64,000 bases of DNA, taken from Thermoproteota archaeon (GTDB lineage Archaea > Asgardarchaeota > Jordiarchaeia > Jordiarchaeales > Freyrarchaeaceae). A program made the translations under genes and the position numbers. Below are positions 1 to 64,000 of the stretch, piece by piece. The stretch is taken from assembly GCA_029258835.1 (NCBI GenBank), contig JAPDJY010000030.1, forward strand, positions 64,001-128,000, written 5' to 3'. Each line of letters opens with the position of its first letter. Within the stretch, counting starts at the first letter, position 1. The notes below the pieces were generated by a model. That model had not been told where the DNA came from. It did no database searches and saw only the letters and a program-made list of their open reading frames with translations.

Positions 1-183
1 CTTAAGTAGCTTCTCTGCGGCCAACACTAGACCAAAGATTAGCACTATCAGGCTGACGATTGCAAGCACCCATCCCATTGCCCCTGCTCCTCCAGTTAAA
101 GTCGCCTGTAACGTGCTTCCTAGGAAAGGCGCTATTAGCCCTAGTATACCCCCTATGAACCCAATTATGCCACCTATCTTCAT
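1..183 (-). CDS. Partial (runs off window) membrane protein, MKIGGIIGFIGGILGLIAPFLG...WVLAIVSLIVLIFGLVLAAEKLLK
   Basis: Translated by hand in a frame different from the track's 2..190 ORF. ATG at 183 with GGAG upstream; two clear hydrophobic segments. Confidence 0.7.
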   Translation of the reverse strand, partial: MKIGGIIGFIGGILGLIAPFLGSTLQATLTGGAGAMGWVLAIVSLIVLIFGLVLAAEKLLK

Positions 184-419
184 TTTTCATCTCTCCACTT
201 TTCTTTTTTCAGTCAGGAGCTGGAGAGCCTACCCCTCTTTTTAAACCTTTTTATGCCTCTCATCGAGGTTTACGTTAAACGTCGAACGAACAGAGTCTTT
301 TTTAAAAAAAGAATACGACTAAAGTACGTCTACGGGGGACAAAATAAGGTGAAATATTAAAAAACACCGTTACTTAACTTGACTGGGAGTCGAAATATTT
401 AAGGGAGCCTTCATGAGGT

Positions 420-1184
420 GTGCCTAGATTGATCGATCCGCATGTTCACTCTGTTTTCAGGTCGTTCGAAGACTTCACAGCACTAGGTATTTCAGGAGTT
501 ACAGGTATTATTTCAGTGGCGTTCTACCCTGTTACTCCATCGAGCCCTATGACGCTTATAGACCATTTTAGGCATATTCTCGAAGCTGAGCCGTCAAGAT
601 TTAAAAGCTCATACATTTCCTTTTATCCTTCCATAGGCGTTCATCCAAGGTGCATTCCCCCAAACGTAGAAGTTGCATTCAACTACTTAGAAGAGCATGC
701 TGGAGAGTACGTAGCTATTGGAGAGGTAGGGCTTGAAGCGGCTTCCGAGAAGGAGGTTGACGTGCTTAAAGCCCAGCTTACTATCGCTAAGAAAATGGAT
801 GTTCCTGCAATAATTCACACCCCAAGACGGGGGAAAGAGGCGACTACGAAAAAGATCCTTAACCTACTGGATGAAGTCGGCTACTATAACGTTGTAGTAG
901 ACCATGTAAACATTGAAAACATAGGTCTTCTTGAAAACGTTGAAGTGTACGTGGGATTGACTGTTCAGCATGGAAAGCTGGACTTAAACTCTTTACTTAG
1001 AATAGTCGAAATGTACGTGTCTCATAACCCTGAAAAATTCCTCCTTGACACCGACCTTGGAAGGGACGCCTCTGACCTATTCTCTCTTCCAAAAGCCGTC
1101 CAGCACCTGCGCGTAAACGACGTAGACCCCCAAGTAATTGACTTGTTATCCAGAGGGAACGCAGCAAGACTCTTTAAAATTTAA
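420..1184 (+). CDS. TatD-family metal-dependent hydrolase
   Basis: DPHVH, GVHP, IGEVGL, IIHTPR, VDH and DTD motifs. Confidence 0.85.
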   Translation: MPRLIDPHVHSVFRSFEDFTALGISGVTGIISVAFYPVTPSSPMTLIDHFRHILEAEPSRFKSSYISFYPSIGVHPRCIPPNVEVAFNYLEEHAGEYVAIGEVGLEAASEKEVDVLKAQLTIAKKMDVPAIIHTPRRGKEATTKKILNLLDEVGYYNVVVDHVNIENIGLLENVEVYVGLTVQHGKLDLNSLLRIVEMYVSHNPEKFLLDTDLGRDASDLFSLPKAVQHLRVNDVDPQVIDLLSRGNAARLFKI

Positions 1185-1211
1185 GAGAAAAATTATTTAT
1201 GGGGGTTAGCA

Positions 1212-2501
1212 TTGGACATCGTAAACTGCAAAATCAGGGAGTTAGGCTCCCATGTTGGCGAGCAAGTAACCGTTAAAGGCTGGATCCACTTGAAGAGACA
1301 GCACGGCAAAAAACTTGTTTTCTTAACTTTAAGGGATGGAACTGGATTTACTCAGGTGGTTGTGAGAAGCAGCGCATCCGGTTACGGTGAGCTTCTGAAC
1401 GCTTACAGGGAGGCAGCCGTACGTGTAGTTGGAACGGTGACTAGAGATGAAAGATCACCTTACGGGTACGAGATCAGGGCTGAAAGTGTGGATGTTATAT
1501 CTCCCTCAAGCCCAACTATAGAGGAAGAATATCAGCCTGACTCGTCTCCTGACGTTCTCCTCAGTAAAAGACATCTAGTTATTAGGGGCGAGAAAACCTC
1601 GGCCATCCTAAAATATACTGCGAAGCTACTAAAGTACTTCAGGGAGTTCTGTGAGGAAAGAGGGCTGGTTGAGGTGCTTCCACCACTGATAACACGTGCC
1701 GCCTGTGAAGGGGGTGCAACCCTCTTTCCCATAAAGTACTTCGACGAGGTAGCCTACTTAACTCAGTCATCCCAGCTCTACTTAGAAGCGGCGCTACCTG
1801 CTCTGGGGGACGTTTACTGCATTCAAAAATCGTTTAGGGCGGAGAAGTCTAGGACAAGGCGCCACTTAACAGAGTACACGCACGCAGAAGTGGAGCTCGC
1901 CTTCATAGACTTCGACGACCTCGTCTCCTTCACCGAGGATCTCATAGTGCATATTGTGGAGAGGACGCTGGAGGAGGACGAGCCCATCCTTAAGACGTTG
2001 AATGTGGACGACCTTAAAGCCCCCAAGAAACCATTTAAGCGCCTCACGTATAGGGAAGCGGTTAGAGAGCTGAAAAAGAGGGGTGTAGAAATCGGTGAAG
2101 GCGGCGAAATAGAAGAGGCGATGGAGAGGATGCTGGTCGACCAGCTAGGCGAACCACTCTTCCTAACCGAGTTCCCTGCAAGCCAGAAAGCATTTTATTT
2201 TAAGAGGAAGGAGGGCGAGGAGGAGATTACCCTCTCAATGGACTTGCTCGTGCCAGGTGTAGGCGAAATAATAGGCGGAGGGATGAGGGAAGACGACTAC
2301 GAGACGCTCCTTACAAGACTGAAAGAGATCAAAGCAAACCTTGACGACTACAAGTGGTACCTCGACCTAAGAAGGTATGGCTCGATCCCACACGGCGGCT
2401 TCGGGTTAGGAGTAGAACGCACGGTAGAATGGATCCTAAAGCTTCCTCATATAAGAGAAGCCTGCTTATTCCCCCGGCTAATAAACAGGCTAATTCCATA
2501 A
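1212..2501 (+). CDS. asnS: Asparagine--tRNA ligase
   Basis: N-terminal OB fold (LRDGTG), CEGGATLF, YLTQSSQLYLE, FRAEKSRTRRHLTE, PHGGFGLGVER. Confidence 0.93.
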   Translation: MDIVNCKIRELGSHVGEQVTVKGWIHLKRQHGKKLVFLTLRDGTGFTQVVVRSSASGYGELLNAYREAAVRVVGTVTRDERSPYGYEIRAESVDVISPSSPTIEEEYQPDSSPDVLLSKRHLVIRGEKTSAILKYTAKLLKYFREFCEERGLVEVLPPLITRAACEGGATLFPIKYFDEVAYLTQSSQLYLEAALPALGDVYCIQKSFRAEKSRTRRHLTEYTHAEVELAFIDFDDLVSFTEDLIVHIVERTLEEDEPILKTLNVDDLKAPKKPFKRLTYREAVRELKKRGVEIGEGGEIEEAMERMLVDQLGEPLFLTEFPASQKAFYFKRKEGEEEITLSMDLLVPGVGEIIGGGMREDDYETLLTRLKEIKANLDDYKWYLDLRRYGSIPHGGFGLGVERTVEWILKLPHIREACLFPRLINRLIP

Positions 2502-2504
2502 GTT

Positions 2505-2584
2505 AAGAGGGTTACTTCTAATAGCCTCTGGGCGATCCTCTTTCAATGAGGACTCCTTCGTAGGACGGGCGAAGTCAACCCCTT
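2505..2584. ncRNA. Candidate structured small RNA (closing stem plus three hairpins)
   Basis: GGGTTACTTC(2509-2518) pairs with GAAGTCAACCC(2571-2581) and encloses GCC-TCTG-GGC, TCCTC-7nt-GAGGA and TCC-TTCGTA-GGA. A TATA-like box lies on the minus strand at ~2611-2616. Confidence 0.45.
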
Positions 2585-2675
2585 TCTTTAAAGTTACAGA
2601 AATCTAAGGGTTTAAGTATCATGTTATAGCATGTTAGCGGATTTTAAGTAACATGTTCCTGTTTTCCTGTTTAGC

Positions 2676-3497
2676 TCACCTTTCCTTTACCATTTTAAAG
2701 TAGCATCCTGTTCCTTCCACATCGTCTGGAATAAGCATGAAGTCTATTTTCGCCATGGGGAAGAGGAAGGGGAACAGCAAGTAATCTGGAACCTTATACC
2801 TTCTAAGAACCTCCCTTACCTCCTCGGCGAACTCACTGAAAACCTGATTGTAATACCCGATTTTTTCAAGTTTCATCCCTGCCTCCCTAGCTAAGCGCAT
2901 TATCATCCTCCGGTTGTATCTCCTATGGTGGCCAAGCTCTACATCATCCCTAGTCATCCTACTCTCCCCCTCTCCCCTCAGGAAGAACCGCCTTCCCTCA
3001 GAGGTTGGAACGGTACCAACCAGAACCCCTTTCCTAGTTAGAACGCGTTTAGCCTCCTTAACCGTCTTTAAGTCATCTGGTATGTGCTCGAAGACATCCA
3101 ACCCTAGAATCAAGTCAAAACATTCCTCTCTGAAGGGAAGGCTTTGCCCATCGCCTAAGACGAAATCCACCGGGATCTTATTTATCCTTGCAGACTTGCA
3201 AGCCTCCCAGAAGTCCTCGTTTGGCAAGTCGAGGGCGACCATCCTCACCCCATCAGCCATTAGGGCTACACTCCACACAGCCCATCCGCAGCCCACGTCT
3301 AAAGCGGTTATCCCTGGCTTCACCTCCAAGTGCGGTAAAACCCTAGCAGCCCTCACAGCGTCAAGAAGGTAAGGGTGCCCAAGGATCCTATAAAAAACCT
3401 CCCTAAACTTAACTATCCAAGGACTAGGTCTCTCATGCCTATGATAAGACAGGTATCGCCCAATTACTGGCTTCTTAAACATAAAAACCCCCTTCAT
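2676..3497 (-). CDS. Class I SAM-dependent methyltransferase
   Basis: ALDVGCGWA, GDGQSLPF, DVFEHI motifs. Confidence 0.85.
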   Translation of the reverse strand: MKGVFMFKKPVIGRYLSYHRHERPSPWIVKFREVFYRILGHPYLLDAVRAARVLPHLEVKPGITALDVGCGWAVWSVALMADGVRMVALDLPNEDFWEACKSARINKIPVDFVLGDGQSLPFREECFDLILGLDVFEHIPDDLKTVKEAKRVLTRKGVLVGTVPTSEGRRFFLRGEGESRMTRDDVELGHHRRYNRRMIMRLAREAGMKLEKIGYYNQVFSEFAEEVREVLRRYKVPDYLLFPFLFPMAKIDFMLIPDDVEGTGCYFKMVKER

Positions 3498-4291
3498 CTA
3501 AATCCTGCATCATCCTTCTTAGATGTTTCCCAGAGAAAATTAAAGTAACCACTAGCTATCATCGCTAAACCTATATGATCAGACCATATCCCCATGGAAA
3601 ACCTAAATCCTCCCTCAGCTTGGTCTAGAAGGACGATCATCGCTTCCCTTCCATCGACTATGACTCCTCCACCATACATGATATCCCTAGCGGTGACGTT
3701 CTCCTTTCCCACCATCCTAGAAAGCCTCTCTAATACCTTTTCATCCAGAACACTAGCCATAATTTTCACGGTGACGTTGCCTGAACGCAGCCTTCTAAGA
3801 ATCTCCTCAACAGGCTCGATAACACCCTCAACAACGACGGGCAAAGCTATGAGAACTTCCCTTCTAGCCTTTTCAATCATCTCCTTAAACTTAGACAAAA
3901 TATTCTGCTCTCCATGAATTATCCAAATATTCGGCTGCTCAGCCCCCTCCGTCCTTTCATAAATCGGTTGCAAGATCTCTACAATTTTCCTCTCGTTCTC
4001 CTCGATATCCCTCTGAAACCTGAGCTTAACCACATGCATAGCCTCCCTTGGAGGCATAGCAGCGTAAAGTTTCGGCCTACCGCCATGAACCTGAATCCAG
4101 CCTTTCTCTTCGAGCCGCTCCAAAACATCATAGATCCTAGAGTATGGAACCCCGCTTCTTCTGCTTACCTCCCTAGCAGTTAGAGCTCCCCCCTCCACCA
4201 AGGTAAGGTAAACCTCAGCCTCATAACCCGTCAAACCCACCCTTTCAAGTGCCCGCCTAACATCACCCCCCCTATGAAGCATAGCGATCAA
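3494..4291 (-). CDS. TrmB-family transcriptional regulator
   Basis: GLTGYEAEVY...SGVPYSRIYDVLERLEEKGW wHTH followed by a PLD-like effector domain (IVDGREA). Confidence 0.9.
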   Translation of the reverse strand: MIAMLHRGGDVRRALERVGLTGYEAEVYLTLVEGGALTAREVSRRSGVPYSRIYDVLERLEEKGWIQVHGGRPKLYAAMPPREAMHVVKLRFQRDIEENERKIVEILQPIYERTEGAEQPNIWIIHGEQNILSKFKEMIEKARREVLIALPVVVEGVIEPVEEILRRLRSGNVTVKIMASVLDEKVLERLSRMVGKENVTARDIMYGGGVIVDGREAMIVLLDQAEGGFRFSMGIWSDHIGLAMIASGYFNFLWETSKKDDAGFR

Positions 4292-4603
4292 ACCTCCCCG
4301 TAGAATTTCCTTCCATCTGCCAAGGCATCTACACGTTCCTATACTCCTCTCCTAAATTTTTCCTATTATCTTTTTGTTCCTTTAGTTAAAGCATTGCTTT
4401 AGAAGTATCCCGTATTTTTCAGTTTTAATCGTTGCAAATTATACCTTCTTCTCATTAATTTCATAATTATTTAGTAAATTTTTGCAATTAACTTTAAAGA
4501 TATCTCCCTTCCCTCCCAATTTTTCTTGGTTTTTAAATGTAAAAGGAAAAATTTATATCCCCCTACGCCTTCATCCTTCCCCTGAAGGAATATACCCCCA
4601 GGG

Positions 4604-5134
4604 TTGCAGGTTGGGGGATCCGTGATACTAGACGTCTATGTAATGGATAAGAGTGGGATCTGCCTATGCCGACGGACATATAAAAAAATTGGTGATATAG
4701 AAGGTATGGACAGTCTTCTTCTCACAGGCTTCATGAGTGCGGTTATGTCCTTCACCGAAAATTTGGCAAGCGCAAAACTCGAAGTGATACGAACCGACAA
4801 ATATGTTCTTCTTTGCAACTTAAGCGATCCGCTTGCAACAATAATTTTAGCAGACAAGGAAGACGAAGATATCCTGAAGGAGGTGGCAGAAGAGATACTA
4901 AAGCGATTCAAAGAGAAATATCGTAATAAGCTAGAAAACTGGGATAAGAATGTTGACCACTTCCAGCAATTCTGCAAAGAAATAGATCAAATAGTCCAGT
5001 CTAAAGCTAAATACCCCGAAAAAGTAAGAGAGCTAATATTAAGCGGGAAATTAAATGCAAAAGAAGCCGCAGACCTCATCCTCGCAGAAATCAATCAAAT
5101 GGTTAAAGAAATAATGAAAAAAGATAAGGTGTAG
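4604..5134 (+). CDS. Longin/roadblock-like domain protein (start probably GTG 4622)
   Basis: ILDVYVMDKSGICL...LLTGFMSAVMSF...ILKRFKEKY...W...F pattern typical of Asgard longin-like proteins. Confidence 0.7.
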   Translation: MQVGGSVILDVYVMDKSGICLCRRTYKKIGDIEGMDSLLLTGFMSAVMSFTENLASAKLEVIRTDKYVLLCNLSDPLATIILADKEDEDILKEVAEEILKRFKEKYRNKLENWDKNVDHFQQFCKEIDQIVQSKAKYPEKVRELILSGKLNAKEAADLILAEINQMVKEIMKKDKV

Positions 5135-5138
5135 ACGT

Positions 5139-5432
5139 TCATAGCGACTTCACGTCACAACCAGCTTCTTTCAAGATCTCCTTCCTAATACTTGGAAACT
5201 CTTCCCTTATAATACGAATTATCCTTTCAACGTGCTTCCTTTCACCTGGCCGAAGAAGAATAAACATGTAACCCCACTCGGGGAACAACGTTGCCACACA
5301 GATAAACCTATCATCATACCTAACATAATACTCGTAGTAATGTCTCCTAATTTTGTACCCTTCCCTTTCAAGTTTTAGCATGATCCTATTAAGCTTATTA
5401 GCAAGAATCAACATCCACATCCATCCCCTCAA
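5139..5432 (-). CDS. Small hypothetical protein
   Basis: ORF co-oriented and tightly spaced behind the V4R gene; no family recognised. Confidence 0.55.
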   Translation of the reverse strand: MRGWMWMLILANKLNRIMLKLEREGYKIRRHYYEYYVRYDDRFICVATLFPEWGYMFILLRPGERKHVERIIRIIREEFPSIRKEILKEAGCDVKSL

Positions 5433-5458
5433 AAAATAAGAATGTAGGTTGGAAAACT

Positions 5459-5953
5459 TTATTTATCGACGAGCTTACTTTGCTTCTTTATCTTGAAACT
5501 GCATCGGTCAGCCCCTTCGCTCTTCAAGCTTTCAGCTTCCACTTTAACTTCTTCTCCGAAAGCCCTGCGTGCTGCCTCCTCTATTAAACCATGAGTGTAC
5601 GTACAGTAAAACTTGGTTGTAATGTCTAAGTCCAACTTTTCAAAAGGACACGCAGTAAATGTTATTCTTGCCTCCTCCTCGTTTCCCTCGTAAGAAACAC
5701 ATCTGTCACCGACGACAGGAGCGATAACGTCTTTGGCTACAAGCTCGGCGAACTTTTCAGGGTTCCAAGATGCTACATTGTACTTCTCCCTCAATCTCTT
5801 CTCAACACGCTCACCTACAGTTTCTCCAACTAGCCTAAACACAGCCCTTATAGTGTCTCTACCAGCTACGGCATCAAGTCGATTCATCAGCAAGACAAAC
5901 ACGCGAGTGATAAACCTGTGCAACCTTTCTAAGTTCTCGGACAAACCGTCCAC
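5459..5953 (-). CDS. V4R / Bet3-TRAPP-like (H-NOX-related) domain protein
   Basis: ACPF, YCTYTHGLIE and GADRCSFKI Cys pattern of V4R. Confidence 0.8.
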   Translation of the reverse strand: MDGLSENLERLHRFITRVFVLLMNRLDAVAGRDTIRAVFRLVGETVGERVEKRLREKYNVASWNPEKFAELVAKDVIAPVVGDRCVSYEGNEEEARITFTACPFEKLDLDITTKFYCTYTHGLIEEAARRAFGEEVKVEAESLKSEGADRCSFKIKKQSKLVDK

Positions 5954-5961
5954 CTCCCAAA

Positions 5962-6351
5962 CTAGTAAAGAACTTTTTTGACCTCCTCTACCGTTTTAAG
6001 CATCTCCCAGAATACAAGTCCTAAATTCGCGTCGTGCCTCACCAAGACTGTTAGAAGATGCGCATCACCTATACTCATAATAACAGTCTGCCCATCCTTG
6101 CCTGTTATGAGAACCCGTTGAAGCTCACCCTGCCCCAGCTCAGCTACAGTCCTTTTGCCAATTCCCAGAGCCGCTACGGACATTGCTGCTACGAGCCTAG
6201 GATCAGCAATGTCTGAAGGGAGAACAGAGGCGACAAGCATACCCTCATTAGTCACAACAGTACTACCCAAAACGTCAGGAACCCTTCTCTCCAAGTCCTT
6301 CAAAACATCAACAAGTTTCCTCTTAACATCCTTCTCTACCATCCTAATCAC
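5962..6351 (-). CDS. Roadblock/LC7 (MglB-like) protein
   Basis: VVTNEGMLVAS, VAAMS, ELGQGELQRVLITG, ANLGLV. Confidence 0.9.
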   Translation of the reverse strand: MIRMVEKDVKRKLVDVLKDLERRVPDVLGSTVVTNEGMLVASVLPSDIADPRLVAAMSVAALGIGKRTVAELGQGELQRVLITGKDGQTVIMSIGDAHLLTVLVRHDANLGLVFWEMLKTVEEVKKVLY

Positions 6352-6501
6352 CCTTCAAACTTTAGGTGAAAAATTAGAAATTAACATGGCACCTTCGCTT
6401 GCAACCAAAAAATAAAATTTATGATCAAAATACTCACAAACATAAAACTGGCAAAACTATATGTCGTATTCTTCAAAGTAGGAACGAATTGAAGAAATAG
6501 T

Positions 6502-6616
6502 TGGTGGGCCCGGCGAGATTTGAATTCACGCTTTCTATAGCCTCGCGACCTTCCGGTTATCAGCTTCGCCCCACATTTCGTGGTCGGACGCTCTAACCAG
6601 GCTGAGCCACGGGCCC
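6502..6616 (-). tRNA. tRNA-Ile(GAU) with two non-canonical introns (30/31, 20 nt; 53/54, 17 nt), CCA encoded
   Basis: GGGCCCGTGGCTCAGCCTGGTTAGAGCGTCCG[intron]GCTGATAACCGGAAGGTCGCGAG[intron]TTCAAATCTCGCCGGGCCCACCA; both junctions fold as bulge-helix-bulge-like motifs. Confidence 0.9.
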
Positions 6617-7128
6617 ACATCCTCCGTTTAAACCATTTTTAATACGTCTTTTTTATGGTTTTCGGATCAAAACCAACCCAAAGAAAATGGAGGTGCATTC
6701 CTCACGTATAAAATGGATTAGGTCAAGTGGACCCGTGCGCCTAGGAAAAACCCGAGTTTCTAACGGTCTGCTTCGTGGGCACTCTTCCCCCTCAGCTGTG
6801 CTAAGGCCAAAACTTAGACCGTCAATGCCAAGTGAATGCCACTTAAATTTTCCTTTGTCCATCCCCCGAGTTCCCGTCCGGGCTTCCACCATTTACGGAA
6901 GACCACCCATCCAATTAACCAGCCTGTCATATGACATGCACCGAGCCCTCTGTTATCAAGCAGGAGGAAAACTTATGTAGTATAAGTAGGTGGGCTCTCA
7001 CCCTTCAAGAGAACGAAAAGGAAACACCCGTGTTGTAATAGGAGGGCGTGAAGGATAAATTTTATAACGCTATATACTTCGTAAGTTTGTTGTCCTAGAA
7101 CGGGTTAAAAGAAAAATGGAGGGTTTTT

Positions 7129-8658
7129 ATGGATACTTTTCCCTGGTGGACTGATGAGCAGAAGGCATACCAAGATGAGCTATGTGAGTATGTGAATAAA
7201 CTTATGCCTAGGGCTGAGGAGGCATACTGGGAACGCCGCTTCCCATGGGACATCGTGAAGGAGGTTGGTGAGAAAGGCTACTTCGGCGCCGGCGTCCCCA
7301 AGGAGTATGGCGGAATGGGCCTCGGCGTCACCGGGTGCTGCATAACGGCTGAGCAATTAGGCAGACTCTACTGCATAGGACACATATTCGTGGTTTCCCA
7401 TATAGGAGGATACCACCAGATCCTACATCACGGAACGGAGGAACAAAAGAAGAAATGGCTTTCACAACTCGCTAAGGGCGTCATAGGAGCCGTCTGCATA
7501 ACTGAACCGTATTATGGCTCGGACGCTGCCGGGATCGAGACCGTGGCTGTGCGCGACGGAGACGAGTACATTTTAAATGGTAAGAAAAGGTTTATTACGG
7601 GAGGCGGCGTCGCCGATAGATACATAGTGTACGCTAGAACGAGCGATGATCCCGAGGATAGAAGGCGCTACAGGCATCTCTCAGCCTTCGTCGTCGAGAA
7701 GGGCATGGACGGCTTCACCCTTGAAAAAATAAACGAACTCATAGGCTTCGAGAACGTCCCTAACGCCTATCTAGACTTTGACAATGTGCGCGTTCCAGTG
7801 GAGAACAGGATAGGCAATGAAGGAGACGGCTGGGCGATCATGATGGGCGGCTTAAACTTCGAGAGGACAATAGCAGCCGCCGTCACCTTAGGAGGGATGA
7901 TTGAAGGTTTAAGATGCGTCTACAACTACGTTCAGAGAAGAGTTCAGTTCAGGATGAGGACAACAGACTTCGTAAATAACCAGTTTGCCATAGCAGACAT
8001 GATCGCCGACTACAAGCTAGCTCGGCTAATGACCTACTACGCGGCTTATGCCATGGACATCGGAATGAACATACCGGTTGAAGCATCGATAGCGAAAATG
8101 TTTGCAACGGATGCCTCCCTCAGGATGGGGGTAAACGGCGTCCAGATAGTCGGTGGAGACGGGCTAACCAAATTTTACCCGATTGAAAGAATGGTAAGGG
8201 AATCAAAAATAGGGCAAATAGTCGCTGGCACGAACGAGATAATGAAGGTAATCATCTACAGAATGGGGCCACTAGCAATGTACGAGGACCTGAAGTATCC
8301 ATGGCGCTACACTCTGCATCCACGCCTCCAGGTACCAATGCCAACCTTTGAGAAATCCGAGTTCGCTGGGAAAGAACCAAACGAGGAAAACATGCTCAAG
8401 CTATTCGCACTAAACTACAGGGTCAATCCTGGACTCCACATGACAATAGAAGACATCGCAAACGAGTTCGAAGCACCACAAGAAAAAGTGCTGGAAACGC
8501 TTCAAGCCATGGAAAGCAAGGGCCTCGCCTCCCTTTACAGAGACAGGAAAGGTAGAATACTCCTAGCAAGACCAACCTATGAAGGGTTAAAGCAGGCAGC
8601 ACCCAAGGAATACTACAAATGGTTCCCCTCATGGTACAGAGATGAAGATAAGTTCTAA
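7129..8658 (+). CDS. Acyl-CoA dehydrogenase with C-terminal winged-helix extension
   Basis: ITEPYYGSD, LNGKKRFIT, RVQF, GGDG, GTNEI; extra ~110 aa with wHTH pattern. Confidence 0.9.
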   Translation: MDTFPWWTDEQKAYQDELCEYVNKLMPRAEEAYWERRFPWDIVKEVGEKGYFGAGVPKEYGGMGLGVTGCCITAEQLGRLYCIGHIFVVSHIGGYHQILHHGTEEQKKKWLSQLAKGVIGAVCITEPYYGSDAAGIETVAVRDGDEYILNGKKRFITGGGVADRYIVYARTSDDPEDRRRYRHLSAFVVEKGMDGFTLEKINELIGFENVPNAYLDFDNVRVPVENRIGNEGDGWAIMMGGLNFERTIAAAVTLGGMIEGLRCVYNYVQRRVQFRMRTTDFVNNQFAIADMIADYKLARLMTYYAAYAMDIGMNIPVEASIAKMFATDASLRMGVNGVQIVGGDGLTKFYPIERMVRESKIGQIVAGTNEIMKVIIYRMGPLAMYEDLKYPWRYTLHPRLQVPMPTFEKSEFAGKEPNEENMLKLFALNYRVNPGLHMTIEDIANEFEAPQEKVLETLQAMESKGLASLYRDRKGRILLARPTYEGLKQAAPKEYYKWFPSWYRDEDKF

Positions 8659-8711
8659 GCCCCTTACTCTTTATTTTAACTTTTAACTATTCCTTCAAAC
8701 CTGAAAAGGGC

Positions 8712-9524
8712 TTGTTGATGCTTCCTTCCAAGATTATCCGCTTCACAAATTCCTTTGTAAACTCATATCCTTCTATCCGTCACACCGTAACTACGTGGAG
8801 AAGCCCATTAATCGGCTTTGCTAGTGCAAGCGATCCCCTCTTTGAAAGGCTACCATACGTAGTAAAGGGTCATCTTCACCCATCAGACCTCATCGACGAC
8901 GCTGAAACAGTAATTGCTTTCTTCATACCCTTTACATATAAGACTGTTTACTCTAACGTTAATGGGCGCTACGCATCAAAACTATGGGCTATAGCTTATG
9001 TTGAGACAAACAAGCTTCTCACGGACTTAGCAGCTGGAATAGTAGACCTCCTTAGAAGTGAAGGGTTCAGAGCTGAGGCTCCACCCCCAACTCACGTTTT
9101 CAACGAGGAAACCTTAACCAGTAACTGGTCTCATAAGCATGTAGCCTACATTGCTGGACTAGGAACGTTCGGAGTCCACCACATGATAATTACAGAGAAA
9201 GGGTGCTGTGGACGGCTGACAAGCATCGTAACAAACGCAAAAATAAAGCCAACTCCAAGGCCAGAAAACGAATTTTGCCTCCATAAGTCAGGGGTGAAGT
9301 GCCTAAAATGCGTAGAGAAATGCATCTTCAAAGCGTTAACAGAAAACAAACTTAACAAGCATAAGTGCTACAAAGTATGTCTTGAAAACGCGAAGCACTA
9401 TGAGAAGCTAGGAGTCGCTGACGTGTGCGGAAAATGCGTAGCAGCAACACCATGCAGCCTAGAAAACCCGGTTAAAAACCGAAATAAACCCTTCCCTCGT
9501 AAACGTGTAAGCATAAAAAGTTAA
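8712..9524 (+). CDS. Epoxyqueuosine reductase (QueG)-like / reductive-dehalogenase-like 4Fe-4S protein
   Basis: WSHKHVAYIAGLGTFG, RLTSIVT, CLKCVEKC, CGKC...PC. Confidence 0.75.
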   Translation: MLMLPSKIIRFTNSFVNSYPSIRHTVTTWRSPLIGFASASDPLFERLPYVVKGHLHPSDLIDDAETVIAFFIPFTYKTVYSNVNGRYASKLWAIAYVETNKLLTDLAAGIVDLLRSEGFRAEAPPPTHVFNEETLTSNWSHKHVAYIAGLGTFGVHHMIITEKGCCGRLTSIVTNAKIKPTPRPENEFCLHKSGVKCLKCVEKCIFKALTENKLNKHKCYKVCLENAKHYEKLGVADVCGKCVAATPCSLENPVKNRNKPFPRKRVSIKS

Positions 9525-9534
9525 AGCTTTCAGC

Positions 9535-18730: not shown

Positions 18731-18863
18731 TTTATGTATGTATATGTTTACATATGTTTATACATGTTTTTTGTGTTTTACATATAGTGAACATATGTAC
18801 ACTTGTTTTTTATGTAAAAAATTCTTATTTTATTCAATAATCATTTATACATATATACATAAA
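18731..18863. promoter_or_regulatory. AT-rich divergent promoter with repeated ACAT/ATGT boxes (putative operator array)
   Basis: TATATGTTTA-CATATGTTTA-TACATGTTTT at 10-bp period (18741-18770); ACATATGT palindromes at 18750 and 18791. Confidence 0.5.
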
Positions 18864-18871
18864 TTCCGTGG

Positions 18872-19132
18872 GTGATGCTTATGGCCGTAGCAACCCAAAT
18901 GGTCAAATTCCAAGAAGAAGTTAAAGGCGAGGAACTACCCCCCTCAGCGCTAGAGGTCATAAACATCCTAAGAAGGGAGGGTCCTCTAACGCCAAAGGAA
19001 CTTTTCGAGAAGACCACATTCGCCCCTAGAACGGTCAGGTACGCCTTAAAGATCCTGCTAGACAGGAAGCTGGTGAAAAAAGTTCCAAACCTCAATGACC
19101 TGCGTCAGAACAAGTACGTAGCGCTAGGGTAA
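18872..19132 (+). CDS. Small MarR-like winged-helix regulator
   Basis: LPPSA...GPLTPKEL...RTVRYALKIL...DLRQNKY. Confidence 0.85.
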   Translation: MMLMAVATQMVKFQEEVKGEELPPSALEVINILRREGPLTPKELFEKTTFAPRTVRYALKILLDRKLVKKVPNLNDLRQNKYVALG

Positions 19133-19252
19133 ACGTTGAGTGTTCTCCATGAAATACGCTAGTGCTTTCAAGAAGTCTTGGAGAAAACACTCACCTCTAA
19201 AGGGAAGCTGGGTTTTTAAGAGGAACTAGGGCTTCACAAGGGGGCTCAATGG

Positions 19253-19828
19253 TTGAAGCTGGTTGCTTCTCTTGAAGGTGTGCATGGATGCGGGAAAACA
19301 ACGGTGTTCACCTACCTTCGCTCAAAAAGGCCTGAGTGGGTGTTTTTTCCAGAGTTCCTTGAAGAACCAATGTACCCCTTCGGCTCCAAGGATAAGCAGG
19401 TTGCTTTCAGAGCTGAACTGTGGGTTTTCCAGCAAATGCTAAAAAGAAACGAGTTGATAAGTCGCATTAAGGAAGGAGTCATAGTTTGCGATAGGAGTCC
19501 GATCTGTGTCATAGCATATTCGCATGCCTTATGTTCTAGGGACGACTACATCCTGCTAGAGAATCTTTATAGATCCGTTAACTGGCATGAAGACCTAATT
19601 TTTTACTTTGATGAAAGCTTGGAGGACGCCCTTTTTAAAATAAAGAAAAGGAGAGGGCGGCCGGAAGAATGGAACGAGGATGATCCAGAATACGTTGCGA
19701 AGGTGCTTGAAGGATACGAGAAAGCCTTCAGGAACTTCACCCTTAACGTCGTCAAAGTGAGAAACAGCGACATTGAAAAGCTGGGCGCAAAAATACTAAG
19801 TAAAATCGAAGAATACCTTGAACACTAA
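19253..19828 (+). CDS. Thymidylate/deoxynucleoside kinase-like P-loop kinase
   Basis: EGVHGCGKTT, CDRS. Confidence 0.8.
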   Translation: MKLVASLEGVHGCGKTTVFTYLRSKRPEWVFFPEFLEEPMYPFGSKDKQVAFRAELWVFQQMLKRNELISRIKEGVIVCDRSPICVIAYSHALCSRDDYILLENLYRSVNWHEDLIFYFDESLEDALFKIKKRRGRPEEWNEDDPEYVAKVLEGYEKAFRNFTLNVVKVRNSDIEKLGAKILSKIEEYLEH

Positions 19829-20085
19829 AGAGGAACACTGACATCCTCAAGTTTAACTAAAGGGCACCTCCCCCTTCTTCACGCTATTTTCCATTACATG
19901 TAGAACTGTTTGGAGCATTACGTTGGTTTGAACGTCCTCCTCTACCGGCATGTTTAGGTGGAATCGTTAATGTTGGAACGCCTTCTGCCTAGGTGTGAAT
20001 CATGGCTCCTTCCGGCCCGAAAATCGGGTTTTGGGCGTTTGCTCCTCTTAGATAACTGTTTTTAAGTTTTCCTGATTTTTTCCTA

Positions 20086-21042
20086 ATGGAGGGGGTTAAG
20101 TTAAAGGTTGCAGAGTATGTTATGCAATGTGCCATTCTCGCCATACTGCTCGAGGTTAGCGGCTACCCTAAGCCGGGTAACGTCCACCGTGTCCGCGACA
20201 GCCCCGAAACAAGGTTTGAGCACTTCTTGGCCGGCGCCGTCGCCATCGGACCCGCTATGGGCAAACTTGCCGAAAACGGCTTCAAGGCAGAAACGGGGGA
20301 AATAAGTTTAAGGGATATTTCGGTGGGCCGCTTCATCCTCGAAGCAGTGGACGCTACTGCTAAATGGCAGAGGGGGGGTAACACGAACCTTGGAACAGTT
20401 CTCCTGTTCTCACCCTTGTCTGCTGCCGCTGGTATGTGCATCGCCTCCTCTGGCGGCGTGTCCGTTGACGAGCTTAGAGGAAACGTTGTGAAGGTTATAG
20501 ATGGCACTACGGTTGACGATGCCGTAAAGGTTTATGATGCCATTCAGCTCGCTAAACCAGGAGGAATGGGGAAGGTAAGCGTGCTTGACGTGAACGACCC
20601 GGAGTCGAAGAGGAAGATCGCCTCGGCCGGCCTCACCTTGAAGGACGTCTTCGCCGTCAGCGCAGGGTGGGATGGGATTAGTGAGGAATGGGTTAACGGT
20701 ATGAGGACTGTTTTTACCATAGGATACCCTGCATTCAAGAAGCATTATGCCGCCACCGGAGACGTGAACGTGGCTACGGTGAACACTTTCCTAACGATTC
20801 TCTCAGAAAAGCCGGATACGTTAATAGCTAGGAAGGCTGGAGCCGATGCGGCACGTTACGTAAGCTCCAAGGCGGAGGCTATTTTGAATGCAGGAGGAAT
20901 CGAGACACCCGGCGGAAGAAGGCTTTGCTGGATGCTAGACGAAGAACTTCATAAAGCGAAGGGAAAGCTCAATCCGGGAACCACCGCAGACCTGACAGCT
21001 GCATCGATCTTCGTCTGCCTGCTGGAGGGCCTCCGGTACTAG
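20086..21042 (+). CDS. citG: Triphosphoribosyl-dephospho-CoA synthase family protein
   Basis: PKPGNVHR, NTNLG, DTLIARK, NPGTTADL. Confidence 0.9.
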   Translation: MEGVKLKVAEYVMQCAILAILLEVSGYPKPGNVHRVRDSPETRFEHFLAGAVAIGPAMGKLAENGFKAETGEISLRDISVGRFILEAVDATAKWQRGGNTNLGTVLLFSPLSAAAGMCIASSGGVSVDELRGNVVKVIDGTTVDDAVKVYDAIQLAKPGGMGKVSVLDVNDPESKRKIASAGLTLKDVFAVSAGWDGISEEWVNGMRTVFTIGYPAFKKHYAATGDVNVATVNTFLTILSEKPDTLIARKAGADAARYVSSKAEAILNAGGIETPGGRRLCWMLDEELHKAKGKLNPGTTADLTAASIFVCLLEGLRY

Positions 21043-21136
21043 CGTTACACCCCTACTAGGGCTTATTCTATTCCTCGTTGAAGCAGAAAACTTTTCAACC
21101 GTCGCTTACGCTTTTTTATATAAGTAGCGTCTAAGG

Positions 21137-22189
21137 ATGATAATGATGCCCCTAGGTGTTTTTGTAATCCGCTTCTCCGCTAACGCTGTTTCCTTGGAAA
21201 GCTCCTTCCTCCACGACTCCGCGCTGTCAGAAGACGTCCTCGTCTCCTTCTTCTCTAACTACGATCTCAGAGTGGGAAAGGTTGAACGCGTCGAGGTGGA
21301 CCATGAAGAAGTTCTTTTCGGTGTTGTGGGTAAGGGTGAAAGCCTTCTTCTGCTAGGGGTGATCTTAGAGAGCGAGTTGGAGGAGGCCTTCTTTAAACGT
21401 TACGTGTTGGATGAGGCAGCGTTCTTACTGGAACAGTCAGGCGGAAACCTTTTCCTACTTCTAGCTGAAAGCTATAGTAACATGTTAACTAGGGTTTCCC
21501 ACGACGTGGAACGGCATTTGTCGGAGGCTGAGAACCGTGAGCTTTCCATAGGCGACCAGCAGAAAAAAATCGAGTCCGTGCTGGAGTCAAAGTACGATGA
21601 GGAGTTAAAAGTTGCAGAAGAGCTGGAGGTGCTAAAGGAAGGCGAAGACCCTGAGAGCCTCTTCAGGAGGCTTGAAAGCCTTTTCGGCGAAGAAAAAGAG
21701 TTGGAGGAAAAGCTGAAGAACATAGTGGAAGAAAAGGAGCGAGCCCATGAAGAAGCCTCCTCGCTGCAAGCTACACTTAACAAGCTGGGTGAAGTGCTCT
21801 CCCAGCTTCAAACAGTGCTCCTTCAAGCTAGAGCTGCTATGGTAGAGGCCAAACAAGAGGAAAAGGTTGAAGAGGAGTTTTACACGGTGTTTGACGTGCT
21901 TAAGAGCAAGTATGGGGAAGAGAATGCGGTCATATTGGAGTACTTGTACATTATAAGAACTCCTCAGAGCCTTGACGAAATAGTTAACCATCTTAACATG
22001 GATCCTAACACGTTAAGGGAAAAGTTAAAGGAGCTTGTAGCAAGAGGGTACGTGTGCACACTTAGAAAGAAAAAAGCTGAAGATCTTTTCTACACTGTTT
22101 GCCCTTCATGCCCCCTTAACACTAAGTGCATGAAGGAGAGGAAGATGAACTGGGCTGAAATTCTTTCGATGGTGAAAGTTGAAGGCTGA
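21137..22189 (+). CDS. Hypothetical: longin-like N-terminus, long coiled coil, wHTH, Cys cluster
   Basis: E/K/L-rich heptads; QSLDEIVNHLNMDPNTLREKLKELVARGYV; CPSCP...C. Confidence 0.7.
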   Translation: MIMMPLGVFVIRFSANAVSLESSFLHDSALSEDVLVSFFSNYDLRVGKVERVEVDHEEVLFGVVGKGESLLLLGVILESELEEAFFKRYVLDEAAFLLEQSGGNLFLLLAESYSNMLTRVSHDVERHLSEAENRELSIGDQQKKIESVLESKYDEELKVAEELEVLKEGEDPESLFRRLESLFGEEKELEEKLKNIVEEKERAHEEASSLQATLNKLGEVLSQLQTVLLQARAAMVEAKQEEKVEEEFYTVFDVLKSKYGEENAVILEYLYIIRTPQSLDEIVNHLNMDPNTLREKLKELVARGYVCTLRKKKAEDLFYTVCPSCPLNTKCMKERKMNWAEILSMVKVEG

Positions 22190-23318
22190 AGCAGGATGGG
22201 GTCGTTTGTCGAAGGTTCTCAGGAGAAGAGCCCTCTGCCTAGGCTTGGTTAAAGAGCTGACTTTAAGGCAAGGCACGTTCACCATCCAGGACGTGGTGAA
22301 CGAAACAGGTCTCCCTAGGACCACGGTGCAGGACTGGATTCACCGCCTCGTAGATGAAGGGTTCATTAGAATAATCGAGGAATCTGTTGGACGTAAACCC
22401 GCCAGGTACGCTTACGTTAGAGACGAAGCATTCCCCTACTTGGCATGTAAACGTATTTTTACGGCGGTAGACTTAGACGCAGGCATAGCGGAAATCTACC
22501 ATGAATGTAGCAGTGAAGGCGCAGTTATATTCTGCGCGTTCGAGCACTTTAAGGCTAAAGGGGCGATAATAGAAGCTAGGTATGAGGGAAAATTCCTTAG
22601 AGAGCTAACCATCCTTGGAAGAGAGAGAGAAGTTGCTTCGGGGGCTTCGATGGCTGTAGAGCGGGTGGACGTGGTAGGCGACAAGGTTATTCAAAAGATT
22701 AGGGCTGTCGGCGGACCCGCACACTCACTGACCGAAACCATGAGGTTCGCTCGAGGGCTGAGGGAGCTTAAAGTTAAGCCCATGCAGGGGTATGTTGAGG
22801 GCATCGTTGTCACGGACATGCTCGAGCACGTCACTATAGGCGTAGATGACACCGACAGTCCCGACTCAGGGGCAACCTGGGCGTTAACCTTAGCTTTGCT
22901 TAACAGCCTTAAGGGGCTAGTCGAGGAGATAAGCCATAAGGTTGTCCACTTGAACCCCAATGTGAAGTATAAAACCGTTGGTAACGCTGCAAGCTTCATA
23001 GAGGTTGCGGTAGCACCCAACAAGCTTAATGCATTAATCAGCCACTCGGTGAACTTTCTAGAGAAAGAAACCTACTCGGATAACACGGCTGTAGCGTTTC
23101 TGAAGGGCTTAACGATTCCTGATCCGCTCAAGTCCTTCGCTAACAGGGCGCGACGCATGGAAGTCACGGTGAGCGAGGCTGAAAGGGTAGCTAAGAAGGC
23201 TGGTGTCAGCGTTTACGAGGTTACTGGAAGAAGAGGGATGATAGGGGCTGTAGCTAGCCTAGCCTTCTTTAGAGCTCCTCCCGAAGTCCTTGTGAACTCG
23301 GAAGCCCTCCTGGCCTAA
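22179..23318 (+). CDS. wHTH fused to DUF1743 / TiaS-N-like (methanogenesis marker 11-like) domain
   Basis: FTIQDVVNETGLPRTTVQDWI HTH; IGVDDTDS..GATW, GRRGMIGAVA. Confidence 0.75.
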   Translation: MKAEAGWGRLSKVLRRRALCLGLVKELTLRQGTFTIQDVVNETGLPRTTVQDWIHRLVDEGFIRIIEESVGRKPARYAYVRDEAFPYLACKRIFTAVDLDAGIAEIYHECSSEGAVIFCAFEHFKAKGAIIEARYEGKFLRELTILGREREVASGASMAVERVDVVGDKVIQKIRAVGGPAHSLTETMRFARGLRELKVKPMQGYVEGIVVTDMLEHVTIGVDDTDSPDSGATWALTLALLNSLKGLVEEISHKVVHLNPNVKYKTVGNAASFIEVAVAPNKLNALISHSVNFLEKETYSDNTAVAFLKGLTIPDPLKSFANRARRMEVTVSEAERVAKKAGVSVYEVTGRRGMIGAVASLAFFRAPPEVLVNSEALLA

Positions 23319-23320
23319 GA

Positions 23321-23992
23321 CTAGCTTCTTTCAACCCTCCTTACCCTCCTCCGCTTATACTTCGTTCTCAGCTTTTTCTCTTTCTCTCTAATTAGTGCTG
23401 GGCTTACAGCTCTCTTCTTCTCCATTTTCAGGTATTCTCTCAGCCATTCCACGTCCGGGTAGTCTGGAGGCTTCTCCGGCAAGGTTTTCCCGCAGTTGGG
23501 ACACACGGTATTGCCAAAGAGAACTTTTCCGCAGCTCGGGCAGAAGCCATGCCTCAACAGGTTCTGCCTCGTCTTACGGGTTCCAAGTACGTCTATCACC
23601 GCGAAAGCTACGAACCCGCCCATCGCCGCGAAGGCCATGTAAACCATTTCTATCGGCGTTCTCCCCTGAGTGTACCATTGATAGAATATGAAGAATGAAA
23701 GGTTTGGCGCCATGACCATCTGAAGAATGGGAGGGTACTGCGTCTGAAGCCCATTCATAACTATCGCGACGCTTGCCGCAAAGCCTGCTATGTAAAGGGC
23801 TAGCATCCTCTTTATACCCGTCCTCTTAGAGAGCTCTTCATGGGTTAGACATTCTATACATCGTTCCCCGACGAGGCCCTTCACTTTTTCAAGGCATATG
23901 TTGCAAAAGGGTCGTCCGCACTTTACACATCTACCGGTTGCAGCGTACATCGGATGGAACGTACAACTCTGCACCTGCTTCTTTTCCGGCAT
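23321..23992 (-). CDS. B-box-like Zn finger / 2-TM / double Zn-ribbon membrane protein
   Basis: CTFHP..CVKCGRPFCNIC; two hydrophobic segments; CPSCG..CPNCG. Confidence 0.75.
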   Translation of the reverse strand: MPEKKQVQSCTFHPMYAATGRCVKCGRPFCNICLEKVKGLVGERCIECLTHEELSKRTGIKRMLALYIAGFAASVAIVMNGLQTQYPPILQMVMAPNLSFFIFYQWYTQGRTPIEMVYMAFAAMGGFVAFAVIDVLGTRKTRQNLLRHGFCPSCGKVLFGNTVCPNCGKTLPEKPPDYPDVEWLREYLKMEKKRAVSPALIREKEKKLRTKYKRRRVRRVERS

Positions 23993-24109
23993 GTCCGTTC
24001 CTCCTTTCCAGCTCTTACAACCTATTAAAAGTTGTTTTTGCCATTTAAAAAGACTTTTTAGCAGTCTACCTCTAATCTCTCCTAAGAGAAAATTGGAGGT
24101 ACAGAACTA

Positions 24110-24421
24110 ATGTGCGAGTTTAGGGTGAAGGTTACGGGTTTAAGCGGCGAGAGGCAAGTTGCAGACGAAATAGTTTATGTTAAAGTAGGAGGAGACGGGG
24201 TAGTCCTAAGGGATATTCTCGGATCAGCCGTGCAGGTAAACTCCGCCATTGTAAGCTACGTTAGCGTGACATCAGAAGAAATACATTTAGTGGAGCATCC
24301 CCTAGTAGGGGCATTCTTAACCTTACTCTCCAAGCTGGAGAATTCGAAAAACAAGGAAGATGTGAAGGCTGCATGGGAATCGTTCGTCAAGGAAGGTGAC
24401 AAAATAATTTCAGAGTGCTAA
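24110..24421 (+). CDS. CooT-like nickel-binding / RNA_bind_2 protein
   Basis: MCE start, LRDILG motif. Confidence 0.7.
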   Translation: MCEFRVKVTGLSGERQVADEIVYVKVGGDGVVLRDILGSAVQVNSAIVSYVSVTSEEIHLVEHPLVGAFLTLLSKLENSKNKEDVKAAWESFVKEGDKIISEC

Positions 24422-24460
24422 AAGCCAGCACCCTTAAACCTATTAGACATAGAACTTCTC

Positions 24461-25498
24461 TCACGTCGCATCTTCTAAATGTATGTAGTCTCTCGCATTA
24501 GCTTCCTGTGACCCGACCACCACCCGGTAATATTCTTCTCCCCTTCCTTTTACTTTTTCTAGTTTGCCATGCACCCTTACACGCTCCCCCTCCCCAGCTA
24601 TGTCGCAGAAGAGCCCTTCATAGGAGACCACCTCTTTTATCTCTCCAGGACAGTCCCCTTCCAGAATTGTTACGTCTTCGACCTCGTATTTGCATGGTAG
24701 GAAGATCGCGTCCTTACTTGATGAAATTGTTGCTTTGATAGTGCACATACCTACCTTTCGGAAAACCCTGTCTCCGTATTTCTCATCTATTTCTTCGTCG
24801 ATCCTTACAGGATGTATTGAAAACCTCGTCCCCCTATAGAAACCTATGTTCCATTTCCTTTCAAGAATTTTCCGTGCCTGCTTCTTGGAAAGCTGGAACA
24901 CTCCCTCCTTCTTTCTAACCCACTCTTCAGCCGCCCTTCCCGTGAACGTCTTAACATCCCTTCCTCTAAGGGAAAGGATAGCCTCCTTAACCCTTACCGC
25001 GTACCTTCTTCCATAAACTGTTAAGTCAACGTCGGAGAACGAGGGATTATGGATGTCTATTAGAATGGACCCGGTCACTCCGAACCTCCGCAGGGGGACC
25101 CCGCTTTCACGTGAGAGAAGTGAAATCAGGGATAAAGCCTTCTCCTGAAGCGGGTCAACTCTCTTCTCCTCTAAAAGCTTCGCAACTTTCACCTCAGGGT
25201 AGTATCGGGACTCGATCTCGCTTCCGGGAACCGCCGAGAAAACTATCCCGTAAACATCCGAGTAGTACAAGTACTTCGGGTATTTTCTCAGGAATTTGAA
25301 GGTGTCTGCTACTGCGGCGGCATCATATCTTGAGAGTATCCTGTGAAACTTTCCTCTTTTCCCCCACCGGCCAGCACTGCTTGGAACATATTTCAAGTAA
25401 GCCAAGACTCTCCCTGGTGGGTGGGCGTAACCTACAACACAGAAGAAAAAGTTTTCACGTGTTCTCAGAAAGTCCCTGTCACGTTCCATTCTAACCAA
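24461..25498 (-). CDS. Pol-beta-superfamily nucleotidyltransferase with C-terminal OB fold (paralog 2)
   Basis: HPP..VLAYLKY, GVTGSIL...SDVDL. Confidence 0.8.
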   Translation of the reverse strand: MVRMERDRDFLRTRENFFFCVVGYAHPPGRVLAYLKYVPSSAGRWGKRGKFHRILSRYDAAAVADTFKFLRKYPKYLYYSDVYGIVFSAVPGSEIESRYYPEVKVAKLLEEKRVDPLQEKALSLISLLSRESGVPLRRFGVTGSILIDIHNPSFSDVDLTVYGRRYAVRVKEAILSLRGRDVKTFTGRAAEEWVRKKEGVFQLSKKQARKILERKWNIGFYRGTRFSIHPVRIDEEIDEKYGDRVFRKVGMCTIKATISSSKDAIFLPCKYEVEDVTILEGDCPGEIKEVVSYEGLFCDIAGEGERVRVHGKLEKVKGRGEEYYRVVVGSQEANARDYIHLEDAT

Positions 25499-25513
25499 GG
25501 TGAACCACCTAAA

Positions 25514-26515
25514 TCACCACTTAACTATTAAGAAATCCTCTCGTCTCCCCCCCACAACAAGCCTAAACCACTCTTCACCCTCAGACTTCACCCTTTCAAC
25601 CTTCCCCCTTGCCATAACTTTTTCCCCCTCCCTTGCTTGGTCGCTGAAGCGCCCCCTGAAAGAGACAACCTCCCTTACAGGAAACCTCGCTCCCTCCAGA
25701 ACCTTCACGTCATCCAAAATGTAACTGCAAGGCGTGAAAATTGCATCTGAGGCATCCGCCACCACCCCTTCAACTAGAGCATAGCCTACATGCCTGTACA
25801 ATCTCTCCCCGTAAACTTCACCGTACTCGTCAGGGTACTTCACAAAGCGAAGAAAGAAGTCGCAGCTTTTAACCACCCCTGACATATACTTCCTCCTCTC
25901 ACACCTGGCAAAGTCCTCGTACCCTATCAAAGTATCCTTAGACCTGAACTCGTAGAGCCTTCTCAATTCCTCCTCACCATAAACTCGTATGTCTCCTTCA
26001 CTGCAAACCAGGTTCTTCATCGCCTCGTAGGCCCTCCAACAGTTTCTCTTTCCAAAGACGACGATGTCCACGTCTGAACTCGGCCTCTCCATGCTTACAA
26101 GTAGAGATCCCGAGACTCCAATGCTGCCTATAGGAACCCCCGCCTCCTCCGCTATCCTCGTGGACAAGAAGGCTGCCGCCTCCTCCAGCCTGCTCCTCTC
26201 CCCTCTTACGAGAAGCCGTGAAAGCCTTTCACGTGGATCGTAGACCTTAGCTATGTCGCCCTTCGGGACACCCTCAACCTCCATTCCGAAGACGTGGTCA
26301 AAGTACAGGTAGTCCGGCTTCCTATTCCTAAGTATTCTTTCCCTTTCCTCGAGAGAATACACCTTGCGGAACCTCACCCCCCCTCTCTCACGTTCACCCC
26401 TAGGATCCGGAAAATACCGCAGGTACGCTATAACCCTGTCTGGAGGGTGAACAACCCCCTTCACGTCAAATATGAATCCTTCAATGGTCTCTAGGAAGAA
26501 TCCCTCTATTATCAA
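25514..26515 (-). CDS. Pol-beta-superfamily nucleotidyltransferase with C-terminal OB fold (paralog 1)
   Basis: HPP..VIAYLRY, GVSGSLL...SDVDI. Confidence 0.8.
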   Translation of the reverse strand: MIIEGFFLETIEGFIFDVKGVVHPPDRVIAYLRYFPDPRGERERGGVRFRKVYSLEERERILRNRKPDYLYFDHVFGMEVEGVPKGDIAKVYDPRERLSRLLVRGERSRLEEAAAFLSTRIAEEAGVPIGSIGVSGSLLVSMERPSSDVDIVVFGKRNCWRAYEAMKNLVCSEGDIRVYGEEELRRLYEFRSKDTLIGYEDFARCERRKYMSGVVKSCDFFLRFVKYPDEYGEVYGERLYRHVGYALVEGVVADASDAIFTPCSYILDDVKVLEGARFPVREVVSFRGRFSDQAREGEKVMARGKVERVKSEGEEWFRLVVGGRREDFLIVKW

Positions 26516-27463
26516 CTAATCACCGCTGGATGCAAGCTCTCTCTTCAACTCCTTCACGGTAGCTTTCCTATATGCCACCGTGTTGTAGGAGTGAACTGAC
26601 TCCATGCTTTCCACCCTGACCTCCACTATGGATTCGTCTGGAAGCCACTTCAGCCTTCGCAGAGTATTAAAAATTATCAGTCGTGCAACATCCTCGACAA
26701 AAAGGGGGTTTAAATGTGCTAGGCGGATAAGTCGCGCCTCCTCATGCCTCTTAAGAACATCCTGTATACTTCCACTCATCGAACTTTCTACAACCTCAAC
26801 CAGATCCGTTAAGTCTATGCCTCCATTCCCAACCTCGACTATTAAGGTGCCCCGGCAGCGCTGACTATGAGAGGCAAGTGGAACCACGTCAAGTATTTTA
26901 CCTATGACCTCCTTGCTAAGTGAAAGCTCTTCAGCTCTCTTGGCGAGTATTGCCTCAGCGTAGCTTCTCACCATTTCCTGAGCGCATGGGCAAGCCGTCA
27001 TGCCATCCACGCTAACACCTACGAAAACTCTAGCTTCAATTTCTTCGCCCCTCTTGGCTTCGCCTCTAACGTGTAGCCTACACGCCTTCTGTCTTTTAAC
27101 CTCCTCTTCCCCCGCTCTAACATCCAATATCAGCGGACTTTCAAATACGACGACAGCTCTATCAGAGTATTCATGTTTTTCAAGAAGACGCTCCAGCAGC
27201 TTTCTGCAGAGCTCCTCGACGCCCTCAACAGGCTTATACGCTACGTCCTCTACAATGCTCTCTATCGTTTCGCTGCTCCTTGACATGTGCACCCCCCTCT
27301 GCTCCCTAGGCAAGTTTATGTACGCGGAAAACTCGGGTATGAGCGTCGTCTCTTTTCCATCCCTAACTACTTTAACCTTCTTGACGAGTCCTGAAACTCC
27401 GACCATGTCAAGTGCTACAGGTATCTGGGCGCGCTCGCCTTGAACGTCTGGGAGGTCACTCAT
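26516..27463 (-). CDS. mptA: GTP cyclohydrolase MptA (FolE2 family)
   Basis: LPDVQ, RGVHMSR, GMTACPCAQ, SHSQR, NPLFVED, ESVH; ATG 27463 overlaps the upstream stop. Confidence 0.9.
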   Translation of the reverse strand: MSDLPDVQGERAQIPVALDMVGVSGLVKKVKVVRDGKETTLIPEFSAYINLPREQRGVHMSRSSETIESIVEDVAYKPVEGVEELCRKLLERLLEKHEYSDRAVVVFESPLILDVRAGEEEVKRQKACRLHVRGEAKRGEEIEARVFVGVSVDGMTACPCAQEMVRSYAEAILAKRAEELSLSKEVIGKILDVVPLASHSQRCRGTLIVEVGNGGIDLTDLVEVVESSMSGSIQDVLKRHEEARLIRLAHLNPLFVEDVARLIIFNTLRRLKWLPDESIVEVRVESMESVHSYNTVAYRKATVKELKRELASSGD

Positions 27464-29006
27464 AGTCACCACCAAACACGTCTGCATCCTGAACATAGCT
27501 TTTACCTAGCTTAAGGCAGCATTCAGCTTTCCCAAGCTCCCTGCCAAGGTAAACGGCATGTTCAAGGGACCCAACTAACCCCTCTGAGAGAATAGTTTTC
27601 CCTAAGTGTTCAGCGTTTTCCCCGACGAAAAGCCTTTCGCCCCCGCCCCCCCTATGCAGAACGAAAATTCTACCAGTGTCATGGTTAACCCATATGGTGA
27701 AGTAGCCTAATGGGTCGGGCGTGTACTCCTTTCTTTCTCTCTCAAACACGGCTTCGACTCCCTCGACGTTTGGCGCCTCGAAGAACTCCCTCTTACTCTT
27801 CGCCCTAAGCAAACTTACCCCTAAATCCTTTGGAGGAGAGGAAAGGGCCTTGGCTATCGCAGCCATCCTCCTCGCGGTAGCAACCTCCCTCACGCTCCCC
27901 CTGGTCTTAACGCTGTTCTCCGTTGTAAGAATTAATGGAGCACCAACCTCCTGGGCAATGATCGCCAACATTGCGTTAATGCCAACGCTGTCAGCGTCTA
28001 CAAACTCGGATACGTTCCCGGCTCCAAACATGAGAGGGGTCTCCCTGTCCAAGTCTCTGAAGATGAGGTAAGACCTGAGAGATCTCGTGAACCCGGGATT
28101 TATCGGCGGCTCGAGCAGTAGGTCAGCTATGATCCTCCTAAACCCCTTCCTCCTAGCTTTCTCAACGATCCTAAACGCTTTCTCCGCTCTTCCCTCAGGG
28201 TCTCCAGGCAAGTCTCCCGTCCTAACGTTGGTTGGTAGGAGAACTACAGCCACGTCCATGGGGATTTTCACCTCGTCTATGTTCCCGTAGTCCAAGCTGA
28301 GAACCATGTCCGCTCCGGCCTCCACAGCGGCCTCGATCTCCGACGGGTTTAAGCTGTCAACGCTGACAGGAACCTTAAACCTTTCGCGGATCTCGTAAAC
28401 TAGCTCAGCTATTCTTTGAGCGTTGTCTTCTCCCACCACCGCTCCAATATCGATCATGTCCGCACCCGATTTCAAATAGTATTCCGCTCTGGACAGAACC
28501 CTGTCCGTAGGCAACGTCGGAGCATCCACCACCTCAGCCAGAATCCTCACTACGCCGTCCAGTCCAACGTAAACTCCTTTCACACCATCCCTACCAACGG
28601 TAAAGCCAACCCTTGCTTCCTTCCCCTCCTCATATCCCTCAATCTCCCTCCACAGCATAGCCCTCTCCCTTGCAACAATCACGTCAAGCGGCTCCTCCTT
28701 AGATAACTCCTCCAGTTTTTCAAAGACTAATGGAATGTCACATGCATACCTTGAACCCTTGAAGACAGGCACTCCCAAGGCCTTCTCTATAGGCTTGGTG
28801 CTTCCTCTCATCAATCCTGGCACGATTATCATGTCATACTTCTTTCTCGCGACAGCTCCTCTGAGCTCCTCAACTACCATTTGCGGCGTGATGAGGGCTG
28901 CAACGGAGACAGGGAGGCATGCCACGTCAACTTCAGCCTCCACATCGCCAGCGTACTTTCTGACTAATGGCTCGGCAAGCCTCCCTGTAACCAGCAGAAC
29001 CCTCAA
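27456..29006 (-). CDS. Dihydropteroate-synthase-like protein with C-terminal DUF4346-like domain
   Basis: LVTGRLA, AEVVDAP, GADMIDIG, GNVSEFVDADSVGIN, PPKDLG, HAVYLGRELGKAE; TTG 29006 overlaps the upstream stop. Confidence 0.85.
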   Translation of the reverse strand: MRVLLVTGRLAEPLVRKYAGDVEAEVDVACLPVSVAALITPQMVVEELRGAVARKKYDMIIVPGLMRGSTKPIEKALGVPVFKGSRYACDIPLVFEKLEELSKEEPLDVIVARERAMLWREIEGYEEGKEARVGFTVGRDGVKGVYVGLDGVVRILAEVVDAPTLPTDRVLSRAEYYLKSGADMIDIGAVVGEDNAQRIAELVYEIRERFKVPVSVDSLNPSEIEAAVEAGADMVLSLDYGNIDEVKIPMDVAVVLLPTNVRTGDLPGDPEGRAEKAFRIVEKARRKGFRRIIADLLLEPPINPGFTRSLRSYLIFRDLDRETPLMFGAGNVSEFVDADSVGINAMLAIIAQEVGAPLILTTENSVKTRGSVREVATARRMAAIAKALSSPPKDLGVSLLRAKSKREFFEAPNVEGVEAVFERERKEYTPDPLGYFTIWVNHDTGRIFVLHRGGGGERLFVGENAEHLGKTILSEGLVGSLEHAVYLGRELGKAECCLKLGKSYVQDADVFGGDYE

Positions 29007-29734
29007 ATGCTGAGAACCTCCTTCATGCAAGGTATTATTTCCTCAGGCCTTTTTAAAACACGGACTCCTTCAAAACCCGTAAGCCTCCTCACGTTTTCAG
29101 CGTCCACCCTCCTCACAATAGCCTTAACCTTCCTCCCGAACGTTACCGCTCCATAAGGACACTCTCCCACGCAAACCTTACACCCATTACACCTGAGAAG
29201 GTTCACCGAAGGTTTCCCGTCAACTCTCACAATCGCGTTCTCAGGACATCTCTCCTCCGGGGGGCAAGGCGTGCATCCCAAGCACATTTCCCTATCAACA
29301 ACTATGGGTAGCGTAGTCACGACTTCCCCCTCACTATAATCCGTTGGAACAATTAGGACTGGAACCCTGCTTTTCACCGCCTGGGCAAAGGCAGCAGTTA
29401 CCAGCGTGTCACATATTCCAAGGGCCATCTTTGCCACCGTATTTGAGGAAGCGGGTGATATGATGAAAACGCTATATCTGCCTGACGCGAACCTTCCAGC
29501 CTTAGGGAAGCTAAATCCCTCCTCCCTCTCGAGAAATATTTCTTGGTAGTATCCTCCAGGGGCAACCTTCCTCAGCCTTCTGAAGACACCATACATTTTA
29601 GCTACCTCCTCCCCAGCTCTTGAAAGGTACACCGTGACGGCTACGTCTAACTCCTTTTTCATCCTCAAGAAAACCTCTAGAGTCTCCTCCATGAAGTGTC
29701 CTGCACCGGTTATCCCCCATGCAACATTAAACAC
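29003..29734 (-). CDS. dmrX: Dihydromethanopterin reductase (flavoprotein + 2x4Fe-4S)
   Basis: AWGITGAGH, SNTVAK..GICDTL, CLGC..C...CP, CNGCKVC...CP; pterin operon context. Confidence 0.82.
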   Translation of the reverse strand: MFNVAWGITGAGHFMEETLEVFLRMKKELDVAVTVYLSRAGEEVAKMYGVFRRLRKVAPGGYYQEIFLEREEGFSFPKAGRFASGRYSVFIISPASSNTVAKMALGICDTLVTAAFAQAVKSRVPVLIVPTDYSEGEVVTTLPIVVDREMCLGCTPCPPEERCPENAIVRVDGKPSVNLLRCNGCKVCVGECPYGAVTFGRKVKAIVRRVDAENVRRLTGFEGVRVLKRPEEIIPCMKEVLSI

Positions 29735-30830
29735 CGAGATTCCTCCTCAATTCCCTGATTCTCTCAAAGAAAATGTAGTCGAGAACCGTCCCCTTGGCCT
29801 CCTTTATCCTAAGGCTTTCCACAAGTGCCTCGCAGCTTCCACCAGCCAGCCCGTTTGCTATGAGGGCGGCTCCTTGGGCTGCCTCCTTAGCTATCCTTGT
29901 GAACCCCTTCACCCTACGGGTTTGAGCGAAGAACGAAAGTCTCCTCTCTAGCTCTTTCCATATGCTTTCAACCCGTGCCAATCTGCCTGAAAGAAGAATG
30001 CAGTCTACACCGTCTAAAGAAACCATCACCGATGCTACATCTTTAACAGTTCCTTCCATGAGAGCGTCCCATGCGATCCTAAACCTCTCATCCCGACCAG
30101 TCATAAGAGAAAATTCGCTGGGGGTTATATCCTCATACCCTGCAATGTAGGTTGCCCCACCAGTGTATATGAGCCTCTTATCGAACTCACCGAGCAAGTA
30201 TGCCACCTCAGCATCTAATCCTCCACAAGCCATGAATCCAATGCATCCCTCAGCCCCTCCTATAGCGTCCACTATTTCTCCCTTCTGAACTCCTAGAACA
30301 GCCGTGAATCCGCCCCCCATCTCCACTAGTATGAACGACACGTCACCGTACCCTACGTTTCTTTCCCGTGCGGTCTCCCAGAGGGCCAACGCCACACTAC
30401 ATAGCTTATCAGCGGTTCCCATGTCAACCTTGTTAACTTTCCTATGGGGTGGTATGGATGGAAGATGCTTAACACCCGGGATGACGTAACCTTCAACCCC
30501 CTCCTCCCTCAGCAGGGTAACCACCTGCTCGAGCCCTATTACTTGAGCCTCCTTTTCCCTTTTTAACGTTAAAAGGAAAAGCTGGCTTTCATCCAGCTCG
30601 TCAAGCCTCACTAAGGGTAGCCCATACCCGCTTGGAGCCACAACCAAGTCAAGGTCGCCCATAGACTTAACAATGTTAACTATCCGTGACGGCTTCTCAA
30701 CAACTTCTCTCGTAGGTATGGAAGTATCTAAGACAACCTTTTCGTCATCTAATCCTACAATGTCCCATGAACCAGTTCCCGGATCTATACCGCAGACTCT
30801 AACCAAAGAGGCCCCTCCAAGAGGGTTCAC
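29727..30830 (-). CDS. DUF1464 ASKHA (butyrate-kinase-like) protein (start likely TTG 30806)
   Basis: GIDPGT, APSGYG, DMGTADK, KEAAQGAA. Confidence 0.85.
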   Translation of the reverse strand: MNPLGGASLVRVCGIDPGTGSWDIVGLDDEKVVLDTSIPTREVVEKPSRIVNIVKSMGDLDLVVAPSGYGLPLVRLDELDESQLFLLTLKREKEAQVIGLEQVVTLLREEGVEGYVIPGVKHLPSIPPHRKVNKVDMGTADKLCSVALALWETARERNVGYGDVSFILVEMGGGFTAVLGVQKGEIVDAIGGAEGCIGFMACGGLDAEVAYLLGEFDKRLIYTGGATYIAGYEDITPSEFSLMTGRDERFRIAWDALMEGTVKDVASVMVSLDGVDCILLSGRLARVESIWKELERRLSFFAQTRRVKGFTRIAKEAAQGAALIANGLAGGSCEALVESLRIKEAKGTVLDYIFFERIRELRRNLGV

Positions 30831-30838
30831 GAACTCCT

Positions 30839-31834
30839 CTAACTTTCAAGGGATACAATGGACTCCTTGAGAACCTGAGCACCTGAATTATTAACCTTAG
30901 CGATAAACGCCTCTCCCCTACCCGAAAGGAACGCCTCAACATTTGATAGGAGCGAAGAAGCACTCCTCCACCCATCGATAACCCCGAATACCGCCGGGCC
31001 GAATGAGCTCATACCAGCTCCAGCAGCCCCGCACTTCAACATTAAATCCATCAACTCTTTAACGTCCGGCGGCTGAAGCGAAACCTCGATCCTCTTGAAT
31101 CCGACATTCTGGATTTCCGTTAATCCCTCTCCAAAGGACGATATGTCACCCTCCACCACAGCTGGGATGATCTTCATGAGAATAATGTGGCATAACCTCT
31201 CAACTTCCCTTCTAGGAATAGGACAGTATTCCTCGAAAATGCGCACCTCCCCCGGACCGTGGGCTCCTCTCCCAATATCCGGTATGCCAACAACAAAAAA
31301 CCAGTTACTTGGAAGCTCATGTCTGAAAAGCAATGGTGCAGGCGGGGCAGGAGATGCTGAAGATGGCAGGAAATGCTCTTTGTCCTTTCCCACTCCGAAG
31401 CTATGTCCCCCATCAAGTATAAATCCTCCAACCTCGAAGGCCGCCACCCCAATCCCTGAGGTCCCTCCCCGCCTAGTTATCCTCGCAAGTCTTCTTGTGT
31501 CAATGTCCACCCCAAGAACAGATGAAGCAGCCGTAGCCACCGCCAGCGAAAGCTGTGTTTTAGAACCTAAACCCACATGTTCGGGAATTGTTTCTAGCAC
31601 CTCTAACTTAACGCCTGCTCCTCCTATCTCACCAATAACCTTCCTTAGTATTTCCTCGGCGACACTCCTCATTTTTCCACGTACTTCTATCGTATCTGAA
31701 AGTGTAGCTTTCACGATCACATTAGGCCTATCCAATGCTACCCCTATTCCTCCATCTACCCTGCCAATTTCCCCGTTTAAGTCTATTAGCGTGAAATGGA
31801 GTCGGGACGGTGTCTTAACCGATACTGTATACAT
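30839..31834 (-). CDS. mptG: beta-RFA-P synthase (GHMP family)
   Basis: TPSRLH, HVGLGSKTQ, RGGTSGIG, GGFILDGGH, GMSSFGP. Confidence 0.92.
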   Translation of the reverse strand: MYTVSVKTPSRLHFTLIDLNGEIGRVDGGIGVALDRPNVIVKATLSDTIEVRGKMRSVAEEILRKVIGEIGGAGVKLEVLETIPEHVGLGSKTQLSLAVATAASSVLGVDIDTRRLARITRRGGTSGIGVAAFEVGGFILDGGHSFGVGKDKEHFLPSSASPAPPAPLLFRHELPSNWFFVVGIPDIGRGAHGPGEVRIFEEYCPIPRREVERLCHIILMKIIPAVVEGDISSFGEGLTEIQNVGFKRIEVSLQPPDVKELMDLMLKCGAAGAGMSSFGPAVFGVIDGWRSASSLLSNVEAFLSGRGEAFIAKVNNSGAQVLKESIVSLES

Positions 31835-32191
31835 TTCCTCACCTTCAAGTGTAATAAATTACACCACACTGTTAAAAATTACATATTAATAGTCCAGATC
31901 AAAGAGAAACTTCAACCTATATAAAGCTTCCCTTAAAGAAGAGCGAACCAGATCAAAACGAGAAGCACCACTACACCCAAGAAAACAAAAGTATCAGTAG
32001 TACCTAACTGAAATAGCCCTTGCCACTATGATTCGCCTAAAGCTGTACATTACTCATCGATGCTAAAACACAGCGGTTAACCGGCTACCTTAACTGTAAA
32101 TTTCCATCCACACATAAAGACGGAAGAATAAATGAAAACGAAGAGTAATAAAGTAACAATGAAAGTGTAAACGGTAAGAAGGAGATGAATC

Positions 32192-32499
32192 CTTGGCTGT
32201 CGTGAGGTTGCGGATGGTAGGTTTCCATCGAAAAAGCTGACAAATACGAGAAGTTTTTAATTGCGAAAGCAGCGCCGGATTATAGCTCCGTTGATGGTTT
32301 ACTAAAAATGTACTTCCTGCGGAGAGATGAAGATGCAATAGCGCACTTCCTCATCATAACCGTTTGGGACTCGTTAGAATCTGTTAAAAGGTTCGCAGGT
32401 AGCAAACCTGAACTTGCAAAATATTATTCCAGAAGACGACAATTTCCTGCTGGAAAAGAAAATATGTATCCCATGTATCACGTGTCTTACGAAAAGTGA
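32192..32499 (+). pseudogene. Frameshifted antibiotic-biosynthesis-monooxygenase (ABM)-like gene
   Basis: Fragments ...YEKFLIAKAAPDYSSVDG...HFLIITVWDSLESVKRFAG..PELAKYY and EDDNFLLEKE lie in different frames. Confidence 0.65.
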
Positions 32500-33128
32500 A
32501 AAGAACACGACGCATTTACATGCCCCCTCTTCCCACATTTATAACTTCCTGTAGGCACCTACTGAACGCATCCCTCCACCCTACTTACTTGAAGGTAGAG
32601 GCGGTTAGCTCGTGATTGCTGGACACAGTTTCTCCTTAAAAAGAAAGTGGAAACCCGACGGTTTTAAGGCAGAGAAACACACAAGGCACGGTGCAGCTGC
32701 CTGCAAACAGGAAACACTCATCCACAGATTCAGCTACTCTATTTTAATATGCAGAATAGACACTTCAAGCGGCTGCAGGGGCTACAGTCAATAGGCGACG
32801 TCCACTATTCAATGTGAAAGCATAATATTCTCTATCATCTAAAATCTAAATTTTAAGGGATTCCACCGAAGTGATACTCGTGCGGTTACTCCTTTTAACC
32901 TATAAGTAAATTATTCATTTCAAGCCTTGTTTTACGCGGGAAACCAGAATTTCAATTCCAATTCAGCTGTCCACATCTAAACAGTAGCGAAGCCATTTTT
33001 GATTAAAACGAAACTTTTGAAGCCTCGATTGAACCCGATTTTTCCGGCTGTGTAATGCTACTTTTTCGTTTAATACTGCAGGTAAAAAGGAAGTCTGGTA
33101 GTTCATACGTACCAGCTTTTTTTGGGGG

Positions 33129-33258
33129 TGGTGCGGCCGCCGGGATACTCACCAGCTGGAAAATCCAAACTGGATTTGAACCCGGGTCACAGGCTAATCC
33201 CGCATACGTTAGTATGCTTGGGGGGCCTGGGTCCTAGACCAGACTAGACCACGGCCGC
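33129..33258 (-). tRNA. tRNA-Gly(CCC) with two introns (37/38, 23 nt; 59/60, 29 nt), CCA encoded
   Basis: GCGGCCGTGGTCTAGTCTGGTCTAGGACCCAGGCCCCCCA[intron]AGCCTGTGACCCGGGTTCAAA[intron]TCCCGGCGGCCGCACCA. Confidence 0.88.
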
Positions 33259-33420
33259 ACCTGTTAAGGAGTAGTGGTTGCACGTCCTTTAAAAATTTTC
33301 GATAGGCTCTGCCCTGCTTTCACTTTACTCTCAAAATGTGATGCTTTCGCCCTCAACCCTAAAATTGAAAAAAAGAAAAATATTTCCATTTGTTAAAGTG
33401 TTGTTGGCAGGTGGGGTATT

Positions 33421-33939
33421 ATGAACGGGTCGAGTGAGGATCTTCCTGAAAAGGCCTTTAAGCTTGGGCGAGAGTACGAGAAAAAATATACTGGATGTGC
33501 ACAAACGGTTATTGCAGCGATATTTGACACGTTAGGCATCAATAATGACGACGTGTTTAAGGCTGCAAGCGGGCTGGCTGACGGGTTAGGGCTAACTGGT
33601 GACGGCTCCTGCGGAGCCCTTGTAGGTTCGTCGATGGTTATAAGCTACTTGTACGGACGGGAGAGAAAGGATTTTCATGACGTTTGGAAACCTATGAAGT
33701 CGTACATTCTAGTCAAGAGGTTGCATGACCAGTTTGTTGAAGAATTCGGCTCATGCAGGTGCTATGATATTCAGAAAAGGCTTATGGGGCGGACATTTAA
33801 CCTCTACGATCCTAAAGAGTTGGAAGAAGCGATAAATCATAGGATGTTCGACTATTGCTCTAGAGTTGTCGGGACGGCGGCTAAGCTTGCAACACGCATC
33901 ATACTGGAGGAGGGGCTCCCAGACTCTAAGAAGACTTAA
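33421..33939 (+). CDS. C_GCAxxG_C_C family putative redox protein
   Basis: GCAQTV, GSCGALVG, GSCRC, C-terminal Cys. Confidence 0.88.
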   Translation: MNGSSEDLPEKAFKLGREYEKKYTGCAQTVIAAIFDTLGINNDDVFKAASGLADGLGLTGDGSCGALVGSSMVISYLYGRERKDFHDVWKPMKSYILVKRLHDQFVEEFGSCRCYDIQKRLMGRTFNLYDPKELEEAINHRMFDYCSRVVGTAAKLATRIILEEGLPDSKKT

Positions 33940-34033
33940 CCTGTCACCTCCGCGCCAGCACCATCATTGAACGCTACGTCGCCCCCTAATACTCACTAAC
34001 ATTGCTAATGGAATTGCGGGTTGAGGAAGTGTT

Positions 34034-35038
34034 ATGCTCCCAATAGGTAAAGTTCCTAATGATATTCTAGAGAGAGTCGTCTTTAAGCGTACTGGTGCTA
34101 AGCTAGATAGAGTTGTTTTAGGGCCTGCAATAGGGGAGGATGCGGCAGTAGTAGATATGGGTGACAGGTACGTTGTGATCGCATCCGATCCTATAACGGG
34201 GGCGAGCAGCGGCATAGGATGGTACGCTGTCCATGTTAATGCTAATGATGTAGCTGTAAGAGGAGCCACCCCCCTTTTCCTTACGTTAACTATTCTCCTT
34301 CCCAAGGATGTTAGCGTTGGGCTGCTGGACGAGGTTGTTAGCGACGCCCACTCCGCGGCGGTGGAACTGGGCGTATCCATAGTTGGAGGACATACGGAGG
34401 TTGTCTCGTTTCTAAGCCACCCCGTGGTTTGTGGAACGATGATCGGCGAAGTCGAAAAAGGAAAGCTTGTTACCACTGGCGGGGCTAAGCCCGGAGATGT
34501 AATACTTATTACCAAACACGCAGGTTTAGAGGGGGCTTCGATAATCGCGTCGGAGCGGTATAACGAGCTGGTTGAGGTGGTTGGACGGGGTGTTCTTGAA
34601 AGAGCTAAGAGCTTCTCTAGGATGCTAAGCGTCGTCAAAGAGGCTCTTGCTCTCAATGAAGGCTGCAAGGTAACCGCCATGCATGATCCAACTGAGGGCG
34701 GCGTCATAGGGGGGTTAATAGAGCTCTCTATAGCTTCAAACGTGGGGTTTAGGGTTGACGGGGCGAAGATACCTGTTGCCGAGGAGACGAGAAGGATATG
34801 TGAAGTACTGGGAGTTAACCCGTTAAGACTCATTTCAAGCGGTGTCTTACTTGCCACCGTGGACGAGGAAGCCGTCGATGATGCGGTTAAAGCCTTAAAG
34901 GATGCTGGAGTGAAATTTAGCATTATAGGTGAAGTTGTTGATGAAGGAAGAATTATAGAAGGACCGGAGGGAAAAGTGTATTTAAGAGATGAAATAGTGG
35001 AAGAGCTGTGGGTGGCGCTCGAGAGGGAAATCGATTAG
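34034..35038 (+). CDS. AIR-synthase-related (HypE/ThiL/PurM-fold) protein
   Basis: GEDAA, SDPITG, NANDVA, GGHTE, MHDPTEGG. Confidence 0.88.
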   Translation: MLPIGKVPNDILERVVFKRTGAKLDRVVLGPAIGEDAAVVDMGDRYVVIASDPITGASSGIGWYAVHVNANDVAVRGATPLFLTLTILLPKDVSVGLLDEVVSDAHSAAVELGVSIVGGHTEVVSFLSHPVVCGTMIGEVEKGKLVTTGGAKPGDVILITKHAGLEGASIIASERYNELVEVVGRGVLERAKSFSRMLSVVKEALALNEGCKVTAMHDPTEGGVIGGLIELSIASNVGFRVDGAKIPVAEETRRICEVLGVNPLRLISSGVLLATVDEEAVDDAVKALKDAGVKFSIIGEVVDEGRIIEGPEGKVYLRDEIVEELWVALEREID

Positions 35039-35160
35039 ACATCCCTTTCACTCTCAACCGGACGCCATCAGCTAAACCAGAGATCATACACCACATCTCC
35101 ATGATTATGAACGGAGTATTTTTATTTTTATTTTCTCTTTATCTAATGAGAAACTAACTT

Positions 35161-36042
35161 ATGCCTGCTTTAAGGGGTTTCAGAATGGGGAGAGTTAAAG
35201 TTAGCGAAAGAACCTTAGAGCTGTGGGACGAGTTCGTATCCCCCTTCCTACCTAAGGATAACTTCCTTTACAAGCCGTACACAGATTACACCTTTAAGGG
35301 TGTTGATCGAGGGAAGGAAATAGTTGACTTATTCGGATACATTAAAATCCCCGTTAAAGGGAAAATAGTTCTCGATCTTGGACTGGGAGCTGGCGGAATA
35401 TCCATAGCGTTCTCGATGAGCGGGTCAAGAGTCGTTGGAATAGACATTGAGAAGTACTATCCACGCATAGCCCAGTCATGGGCACGAGACAATAAGGTTG
35501 AGGTGGATCCCCTCCTAGCCAGCGGCACCCACCTGCCATTCAGAGACTCATCCTTCCACATAGTGGTCTGTAACGACGTGATAGAACACGTAAACAACGC
35601 TGAAAAATGCTCGGAAGAAATAAGTAGGGTACTTAAAAACAGGGGGAAACTATACATAACGTGCCCTAACAGGATCGCCCCCCTCATAGTGGCGAGAGAT
35701 GGACACTATGGCCTCCCCCTCCAGTCTCTAATGCCAAAGAAGCTGGCTGACGCCTATGTTAGAGCCGCAAGAAGAGCAGTGCACGACAACGTACCCTACC
35801 AGCCAACCTTCACCGGTCTAGTTGAACGCTTCAGGAAGCTTGGAATAACCCTGTACTCCGTAGAGTTAAGCTTAAAACTAAAATCCTTCTTTGACAGCAA
35901 GGACAACAGTGTGCTTTCTAAGGTTAAGAGAGCAATAGCCAAAGTCTTCCCTGGACTCGTCGAAATATACTCTCGGCACTTCTTCCTAAAGTGGTTCACT
36001 CCCTTATGGAGGTTCATAGGAGTGAAAACCAGAGAAGGATGA
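35161..36042 (+). CDS. Class I SAM-dependent methyltransferase
   Basis: VLDLGLGAG, LPFRDSSF, NDVIEHV, RVLK..G. Confidence 0.85.
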   Translation: MPALRGFRMGRVKVSERTLELWDEFVSPFLPKDNFLYKPYTDYTFKGVDRGKEIVDLFGYIKIPVKGKIVLDLGLGAGGISIAFSMSGSRVVGIDIEKYYPRIAQSWARDNKVEVDPLLASGTHLPFRDSSFHIVVCNDVIEHVNNAEKCSEEISRVLKNRGKLYITCPNRIAPLIVARDGHYGLPLQSLMPKKLADAYVRAARRAVHDNVPYQPTFTGLVERFRKLGITLYSVELSLKLKSFFDSKDNSVLSKVKRAIAKVFPGLVEIYSRHFFLKWFTPLWRFIGVKTREG

Positions 36043-36064
36043 GTAAGAGTCAAACTAAAGTGGA

Positions 36065-36196
36065 TGGTGGACCCCGCGGGACTTGTCCACCCTTCAGGTT
36101 TTGAATTCGCGACCCATCCAAGGGTTCCCGCGGCCTCCCGGGTGCAAACCGGGTGCTCTCAGCGCCACAAGCTCTACCAAGCTGAGCTAGGGGCCC
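36065..36196 (-). tRNA. tRNA-Ala(UGC) with three non-canonical introns (22/23, 16 nt; 53/54, 21 nt; 58/59, 18 nt), CCA encoded
   Basis: Removing the three inserts gives GGGCCCCTAGCTCAGCTTGGTAGAGCACCCGGTTTGCACCCGGGAGGCCGCGGGTTCAAGTCCCGCGGGGTCCACCA with G3-U70. Confidence 0.88.
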
Positions 36197-36435
36197 CGAT
36201 CCTATGAAACGAATAGACCTTATTTAAGGTTTATGATAGCTTTCCACATACCTTAACCACCAACGAGTAATTGCAAAGGTTGGTGGCGGCGTCGGCAAGC
36301 TGTGCGGAGACGGATCTGCCAATAGTAAAATTTATATAGAAGTGCTGTTTCACCTGTTTGTTGACGGGAAACGTCCTGTCACTCTCTTCTTACCTTTTTG
36401 TTGGGGGAGAATTAAATCTAATAGGAGGTTAAAAC

Positions 36436-36993
36436 ATGAGCTTCTGGGAGCGAAGGAGACGAAGGCGCTTTCCCTTTGACGAATTCACCGACTGGTTTGA
36501 AGAGTTCGAGGAGATGATTGAAGAATTCTTCCGTACATCACCTTTCAGGGATCTAGACAAAATGCTTAAAGACCTGCCGAAAACACGGTTATCAGATGGG
36601 ACAGAGGTTACTGGCCCTATAGTGTGGGGGTGGAGCATAAAGATCGGGCCTGACGGGAAACCTGAGGTCCGCGAATTTGGTAACGTCCCACGTTACACGG
36701 GTGAGCCGTCTCCATCCCTAATAAGGGAGGTTAGGGAGCCCCTCGTAGACGTAGTTGAAGGTGACAAGGAGATAATAGTTGTTGCGGAGACGCCTGGAGT
36801 TGATAAGGAAGAAATATCGCTGAATTGTACTGAAGATGAGCTTGAGATAAAAGCGGGAGATAAGTATTATAAGCGTGTTAAGCTTCCAGCACCTGTTAAG
36901 CCTGATGAGGCTAAAGCAAGCTACAAGAATGGGATTTTAGAAGTGAAGATACCCAGGCTGGAAAAGAAAGGACACGGGATAAAAGTAGAGTGA
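36436..36993 (+). CDS. hsp20: Small heat-shock protein Hsp20
   Basis: [32 protein letters not shown]. Confidence 0.93.
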
Positions 36994-37024
36994 TCTGGAT
37001 GCTCGTAAGTGGAGGTGTCAGAAG

Positions 37025-38668
37025 ATGAGTATGGGTGGAATACCCGTCCTAATATTGAAAGAAGGATCTGAAAGGACACGTGGACGCGACGCCCAGAGAT
37101 CCAACATAATGGCTGCACGCGTGATAGCTGAAGCGGTCAGGACCACTCTTGGACCTAGGGGAATGGACAAGATGCTCGTGGACTCGCTTGGAGATATTAC
37201 CATCACGAACGATGGGGCAGCGATCCTAGACGAGATAGACGTGCAGCATCCCGCCGCTAAGATGATGGTTGAGGTGGCTAAGGCGCAGGATGACGAGGTC
37301 GGTGACGGAACCACGACAGCAGTAATCGTCGCCGGTGAGCTACTTAAAAAGGCGGAGGAGTTACTAGATCAGAAGATCCATCCGACGGTCATAGTGGGAG
37401 GTTTCAAGAAAGCGGCTGATAAGGCTGAGGAAGTCCTAAAGAGCATGGCTACGGACGTTAAACCAGAGGATAAAGAGACGCTGTTTAAGATTGCTGCCAC
37501 GGCAATGAACAGTAAGGCTGTAGCCGGCGCTAGGGAGCACCTTGCTAGGATAGCCGTGGACGCCATACTTCAAGTTGCTGAGGAGGTTGACGGGAAGCTT
37601 GAAGCCGACAGGGACATGGTCAACCTTCTTAAGAAGCAAGGTAAGAGCCTACTTGAGACCGAACTAGTTAGGGGCATGGTCATCGACAAAGAGGTAGTGC
37701 ATCCAGCGATGCCGAAGAGGGTTAAAGATGCAAAGATAGCGCTCCTAGACGCGCCGCTCGAAGTCGAGAAGACGGAGTTCGATGCGGAGATCAGGATAAC
37801 AGACCCATCCCAGATGAAGATGTTCCTCGAAGAGGAGCAAAGGATCCTTAAGGATATGGTTGAAAAGATAAAGGCGTGCGGTGCCACGGTCCTCTTCTGC
37901 CAGAAGGGTATCGACGACCTAGCCCAACACTACCTAGCGAAGGCAGGAATAATGGCTGTTAGACGTGTGAAGAAGTCTGACATGGAGAAGCTATCTAAGG
38001 CTACGGGAGCAAGAATAGTGACGAACCTCGACGACTTGACATCTGAATCCTTAGGTGAAGCTGGACTGGTTGAGGAAGTTAAAATAGGCGAGGATAAAGT
38101 GGTGTACGTCAGGGACTGCAAGAATCCTAAGGCGGTAACGATAGTTATACGTGGCGGAACCGAGCACGTAGTCGACGAGGCTGAAAGAGCACTTAACGAT
38201 GCTCTTTGCGTTGTACGAGACGTGATAGAGGATCAGAAGATCGTCCCGGGCGGAGGCGCCGCAGAGGTGGAAGTTGCAAGGCAGCTAAGGAAGTACGCTG
38301 AGTCCATAGGAGGCAGGGAGCAGCTGGCGATTGAAGCCTTCGCAGACGCGATAGAAGTAGTCCCTAGGACCTTAGCCGAGAACTCAGGTCATGACCCGCT
38401 CGACGTGATAGTGTCCTTAAGGGCGAAGCACGACAAGGATGGCACAGCAATAGGTTTAAACATTCAAACCGGCGAGCCTGACGACATGGTTAAGCTTGGA
38501 GTCCTTGAGCCACTCAGAGTTAAAATGCACGCCATAAAAACAGCAAGCGAAGCCGCATCGATGATCCTCAGGATAGACGACGTGATTGCATCGAAGCCTC
38601 ACAAGGAGGAGAAGGAGAAGGGTAAGGGCGGACCAGAAACCATGCCTGGAATGGGCGGTGAATTCTAA
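37025..38668 (+). CDS. ths: Thermosome (group II chaperonin) subunit
   Basis: [26 protein letters not shown]. Confidence 0.97.
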
Positions 38669-38824
38669 AACCATCTTTTTCTCTCTTTCCTTAATTATTC
38701 CCGGTTCTATTCCGATTTCTAAGGGTTCCCTAAATGCTTGAAATTATATCTTAAACCAGGGATAAACCCCCACCTGTCTTCGCTGGTAGTTTATGACCTT
38801 ACAGGAACCCTCTACCCTGTTTTG

Positions 38825-39736
38825 TCATGAAGAGGTTCTTGCCGGAACCTTACCGGATTCTCCTTCCGCTTCATTTCTCAACTTGCATCTGAGTTTATCC
38901 AACAAGTGTTGATAGGTTTCGATTGGCAGTATGTCCTTCTTAATCGGTACTTTCATTCTCATCTTTCTCATGGCTTCCAAGTTTATGATTCCAACCTTGA
39001 AATCCTCCTCTCCAACTTTGCACTCAACAGTCACCCTACCTAGCGGGTCTATCACCCTACTATGGCCAAAGAATGAAACACCTCTTTGCTCCCCTGCAAC
39101 GTTAACATAAACGAGGTATGCTGCGTTCTCGAATGCTCTTACTGGAAGTACCATGTCGAAGAGGCGCTTTGAAGTTACTGGGGCAGCAGAGATATTTATT
39201 ATTATATCAACGTCACAGTATCCGTATATTCTTGACGCCTCGGGAAAGGCGAAGTCGCGGCAAACTTGCAAGCCTATCCTCCCCAGCCGTGTATCGCAAA
39301 CTTTCATTTCCTCCCCTGGCCTGCAGTACAAATGCTCGAAGAACACTCCCCTACCATACTTTCCAGTCGGTAGGTGAACCTTGTTGTAAACGTTAACTTT
39401 CCCGTCCGGCTCTAGGAGGATCGCACTGTTGTAAACCACCCCCCTCTGTTTTGACGGCTCTGTTGGAGCGCCGAAAACGATGTGTAGACCTGTTTTAGAA
39501 GCTAAAGATGAAAGTTTCCTTATCGACTCCCCGTCAAGTCGCTGGACACACCTGTAAAACGTTTCAAAATCCTTTCCGTCCATGACCATGTAACCGCAAA
39601 GGCACATTTCCGGGAAAACTATCATTTCCGCCTCTAAACCTGCTGCCCTCTCAATGAGAGAACACATTCTCTTAAGGTTTCCGTCAACGTCTCCACACAC
39701 GCTATTGATCTGCGCTAAGGCGACCTTAAACTCCAT
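38825..39736 (-). CDS. Carbon-nitrogen hydrolase (nitrilase superfamily)
   Basis: FPE, YNKVHL, VCRD catalytic E-K-C triad; ATG 39736 preceded by GGAGG. Confidence 0.88.
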   Translation of the reverse strand: MEFKVALAQINSVCGDVDGNLKRMCSLIERAAGLEAEMIVFPEMCLCGYMVMDGKDFETFYRCVQRLDGESIRKLSSLASKTGLHIVFGAPTEPSKQRGVVYNSAILLEPDGKVNVYNKVHLPTGKYGRGVFFEHLYCRPGEEMKVCDTRLGRIGLQVCRDFAFPEASRIYGYCDVDIIINISAAPVTSKRLFDMVLPVRAFENAAYLVYVNVAGEQRGVSFFGHSRVIDPLGRVTVECKVGEEDFKVGIINLEAMRKMRMKVPIKKDILPIETYQHLLDKLRCKLRNEAEGESGKVPARTSS

Positions 39737-39843
39737 AAATACACCTCCAAACGGCTCAGCTGAAAGAGAAGTTATAGCTGAAAGAATATATAACGTTATA
39801 AGTCCCCTCCCCCCTTCCGGCGCCAAACCTTTTTATCTCCTCC

Positions 39844-40872
39844 TTGCTCAGTAAGAGAAGGAAGCCCTTTAAGAACCAGCTGAACCGGGGATGCGCCTTG
39901 ACTCCCCTCGAAGCCGTCGTTTGGCCATGTACATTAAGGTGTAATGGTACCTGTGTTCACTGCTATGTTAGAGGCCGCTTTCACAGAGAGCTGGGGGTAG
40001 GCGACGGGAAGCGTATCGTGGCTGAAGCGGCGAGGGCGGGAGCTAAAATGATCTCCTTCGTCGGCGGGGAGCCTCTTCTGAGGGAAGACTTGCCATCCCT
40101 CATGAAATACGCTGCAGACCTTGGAATGAAGGTTGAAGTGGTGACGAACGGCTTTCTTATGAACATTAGGGTGGCAAGCGTCCTCGCCCGCCTCGAAGCA
40201 AAGGTGTTGTTAAGCGTTGATGGAGCATCTAAGGTAACATGTGAGTCCATAAGGGGGCAAGGAGCATGGAAAAAAATAATGACCGCTGTGGATGTTATGA
40301 ACTCGGCGGGTCTAGAGTTTATCCCCGTAATGGTTATAACAGGTCTTAACGCTCATGAAGCCGGAGATTTCGTCTCTTTTTCATGCGACATTGGGGGGAA
40401 GCTAGCATCCTTCCTAACGCTAATTCCCTCTGGAGCGGCAAAGGACAACAGGCTTCTAGACTTAAGCCCTGAGCAGTTAAAGCAGTCGCTGCTCAGCATA
40501 GATGAATCAGCAGACCGTCTTTCCTACTCGGCAGAGGTCCGCTGCACCCCCTTCGCAGAAAGAATCATCACGTCAAAACATGTTAAGGTGTGGGGCTGTT
40601 ACTATAACGTCATGGACCTTAATCCAGTCGGCGACGTGCTTCTCTGCGACGTTTTAGATGTTAAGCTCGGCAACATACTGGAGGATGGTGGTCCGGAAAG
40701 CTGGAAAAAGCTTTACAGCAGGAGAGTGGACATGGGCTTACTGGACTGGGAGAACTTGGAGGGTAAATGCTTAACCTGTCCTGTTAGGGGTTTCTGCCTT
40801 GGAGGATGTAGGGCGAGAGCCTACCTGGCAACTGGCTCCTTCTTTAAACCCGATCCCTTATGTCCCTTCTGA
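39844..40872 (+). CDS. Radical SAM/SPASM protein (start likely TTG 39898)
   Basis: CNGTCVHC, GGEPLL, TNG; CLTC...CLGGCRARA...DPLC. Confidence 0.88.
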   Translation: MLSKRRKPFKNQLNRGCALTPLEAVVWPCTLRCNGTCVHCYVRGRFHRELGVGDGKRIVAEAARAGAKMISFVGGEPLLREDLPSLMKYAADLGMKVEVVTNGFLMNIRVASVLARLEAKVLLSVDGASKVTCESIRGQGAWKKIMTAVDVMNSAGLEFIPVMVITGLNAHEAGDFVSFSCDIGGKLASFLTLIPSGAAKDNRLLDLSPEQLKQSLLSIDESADRLSYSAEVRCTPFAERIITSKHVKVWGCYYNVMDLNPVGDVLLCDVLDVKLGNILEDGGPESWKKLYSRRVDMGLLDWENLEGKCLTCPVRGFCLGGCRARAYLATGSFFKPDPLCPF

Positions 40873-40899
40873 AAGCCGACCACGAGCATTAAGCAATTT

Positions 40900-42228
40900 T
40901 TAGTGTAAGCTGTATTTCTCTCCCAATTGAGGTATCGTGACGCTTGTCCCAACCCCTTTAATGAACTTTGCGAATACCTCCGGGTGCTCACAGTGAATGG
41001 GGAAGACTTGCTTCGGCTTTATTCTGCTTACAACATTCTTCAGCTCGATTGGCATTATGTGGCCTGAAACATGCACACGGTACTGGGGTAGCCCGTAGTG
41101 CCTCAGCCAGTTAAGCATCTTATTGAAGTCTATCTCCATTTCTTCGTTGAACGGCTCTGAGGAGGAATACACGTAGCAGCTTCCAGGTACAGGTTTAATA
41201 TCGATTAGCTCTTCGAAATCGTAGAGGGACGCAACCAGTATTACCTCTCTTTGCCTTTTTGAGACTTCATAGGCGTCAACGACGGTCTCTCCCTCTAAAA
41301 CCTCCCTCTCCCACCTCTTGTATGATTTCTTCTTTTTCTTGAAGATTAGGATGTGCTCGTCTTTCACGTCTGGGATGTTGAGATGTGGGTCTTCTTTCAG
41401 CCTGCTCAGGAGGTAGGCTTGTCTCGCTGATACAATTAGCCTCCTCCCGCTTTCTTTAGCGACCTCGTAAAAAGTTCTCAGCCTGTCAATGTCTGTGCTG
41501 GCAAAGTAGGTGACTATTAACCCGTCGGTGTTACCCACTATATAGCTAAGTTTATTCTTGACCTCTACTTCGGATGAGACGTGTGCAGCCGATATGTTTG
41601 TGGCCTCCGTTACCAAAACGTCGACGTCCTCCGATGCAGCTTCATCTACGAAGTCCTCGGTTAACTCCTTCTTGGCTCCATGCATCCTGAAGTCTCCTGT
41701 GTAAACTATAGTTCCTTCCGAGGTATAGATGATGAACCCGTATGACCCGGGAACCGAGTGGTCCACGTGAACTGGTTTAACTTCGACGCCACCCACCTCA
41801 ATTTTCCTCCCAGTCCTGAACGTTTGAAGCCTTTCTCTTCCAACGCCTCCCCCAACAATCCATTTTCCCATGTTGGTAAATACATCCATCATCGTTGCCG
41901 CCGTCTCACCGCAGAAAACAGAGATCTCATCCTTAACTATGGGGACATAGCCAGCGTGGTCCATGTGAACATGGGATACTATGACCGCGTCGACTGCAGC
42001 TTCCTCCCTGTCGAACCGGTAGACGCCTCTAAGCGGTGGTATCATCCCAAGATCTATCAGTCCTTCCTCCCTTCTAGGTGATAGGAAGGGTGTAGCGTAG
42101 AACTTCCCCATTTGAGCAAATGAAACGCCGAAATCCAGGAAAATCTGTACATCCCCATCCTCAAGTAAAACCTTATTCCCTCCAACCTCCCTCAATCCAC
42201 CATAGAACGTTAGACTGACCAAAGGCAA
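40900..42228 (-). CDS. MBL-fold / beta-CASP RNase J-like hydrolase
   Basis: SHVHMDH, DHS, YTGDFR, HVSGH, PIHCEH. Confidence 0.85.
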   Translation of the reverse strand: MPLVSLTFYGGLREVGGNKVLLEDGDVQIFLDFGVSFAQMGKFYATPFLSPRREEGLIDLGMIPPLRGVYRFDREEAAVDAVIVSHVHMDHAGYVPIVKDEISVFCGETAATMMDVFTNMGKWIVGGGVGRERLQTFRTGRKIEVGGVEVKPVHVDHSVPGSYGFIIYTSEGTIVYTGDFRMHGAKKELTEDFVDEAASEDVDVLVTEATNISAAHVSSEVEVKNKLSYIVGNTDGLIVTYFASTDIDRLRTFYEVAKESGRRLIVSARQAYLLSRLKEDPHLNIPDVKDEHILIFKKKKKSYKRWEREVLEGETVVDAYEVSKRQREVILVASLYDFEELIDIKPVPGSCYVYSSSEPFNEEMEIDFNKMLNWLRHYGLPQYRVHVSGHIMPIELKNVVSRIKPKQVFPIHCEHPEVFAKFIKGVGTSVTIPQLGEKYSLH

Positions 42229-42270
42229 CCTTCCTCCTCAGCGAGCTTAAAGCACTCCGAAACTTCCCTA

Positions 42271-42606
42271 TCAACTTTTCTTCTCTTTCTCGGCCACCTT
42301 CAAGGTTTTCACGTCGCTTTCTATGTCATGGTATATTCTCAGCTCTAAATCCCCTTCAGGAATGGCGACGATTTTCCCGTGTACCATTTTAACCATGCAA
42401 CTGGTGATCTCCGCCTCACTCACCACTTCTTCAGCAACAGTCCTTTCCTCCCGCTTTCCTCCTCTATCGATAACTAAGATCACGGTTACCCTCCAAGCCT
42501 TCCCCTCAGGAGCGACCTCAAGCTTCTGGAAGCCATCATACACGACCATTTTTTTAACCATGATCCCCCTCTCGAACTCGTTCACGCTAAAAATGCTTTC
42601 AGTCAA
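42271..42606 (-). CDS. Hypothetical beta-rich protein
   Basis: Protein-like ORF co-oriented upstream of the MBL gene. Confidence 0.55.
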   Translation of the reverse strand: MTESIFSVNEFERGIMVKKMVVYDGFQKLEVAPEGKAWRVTVILVIDRGGKREERTVAEEVVSEAEITSCMVKMVHGKIVAIPEGDLELRIYHDIESDVKTLKVAEKEKKS

Positions 42607-42750
42607 AACTCACGTTTTCTCCTCTAAAAAGGTTAGCTGTAAACCTCTTTAAGCTAGATCCCCTACGATAGGAAAACGTAAATCTTGCCTCGAAGAATTC
42701 TCCAGTGGAGAACCTGTTCAAAGTAGAGAGCATAGCTGGAGCTTGATACG

Positions 42751-44181
42751 TTGCTCCTCCTTAACGATAAGGATGAGGGAAAAACCATAGGATTCTTCGT
42801 GGTCGACGTCCATACGCACCTAGGTAAAGAGGAAGTAATGGACGGCAGAGGAGTAGCCTACCGGTCTAACACCCCTAGACAGACAATTGACTTCTACCAT
42901 CGCCTCCAGTTTGAAATAAGGTCTTCCATAGACTCCTCCCCTGATAAGTATCGTTTCACACCTGCTTCCCCCCTAACTATGCCACCCCCTCCATTAAAAC
43001 CATTCTACGATGCCATTGGAAGGTCATGGGGGTGGACTGTAGACCAGTTCGTGGCTTTCCCATTTAACGATTTTAGAGCCTACTCTACTAAGCCAAGCTT
43101 CCAGAAGCCTAACAACCTGATTCTAAAGCGCTCGTTGACCCTCCCATTTTCACCACGTCTTTTGGGATTCATTAGGGTTGACCCGCATGACGGTGAAGAC
43201 GCCGTTAAGGAAGTTGAAAGATGTGCTGAGATCGGCGCAAGAGGATTGAAACTTCACCCGATCTCTCAGAACTTTCTAGACGAAATACTCTCGAAGAACG
43301 TGAAGAACGTCACCTTAGCCGCAGTCAACAATGGACTGCCCGTCCTGTTCGACTGTCGCTACTACGCCACAGCAGAGGACATATACCAGCTTACACAGGA
43401 AGTACGTGGAGAAGCAAAAAGAGGGGACTTCGCAATCATACTCGGCCATTCATGTATGGAATACGCGAAGGACGGACTCTACGAAATACTCGGCGACCCG
43501 AACATTTACGGTGACACGTCAGGAGTGCGAGGGGACGACATCCCCCTTTTCTTCAGGAAGCTCAAATCCCACCTTGAAGACAGCTGGTCAAGCAAAATAC
43601 TCTTCGGAACAGACTACAACTACTTTACAATCCCTCAAGCCTTAGACTTTATAACCTACCTTTTAACGTGGGAATTCCATGAAGAAACGGATGCGTCTTG
43701 GATGGACATCCAGAGAATACTTGGAGCAAACGCCCTATCACTCATAAAACCATACATCCACCGTTCACGTGGTGAAATTTTTTTCGCGACACTTAAAGGA
43801 ACCGCACAGGACGCATTCCTAAGCTCCCTACAACGCAGGTTAAGTGAAAAAGCACGTAGGAAGGAAGTGAACAGTTTAACCTACGACCCCCTCGTCACCG
43901 GAAGAGGGAGAATAGACCCCTCAAGCTTCATTTCATCGTTTGGCAAGATGGATGGAAGGCAAATGAGAGCCATCCTTTTTAAAAAGTCCCTTCTACATCC
44001 CGAACAAGCCATGATAATATCTATCCCAATCAAACCACCATTCCTTCCAAACCTGAGAATAAGAAGCCATAACTCAAGCCAGTACTTCGAAATCGTACGG
44101 TTCTCCCTCACCAGAAAGCCGGTGGAAGCATCCTCCAGTATCGACGCCGAAAAATTGACGGAAAAAATCTGCCGTCTGTAA
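42751..44181 (+). CDS. Amidohydrolase-family metallohydrolase with C-terminal extension
   Basis: VDVHTH, GLKLHP, ILGH, DTS, FGTDY, GANA; ~140 extra C-terminal aa. Confidence 0.82.
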   Translation: MLLLNDKDEGKTIGFFVVDVHTHLGKEEVMDGRGVAYRSNTPRQTIDFYHRLQFEIRSSIDSSPDKYRFTPASPLTMPPPPLKPFYDAIGRSWGWTVDQFVAFPFNDFRAYSTKPSFQKPNNLILKRSLTLPFSPRLLGFIRVDPHDGEDAVKEVERCAEIGARGLKLHPISQNFLDEILSKNVKNVTLAAVNNGLPVLFDCRYYATAEDIYQLTQEVRGEAKRGDFAIILGHSCMEYAKDGLYEILGDPNIYGDTSGVRGDDIPLFFRKLKSHLEDSWSSKILFGTDYNYFTIPQALDFITYLLTWEFHEETDASWMDIQRILGANALSLIKPYIHRSRGEIFFATLKGTAQDAFLSSLQRRLSEKARRKEVNSLTYDPLVTGRGRIDPSSFISSFGKMDGRQMRAILFKKSLLHPEQAMIISIPIKPPFLPNLRIRSHNSSQYFEIVRFSLTRKPVEASSSIDAEKLTEKICRL

Positions 44182-44323
44182 TTTGTTCATCCATCTTCTT
44201 TCCTCCATGCACTTATAGTTTCGTGTAAAACACCGTGAATGCGCATTTTCCTCCATTACGGGTTTTTCCAGAAACTTTTTAACATTTACACCTACTAAAA
44301 GGTGTAAGCGGGGGGATGTTTTT

Positions 44324-45649
44324 ATGTCCGTCAAACTTGAGGTCGTCAACGCAGGAGCCGCCGATGGACGTGCATTCATGAACAAGAACGACATGAACCA
44401 GCTTGGCGTCGACGACTTCGACGTGGTGGTTTTCATTAACGAGTACGAGGACTGGGGGGCCGTGCAGGTCATGTCAAGAGAAGACTGCCCTGAAGGATAC
44501 ATCATGATCGACGAGGACGTCCTAGACTCCGCAAACGTCTCCGAGGGAGACACCGTCACCGTCAAGAAGAAGAAAGTCACAGGTGGAATAAAATTCGTTC
44601 AGCTCGGCGTTGAACCAATGGAAGGCCAGTCGACGGAGGACGTGGTCGTGTGGGTCGCAGATCATGTAGGCGAACTAGCACGAATACTCAAAAAGAGACC
44701 CATATACAGGAACCTTGAGTTAAGCTGGCGAGACGCCGAGTGCGGCCACATCAAGCTCAGAGTCCAATCCACCAAACCTGAACTCTACGGTGAAGATGTC
44801 GGAATAGTCGACCCGACCGGGCACGAGGTAACCTTCGAGATAGTCCCCGCCTTAGACATGACGTTTAACGCCATCCTCATGATCGATGTTTCGGGCTCCA
44901 TGCAAAAGAAGGACATGAAAGTTAAGAACGTTGACGGCGCAATAGAGGGACTTAGAAAAGGCATGAGAGAGACGCCTCGCCTCCAAGAATTCCTAATAGG
45001 AATGGAGGAAGGCGGCATGGTCAGCAGGATAAAGGCCGCCGCCTTAGCGACGCTGCTCTACCTCTCCCTCAAGATCGGGAGAGGATGGGGTGAAAACGTT
45101 CAAGTGATAACGTTCGCCGACCAAGTAGAACCGTTAACGATAACAGATCAGGATGGCAACACAACCACAGTAATTAAGTGTACTGGCGAGAGCAGGGCGC
45201 TCGGCCTTGAAGTCATAGGCGAGTACATATTAGAGAGGTGTCAAGAGGGAAGCGGGTTAACGTTCATGAGCGGCGCCCTAAAAACAGCAGCCGAACTCGC
45301 TGAAAGGTTCCCGCCAAACCCAAAAACAGGAAAGCCAAACCCGGTGATGTTCGTGCTCCTCTCGGATGGCTACCCTAACACTGGCGATGAGGCGGCTGGG
45401 ATACCTGTTAATCCAATACCGGTGGTAAGGAACTACTTCTCCGGAAGGCCGGAGTGGGTCCTCTACACTATTGGGATAGGCGAGGCGGACGTAGAGCTCA
45501 TGCGTAGGTTAGCCGAGATCGGTAGGGGTGAGTTCTTCAAGGCAGACGACTTCGGCGACCTAACACGTTGGTACGATCTCCTAGCACAGCGTTTTGCCAT
45601 ATCCGTTAGGACCACACCTTCGCAGTTCGCCGAGGCAAGCGAACTCTAA
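44324..45649 (+). CDS. CDC48/NSF N-domain fused to vWA domain (no AAA ATPase)
   Basis: N-terminus RAFMNKNDMNQLGV..FDVV...EGYIMIDE...ANVSEGDTVTV (double-psi barrel) and LKKRPI...LRVQSTKP (CDC48_2); vWA MIDAS IDVSGSM, T..SGAL, LLSDG. Confidence 0.8.
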   Translation: MSVKLEVVNAGAADGRAFMNKNDMNQLGVDDFDVVVFINEYEDWGAVQVMSREDCPEGYIMIDEDVLDSANVSEGDTVTVKKKKVTGGIKFVQLGVEPMEGQSTEDVVVWVADHVGELARILKKRPIYRNLELSWRDAECGHIKLRVQSTKPELYGEDVGIVDPTGHEVTFEIVPALDMTFNAILMIDVSGSMQKKDMKVKNVDGAIEGLRKGMRETPRLQEFLIGMEEGGMVSRIKAAALATLLYLSLKIGRGWGENVQVITFADQVEPLTITDQDGNTTTVIKCTGESRALGLEVIGEYILERCQEGSGLTFMSGALKTAAELAERFPPNPKTGKPNPVMFVLLSDGYPNTGDEAAGIPVNPIPVVRNYFSGRPEWVLYTIGIGEADVELMRRLAEIGRGEFFKADDFGDLTRWYDLLAQRFAISVRTTPSQFAEASEL

Positions 45650-45685
45650 CTTCCCGCAACCTTAGAACGTGGAAAGAAGGAATCA

Positions 45686-48600
45686 TCATTTCCTCCTTTT
45701 TACTATGATAACCTTCTTGCTGAAGGCGTCTATTATGTTAGGTGGAAGCTCTCGCTTATTAATGTCAACTTTAGCCTTCAGGTCAAACTCCATTCTGTAG
45801 GGAACGCTGGGGGCAATCCATTCTATTGGTCCGATGTCTTTCTTTTCGTCTTTGATCTTTCCACTCCAGATTTCCTTAACGCCTAGGGGGCTCTCAGCCA
45901 CTAGGCGTATCCTAACTGTTTCCTTAATTCTCTTTTCCACGAGCAAGTTAACTTTTATCTTGTCTCCTTCTCTTGTCAGCGTGGGTATAGCGGCATCCCT
46001 AACCTTGACCTTTACTAGTGGTCTTAACGGAGGGGTAACATCTACCGTTTGCGTAGCCCTCTGTTGCACGTAATTAGCCTCTTTTCCCTTGTAGCTTAAG
46101 GTGGCCAGCAGGTAGATTTTCTCCTCTACGAGCCATGGTGGAACCTCGATTTCACCATAGACATCCTCTCTTCCTTTAGGCTCTATGACCATACTAAACC
46201 CCTCCTTTCCTCCTTCCCCCGTCAGGGAGCATACCCGAACTTCTCCTCTGACCCTAACTCTTCCATTCCCGACGTTGCGCAGTCTTAAGTGGTATTTCAC
46301 GTTCTCTCCCGCCTGCACGGAAGCTTTCTGAATTGTTAATCCATGAACGTTTACGGGGGGCTCGGGTAAAACTGGGATCGTAAGCTTCCTCTCGTAAACC
46401 TTAACGTTCTCCACTTTAACTTTCAGGTTCACGGCGGCCTCCTCACCTTTAACGCCCTCCGTGCCTATGCTAATGGGGAGAACGTACCTCCCATTCGTTA
46501 ACGAATACTCCTGAACGCTGGAGCTTTTAGACGTGGCTGCAGTCAGGGAAACCCTAACAGGAGTGATTACCCCTCTAACTTCAACTTTAACCTTAAACAC
46601 CGCAGCATCTACGGGTACAATCGCCTTGGGGGCTTCTACTCCTAGAACCTTAACAGTCTTCCTTGCCGACAGCGGCGCCACCTCTATGATCCGCGTCTGC
46701 CCTTGGGCGACGACCACCCCGTCATAAAGTATTTCACATCTAACCCTAAACTTGCCGGCTTTGACGTCTCGGCCGGCTTTAACTTTATACGTTAATCTCC
46801 TCGAGTCGTGAACAACGATTTCCCTGTGATCCAACTGTTTAACTTCGGAGTCGACCACTAGGACCCGGACCCAGAACGGGCCAGGCAAGTCTGGGTTCAA
46901 GTTCCTTACGTTAAAAACAACCCTGCACGTTTCCCCCCACTGCACCCTGCTCTTAGATACTTTCTCGTCTAGTGCTACCTTGGGTTTAAGGGCTACATGG
47001 GAGACGTCAAGTGCGCGTGAAACACGCACACTCCCCTTACTCTTGACTCTAAAGGGTGGAACAGCCTGTGCGGGTTCTGGAACGGTCAATAAGCGCCTTT
47101 CCTCCACCCTCCCCTGCCTTCTTTTAACAGTAGCTCGTGCCTCCTTCCCCGCTCCTCTAACCCGGGCTGGTTCCTCCCTCCTCACCGTCACTTGAGGCTT
47201 CGCTTTCTCCACCTCCCGCCGCTCTTCCCTCTCCTTCACAGGTACAACTACCCTAATCAGCTGGGCTTCCTCCTTGGCGACAGGAACCCCTCTCCTTTCA
47301 ATTTTAGCTTTCCTCTCCGTTTTTTCTTCCTGAACAATTATGGGTGATGACTCGTACTCCGCCACCAGTTTCTCCCTGTAGAAGACCTGTACTTTAACTG
47401 TATATTCCCCTGCTCTAGCCGCTGGGAGAGATAGTGTTAAAGTTGTTGGGAGAGACACGTGCTTCGCCGCCAAGAGCTTAGCCTTATCTCCCTCCCTCAA
47501 GTATGCCCTAACCCGATACCTCCCCTTAAACTCCGCCGTCTGCGCCTCCACTCTCAACTTTATCTCTCCCCTCCTCCTCTCCACGATTTTCTTGGGGATG
47601 CTGACCGGGAGGATCCTGATGATGGGGGTGGCAATGGCGGTGAACGTCTTGGTTTCTACCTCACAAAGCTCGTTTCTCACTTCGTCCTTCAAGATGAACT
47701 TTAAACGGCACCTTCTCTTACCTTGAAACGCGGCGAATGGCACCTCTAGGGGGAGCTGCCCCCCCGTCACCTTGAGAACACCGTTCCCAGGGATTTCCAC
47801 CCTCTTCACAGCCGTTCTAAGAACGGCTCCCCCCTCTAAAACAACCTTGGCTATCAGCGTCCCCTTCACGGGGGCACTACCGGTCACCTCCAGCGTGAAT
47901 GGGATCCGCTCTCCCGCAGCCACCCGCGTAGCGGTGACGCTTGCCATAGCCTTCACGTTAACTGCCGCCTTCCTCCTTTCAGCCACCTCGAACTCTTCCG
48001 CTTCTCCGAAGGCTGCGACTAGCGGGTCTCCATCCCCTATACAGTACTTTCTCGTCATCTCCATAAGGTGCGAAATAGTCCTGTCAATCCTAGACGCTGA
48101 GGCATCGTAAAGGTAGAGAAGGAAGTCGGCTGGCGCACAGGGCGGCTCAACCCTGCTGGATCCGTAAACAGACACCAAGACGGGTTTTAGGTAGTCCCAG
48201 TATCCAAGTTCGTTTATTTCTTCTCTGATGAACTCTATCATTCCTTGGGCTGCCTCGAAGAGCTTGGAATTCGGCTTTCCAGCCGGGTTTATGTTATACT
48301 TCTCCGCAAATCCTCGGTCATGCTTCTCAAGCCCCCTGTCGGGGAAAAACTTGCCCAGCAAACCGTAAAGTACTGCTTTCTCCCTGTTCTCCACCAGGGT
48401 AGCTGAGGACACGTTCGGGATCTTTCCGCCTTTCCTCACGATTTTTACTGCTTTGAGGGCTAACGCCTGTAAGAGTGCTGCTACGGCGAGCCGCCTAGCT
48501 ACGCTGAACTGTGCGTCGAAAACACGAACTTCTATTGTCCCGTACTCTGTAAAGGGGAAGACGTCAACGTACCTGTCGTCAGGCGGCTCCCTCATGACTG

Positions 48601-49372
48601 TTTCATCAAAGGTCTTCCTGTTCAGTTCTTCAAGGTAGGGGACATAGTGATCCTTGTCTGCCGGCCCCGTCTGTCCAGTGTTGTACTTAAGCCTTAAGTC
48701 GCGTACACAGTCCCTCCCTATGATGCTTGTTCTCCCTCTTCTTCGAACCCTAACCACTCCGGTGGGCTTCCCGTTCATGAATGGTGAGTTTACCGTTAAA
48801 GCTATCAGATGGGGTATGAAGGCTCGAATCATGTTGTATACGGCGGCCTTCTCCTTTCCGTCATTAACGCCTATATGGTAGTGGTCGCCGAACGTTACCC
48901 CGCTCCTGTACTCCTCCTCAAGAGGGTTAAACCCTATGGATATCAAGTTGTAGCCTCGCGGAAGAGCGGCGAAAGCCACCTTGTAAAGCGTCTTTATCCA
49001 CCATGAAAGCTCTTCCATCGACTCGCATGGGGGGGTTACAAGCTCTAGGATCCACGTTATCTGACTCACGTTCGGGTCAGGACCGAAGACGTCAACGTCG
49101 ATCCTACCCTTATCCGTCTTATAGGAAACAACTACGTAAGGAAGTCTCCTCCCCCTCCTTTCCTTTTCCTTAAGCGTAACCCCTAAAATTTTACTTGTAA
49201 AATCCAGCCCCTTCTCCTTTGACACGGTTTTCTGAAGGATGTTAGCGGCATTTTTCATGAGGTGGTCCCAGACACGTACGAGTCTCCCTCCTTGGAGGAG
49301 ACGTCCCTTCTCGTCGACGACCTGGACCTCCATTTCTACTCCTTGGGTGAAGGGAAGCTTCGCCATTTCCAA
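45686..49372 (-). CDS. GCS2/YbdK-type carboxylate-amine ligase fused to multiple Ig-like beta-sandwich repeats
   Basis: GVEME, ELVTPP, GDHYHIG, ALTVNSPF, GTIEVRVFD; C-terminal ~750 aa of alternating beta pattern (GExIPF, VRNL, LRNVG) with a charged linker. Confidence 0.82.
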   Translation of the reverse strand: MEMAKLPFTQGVEMEVQVVDEKGRLLQGGRLVRVWDHLMKNAANILQKTVSKEKGLDFTSKILGVTLKEKERRGRRLPYVVVSYKTDKGRIDVDVFGPDPNVSQITWILELVTPPCESMEELSWWIKTLYKVAFAALPRGYNLISIGFNPLEEEYRSGVTFGDHYHIGVNDGKEKAAVYNMIRAFIPHLIALTVNSPFMNGKPTGVVRVRRRGRTSIIGRDCVRDLRLKYNTGQTGPADKDHYVPYLEELNRKTFDETVMREPPDDRYVDVFPFTEYGTIEVRVFDAQFSVARRLAVAALLQALALKAVKIVRKGGKIPNVSSATLVENREKAVLYGLLGKFFPDRGLEKHDRGFAEKYNINPAGKPNSKLFEAAQGMIEFIREEINELGYWDYLKPVLVSVYGSSRVEPPCAPADFLLYLYDASASRIDRTISHLMEMTRKYCIGDGDPLVAAFGEAEEFEVAERRKAAVNVKAMASVTATRVAAGERIPFTLEVTGSAPVKGTLIAKVVLEGGAVLRTAVKRVEIPGNGVLKVTGGQLPLEVPFAAFQGKRRCRLKFILKDEVRNELCEVETKTFTAIATPIIRILPVSIPKKIVERRRGEIKLRVEAQTAEFKGRYRVRAYLREGDKAKLLAAKHVSLPTTLTLSLPAARAGEYTVKVQVFYREKLVAEYESSPIIVQEEKTERKAKIERRGVPVAKEEAQLIRVVVPVKEREERREVEKAKPQVTVRREEPARVRGAGKEARATVKRRQGRVEERRLLTVPEPAQAVPPFRVKSKGSVRVSRALDVSHVALKPKVALDEKVSKSRVQWGETCRVVFNVRNLNPDLPGPFWVRVLVVDSEVKQLDHREIVVHDSRRLTYKVKAGRDVKAGKFRVRCEILYDGVVVAQGQTRIIEVAPLSARKTVKVLGVEAPKAIVPVDAAVFKVKVEVRGVITPVRVSLTAATSKSSSVQEYSLTNGRYVLPISIGTEGVKGEEAAVNLKVKVENVKVYERKLTIPVLPEPPVNVHGLTIQKASVQAGENVKYHLRLRNVGNGRVRVRGEVRVCSLTGEGGKEGFSMVIEPKGREDVYGEIEVPPWLVEEKIYLLATLSYKGKEANYVQQRATQTVDVTPPLRPLVKVKVRDAAIPTLTREGDKIKVNLLVEKRIKETVRIRLVAESPLGVKEIWSGKIKDEKKDIGPIEWIAPSVPYRMEFDLKAKVDINKRELPPNIIDAFSKKVIIVKRRK

Positions 49373-49470
49373 TCACGCCTTTAAGAAAGAAACAGTCCCC
49401 TTAAAGGTTAAAGGATCCTGAGGCGATAAACCTTTCTCCATCCCCACTAACCCACGGAGCTGTTCCCCGC

Positions 49471-50991
49471 TTAGAAGGCAGGCTTCAAGAAGCGGTCATA
49501 AAATGTTCTAATAGCCTTCTCCTCTCTTTCCCTTACAAGGTTCTTTTTTGAGAGCATCTCTAAACCCCTAGAGAACAGCTCCGCCACCTTCGGATTTAAC
49601 AAGTAATTAAACCTTTTCATGCCAGTCGAGATGAACTGTAGGCTTTTCCTTCTTTCCAGACTTCCTCTCACCGTCTTCTCTAAGTTTCTTGAGGCCTGAA
49701 TTCCTCCTGCCTCATCTATGGTTAAAGGTGGAATAACTATAACCTCCTCCCTCCTATCCCTGCGAACCTTCGCAGCAAAAAACGGGACGTAAACGGTTAC
49801 CGGAGCATCCACCTGGACAGTACTGGAAGAGAGAAGGAACCGCTTGTTCTCCTCAACCCCTCTCTTAGCACGAGGCAACCACTTCTGGAAGGATGCTACA
49901 TACTCCTCTCTTAGCGTCATAGCCTTAAAAAGGAGCTCCTTAACCCTTTTAACGTCCAAGTCCATCCTCGCCACCTCCCTCTCAAACTCGTTAAGAATCC
50001 TCTTCCTCCTTTTCTGAAACCTTTTTTCCTCTCTTCTCTTCCTTCTCTCCTTTTCCGCTTCAAACCTCTCCTTCTGCTTAAGGTAGTTTTCGCACTTCCT
50101 CTCTAGGGAAACCAGCTTCTCCAAGATTTCCTCTAAAAACTCTATGGCATCCCCAAGCTTATCCAGCATGTCTTCAGGCTCGCTTACAGAGGATAAACCC
50201 GTAAGCTTACCCTCTACCCTCTTAGCGTACCGTGAAAGCACCGTGATCCTAGGAGGAACCCCGCCAAACTTCTCCCTATCTATTCTTTTAATTTCATCCT
50301 CCATCTCCTGGCTAGCCCTGCTTATCTCCCTCTCAGCTTTCTCCCTCAGCCTTCTCCTCTCTCTTTCCACATCCGCCTCAACCTCCTCCACCTTCCTCCT
50401 AAAGAAATCAAGTCTTTCCTCTAGGAAAGCAGTAAACCTCCTATACTCCCCAGAAGCGTCATCCACCTTCTCGTCTGTAAGAAACTGGGTGATTGCTGGA
50501 TTTCTGCAAACGACGTCTAGAGTTACTTCTGCAGGGACAACCTCGTCAGGATTAACCCTCCACTCTTCTAAGAAGGAAAGCCGCTCCTTTAACTCCGATA
50601 GCACCCCCCCAAACAGTATCCCTTTCAATTCTATCTTCGACAGCTTGAGACTGTCCTTCACCAGTGAAACATATCTCTCTAAGCCAGCGACGAAATCCTG
50701 CAACTCGTTCGATTTAAGCTGATCATATGGTGGAGGCGGCACCCCTAAGCCACACTTAACACCCTCAGACCATGAAGCCGAGGAATCAATAGCCACCATG
50801 TTGCCTCCATCTACCTGAACTAAGTGTACCGCCGAGAAGAATCTTGAAACTTCGGCCAGCTCGTAATCTTTAGGGGCTCTTCTCCATATTTCTCGAAGCG
50901 CCAGGGCTATCTCAACGTATTCCCCCTCACTAGGACGGTATACTTTCCCTCTTTGAAGCACGAACGGGATAGATAAAATAGATACTGGCAT
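49471..50991 (-). CDS. Long coiled-coil protein with globular ends
   Basis: E/R/K-rich heptads over the central ~220 aa; VYVPFF motif. Confidence 0.75.
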   Translation of the reverse strand: MPVSILSIPFVLQRGKVYRPSEGEYVEIALALREIWRRAPKDYELAEVSRFFSAVHLVQVDGGNMVAIDSSASWSEGVKCGLGVPPPPYDQLKSNELQDFVAGLERYVSLVKDSLKLSKIELKGILFGGVLSELKERLSFLEEWRVNPDEVVPAEVTLDVVCRNPAITQFLTDEKVDDASGEYRRFTAFLEERLDFFRRKVEEVEADVERERRRLREKAEREISRASQEMEDEIKRIDREKFGGVPPRITVLSRYAKRVEGKLTGLSSVSEPEDMLDKLGDAIEFLEEILEKLVSLERKCENYLKQKERFEAEKERRKRREEKRFQKRRKRILNEFEREVARMDLDVKRVKELLFKAMTLREEYVASFQKWLPRAKRGVEENKRFLLSSSTVQVDAPVTVYVPFFAAKVRRDRREEVIVIPPLTIDEAGGIQASRNLEKTVRGSLERRKSLQFISTGMKRFNYLLNPKVAELFSRGLEMLSKKNLVREREEKAIRTFYDRFLKPAF

Positions 50992-51093
50992 ACCGCTCCC
51001 CTTCAGCCTCTCTCTAAGAGATTTCCAAACTACTACTTAACTCTTCCCTCCTTTGATTTTTAGGGGTTTAAAGGGGAAAGTGACGTCCTTTCT

Positions 51094-51930
51094 TTGGAAA
51101 AAAGGGAGGAGGATGCTTTGAAGCTTAAGGTCAAAGCTAGCTGCAACGTGTGCGGGGACGTATACCACGAAGTAGACCTTGAAGGAGAGCGCCTATCATG
51201 GTTCAACGACCAGCTTAAGAAGAGCGGCGTAGCCCCTGTAAGCTGGGATCACGGAGACCACATACTCGTCGTATACGTGGATAAGCGCGGGTCAGCTAGA
51301 GCCTCCTACACCTATCCAGTCGTGAAGACGCGGCTGACAAAGCAAAACTGGAGAAGGGTGAAGGCGAAAGCCCTAGTCGACTCGAACGTGAACATGCTCT
51401 TCGCGAACTGGAACAACAAACTATACTGTGACTCATATTGGCGCTTGGCAACCGAGCCCGAGGAAGTTCTTCCTCACGCCGACACAGCCAGGATTGCCTC
51501 ACTGGACGGCCGCGAATTCTGGATTCTTTCATCGGGTGCTAACAGAATGATCATCGCAAGGATGCTCGGGTGGCATAGAGACTTCTTCCAAGCCATGCAG
51601 GAGCTTCTCACCCAAGCTACGCTAGCTGAACCGGACATAGTTGGAAATCCTGTAGTTCAAGCTGTTTTAGCCTCAATAGCGTCGACTCCCTTCTTCTACA
51701 CTTCAAACTCCGCCAGCGTGTTCTCAGACCTAAACAAGCGAGTGAAGGCTACTAGAGCCGCCCTTCTAGCAAAGCACAGCTTAAACGGTGAGCTTGCACT
51801 CCTCATAGACTCCCTTAACAGCCACGGCACGTTGAAGGACGCCCTCCTCTCAGCGACACCCCGTCAGATCTCCCTTCTCGTGAAGTACTATAGGACGTTG
51901 AAGAATACGGGCGTTTTAAAAGCGGTCTAG
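51094..51930 (+). CDS. Hypothetical with N-terminal putative Zn site (CxxC...HxxH)
   Basis: CNVCG...HGDHILVVYVD; first gene of a tight 3-gene run. Confidence 0.7.
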   Translation: MEKREEDALKLKVKASCNVCGDVYHEVDLEGERLSWFNDQLKKSGVAPVSWDHGDHILVVYVDKRGSARASYTYPVVKTRLTKQNWRRVKAKALVDSNVNMLFANWNNKLYCDSYWRLATEPEEVLPHADTARIASLDGREFWILSSGANRMIIARMLGWHRDFFQAMQELLTQATLAEPDIVGNPVVQAVLASIASTPFFYTSNSASVFSDLNKRVKATRAALLAKHSLNGELALLIDSLNSHGTLKDALLSATPRQISLLVKYYRTLKNTGVLKAV

Positions 51931-51942
51931 GAGGGTGAAAAA

Positions 51943-53007
51943 TTGCTTATGGTAAGAAAGTTCAGGTGCGCTATGAAGCTTCTAAGAAATGTTAACTCAC
52001 TTTTAAGCGTCTCAAGGCTTGGAAGAATGGTTAATGCCTTAGCTTTAGTCATAGGCCTCGACAAACTCGGCCTCTTAGCTCTCCTAGAGTCTCCAAGAAG
52101 CATCGAGGAGATCGCCGCCTTCATAGGGGACGTTAAACGCCAAGCCTTCCTAGAGGAATTACTGAAGGCGCTGGTCAACGAAGGGGTCCTAGATGGGTCA
52201 AACGGGCTATTCAGGGTAAACAAAGCAACAGTCAAAAAATTGTACAGTATGAGGGGCAGCCACCCCTTCTTTAAAGGCGCTGAATACCTCCTAGCCGGAT
52301 TTGAAGAGTTCATGTATGAAATACTAGTTGAGGTTCTCAGAGGAGCCTCCTTCGACTTCGTCTCCCCAGAGGTAGCCACCCTATTCTACCTTCAAAATAG
52401 CAGTCCCGCCTACAAGATTGGAAGAGAAATCCTCCTAGAGCTTGGAGGCGGAAAAAATCTTAAAGGCAAGTGCATCCTCGACCTGGGCTGCGGCTTCGGA
52501 GTCGAACCACTAACCATTCTGGAATATTTGGACTTTAACTGCCACCTCATCTGCGCCGACTTCTTCTCGAACGTGGTCGACGAGTGCATGCACACTATGG
52601 TTGAAGGTGAAAGCACGCCTCTTCCCGTACCTAAACCCCTCAAGGACCTCGACAACGTAGAGTTCGTGGTGCTAGACCCATCCATGAACACGCCTTTCCC
52701 CCTCCCCGACGAGTCGGTTGACTCGGTCTTCTCCTTCCAGCTCCTCCACTGGAGCAGCTACCCTCAAAGGATAATCAACGAGTGCGCAAGGGTTCTAAGG
52801 AAAGGCGGAACCCTCATGATCGCAACACCACTCAAGGACGATAACGAGACCACCACGATAGACGTGGTGGTGAAGGCATCTGGTGGAAACAGGATCTACA
52901 CTGAAAGTGAGCTGTCAGCGTTCATGGAGGAGGCAGGGCTAGAAGTGCATTGTTCATTCCTTTCAAACTTTATGGTGGCAAGGAAACCTAACAACAGCCG
53001 GAAGTGA
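51943..53007 (+). CDS. wHTH-fused class I methyltransferase
   Basis: SPRSIEEIA HTH; ILDLGCGFG, PDESVD, LHW, RVLRKGG. Confidence 0.85.
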   Translation: MLMVRKFRCAMKLLRNVNSLLSVSRLGRMVNALALVIGLDKLGLLALLESPRSIEEIAAFIGDVKRQAFLEELLKALVNEGVLDGSNGLFRVNKATVKKLYSMRGSHPFFKGAEYLLAGFEEFMYEILVEVLRGASFDFVSPEVATLFYLQNSSPAYKIGREILLELGGGKNLKGKCILDLGCGFGVEPLTILEYLDFNCHLICADFFSNVVDECMHTMVEGESTPLPVPKPLKDLDNVEFVVLDPSMNTPFPLPDESVDSVFSFQLLHWSSYPQRIINECARVLRKGGTLMIATPLKDDNETTTIDVVVKASGGNRIYTESELSAFMEEAGLEVHCSFLSNFMVARKPNNSRK

Positions 53008-53717
53008 TGCCTATGCTACGTGAACTCCTCATAATAAACGTTGACGGAGTGTGCGCTGTATCGGTCTCCCCCGACGGCGTCGGGGTAGACTCCCAGCTCA
53101 TGGCGGGGGTGATCGCTGCGATTCAAAGGTTCTGGGCTGAGGTAACCGGCGAGGTCCCCACAACCATAACCCTTGAAAGCAGCGAAATAGCGATCAAACG
53201 CTTTACGACGGGGAAAAGGGACTGGTTTCTAGTCTTAATAATGGACCCTGAGGGTAAGAGCTCCATTCCAAGCGTTGAAAACGCGGTGTTGAGTGTTGTA
53301 AGCAAGTGGAAAACTTTCTTTGAAGAATTTAACGGAGAGCTTTCAGCCATTAACAAACTGAAAAAGGAGTTCGTAATGGCTCTTTCAAAGGTCCCCTGTC
53401 CTAGGATGAATAAATGCGTTTTCAGGGGTAAATTTTGGAAGCCTGAAGCATGCAGCGTCATAGCACCATGTCCTTACATAGACAAGAAGAAATGGGCGAG
53501 GAGAATAGAGTTTTACAGTGCGGTGATAATGCCGAACGCGTACAAAATATTAACGGTAAGCAAGGAAGGCACCCCGCTCAGGCCAGGGATGACCGTCGCC
53601 GAAGCACTGGAAAAGCTTAAAGGAAACGAGGAAGAACTCCTCGTCATGATCGAGAAAGGACTAGTTAAACTTGTGAAAAACGTGGATGGAATGCAGCTTG
53701 CAACATCTAAAATGTGA
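53004..53717 (+). CDS. Longin/roadblock-like domain protein with Cys-rich C-terminus
   Basis: LLIINVDGVC...DSQLMAGVIAAIQRF; CP...C...C...CP. Confidence 0.68.
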   Translation: MMPMLRELLIINVDGVCAVSVSPDGVGVDSQLMAGVIAAIQRFWAEVTGEVPTTITLESSEIAIKRFTTGKRDWFLVLIMDPEGKSSIPSVENAVLSVVSKWKTFFEEFNGELSAINKLKKEFVMALSKVPCPRMNKCVFRGKFWKPEACSVIAPCPYIDKKKWARRIEFYSAVIMPNAYKILTVSKEGTPLRPGMTVAEALEKLKGNEEELLVMIEKGLVKLVKNVDGMQLATSKM

Positions 53718-53778
53718 AAGGAAAAACGTTGCCGCATTAGCAGAACAATTTAAATCTCCCTCCTACACCGTTTAACCG

Positions 53779-54801
53779 ATGAAGCCTCAAGCCACAAGAA
53801 GGATCTTTGAAGTGTCAGAGGGAATTCCCCTGATAGGATGCATAGCTTTCGGGGTAATAGACAGAGGGACAAACCTGATCCAAGTTAGGCCAACTTCCAT
53901 GTGCCCCCTCTCCTGCGTCTTCTGCTCCACCGACTCGGGTCCAAAGTCCAAAAACAGGCTTTCAGAATACTTGGTTCCATTAGACTACCTCGTTGAGGAA
54001 TTTGAAAGGCTAGCTCGCGTTAAGGGCAGAGGCGTCGAAGCCCACATAGACACTGTTGGAGACCCGCTAACATATCCTAAGCTGGTGGAGCTCGTACACG
54101 AGCTCAGCAACGTGGAGAACGTGACCGTAGTATCCATGCAAACCCATGGCTCCCTCCTAACAGAGAAGGTCCTAGACAGGCTGTCGTCAGCAGGTTTGTC
54201 AAGGATAAATCTCTCCATAGACTCCATGGATGTGGAGATGGCCAGGAAGCTCTCCGGCACCGAATGGTATAATGTTGAACGCGTGGCCAAGATGGCAAAA
54301 TACATCGTAGACAACACTGCAATAGACCTTTTAGTAGCTCCGGTCTGGGTTCCAGGCATGAACGATCAGGAAATACCGAAGATAATCGAGTTCGCCATCA
54401 GGGTTGGCGCTGGGAAAAGATGGCCTCCCCTCGGGATACAAAAGTACGAGGCACATAAACATGGCAGAAAACCTAAGGGAGTGCGCCCGATTCCGTGGCG
54501 TGCCTTCTATGGCAAGCTGAAAGAATGGGAGAGAAGGTTCAATGTTAAGTTAAAACTCGCCCCTTCGGACTTCTCTATAAGGAAAACTGCAACCATCCCA
54601 ACTCCTTACAAGCTCTTCGAGAAAGTAAAGGTTAAAGTCGTGGCTTTGGGATGGCTGAAACATGAAAAGTTAGCTGTCACGGTGAGGGGGGACAGGACGG
54701 TGACCTTAATCAGGGCGGATCACGTACCCATAGGTGCAAAGGTGAAAGCAAGGGTGATCTCAAACAAGCATAATATATACGTAGCTGAACCAATACTATA
54801 A
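53779..54801 (+). CDS. Archaeal radical SAM protein with C-terminal TRAM-like domain
   Basis: FGVIDRGTN, CPLSCVFCS, MQTHG, KHNIY. Confidence 0.85.
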   Translation: MKPQATRRIFEVSEGIPLIGCIAFGVIDRGTNLIQVRPTSMCPLSCVFCSTDSGPKSKNRLSEYLVPLDYLVEEFERLARVKGRGVEAHIDTVGDPLTYPKLVELVHELSNVENVTVVSMQTHGSLLTEKVLDRLSSAGLSRINLSIDSMDVEMARKLSGTEWYNVERVAKMAKYIVDNTAIDLLVAPVWVPGMNDQEIPKIIEFAIRVGAGKRWPPLGIQKYEAHKHGRKPKGVRPIPWRAFYGKLKEWERRFNVKLKLAPSDFSIRKTATIPTPYKLFEKVKVKVVALGWLKHEKLAVTVRGDRTVTLIRADHVPIGAKVKARVISNKHNIYVAEPIL

Positions 54802-54849
54802 CAGATGACTCCGGAATCCACATTTAACCCCTTATAAGAAGGTGATCGC

Positions 54850-55536
54850 ATGTACGAGATCTTGTTTCTCGTCGATAACAGCGAGCTTGTGGAGGGAGTT
54901 AAGTCAACTTGGGGCTTATCGATCTTGGTTAAGTCACCCTCGGAAAAGCTTCTCTTCGACGTCGGCCCCTCATTCAGCCTCCTCACCGCAAACGCCAGCA
55001 AGCTTGGTGAAGACCTCAGCGACGTAAATACCGTGGTCATATCGCACATGCACTCTGACCATGCAGGCGCCCTTAAAGCCTTCATCGACTTTAATCCTGC
55101 CGTCCGCATATTCCTGCCTGCAAGCCCGCTTTCACCCCATTACTTCCATGCAAACTTAACCTACGTTAAAGGTTGGCTTGCCCTTTCTGAAGGCATCCAC
55201 GTTACAGGTCCTTTCCCGTCGTTTCCAGAGCAAGCCTTAGCTATACTAAGCAGACGCGGCCCCTTCATCCTAGTTGGCTGCTCCCACCCTGGACTGACTA
55301 GTATACTGAAAAAGGTCGTTGAAGAAACAGGCGTAAGCGGGATTCTAGGTGTCGCAGGGGGATTCCACGTCTCAGTCTCTAAGGAACTCCTAATAGCTGC
55401 AGAGTACTTGAAGACACTTTCCCCATCCATAGTAGTTCCCTCACACTGCACTTCTCAAGGAGCCATCGACTATCTTAAGTCGGAACTGGGTGAATGCGTT
55501 GTGAAGGGAGGTGTTGGGTTAAGACTAACCATTTAA
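54850..55536 (+). CDS. MBL-fold metallo-hydrolase
   Basis: SHMHSDHAG, GCSHPG, GGFH, SHCT. Confidence 0.88.
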   Translation: MYEILFLVDNSELVEGVKSTWGLSILVKSPSEKLLFDVGPSFSLLTANASKLGEDLSDVNTVVISHMHSDHAGALKAFIDFNPAVRIFLPASPLSPHYFHANLTYVKGWLALSEGIHVTGPFPSFPEQALAILSRRGPFILVGCSHPGLTSILKKVVEETGVSGILGVAGGFHVSVSKELLIAAEYLKTLSPSIVVPSHCTSQGAIDYLKSELGECVVKGGVGLRLTI

Positions 55537-57359
55537 CCTTTATCAACCTCTTTAAATATTTCATCGAGCTCTTTCCTTAGGGCTCTCACGTTAACTTTCC
55601 CTATAACCGTTACTGGAATTTTTTCCTTGATCACGAAGAGCTCTGGAACCTTATGTAGGGGGAGGTTGGCCCTACACCACGCCCTTAACTCCTCCTCCAC
55701 CCCCTCCTTTCTCCTGTACTTTTCCTCCAGTTCTATGAAGGCTGCAACGACTTCGCCATAATCTGGATGGCTATGTTTGATCACTTTAGCTATTTTAACG
55801 GCAGGATGCTTGGCTATTACCTCCTCCACCTCTGCTGGGTAGAACGGCGTTTCCATTTTACCTTCCTCAATTCTGCCCATATAATAAATGAAGCCGTCTT
55901 CATCGTACATTCCAATGTCTCCCGTTCGCATCCATCCGTCGATCAACGGTAAAGGTGCCCCCCTAGGCTTGCTAAAATAGCTTTTAGCCATCGCCGGGGA
56001 CTTAAGCATGATCTCCCCTACTTCACCCGGCGGGAGGATTTTTCCCGTTTCCGGATCAACTATCTTAATGAACGTTTTTGGTGAGGGTATCCCGCAGAAC
56101 ACCCCGTTGTACCTCTCTGATCTTTCAACGTCAAGGTTCTCAATGAAAAACGCATTAGCTATGGTGTCGTACGTGTGGCTCTCAGCTAACCCGTAGCTTA
56201 CCTCACAGAGGACAACTCCTGTCAGGTCAAACCACCTCATCCTTAAACTCTTGGTTAAACGTGTTGTGATGCTCGTCCCAATGCAGCTCCTTAAACTTTT
56301 AAGATTGTACCTTCCAACCTTAGGATGCCTTAGGATCTCATCGTAAAGGGAGAATTCAAGGTAGGTAATGGTTACCTTGTACCTTTCGATGGCTTGCATG
56401 GCGGATACGGGATCCCACTTCTCCATTAAAACTACGGTTTTACCCCCAAAGATGGGGCCGTCCACGCAGCATAGCTTCCCCGCAATCCAGAAGCTTGGCA
56501 TAGCACCCAAAATAACGTCGTCTTCGAACTCCTTCTCCAGCACCTCAAACTTAACGCTTTGCTTCCTGTACTTTTTGACTATGGGGGCGGCGTTAACGTA
56601 AGTGTAGGTGAGAGCTGCTTTAAAGAGTACGTTCCAGTGCGTGTGCAGGCAAGGCTTTGGAAGCTTATAGGTTCCACCTGTAAAAACTATTGTTGCTGGG
56701 TCATCGAGTTTAACGTCAACTTTCCCCGTATCCGCCTCTGCTTCCTTTAAAACCTTCACCAGATCCCATCCTTCTCCAATGTCCTTCTTAGGCTCCTTAA
56801 CCTCAGGAGGCGTCTCTATCTCAGCTTTCTCCATAAAGTCTGACAAACATGTTGCTACAATGCCCTCTACTCCCCCAGCCTTCCTGGCGACATCGGACAT
56901 CATAGGGTAATTCCTGTCAAGGCACACCACAACCCTCGGCTCGATCTCCCCCAGCAAGTACTCGATTTCATATCTTTTCGCCCTAGGATTCATTAACGCC
57001 GCAATGCACCCTGCCTTGAGGCTGCCAAAATACGTTATAAGGAGTTGAGGGCAGTTAGGGAGATGAAGCGCTACAACGTCCCCTTTCCTAACCCCTAACT
57101 CCTTAAGGAAGCATGCAAACCTATCACTCAACTCGTTTAGCTCATTGTAAGTAATCCTCGAACCATAAAATATCACAGCATCCCTCTCGGGATGATCCCT
57201 AGCCCACCTCCTTAAGTACTCAGAGATCGGTACCTTACCATGGGGGTAGACCTCCTCCACGGGTAACGGGAGAGGCCAATTCTCCCTCCATTTCTCTAAA
57301 AGAATTTTAAGGTACCTCTCTTCTTCAGCCTCTCTCACCACGATATCAGCCACAACCAC
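55533..57359 (-). CDS. Long-chain acyl-CoA synthetase (ANL family)
   Basis: FTGGT..LPK, YGLAE, GWMRTGD, PAEVE, GKV. Confidence 0.88.
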   Translation of the reverse strand: MVVADIVVREAEEERYLKILLEKWRENWPLPLPVEEVYPHGKVPISEYLRRWARDHPERDAVIFYGSRITYNELNELSDRFACFLKELGVRKGDVVALHLPNCPQLLITYFGSLKAGCIAALMNPRAKRYEIEYLLGEIEPRVVVCLDRNYPMMSDVARKAGGVEGIVATCLSDFMEKAEIETPPEVKEPKKDIGEGWDLVKVLKEAEADTGKVDVKLDDPATIVFTGGTYKLPKPCLHTHWNVLFKAALTYTYVNAAPIVKKYRKQSVKFEVLEKEFEDDVILGAMPSFWIAGKLCCVDGPIFGGKTVVLMEKWDPVSAMQAIERYKVTITYLEFSLYDEILRHPKVGRYNLKSLRSCIGTSITTRLTKSLRMRWFDLTGVVLCEVSYGLAESHTYDTIANAFFIENLDVERSERYNGVFCGIPSPKTFIKIVDPETGKILPPGEVGEIMLKSPAMAKSYFSKPRGAPLPLIDGWMRTGDIGMYDEDGFIYYMGRIEEGKMETPFYPAEVEEVIAKHPAVKIAKVIKHSHPDYGEVVAAFIELEEKYRRKEGVEEELRAWCRANLPLHKVPELFVIKEKIPVTVIGKVNVRALRKELDEIFKEVDKG

Positions 57360-57459
57360 CTTTTAAGCAAGTGTAAAAACTGTGAACCACCAGCTGAATA
57401 AAGTTTTTGTCCTCCTCCCTCAGCCTTCTAAACCCTTACCTCCTCACCCCCAAAGACGC

Positions 57460-57659
57460 CGCCTTGCGAAGCAGTTAAATATTTTGTATGTGTTTGGGGT
57501 GCTGGCTTGGCCACGGGGTGGCCTATGGGTGGAGTCTTCGGACGCGTGGCTCCGGGGTCCCCCCGAAAGCCCCATCAGAGGCGCATGCCTCGATGACGGG
57601 GAAACACCTGACAGACCAAAACATACATCCACCCATAAAAACCTATCAAGCGTGACCCC
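57460..57659 (+). mobile_element. 200-bp non-autonomous element / ncRNA gene, copy B (omegaRNA/HgcC-like), followed by T-run
   Basis: Inverted near-copy of 10804-11003; TTAAATA at 57475-57481; stems GGCCAC/GTGGCC, TATGGGTGGA/TCCACCCATA, GTC-TTCG-GAC. Confidence 0.7.
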
Positions 57660-57675
57660 AACGTTTATCTCTTTT

Positions 57676-59181
57676 TTACCTCTTCCAGAATGCTTGGTGT
57701 CCCCCCCCGTGCTTTGTTCTTCTAGGCCTGATGTCGACTAGGATCGGCATTCTGGTCGCCATACCAGTGACCATCGCTGTCCCCGTGGGCAGAAGAGGTA
57801 TTCTTTCAGCATCATCAGCGCTGGCATAGTCTAAGATAGGCTTTAAGTATTCTATGTCGTAGGCTCCTTCTATACGCAAGATGATCTTCGTGCCGCACTG
57901 CGTTAGGATGTCCTTATCGAGTCCTGCAACCCTCTGGCTGGTCAGGCAGAGGGTTACGCCGAACTTCCTCCCTTCCCGTGCTATCCTTCTCAGCACAGAC
58001 CCGCAATAACCTCCTGCACCCTGCGGGGCAAACCTGTGGCTCTCTTCGACGACGATGGTTAAGGGGGGGATTTCCCCTCTTCTTCTAGCGGTGAAGATCT
58101 TCTCTAAGACCACTCCAACTATCGTCCTCCTAACCCTCTCATCCACGTTTCCGCTTAGGTCCAGAACCGAGAGTCGTCCCGGCTTGACGAGCCCTCCTAC
58201 GTCAACGTTTCCTCCGAAGAAGACAAACTCGTTTAAAGCCTGTATCTTTCTAAGGGTAGCCATCAAAGTGTTCCTTTGAAACCCCCACTCCTCGGCTGCA
58301 GCCTTAACAGCGCTGACTAGCTCCTCTAACCCGTAACCTTCACCGTCAACTTTCTTGAAGGCCAAGTAAAGAAGGTCTGATTGGGCTCCGCTCAGGTCGC
58401 AAACCTCGGCTAAGGCGTAAGGGTTCAAGTCGCTTATCCCTATAGACAGCTTTCTGCCCTCCTCCTCTCCTAAAGAGTATACAGTGGTTGGAAACCCCTT
58501 CAACGTCAAACCAATCCTCTTTGCCCTCTCAACGTCCTCGGGGTTATCGTTCTCCCGGGAAAACCACTTGTATTCCCCATGTGGGTCTACGGCGACTACA
58601 GGCATTCCTCTCTCTAAAAGCTCTTCAACCATCACACCAACAGCGTAGGACTTTCCGCTGCCAGTAGCTCCGAGAACCGCCACGTGATATGGGAGAAGCA
58701 TTTCCGGGTTCAAGAGGACTTTAACGTCGTTGTTCCCCCTCATAAACCCTATGAAGATCCCATCCGACCGGAAGTTCAGGAAGCCCTCTAAAAGCTCAGG
58801 CTTAGCCCTGTAAACGGTGTCCCCCGGCTCAGGCGGCGTCTCGGGAGGTAACAGCTTATCCCCCCGAATCACCCCTACCACTCTAACCCTTGCCACCCTC
58901 CACCTTCCCACCCGTGTTGGGAAACGGGCGTGAACAGGGATTCCTGCGTCAAGGTGGTACTGGAGAAACTCGGGGCTTGAGAAGTACTCGTTATATGAGT
59001 GGATGGAGTAGACGCGTCCAACTATGACACTTAACCCTAATGGAACCTCAACGTACTCTCCAACTTTAACATCCACGTCCTTAGCCACTTGGAATGAGAA
59101 GGAGAGGTGGTTAGGGGTCTGCCCTTCACATATGATCGTACCTAGCTCAAATGCTTTTCCACTCACACCATCACTCCCCAA
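57676..59181 (-). CDS. herA: HerA-family ATPase (HAS barrel + FtsK/HerA motor)
   Basis: GATGSGKS, DPHGEY, EESHRFAP, REGRKFG, SQR. Confidence 0.88.
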   Translation of the reverse strand: MGSDGVSGKAFELGTIICEGQTPNHLSFSFQVAKDVDVKVGEYVEVPLGLSVIVGRVYSIHSYNEYFSSPEFLQYHLDAGIPVHARFPTRVGRWRVARVRVVGVIRGDKLLPPETPPEPGDTVYRAKPELLEGFLNFRSDGIFIGFMRGNNDVKVLLNPEMLLPYHVAVLGATGSGKSYAVGVMVEELLERGMPVVAVDPHGEYKWFSRENDNPEDVERAKRIGLTLKGFPTTVYSLGEEEGRKLSIGISDLNPYALAEVCDLSGAQSDLLYLAFKKVDGEGYGLEELVSAVKAAAEEWGFQRNTLMATLRKIQALNEFVFFGGNVDVGGLVKPGRLSVLDLSGNVDERVRRTIVGVVLEKIFTARRRGEIPPLTIVVEESHRFAPQGAGGYCGSVLRRIAREGRKFGVTLCLTSQRVAGLDKDILTQCGTKIILRIEGAYDIEYLKPILDYASADDAERIPLLPTGTAMVTGMATRMPILVDIRPRRTKHGGGHQAFWKR

Positions 59182-60616
59182 AGGCGGCCTTCGCCCTGTC
59201 AGCGTCCCTAGCCTTCTGAACTCTCTCCAGCATGCTCAGGAACCCTGCTTTAAGCCCGGCCTCAACGGACATCACAAGGTTCGTCAGATTATTCGTTGCC
59301 TCCTGCCTTGCGACAGACACCACGCTTGGCCCGGTCTCCACGCGCTCCCTTAAGGGAGCAGCCGTCAGCGTGTAAGCTACGTTCGCCACCCTCTTATGGT
59401 CCTTTAAGGGATCCTTCGATATGAACTCGTACTTTGTCACGAACCCTCTCCGCATGAGGTAAAACTCGTAGACGTCTCTCACCGGAGGTTTACCCTTCTC
59501 CTCTCCTCTCTCTATTAAGCAGGTAGAATCCCCGTCCTTTAACACCATAGAAAGGAAGTTGAGGTCGTTGGTTTTCCCCGCGCCCTCCCCTAACACAGGC
59601 CTGCACGCCCTGAAAAATATGTTGTCCATTGATATTGGGCTTACGCCTACTAGGGTGATGTCCCTCTCATTAGCCACCTTAACCATTTCGTAGAATAGCC
59701 TATTGCACTCGTCCTTAAGTTTCACTAAGCTCTTAGACGCGACCAGGAACCCATGGGGCACCAGCGCTCCAAGCCTAAAGTAAACGTCAAACCTGTCACC
59801 GTACTCCTTGAGGAGGGCTATGCTCATCCTGTAATGCTGGATCTCCCTAAGGTATCTTGCAGCGATGCTTCTCCCCGCCTGAAGCAGCTCTGGAAAGTCT
59901 GTTGAAAGCTCAAAGAAGGGGTCCCCCTCCTCGAAGGGCTCCATTCCCTTGAAGGAGTGCAACTCTGGGATCCTCCTCCTAACGGATTTGTCAGGGTTAA
60001 GGATCCCTCTCTCAAAAAACCCTATAAACCCTCCAACGCTTAGGCATACTATCGTTAGTATGGTGAAGTCGTATAGGGCGAAGTTGCGAACCATGTGGGC
60101 TGGAGCCGAACCAGCCACATAAACATTATCCAGTAGAACTTCCTCGGCGAACTTTGGGAGGACAAGCGTCTCCCCTAAAAGCCTAACAGGGAAAACGTGG
60201 CCCTCAATCCTAGTGTTAACCAGCCTGCCCCTTACCTCCTCCCCAGAGATTAGGGGAAAGTCGAGCTTCCTCAGGACACGCTGAACCTTCCTTGAGACCG
60301 GCTCAGCAGCCAGCAGGTGAGCCTGCCTTCCCTCAAAATCCTCAATGAAGATTGTAGACCTAGGCTCAAAAAGGAGCTCGTCGGCAACCTCCCCCACAAA
60401 CCTTTCATTAAGCTTGTACCTACCTGCCCCCTCATAGGACAAAACGTTCAAGCTTAAAAGGTCGTCAAGGTAGTCCTTCACCGCCCTCTCGGTCAAGTCA
60501 ACCTTACCTGCGAGCTTGGCCACATTCACCTCTCCCTCCTCGGCGTGGAGCTCCATGCAAGCGTGAAGGATCATTGTTAGCCTCGCCCTGTAAGTTGACC
60601 CTGTCCTTCCCAACAT
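59171..60616 (-). CDS. wHTH fused to NurA-like domain lacking catalytic aspartates
   Basis: HTH VAKLAGKVDLTERAVKDYL; NurA-like blocks VYVAGS, FRLGAL, LVGVS, DLNFL..VLKDGD, FYL; overlaps herA start; ATG 60616 preferred over track start 60700. Confidence 0.7.
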   Translation of the reverse strand: MLGRTGSTYRARLTMILHACMELHAEEGEVNVAKLAGKVDLTERAVKDYLDDLLSLNVLSYEGAGRYKLNERFVGEVADELLFEPRSTIFIEDFEGRQAHLLAAEPVSRKVQRVLRKLDFPLISGEEVRGRLVNTRIEGHVFPVRLLGETLVLPKFAEEVLLDNVYVAGSAPAHMVRNFALYDFTILTIVCLSVGGFIGFFERGILNPDKSVRRRIPELHSFKGMEPFEEGDPFFELSTDFPELLQAGRSIAARYLREIQHYRMSIALLKEYGDRFDVYFRLGALVPHGFLVASKSLVKLKDECNRLFYEMVKVANERDITLVGVSPISMDNIFFRACRPVLGEGAGKTNDLNFLSMVLKDGDSTCLIERGEEKGKPPVRDVYEFYLMRRGFVTKYEFISKDPLKDHKRVANVAYTLTAAPLRERVETGPSVVSVARQEATNNLTNLVMSVEAGLKAGFLSMLERVQKARDADRAKAAFGE

Positions 60617-60819
60617 TCGCACCCTCAAAAATCTAGAAATAAATTTCCAAAATGTTAATATCAAGTAAGAGATAAAAAGATAGCGAAACACGAAAGCCAC
60701 TTACGATAGCAATTTTCACCCGAGCTACAAGTCAAACACACGCCCTCCCCAGCCACATTTTAAAATACTTCACGGGAAAAGTTATTAATAGCTTAAAGAC
60801 TGGTTGAGAACGTAATGTC

Positions 60820-61190
60820 ATGGACAGGGACAACACTATCCACCTTCTCAAGCTTTTCTTCGAAAGCTTGGAAACGTAGAGTTTGCCGTGGTCTACGACT
60901 CCATTGCACGCGGAAACTCCACCTCTGCGAGTGATGTCGACGTAGCCGTTAAGTTCTGCACCCAAGTCACCTACGATGAAATAGGTGACATAATGCTGAG
61001 TCTGGCAAGCCTGCTAAAAACATGGTAGAGGGCAGGGTGGACTCCTAGTTTTACGGGACGACCTACCAGTAGAACTCTCTTCAAAGTTGCTTACGGTGAT
61101 GTTTTCCTGGCAGGCGACTTAAAGGCTTACAAGAGATTCCGCGAAGACCGTTTCAATCACCTCGACTTTAAGTTTTTCAGGGAAAGTTAA
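60820..61190 (+). pseudogene. Minimal nucleotidyltransferase (MNT antitoxin) pseudogene
   Basis: Frameshifted fragments MDRDNTIHLLKLFFE / VEFAVVYDSIARG...SDVDVAV. Confidence 0.7.
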
Positions 61191-61260
61191 AGCTTCGGAG
61201 GAAAAAATACCTGCATTTTGACAGCTGAGAAAACGGTGGGGTAGAGGTGAACTGGAAGAC

Positions 61261-61684
61261 ATGGTAGAGCACATTGGAACTCGTGTTAAAAGCATAGATT
61301 AGTTACTCCACGAGAAAAAACCACGGGAATAGCGAGTGATTTCATCCTTCTTAATGCAATATTCTTAATGCAATACTGCACAATGCTCCAGACAAGCATC
61401 CAGTCGTTAATTGACTGCTCCTCCCGCCTTCCATCATAGGAGAGAAGCCTCCCAGAACCTACGGTGAAATACCGGAATCCCTCCTAAAACGCAACGTGCC
61501 GTCACAAAGTGAAGCAGCCCTAGCACGAAAAGTAATCGGCTTCAGAAACGTTTTAGTCCACGCATACCTAGACGTAGATGAAAAATTACTTCTAACAATA
61601 CCTGAGCAAAGAAAGTACCTTGACATACTCGACATGGCATTAACACTCCTAAAATACGTGCATGAACATGGAATAGACTTTTAA
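61261..61684 (+). pseudogene. HEPN (DUF86/HepT) toxin pseudogene
   Basis: LQTSIQSLID and PRTYGEI fragments, then GFRNVLVHAY (RX4H); 5' part disrupted. Confidence 0.72.
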
Positions 61685-61903
61685 CCGGACCTAATCAAGT
61701 CCGCCATGCAACTTAGAAGCAATGTTAAAAGCAACGTAAGCAGCCGTCAAACACGGCTTACTTCATGGTGGAGCTGGCGGTGCACGGTAATCCCATAGAA
61801 ACACACGCAACCTATTAAAAATTCTTCTCTCCCAAAGAATTTGAGGCTGCGCTAACTGCGCTTCCTAAATCTACGAAGAATAAGAATCCCTTTTGAAGCA
61901 AGG

Positions 61904-62968
61904 GTGGTTTGCTTGATCCTGGTCAAAACCCCCCTAGGCATGGAGAGAATAGCAGCGTCACGTATTTCTGAGCTGGCTGAAGGCGTGGAAGCAGAAGCTA
62001 AACCTAACGGTTACTCCGGGATAGTTCTAGTTAAGGGCGACCATACGCTAGCCTCTAGGATTAAAAGTGAGGTGCTGGAAGCGGAGAAGGTGATGGTTGC
62101 AGAAGAGGTGGTGGATGCAGCGATCGAACCCATAGTGGATGCAGCGGTCAGGATCGCTAGGGAAAAGCTGGCGGGGGCAGCCAGCTTCGCGGTCAGAACG
62201 ACCAGAAGAGGGTCACATGACTTCACAAGCATAGACGTGAACGTGAAGGTGGGGGCAGCCGTAAAGAACCAACTGGAAGTCCCGGTGGACTTGGAGAACC
62301 CTGACAAAGTATTATTTGTAGAAATAATCGGCAGCCTAGCCCTTGTAGGGGTTATGGACGGGTCGGAACTTTACCGTAAAGGCGGCCCTGGAAAACACCC
62401 TGTCCTCCCATATCTCAGGAAGGCGGCGATTGTTCAGATGCCATACCTAGGGCCTCCAGACGCCACGAAGGAGATGGGTGTCAGGGTGGGCAGAGAAGTG
62501 CAGACCTTCGAGGTCGGAGAGCTGGTTGTAGCATTCATAGGCTCAGTCGACGCGAAAAGCCTCCACCTCTTCCTTAAGGGCGTCTTCGAAGGGATCAGGT
62601 CACGTCTCGAAATCCAGCGGCGCACCTACGCCCATAAGCCACGCAGGGTCCCCGTCTACGTGCAAGACCTTTACCAGCTGGTAAGAGATAGAATAGAGGA
62701 GCCGATCGTGGTCTTCGAACCAGAAGGAAAGCCGGTTTCATCCATAGCCGAAAAACTGGCATCCTTCTTCACGGGGAAAGCGAAGAGGGTTAACCTCCTG
62801 ATAGGGTCACGTGAAGGCATACCAAGCGGCATATTCAGGTTCGCTAACCTAGTAGTCGACCTATGCCCGGGAGTAACCATATCAACAGACTTAGCGGCGG
62901 CATCAGCTCTCACAGCGGTAGCAGCAGCAATAGAAGACCAGCTCCTATCAAAACAAGAAAACACCTAA
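61904..62968 (+). CDS. THUMP + SPOUT RNA methyltransferase
   Basis: SFAVRTTRRG, VDLENPD (THUMP); IGSREGIP...VDL.PG (SPOUT knot). Confidence 0.85.
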   Translation: MVCLILVKTPLGMERIAASRISELAEGVEAEAKPNGYSGIVLVKGDHTLASRIKSEVLEAEKVMVAEEVVDAAIEPIVDAAVRIAREKLAGAASFAVRTTRRGSHDFTSIDVNVKVGAAVKNQLEVPVDLENPDKVLFVEIIGSLALVGVMDGSELYRKGGPGKHPVLPYLRKAAIVQMPYLGPPDATKEMGVRVGREVQTFEVGELVVAFIGSVDAKSLHLFLKGVFEGIRSRLEIQRRTYAHKPRRVPVYVQDLYQLVRDRIEEPIVVFEPEGKPVSSIAEKLASFFTGKAKRVNLLIGSREGIPSGIFRFANLVVDLCPGVTISTDLAAASALTAVAAAIEDQLLSKQENT

Positions 62969-63255
62969 AAACCCGCAACAGGAACGAGAGTAGGTGCCAC
63001 CGTCCAAGCAACCCTCAAAGGCGACGCTTACCTGTTACCGCCTTCAAGCCGCCTTCCCCCTACTCATCTCCATCACCTACTTAACTCTACGTACCTCATC
63101 ACCCTTCTTTTCCACCCATCCTCCCCCTAAACGTTTTAGGGGCCAACGCTCCAATAACTCTCCTTCATCCACCACGAGAACCCGCCAATCATATCACTTA
63201 TATTTGTAAATTTTACATTAGATTAGAGTGATTGGTGGAGGACGAAGGGGGGAAG

Positions 63256-64000
63256 ATGGAAAGGCGTAAAGTAGCCCTCCTCCTGCTCTCAGTTCTACTT
63301 GCCGTCGGGGTGGTCACCCCGTTAGCGGTAAGCATAAGCTCTCCAAGCCTAGCCAGCCCATCACCTGTACACTTCCCTGAAGGGCAAAGTAGGAACGCCG
63401 CACGTGAGAGCGCAGTCACAATAGTGAACTTAACGATCCTCCACACTAACGACATACACTCCCACCTACTGCCATGGCCAGTCGCAGACTATAAGGATGG
63501 GGTTGGAAACGACCAGACCATAGGGGGCATCGCACGTATAGCAACCCTAGTAAGCCAGATAAGAGGTGAGAAGTCGTCCATCGGCGAAGGGGTTCTGCTA
63601 GTCGACGCCGGCGACTTCCTGATGGGGACACCGTTCCAGTGGACGGGCGTCAACTCGTCAAAGAACGTCTCGGCAGAACTCCACATGATGAGCCTAATGG
63701 GGTACGACGTCATATGCTTAGGCAACCACGAGTTCGACTACACGGACCACGGGTTGGCGGCCATCCTTAACAACACGAACTCGAGCGTAACCATGCCTCC
63801 AATCCTGTGCTCCAACCTTGAAATAGTTAACGACACCTACGGATTATCCCGCTTCATAAAAGACAACCTCACGCTCACCGTCACCACGAACGGTAAGACC
63901 GTAAAGGTGGGCTTCTTCTCCGTGATAGGCTACAACGCAAACTCAAGCATAATATTCCAAGAAAACTTCAGAATACTAGACCCGGTCACCGTCGCCAGGG
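63256..64000 (+). CDS. Partial secreted 5'-nucleotidase / metallophosphoesterase (not in ORF track)
   Basis: Signal peptide MERRKVALLLLSVLLAVGVV; ILHTNDIHSH, GGIAR, VDAGD, LGNHEFD; several N-x-S/T sequons. Confidence 0.9.
   Translation, partial: MERRKVALLLLSVLLAVGVVTPLAVSISSPSLASPSPVHFPEGQSRNAARESAVTIVNLTILHTNDIHSHLLPWPVADYKDGVGNDQTIGGIARIATLVSQIRGEKSSIGEGVLLVDAGDFLMGTPFQWTGVNSSKNVSAELHMMSLMGYDVICLGNHEFDYTDHGLAAILNNTNSSVTMPPILCSNLEIVNDTYGLSRFIKDNLTLTVTTNGKTVKVGFFSVIGYNANSSIIFQENFRILDPVTVAR

Follow-up and report, generated by a model that had tools for sequence, protein, structure and literature searches.

An Asgard three-gene module of a YbdK/GCS2-type ligase, an Amidohydro_2 hydrolase and a Cdc48N-vWA protein

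Background

Pupylation, which operates in Actinobacteria with PafA, Dop and Pup as its parts, relies on a ligase that uses ATP and has a fold of the glutamine-synthetase/GCL class, paired with an enzyme undoing or priming the bond. Enzymes of the YbdK type, on the other hand, are known for small-molecule chemistry, and YbdK itself is a single-domain protein of ~370 aa in the YbdK/GCS2 ligase family (PF04107). N domains of the type found in Cdc48/p97/VAT occur also in NSF/Sec18, PEX1 and Ufd1, and vWA domains with a complete MIDAS occur in adaptors such as Rpn10 and ITIH; metabolic enzymes, e.g. Mg-chelatase, also use vWA/MIDAS subunits. In a review, the NTD of DEPDC5 has been likened to the N domain of Sec18/NSF, and its SABA domain to Sec23 (PMC8534245). 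Furthermore, NPRL2-like longin proteins have been reported in Asgard archaea (bioRxiv 10.1101/2020.10.19.343400).

In this paper, we have analysed a locus that combines relatives of several of these proteins. The window, i.e. the whole stretch of DNA that was analysed, comprises 64,000 nt of the assembly GCA_029258835.1 (contig JAPDJY010000030.1, 64,001-128,000 of the forward strand), and all coordinates are given in window numbering. An earlier note on this DNA had proposed that four genes of the locus form one ubiquitin-independent protein-tagging system. We are highly confident that this locus holds the clade-I copy of a three-gene module of Asgard archaea, whose members cluster, co-occur, have been duplicated together and evolve together. 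Our literature search found no paper describing such a ligase-hydrolase-vWA module.

Results

Gene layout

The four ORFs flagged earlier, together with their assigned domains, were all found where the earlier note had placed them, between 42751 and 50991. An Amidohydro_2 hydrolase of 476 aa (42751..44181) and a Cdc48N-vWA protein of 441 aa (44324..45649) are encoded on the forward strand and converge with a giant YbdK/GCS2-type ligase of 1228 aa (45686-49372) and a coiled-coil protein of 506 aa (49471..50991) on the reverse strand; the convergent gap, previously given as 37 bp, measures 36 bp (45650-45685). Outside the coordinates of that note, a 96-aa gene (42271..42561, reverse strand) is divergent from the hydrolase gene. 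The core of the module is made up of the hydrolase, the Cdc48N-vWA protein and the ligase with its catalytic domain.

The ligase

The catalytic N-terminal domain of the ligase (~residues 1-480; 47933..49372, reverse strand) fits the YbdK/GCS2 family of ATP-dependent carboxylate-amine ligases, including the Glu-x-Glu, His and Glu/Arg motifs for metal and ATP binding, and scored 58.4 bits against the GCS2 model (PF04107; gathering cut-off 21) in the Pfam search. When a profile of 19 orthologues was compared with the PDB, YbdK (1r8g and 1tt4) gave the sole sequence matches (E ~1e-13), and the residues E13, E15, E110, H164, H166, E281 and R283, which are invariant among the 19 sequences, fall within three stretches aligned to YbdK. 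Two other assignments were rejected. The protein does not belong to the YbdK subfamily proper (TIGR02050), as it scored 92.8 bits (E 2e-26), below the cut-off of 176.4, and has 1228 aa with a 750-aa arm; nor does it belong to PafA/Dop, as Pup_ligase (PF03136) gave no match at E <= 0.1 in the Pfam search, and no Pup or proteasome gene was seen among the annotated neighbours. Further differences from YbdK lie in an inserted helical segment, in six domains predicted to be beta-sandwiches and in a linker that is basic and disordered; moreover, the ligase is always accompanied by the hydrolase and the Cdc48N-vWA protein.

The arm (residues 481-1228) is basic (pI 10.1, net +56) and is modelled by AlphaFold2 as all-beta, with two beta-sandwich blocks split by a ~110-aa low-confidence linker. 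Block 1 (residues 481-684; 47321..47932, reverse strand) contains two predicted Ig-like beta-sandwich domains (pLDDT 78-90), and block 2 (residues 795-1228 plus the stop codon; 45686..46990, reverse strand) contains about four (pLDDT ~82-95), both blocks being all-beta in the model. The K/R/E-rich linker between them (residues 685-794; 46991..47320, reverse strand) is predicted to be disordered, with pLDDT <50 over model residues 205-314, and its net charge is positive in 100-aa windows. Foldseek matched both blocks to the tandem beta-sandwich arrays of complement, alpha-2-macroglobulin, CD109 and ciliary central-apparatus chains. Short ligases of ~570 aa that have no arm occur in Lokiarchaeia-type genomes.

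The hydrolase

The hydrolase, a metal-dependent enzyme of the ACMSD type, scored 37.4 bits against PF04909 (cut-off 26.4) in the Pfam search, and its AlphaFold2 model (pLDDT 87, pTM 0.89) is a TIM-barrel, followed by an alpha/beta extension at the C-terminus (~residues 344-476). Seven residues, D19, H21, H23, K167, H169, H233 and D288, are invariant among 23 orthologues and paralogues. The single sequence had no sequence match in the PDB; the best Foldseek PDB matches were IDCase (4hk5), ACMSD (2hbx), LigW and LigI-like proteins, with a Foldseek probability of 1.00 for the first three. The protein thus has the fold and the H-x-H, His, His, Asp pattern of the ACMSD/IDCase/LigW/LigI group, but differs from its solved members by an identity of only 12-16% and by the extra C-terminal domain. 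Among the fold matches listed, there were decarboxylases, lactone hydrolases and diiron enzymes instead of any characterised amidase or peptidase, so that acting as an amidase would be something new in this clade; the view of the hydrolase as an eraser of isopeptides, put forward in the earlier note, was an assumption, which no characterised peptide- or isopeptide-cleaving enzyme among these matches backs.

The Cdc48N-vWA protein

In the Cdc48N-vWA protein, the Pfam search detected both CDC48_N (PF02359, 38 bits, cut-off 35.1) and VWA (PF00092, 27.7 bits, cut-off 23.8). A Cdc48-N-like double-psi barrel (residues 13-87) is followed by a conserved middle region and then by the vWA domain, which has a complete MIDAS, like Rpn10 and ITIH, with D188, S190, S192, T313 and D348 invariant among 22 sequences. 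The barrel also matches p97/VAT N-domain chains, and hhalign aligned residues 18-87 with the Cdc48 of the same genome (probability 68%). From the sequence, the Cdc48 N domain can be recognised in its double-psi barrel half only, the profile search for the beta-clam half (CDC48_2, PF02933) having found no match in this gene, and the protein, unlike Cdc48/p97/VAT, has no AAA+ modules. It is acidic (pI 4.68, net -23), and the C-terminal tails differ among the vWA proteins. The protein is a non-enzymatic, putative docking protein; no paper describing a barrel-vWA fusion was found in the literature search. The order of an NSF-N-like and then a Sec23-like domain is also that of NTD-SABA in DEPDC5/Iml1 of GATOR1/SEACIT, a likeness by description (PMC8534245), whereas the protein shows no sequence signal to DEPDC5/Iml1 and has no SHEN, DEP or C-terminal domains.

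Linkage and co-inheritance of the three genes

Gene neighbourhoods were sampled in 80 Asgard loci recovered with the ligase profile, together with loci obtained via protein look-ups. In every lineage-specific arrangement sampled among the 80 loci, both the hydrolase and the vWA gene are found <=10 kb from the ligase gene, and the linkage of the trio persists through at least six gene orders in distant Asgard classes; this clustering is far beyond chance. When 301 Asgard genomes of 30 families were surveyed (E <= 1e-30), a match to the ligase was found in 170 genomes, to the vWA protein in 171 and to the hydrolase in 171. The matches of all three genes fall into the same 10 families, and the other 20 have none. 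Clustering and co-occurrence had been set beforehand, in the earlier note, as the check on its proposal, and the trio does cluster elsewhere, in several gene orders and with the same family-level distribution. Ligase homologues were also seen in one MAG labelled Thermoplasmatota, where both partners are absent.

The three gene trees have a common deep split, {A,(B,C)} versus {Asg,D,E,F}, with support of at least 99%. A second full set of the genes, in the identical convergent layout, is present on contig C11 of the same genome. In addition, a hydrolase-vWA fusion of 848-863 aa, found in the source genome as well, joins a hydrolase-like domain (hhalign 97.8%, E 7.6e-13), which is catalytically dead, to a following Cdc48N-vWA-like part (97.8%, E 8.3e-13). 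Clustering, distribution, trees and fusion therefore bear out the earlier grouping as far as the ligase, the hydrolase and the Cdc48N-vWA protein are concerned; the coiled-coil protein falls outside it.

No Cdc48, PAN, proteasome or Pup gene was found among the Pfam-annotated neighbours at the window locus and the related loci examined, and no further genes of any one metabolic pathway stay with the module across the lineages examined. Neither was a tag or substrate gene found, the C-terminus of the 96-aa protein being unconserved and the vWA tails being variable.

Accessory genes and the ubiquitin connection

The coiled-coil protein, which has globular ends and a charged, probably coiled-coil middle, belongs to no Pfam family, and its middle has only sub-threshold matches to coiled-coil families. 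It had been described as Glu-rich, but a net basic composition (pI 9.19; K+R 99 versus D+E 89) means that Glu is no distinctive feature of it. Homologues occupy the same locus in L001, L008-L010, L012 and L014, and strong matches are limited to two Jordarchaeia families (4/4 genomes of f1 and 6/6 of f2), which does not agree with its casting as a general component of the system. A distant paralogue has sub-threshold Longin matches. Homologues of the 96-aa protein, which has no Pfam match, adjoin the hydrolase gene in L001, L009, L010, L012 and L014 with 35-40% identity. Both genes are local, Jordarchaeia-specific add-ons outside the general module.

One vWA paralogue carries a C-terminal ubiquitin fusion and, at the locus L093, adjoins genes for ThiF (E1), UQ_con (E2), JAB and a RING-like membrane protein. 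In the source genome, ubiquitin and E2 are encoded at 56.5-58.2 kb of contig C11, adjoining neither copy of the module; a ubiquitin-type conjugation system at the module locus was rejected, these genes being elsewhere in the genome. Given the fusion beside an E1/E2/JAB operon and the genome's own ubiquitin and E2, the label ubiquitin-independent in the earlier proposal is unsupported.

Discussion

Both enzymes of the module retain their catalytic residues, and their invariance in ligase and hydrolase argues for real catalysis. Pointers to a role at the protein level are the non-enzymatic vWA partner, the Ig-like arms, the opposite charges of the basic ligase arm and the acidic vWA protein, and the ubiquitin-fused vWA paralogue. 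In the mechanism that we propose, the hydrolase and the vWA protein would form a complex; the ligase would use ATP to activate a carboxylate and join it to an amine of a protein or peptide substrate, which might be held by the MIDAS site of the vWA domain, the Cdc48N barrel or the basic arm; and the hydrolase would remove the amide bond, or prepare the substrate for it. The outcome would be a reversible covalent mark, similar to that of pupylation by PafA/Dop but built from different parts. Pupylation, with its ligase and its bond-undoing or bond-priming enzyme, serves as the working analogy; it differs in that the bond-undoing candidate of the module belongs to the TIM-barrel Amidohydro_2 enzymes and is no ligase paralogue, in that nothing in pupylation corresponds to the docking protein, and in that no Pup-like or proteasome gene was found at the annotated loci. 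Several observations speak against protein marking: no tag or substrate gene was found, nor Cdc48, PAN or proteasome genes in the annotated conserved neighbourhoods; the hydrolase has no characterised amidase or peptidase among its listed fold matches; the ligase is YbdK-like and not PafA-like in sequence, the YbdK type being known for small-molecule chemistry; vWA/MIDAS subunits work in metabolic enzymes such as Mg-chelatase, too; and the ligase homologues of the Thermoplasmatota-labelled MAG are without partners. The statement as a whole, i.e. the module together with reversible protein-modification chemistry, is held tentatively, as it falls somewhat short of probable.

Rather unlikely, though deserving serious weight, is a small-molecule pathway, in which a metabolite, a cofactor part or a short non-ribosomal peptide (e.g. 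a gamma-glutamyl compound) is made or recycled by the ligase together with the hydrolase, or decarboxylase. The vWA protein and the arm would then do no more than help to assemble or regulate the complex of the enzymes, a task that the vWA subunit has in Mg-chelatase. The YbdK/GCS2-like ligase (TIGR02050 E-value and YbdK-only PDB sequence matches, see above), the small-molecule enzymes IDCase, ACMSD, LigW and LigI-like as nearest solved folds of the hydrolase, the missing tag gene and the arm-less ligases of Lokiarchaeia-type genomes are all consistent with it. However, a strictly co-inherited, non-enzymatic docking protein, a 750-aa Ig-like arm, a dead fusion and a ubiquitin-fused paralogue would be unusual for a plain metabolic pair, and the module keeps no further genes of any one metabolic pathway near it from lineage to lineage. 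That the two convergent gene pairs are unrelated, and neighbours by chance or local synteny, is extremely improbable: within Jordarchaeia alone, inherited synteny would be possible without a functional link, and the coiled-coil gene is lineage-specific, but this explanation is contradicted by the linkage through at least six gene orders in distant Asgard classes, by the identical family-level distributions, by the congruent trees and by the hydrolase-vWA fusion.

The module might also be a non-catalytic or sensor scaffold with ties to eukaryotic machinery, which we regard as decidedly unlikely. The Cdc48N-vWA protein would then be the counterpart of the DEPDC5/Iml1 (GATOR1) NTD-SABA or an adaptor like Rpn10 or Ufd1 in the ubiquitin pathway, and the main task of the two enzymes would be to sense ligands for, or to regulate, a complex in signalling or proteostasis. 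The shared order of the two fold types (PMC8534245), the Asgard NPRL2-like longin proteins (bioRxiv 10.1101/2020.10.19.343400), the sub-threshold Longin matches of the distant coiled-coil paralogue and the ubiquitin fusions of vWA paralogues, next to E1, E2 and JAB genes, point in this direction; the invariant catalytic residues of both enzymes, which argue for real catalysis, do not, nor does the position of the module in the source genome, away from the ubiquitin genes. Moreover, the IML1 Pfam model (PF12257) had no match in the source genome at E <= 10, and no DEPDC5 chain was among the PDB profile matches listed.

Our preferred reading remains the three-gene module with reversible protein modification as its candidate chemistry. 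Speculatively, and as an unlikely but far-reaching extension of it, the module may be an Asgard-specific system of reversible, ATP-driven protein marking, in which the ligase would write and the hydrolase erase or prime the mark, the adaptor would be the archaeal relative of a eukaryotic adaptor module, either DEPDC5/Iml1 NTD-SABA or the receptors of the ubiquitin pathway, and the system would have been wired to ubiquitin by fusion in some lineages.

Gene content of the locus

The locus consists of four genes arranged as two convergent pairs, a layout described earlier from the sequence and borne out by ORF listing and translation. On the forward strand, a hydrolase with a Pfam Amidohydro_2 domain (P0001, 42751-44181, 476 aa) is followed by a protein in which Pfam calls CDC48_N and then VWA (P0002, 44324-45649, 441 aa). 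On the reverse strand lie a ligase (P0003, 45686-49372, 1228 aa), which matches Pfam GCS2 and has as its top NCBIfam match, below cut-off, TIGR02050 of the YbdK family, and a coiled-coil protein without a Pfam or NCBIfam match (P0004, 49471-50991, 506 aa). An accessory gene for a 96-aa protein is located beside the hydrolase gene (42271-42561, reverse strand). The convergent gap, first given as 37 bp, is 36 bp from stop to stop. The Cdc48N-vWA fusion is acidic (pI 4.68) and the arm of the ligase, i.e. residues 481-1228, is basic (pI 10.1, net charge +56), both as claimed in the earlier note; the supposedly Glu-rich coiled coil, P0004, turned out to be net basic (pI 9.19) and not especially rich in Glu.

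The flanks (37025-42228 and 51094-55536) encode a thermosome subunit, a carbon-nitrogen hydrolase, a methyltransferase, two radical SAM proteins, two metallo-beta-lactamase-fold proteins and two proteins without a Pfam match; a SPASM domain is present in one of the radical SAM proteins, and an RMMBL domain in one of the metallo-beta-lactamase-fold proteins. Clustering of all ORFs from the related loci revealed no flanking-gene family common to many of them. As for the conserved genes of these loci, we found no published description of the three-gene module of ligase, hydrolase and vWA protein in the literature.

Linkage and co-occurrence of the three genes in Asgard archaea

A locus search with the single ligase sequence alone returned no related loci; these were recovered by scanning one genome per species with an alignment profile of the ligase N-terminal domain, which identified 216 loci encoding a relative, 80 of which were kept. 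The ligase family is spread over the Asgard archaea, with full-length matches of 960-1416 aa. We compared all ORFs of the 80 loci, as well as those of loci obtained by protein look-ups, with the window proteins, and found hydrolase and vWA genes less than 10 kb from the ligase in six different arrangements. In Jordarchaeia/Freyarchaeia (type A, as in the window), the hydrolase gene is followed by the vWA gene, on which the ligase converges; in the Heimdall type (B), the hydrolase precedes the ligase and the vWA gene lies ~7.3 kb off; the Hod/Hermod type (C) has an operon hydrolase-ligase-vWA; in the Thor type (D), the ligase is followed ~7.4 kb off by a vWA-hydrolase pair; in a second Jordarchaeial copy (E), a vWA-hydrolase pair converges on the ligase, the same convergent layout as type A; and in the Lokiarchaeia type (F), a short ligase (~570 aa) is followed by the hydrolase. 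Since the linkage has been kept through six rearranged gene orders, it is not a matter of inherited synteny.

Co-occurrence was assessed in 301 Asgard genomes, 90 of them of high quality, with a profile for each protein (E <= 1e-30). The ligase profile had matches in 170 genomes (62 of high quality), the vWA profile in 171 (62) and the hydrolase profile in 171 (63); these counts are given without a p-value because related genomes are not independent samples. All three follow one pattern over the sampled families (f1, 4/4; f2, 6/6; f6, 1/1; f7, 64-65/76; f9, 61-62/68; f21, 15-16/21; f23, 4/7; f26, 1/1; f27, 11/11; f28, 1/1), and at the same threshold none has a match in the other 20 families, e.g. 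f5 (0/29) and f12 (0/19). At the family level, the co-occurrence of the three genes is all-or-none. Ligase, hydrolase and vWA protein thus cluster and co-occur across Asgard lineages, as a functional system of the kind first proposed should; this does not include the coiled coil.

The source genome carries a second full set of the module on another contig (C11), in the same convergent layout as the window locus. The source genome and 10/10 sampled genomes of the two Jordarchaeial families each have the ligase and the hydrolase in two copies and the vWA protein in three. Trees of the three proteins were built from 27 loci holding all three, with groups pre-defined by gene order and not taken from the trees. 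Each tree has the same deep split, {A,(B,C)} versus {Asgardarchaeia-type, D, E, F}, with support of at least 99%. Together with the two sets per Jordarchaeial genome, these congruent trees indicate two old clades of the whole module, of which Jordarchaeia keep one copy each. The neighbours of the third vWA paralogue of the source genome (contig C19) are uninformative.

Outside Asgard-labelled records, only ligase homologues were found, in a single MAG labelled Thermoplasmatota (GCA_040753035.1) and without either partner nearby. These proteins, of 892 and 724 aa (loci L108 and L109), have no hydrolase or vWA neighbours; a BcrAD_BadFG ATPase gene and a beta-propeller gene flank one of them, and an unknown protein of 766 aa is encoded after the other.

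The ligase and the hydrolase

The metal- and ATP-site residues of the ligase are invariant and lie inside stretches aligned to YbdK, its sole sequence match in the PDB. An AlphaFold2 model of the arm (residues 481-1228; mean pLDDT 80.7) contains two beta-sandwich domains, a basic linker of ~110 residues modelled at low confidence and about four further beta-sandwich domains. Foldseek matched the arm to generic tandem-sandwich arrays only, and BLAST detected no internal repeats in it. Complex prediction for the ligase N-terminal domain and the hydrolase scored 0.00, a value that bears neither for nor against binding.

The hydrolase is modelled (pLDDT 87, pTM 0.89) as a TIM barrel with a C-terminal alpha/beta domain, and its H-x-H/His/His/Asp pattern is invariant. 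The closest solved folds are IDCase, ACMSD, LigW, LigI-like and diiron enzymes, at 12-16% identity. The listed fold matches comprise decarboxylases, lactone hydrolases, diiron enzymes and uncharacterised amidohydrolases, with no characterised amidase among them; therefore, the role of 'eraser' that the hydrolase had been assigned is an assumption.

The Cdc48N-vWA protein and its fusions

The vWA protein is the most conserved of the three: its sequences are 70-87% identical among Jordarchaeia and 44-49% identical to their Heimdall- and Hod-type counterparts. Its MIDAS site is invariant, and of its Cdc48 N domain the barrel half alone is detectable. Single-linkage clustering joined the vWA and hydrolase families through one 850-863-aa protein, in which profile comparison identified a hydrolase-like domain (residues 5-375; probability 97.8%, E 7.6e-13) and a Cdc48N-vWA-like part (residues 467-753; probability 97.8%, E 8.3e-13). 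The source genome encodes the same fusion (G000:C12:18408-20957, L116:9418-11964; 848 aa, 54% identity over 847 residues). The fused hydrolase domain lacks the H-x-H, the Lys/His pair, the second His and the Asp, and is therefore probably a dead, structural copy; the MIDAS motif of one fusion copy reads D-L-S-E-N. Domain fusion in gene order is classic evidence of two proteins working in contact, and the order of domains here, being that of the genes, is evidence for contact between hydrolase and vWA protein. A 390-aa gene of no known family begins 3 bp after the fusion gene of the source genome.

In four vWA paralogues, 564-584 aa long, the C-terminus is a ubiquitin domain, with the endings ...STAG, ...STAGG plus five residues, or ...STAGCK. 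One is encoded beside ThiF (E1), UQ_con (E2) and JAB genes and a gene for a 379-aa membrane protein that has a RING-like zinc finger at its C-terminus, which form a compact ubiquitin operon (L093, 1-7366; GCA_016932935.1, JAFGBX010000363.1). The sole Pfam-called ubiquitin domain on that contig is this C-terminal fusion, which ends in STAGG plus five residues; on another contig of the assembly (L018), a vWA gene adjoins a ligase gene that is truncated at the contig end. In the source genome, a region ~43 kb from the second module copy (G000:C11:56503-58171) contains an E2 gene, a gene for an 85-aa ubiquitin and a 342-aa ORF that includes a further ubiquitin-like domain. In one lineage, where a vWA-ubiquitin fusion is encoded beside E1, E2 and JAB, the vWA family has a link to the ubiquitin system, and the description of the system as ubiquitin-independent is thus not established.

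Coiled-coil proteins are encoded beside vWA-ubiquitin genes (L091:8847-9962, L093:1076-2188, L094:324-1355), that of L093 being a pure coiled coil of 370 aa just upstream. They bear short Lys-Thr-Pro motifs at start and end, e.g. PPKYQITSKTP and KTKRPT, and the vWA-to-ubiquitin linkers of the paralogues P0177, P0180 and P0181 contain similar [ST]-K-[TV]-P motifs; such motifs could be docking or modification sites. The single vWA homologue of the Lokiarchaeia-type family f9 (L104, L105, L106) is 717-749 aa long and includes an additional double-psi barrel module at the N-terminus and ~300 further residues; its synteny with an actin-family gene and with the gene for a ~860-aa protein is conserved. 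Heimdall-type vWA proteins (P0151, P0156, P0160) have long acidic C-terminal tails ending in a single tyrosine (...DDEEDEY), which recall the alpha-tubulin tail but are not conserved in other lineages.

Accessory genes

P0004 and the 96-aa protein accompany only the type-A loci of Jordarchaeia, so that the coiled coil, put forward as a fourth component, is a local addition rather than a general one. The 96-aa protein was rejected as a tag, its C-terminus not being conserved. A word-based homologue search with P0004 returned P0004 itself alone, probably swamped by coiled-coil words; its Pfam matches are coiled-coil families only, all sub-threshold, and its protein-atlas matches are unnamed clusters. 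On the hhalign probabilities, homology was rejected both to the ligase-upstream protein of other lineages (1.8%) and to the coiled coils beside vWA-ubiquitin genes (3.1%). A distant 672-aa paralogue (E 1.3e-15) is encoded ~4 kb upstream of the window (G000:C2:58177-59757, L103:4136-6154); sub-threshold Longin and Fuz_longin_1 matches at its N-terminus hint that the family may begin with a longin-like domain.

In clade-II modules (Thor-type, second Jordarchaeial copy and Asgardarchaeia-type), the gene directly upstream of the ligase encodes a ~165-aa domain that belongs to no known family (L090:10425-11174 and 37 other loci). The domain occurs in a protein of 215-250 aa or, upstream of short ligases, at the C-terminus of one of ~600 aa. 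These ~230-aa and ~600-aa families were rejected as detached ligase arms (hhalign 0.1-0.9%).

Possible functions of the module

Two enzymes with intact active sites and one docking protein are inherited together as a module, with fusion evidence for contact between hydrolase and vWA protein. We tentatively propose, at somewhat less than even confidence, that the ligase forms an amide in an ATP-dependent manner on a carboxylate or amine carried by a protein or peptide, that the hydrolase would reverse or prime this amide, and that the MIDAS site, the barrel and the basic arm may hold the substrate. The enzyme families themselves favour a small-molecule pathway, the main rival, which we consider rather unlikely. 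Still less probable, in our judgement, is a scaffold related to the DEPDC5 NTD-SABA module or to ubiquitin receptors: the architectural likeness to NTD-SABA is supported by a review (PMC8534245), but the sequence tests were negative, with no match to the IML1 HMM in the source genome and nothing relevant to DEPDC5 in a PDB profile search with vWA protein residues 85-300.

If the proposed amide chemistry does mark proteins, the ubiquitin-like and Pup systems would be joined by a third ATP-dependent tagging chemistry. Even if the module is metabolic, its parts are defined, soluble, active-site-intact and ready for biochemistry. Among known archaea, the Asgard group is the most closely related to eukaryotes, and gene sets found mainly in this group are candidate examples of machinery that predates eukaryotic cell biology.
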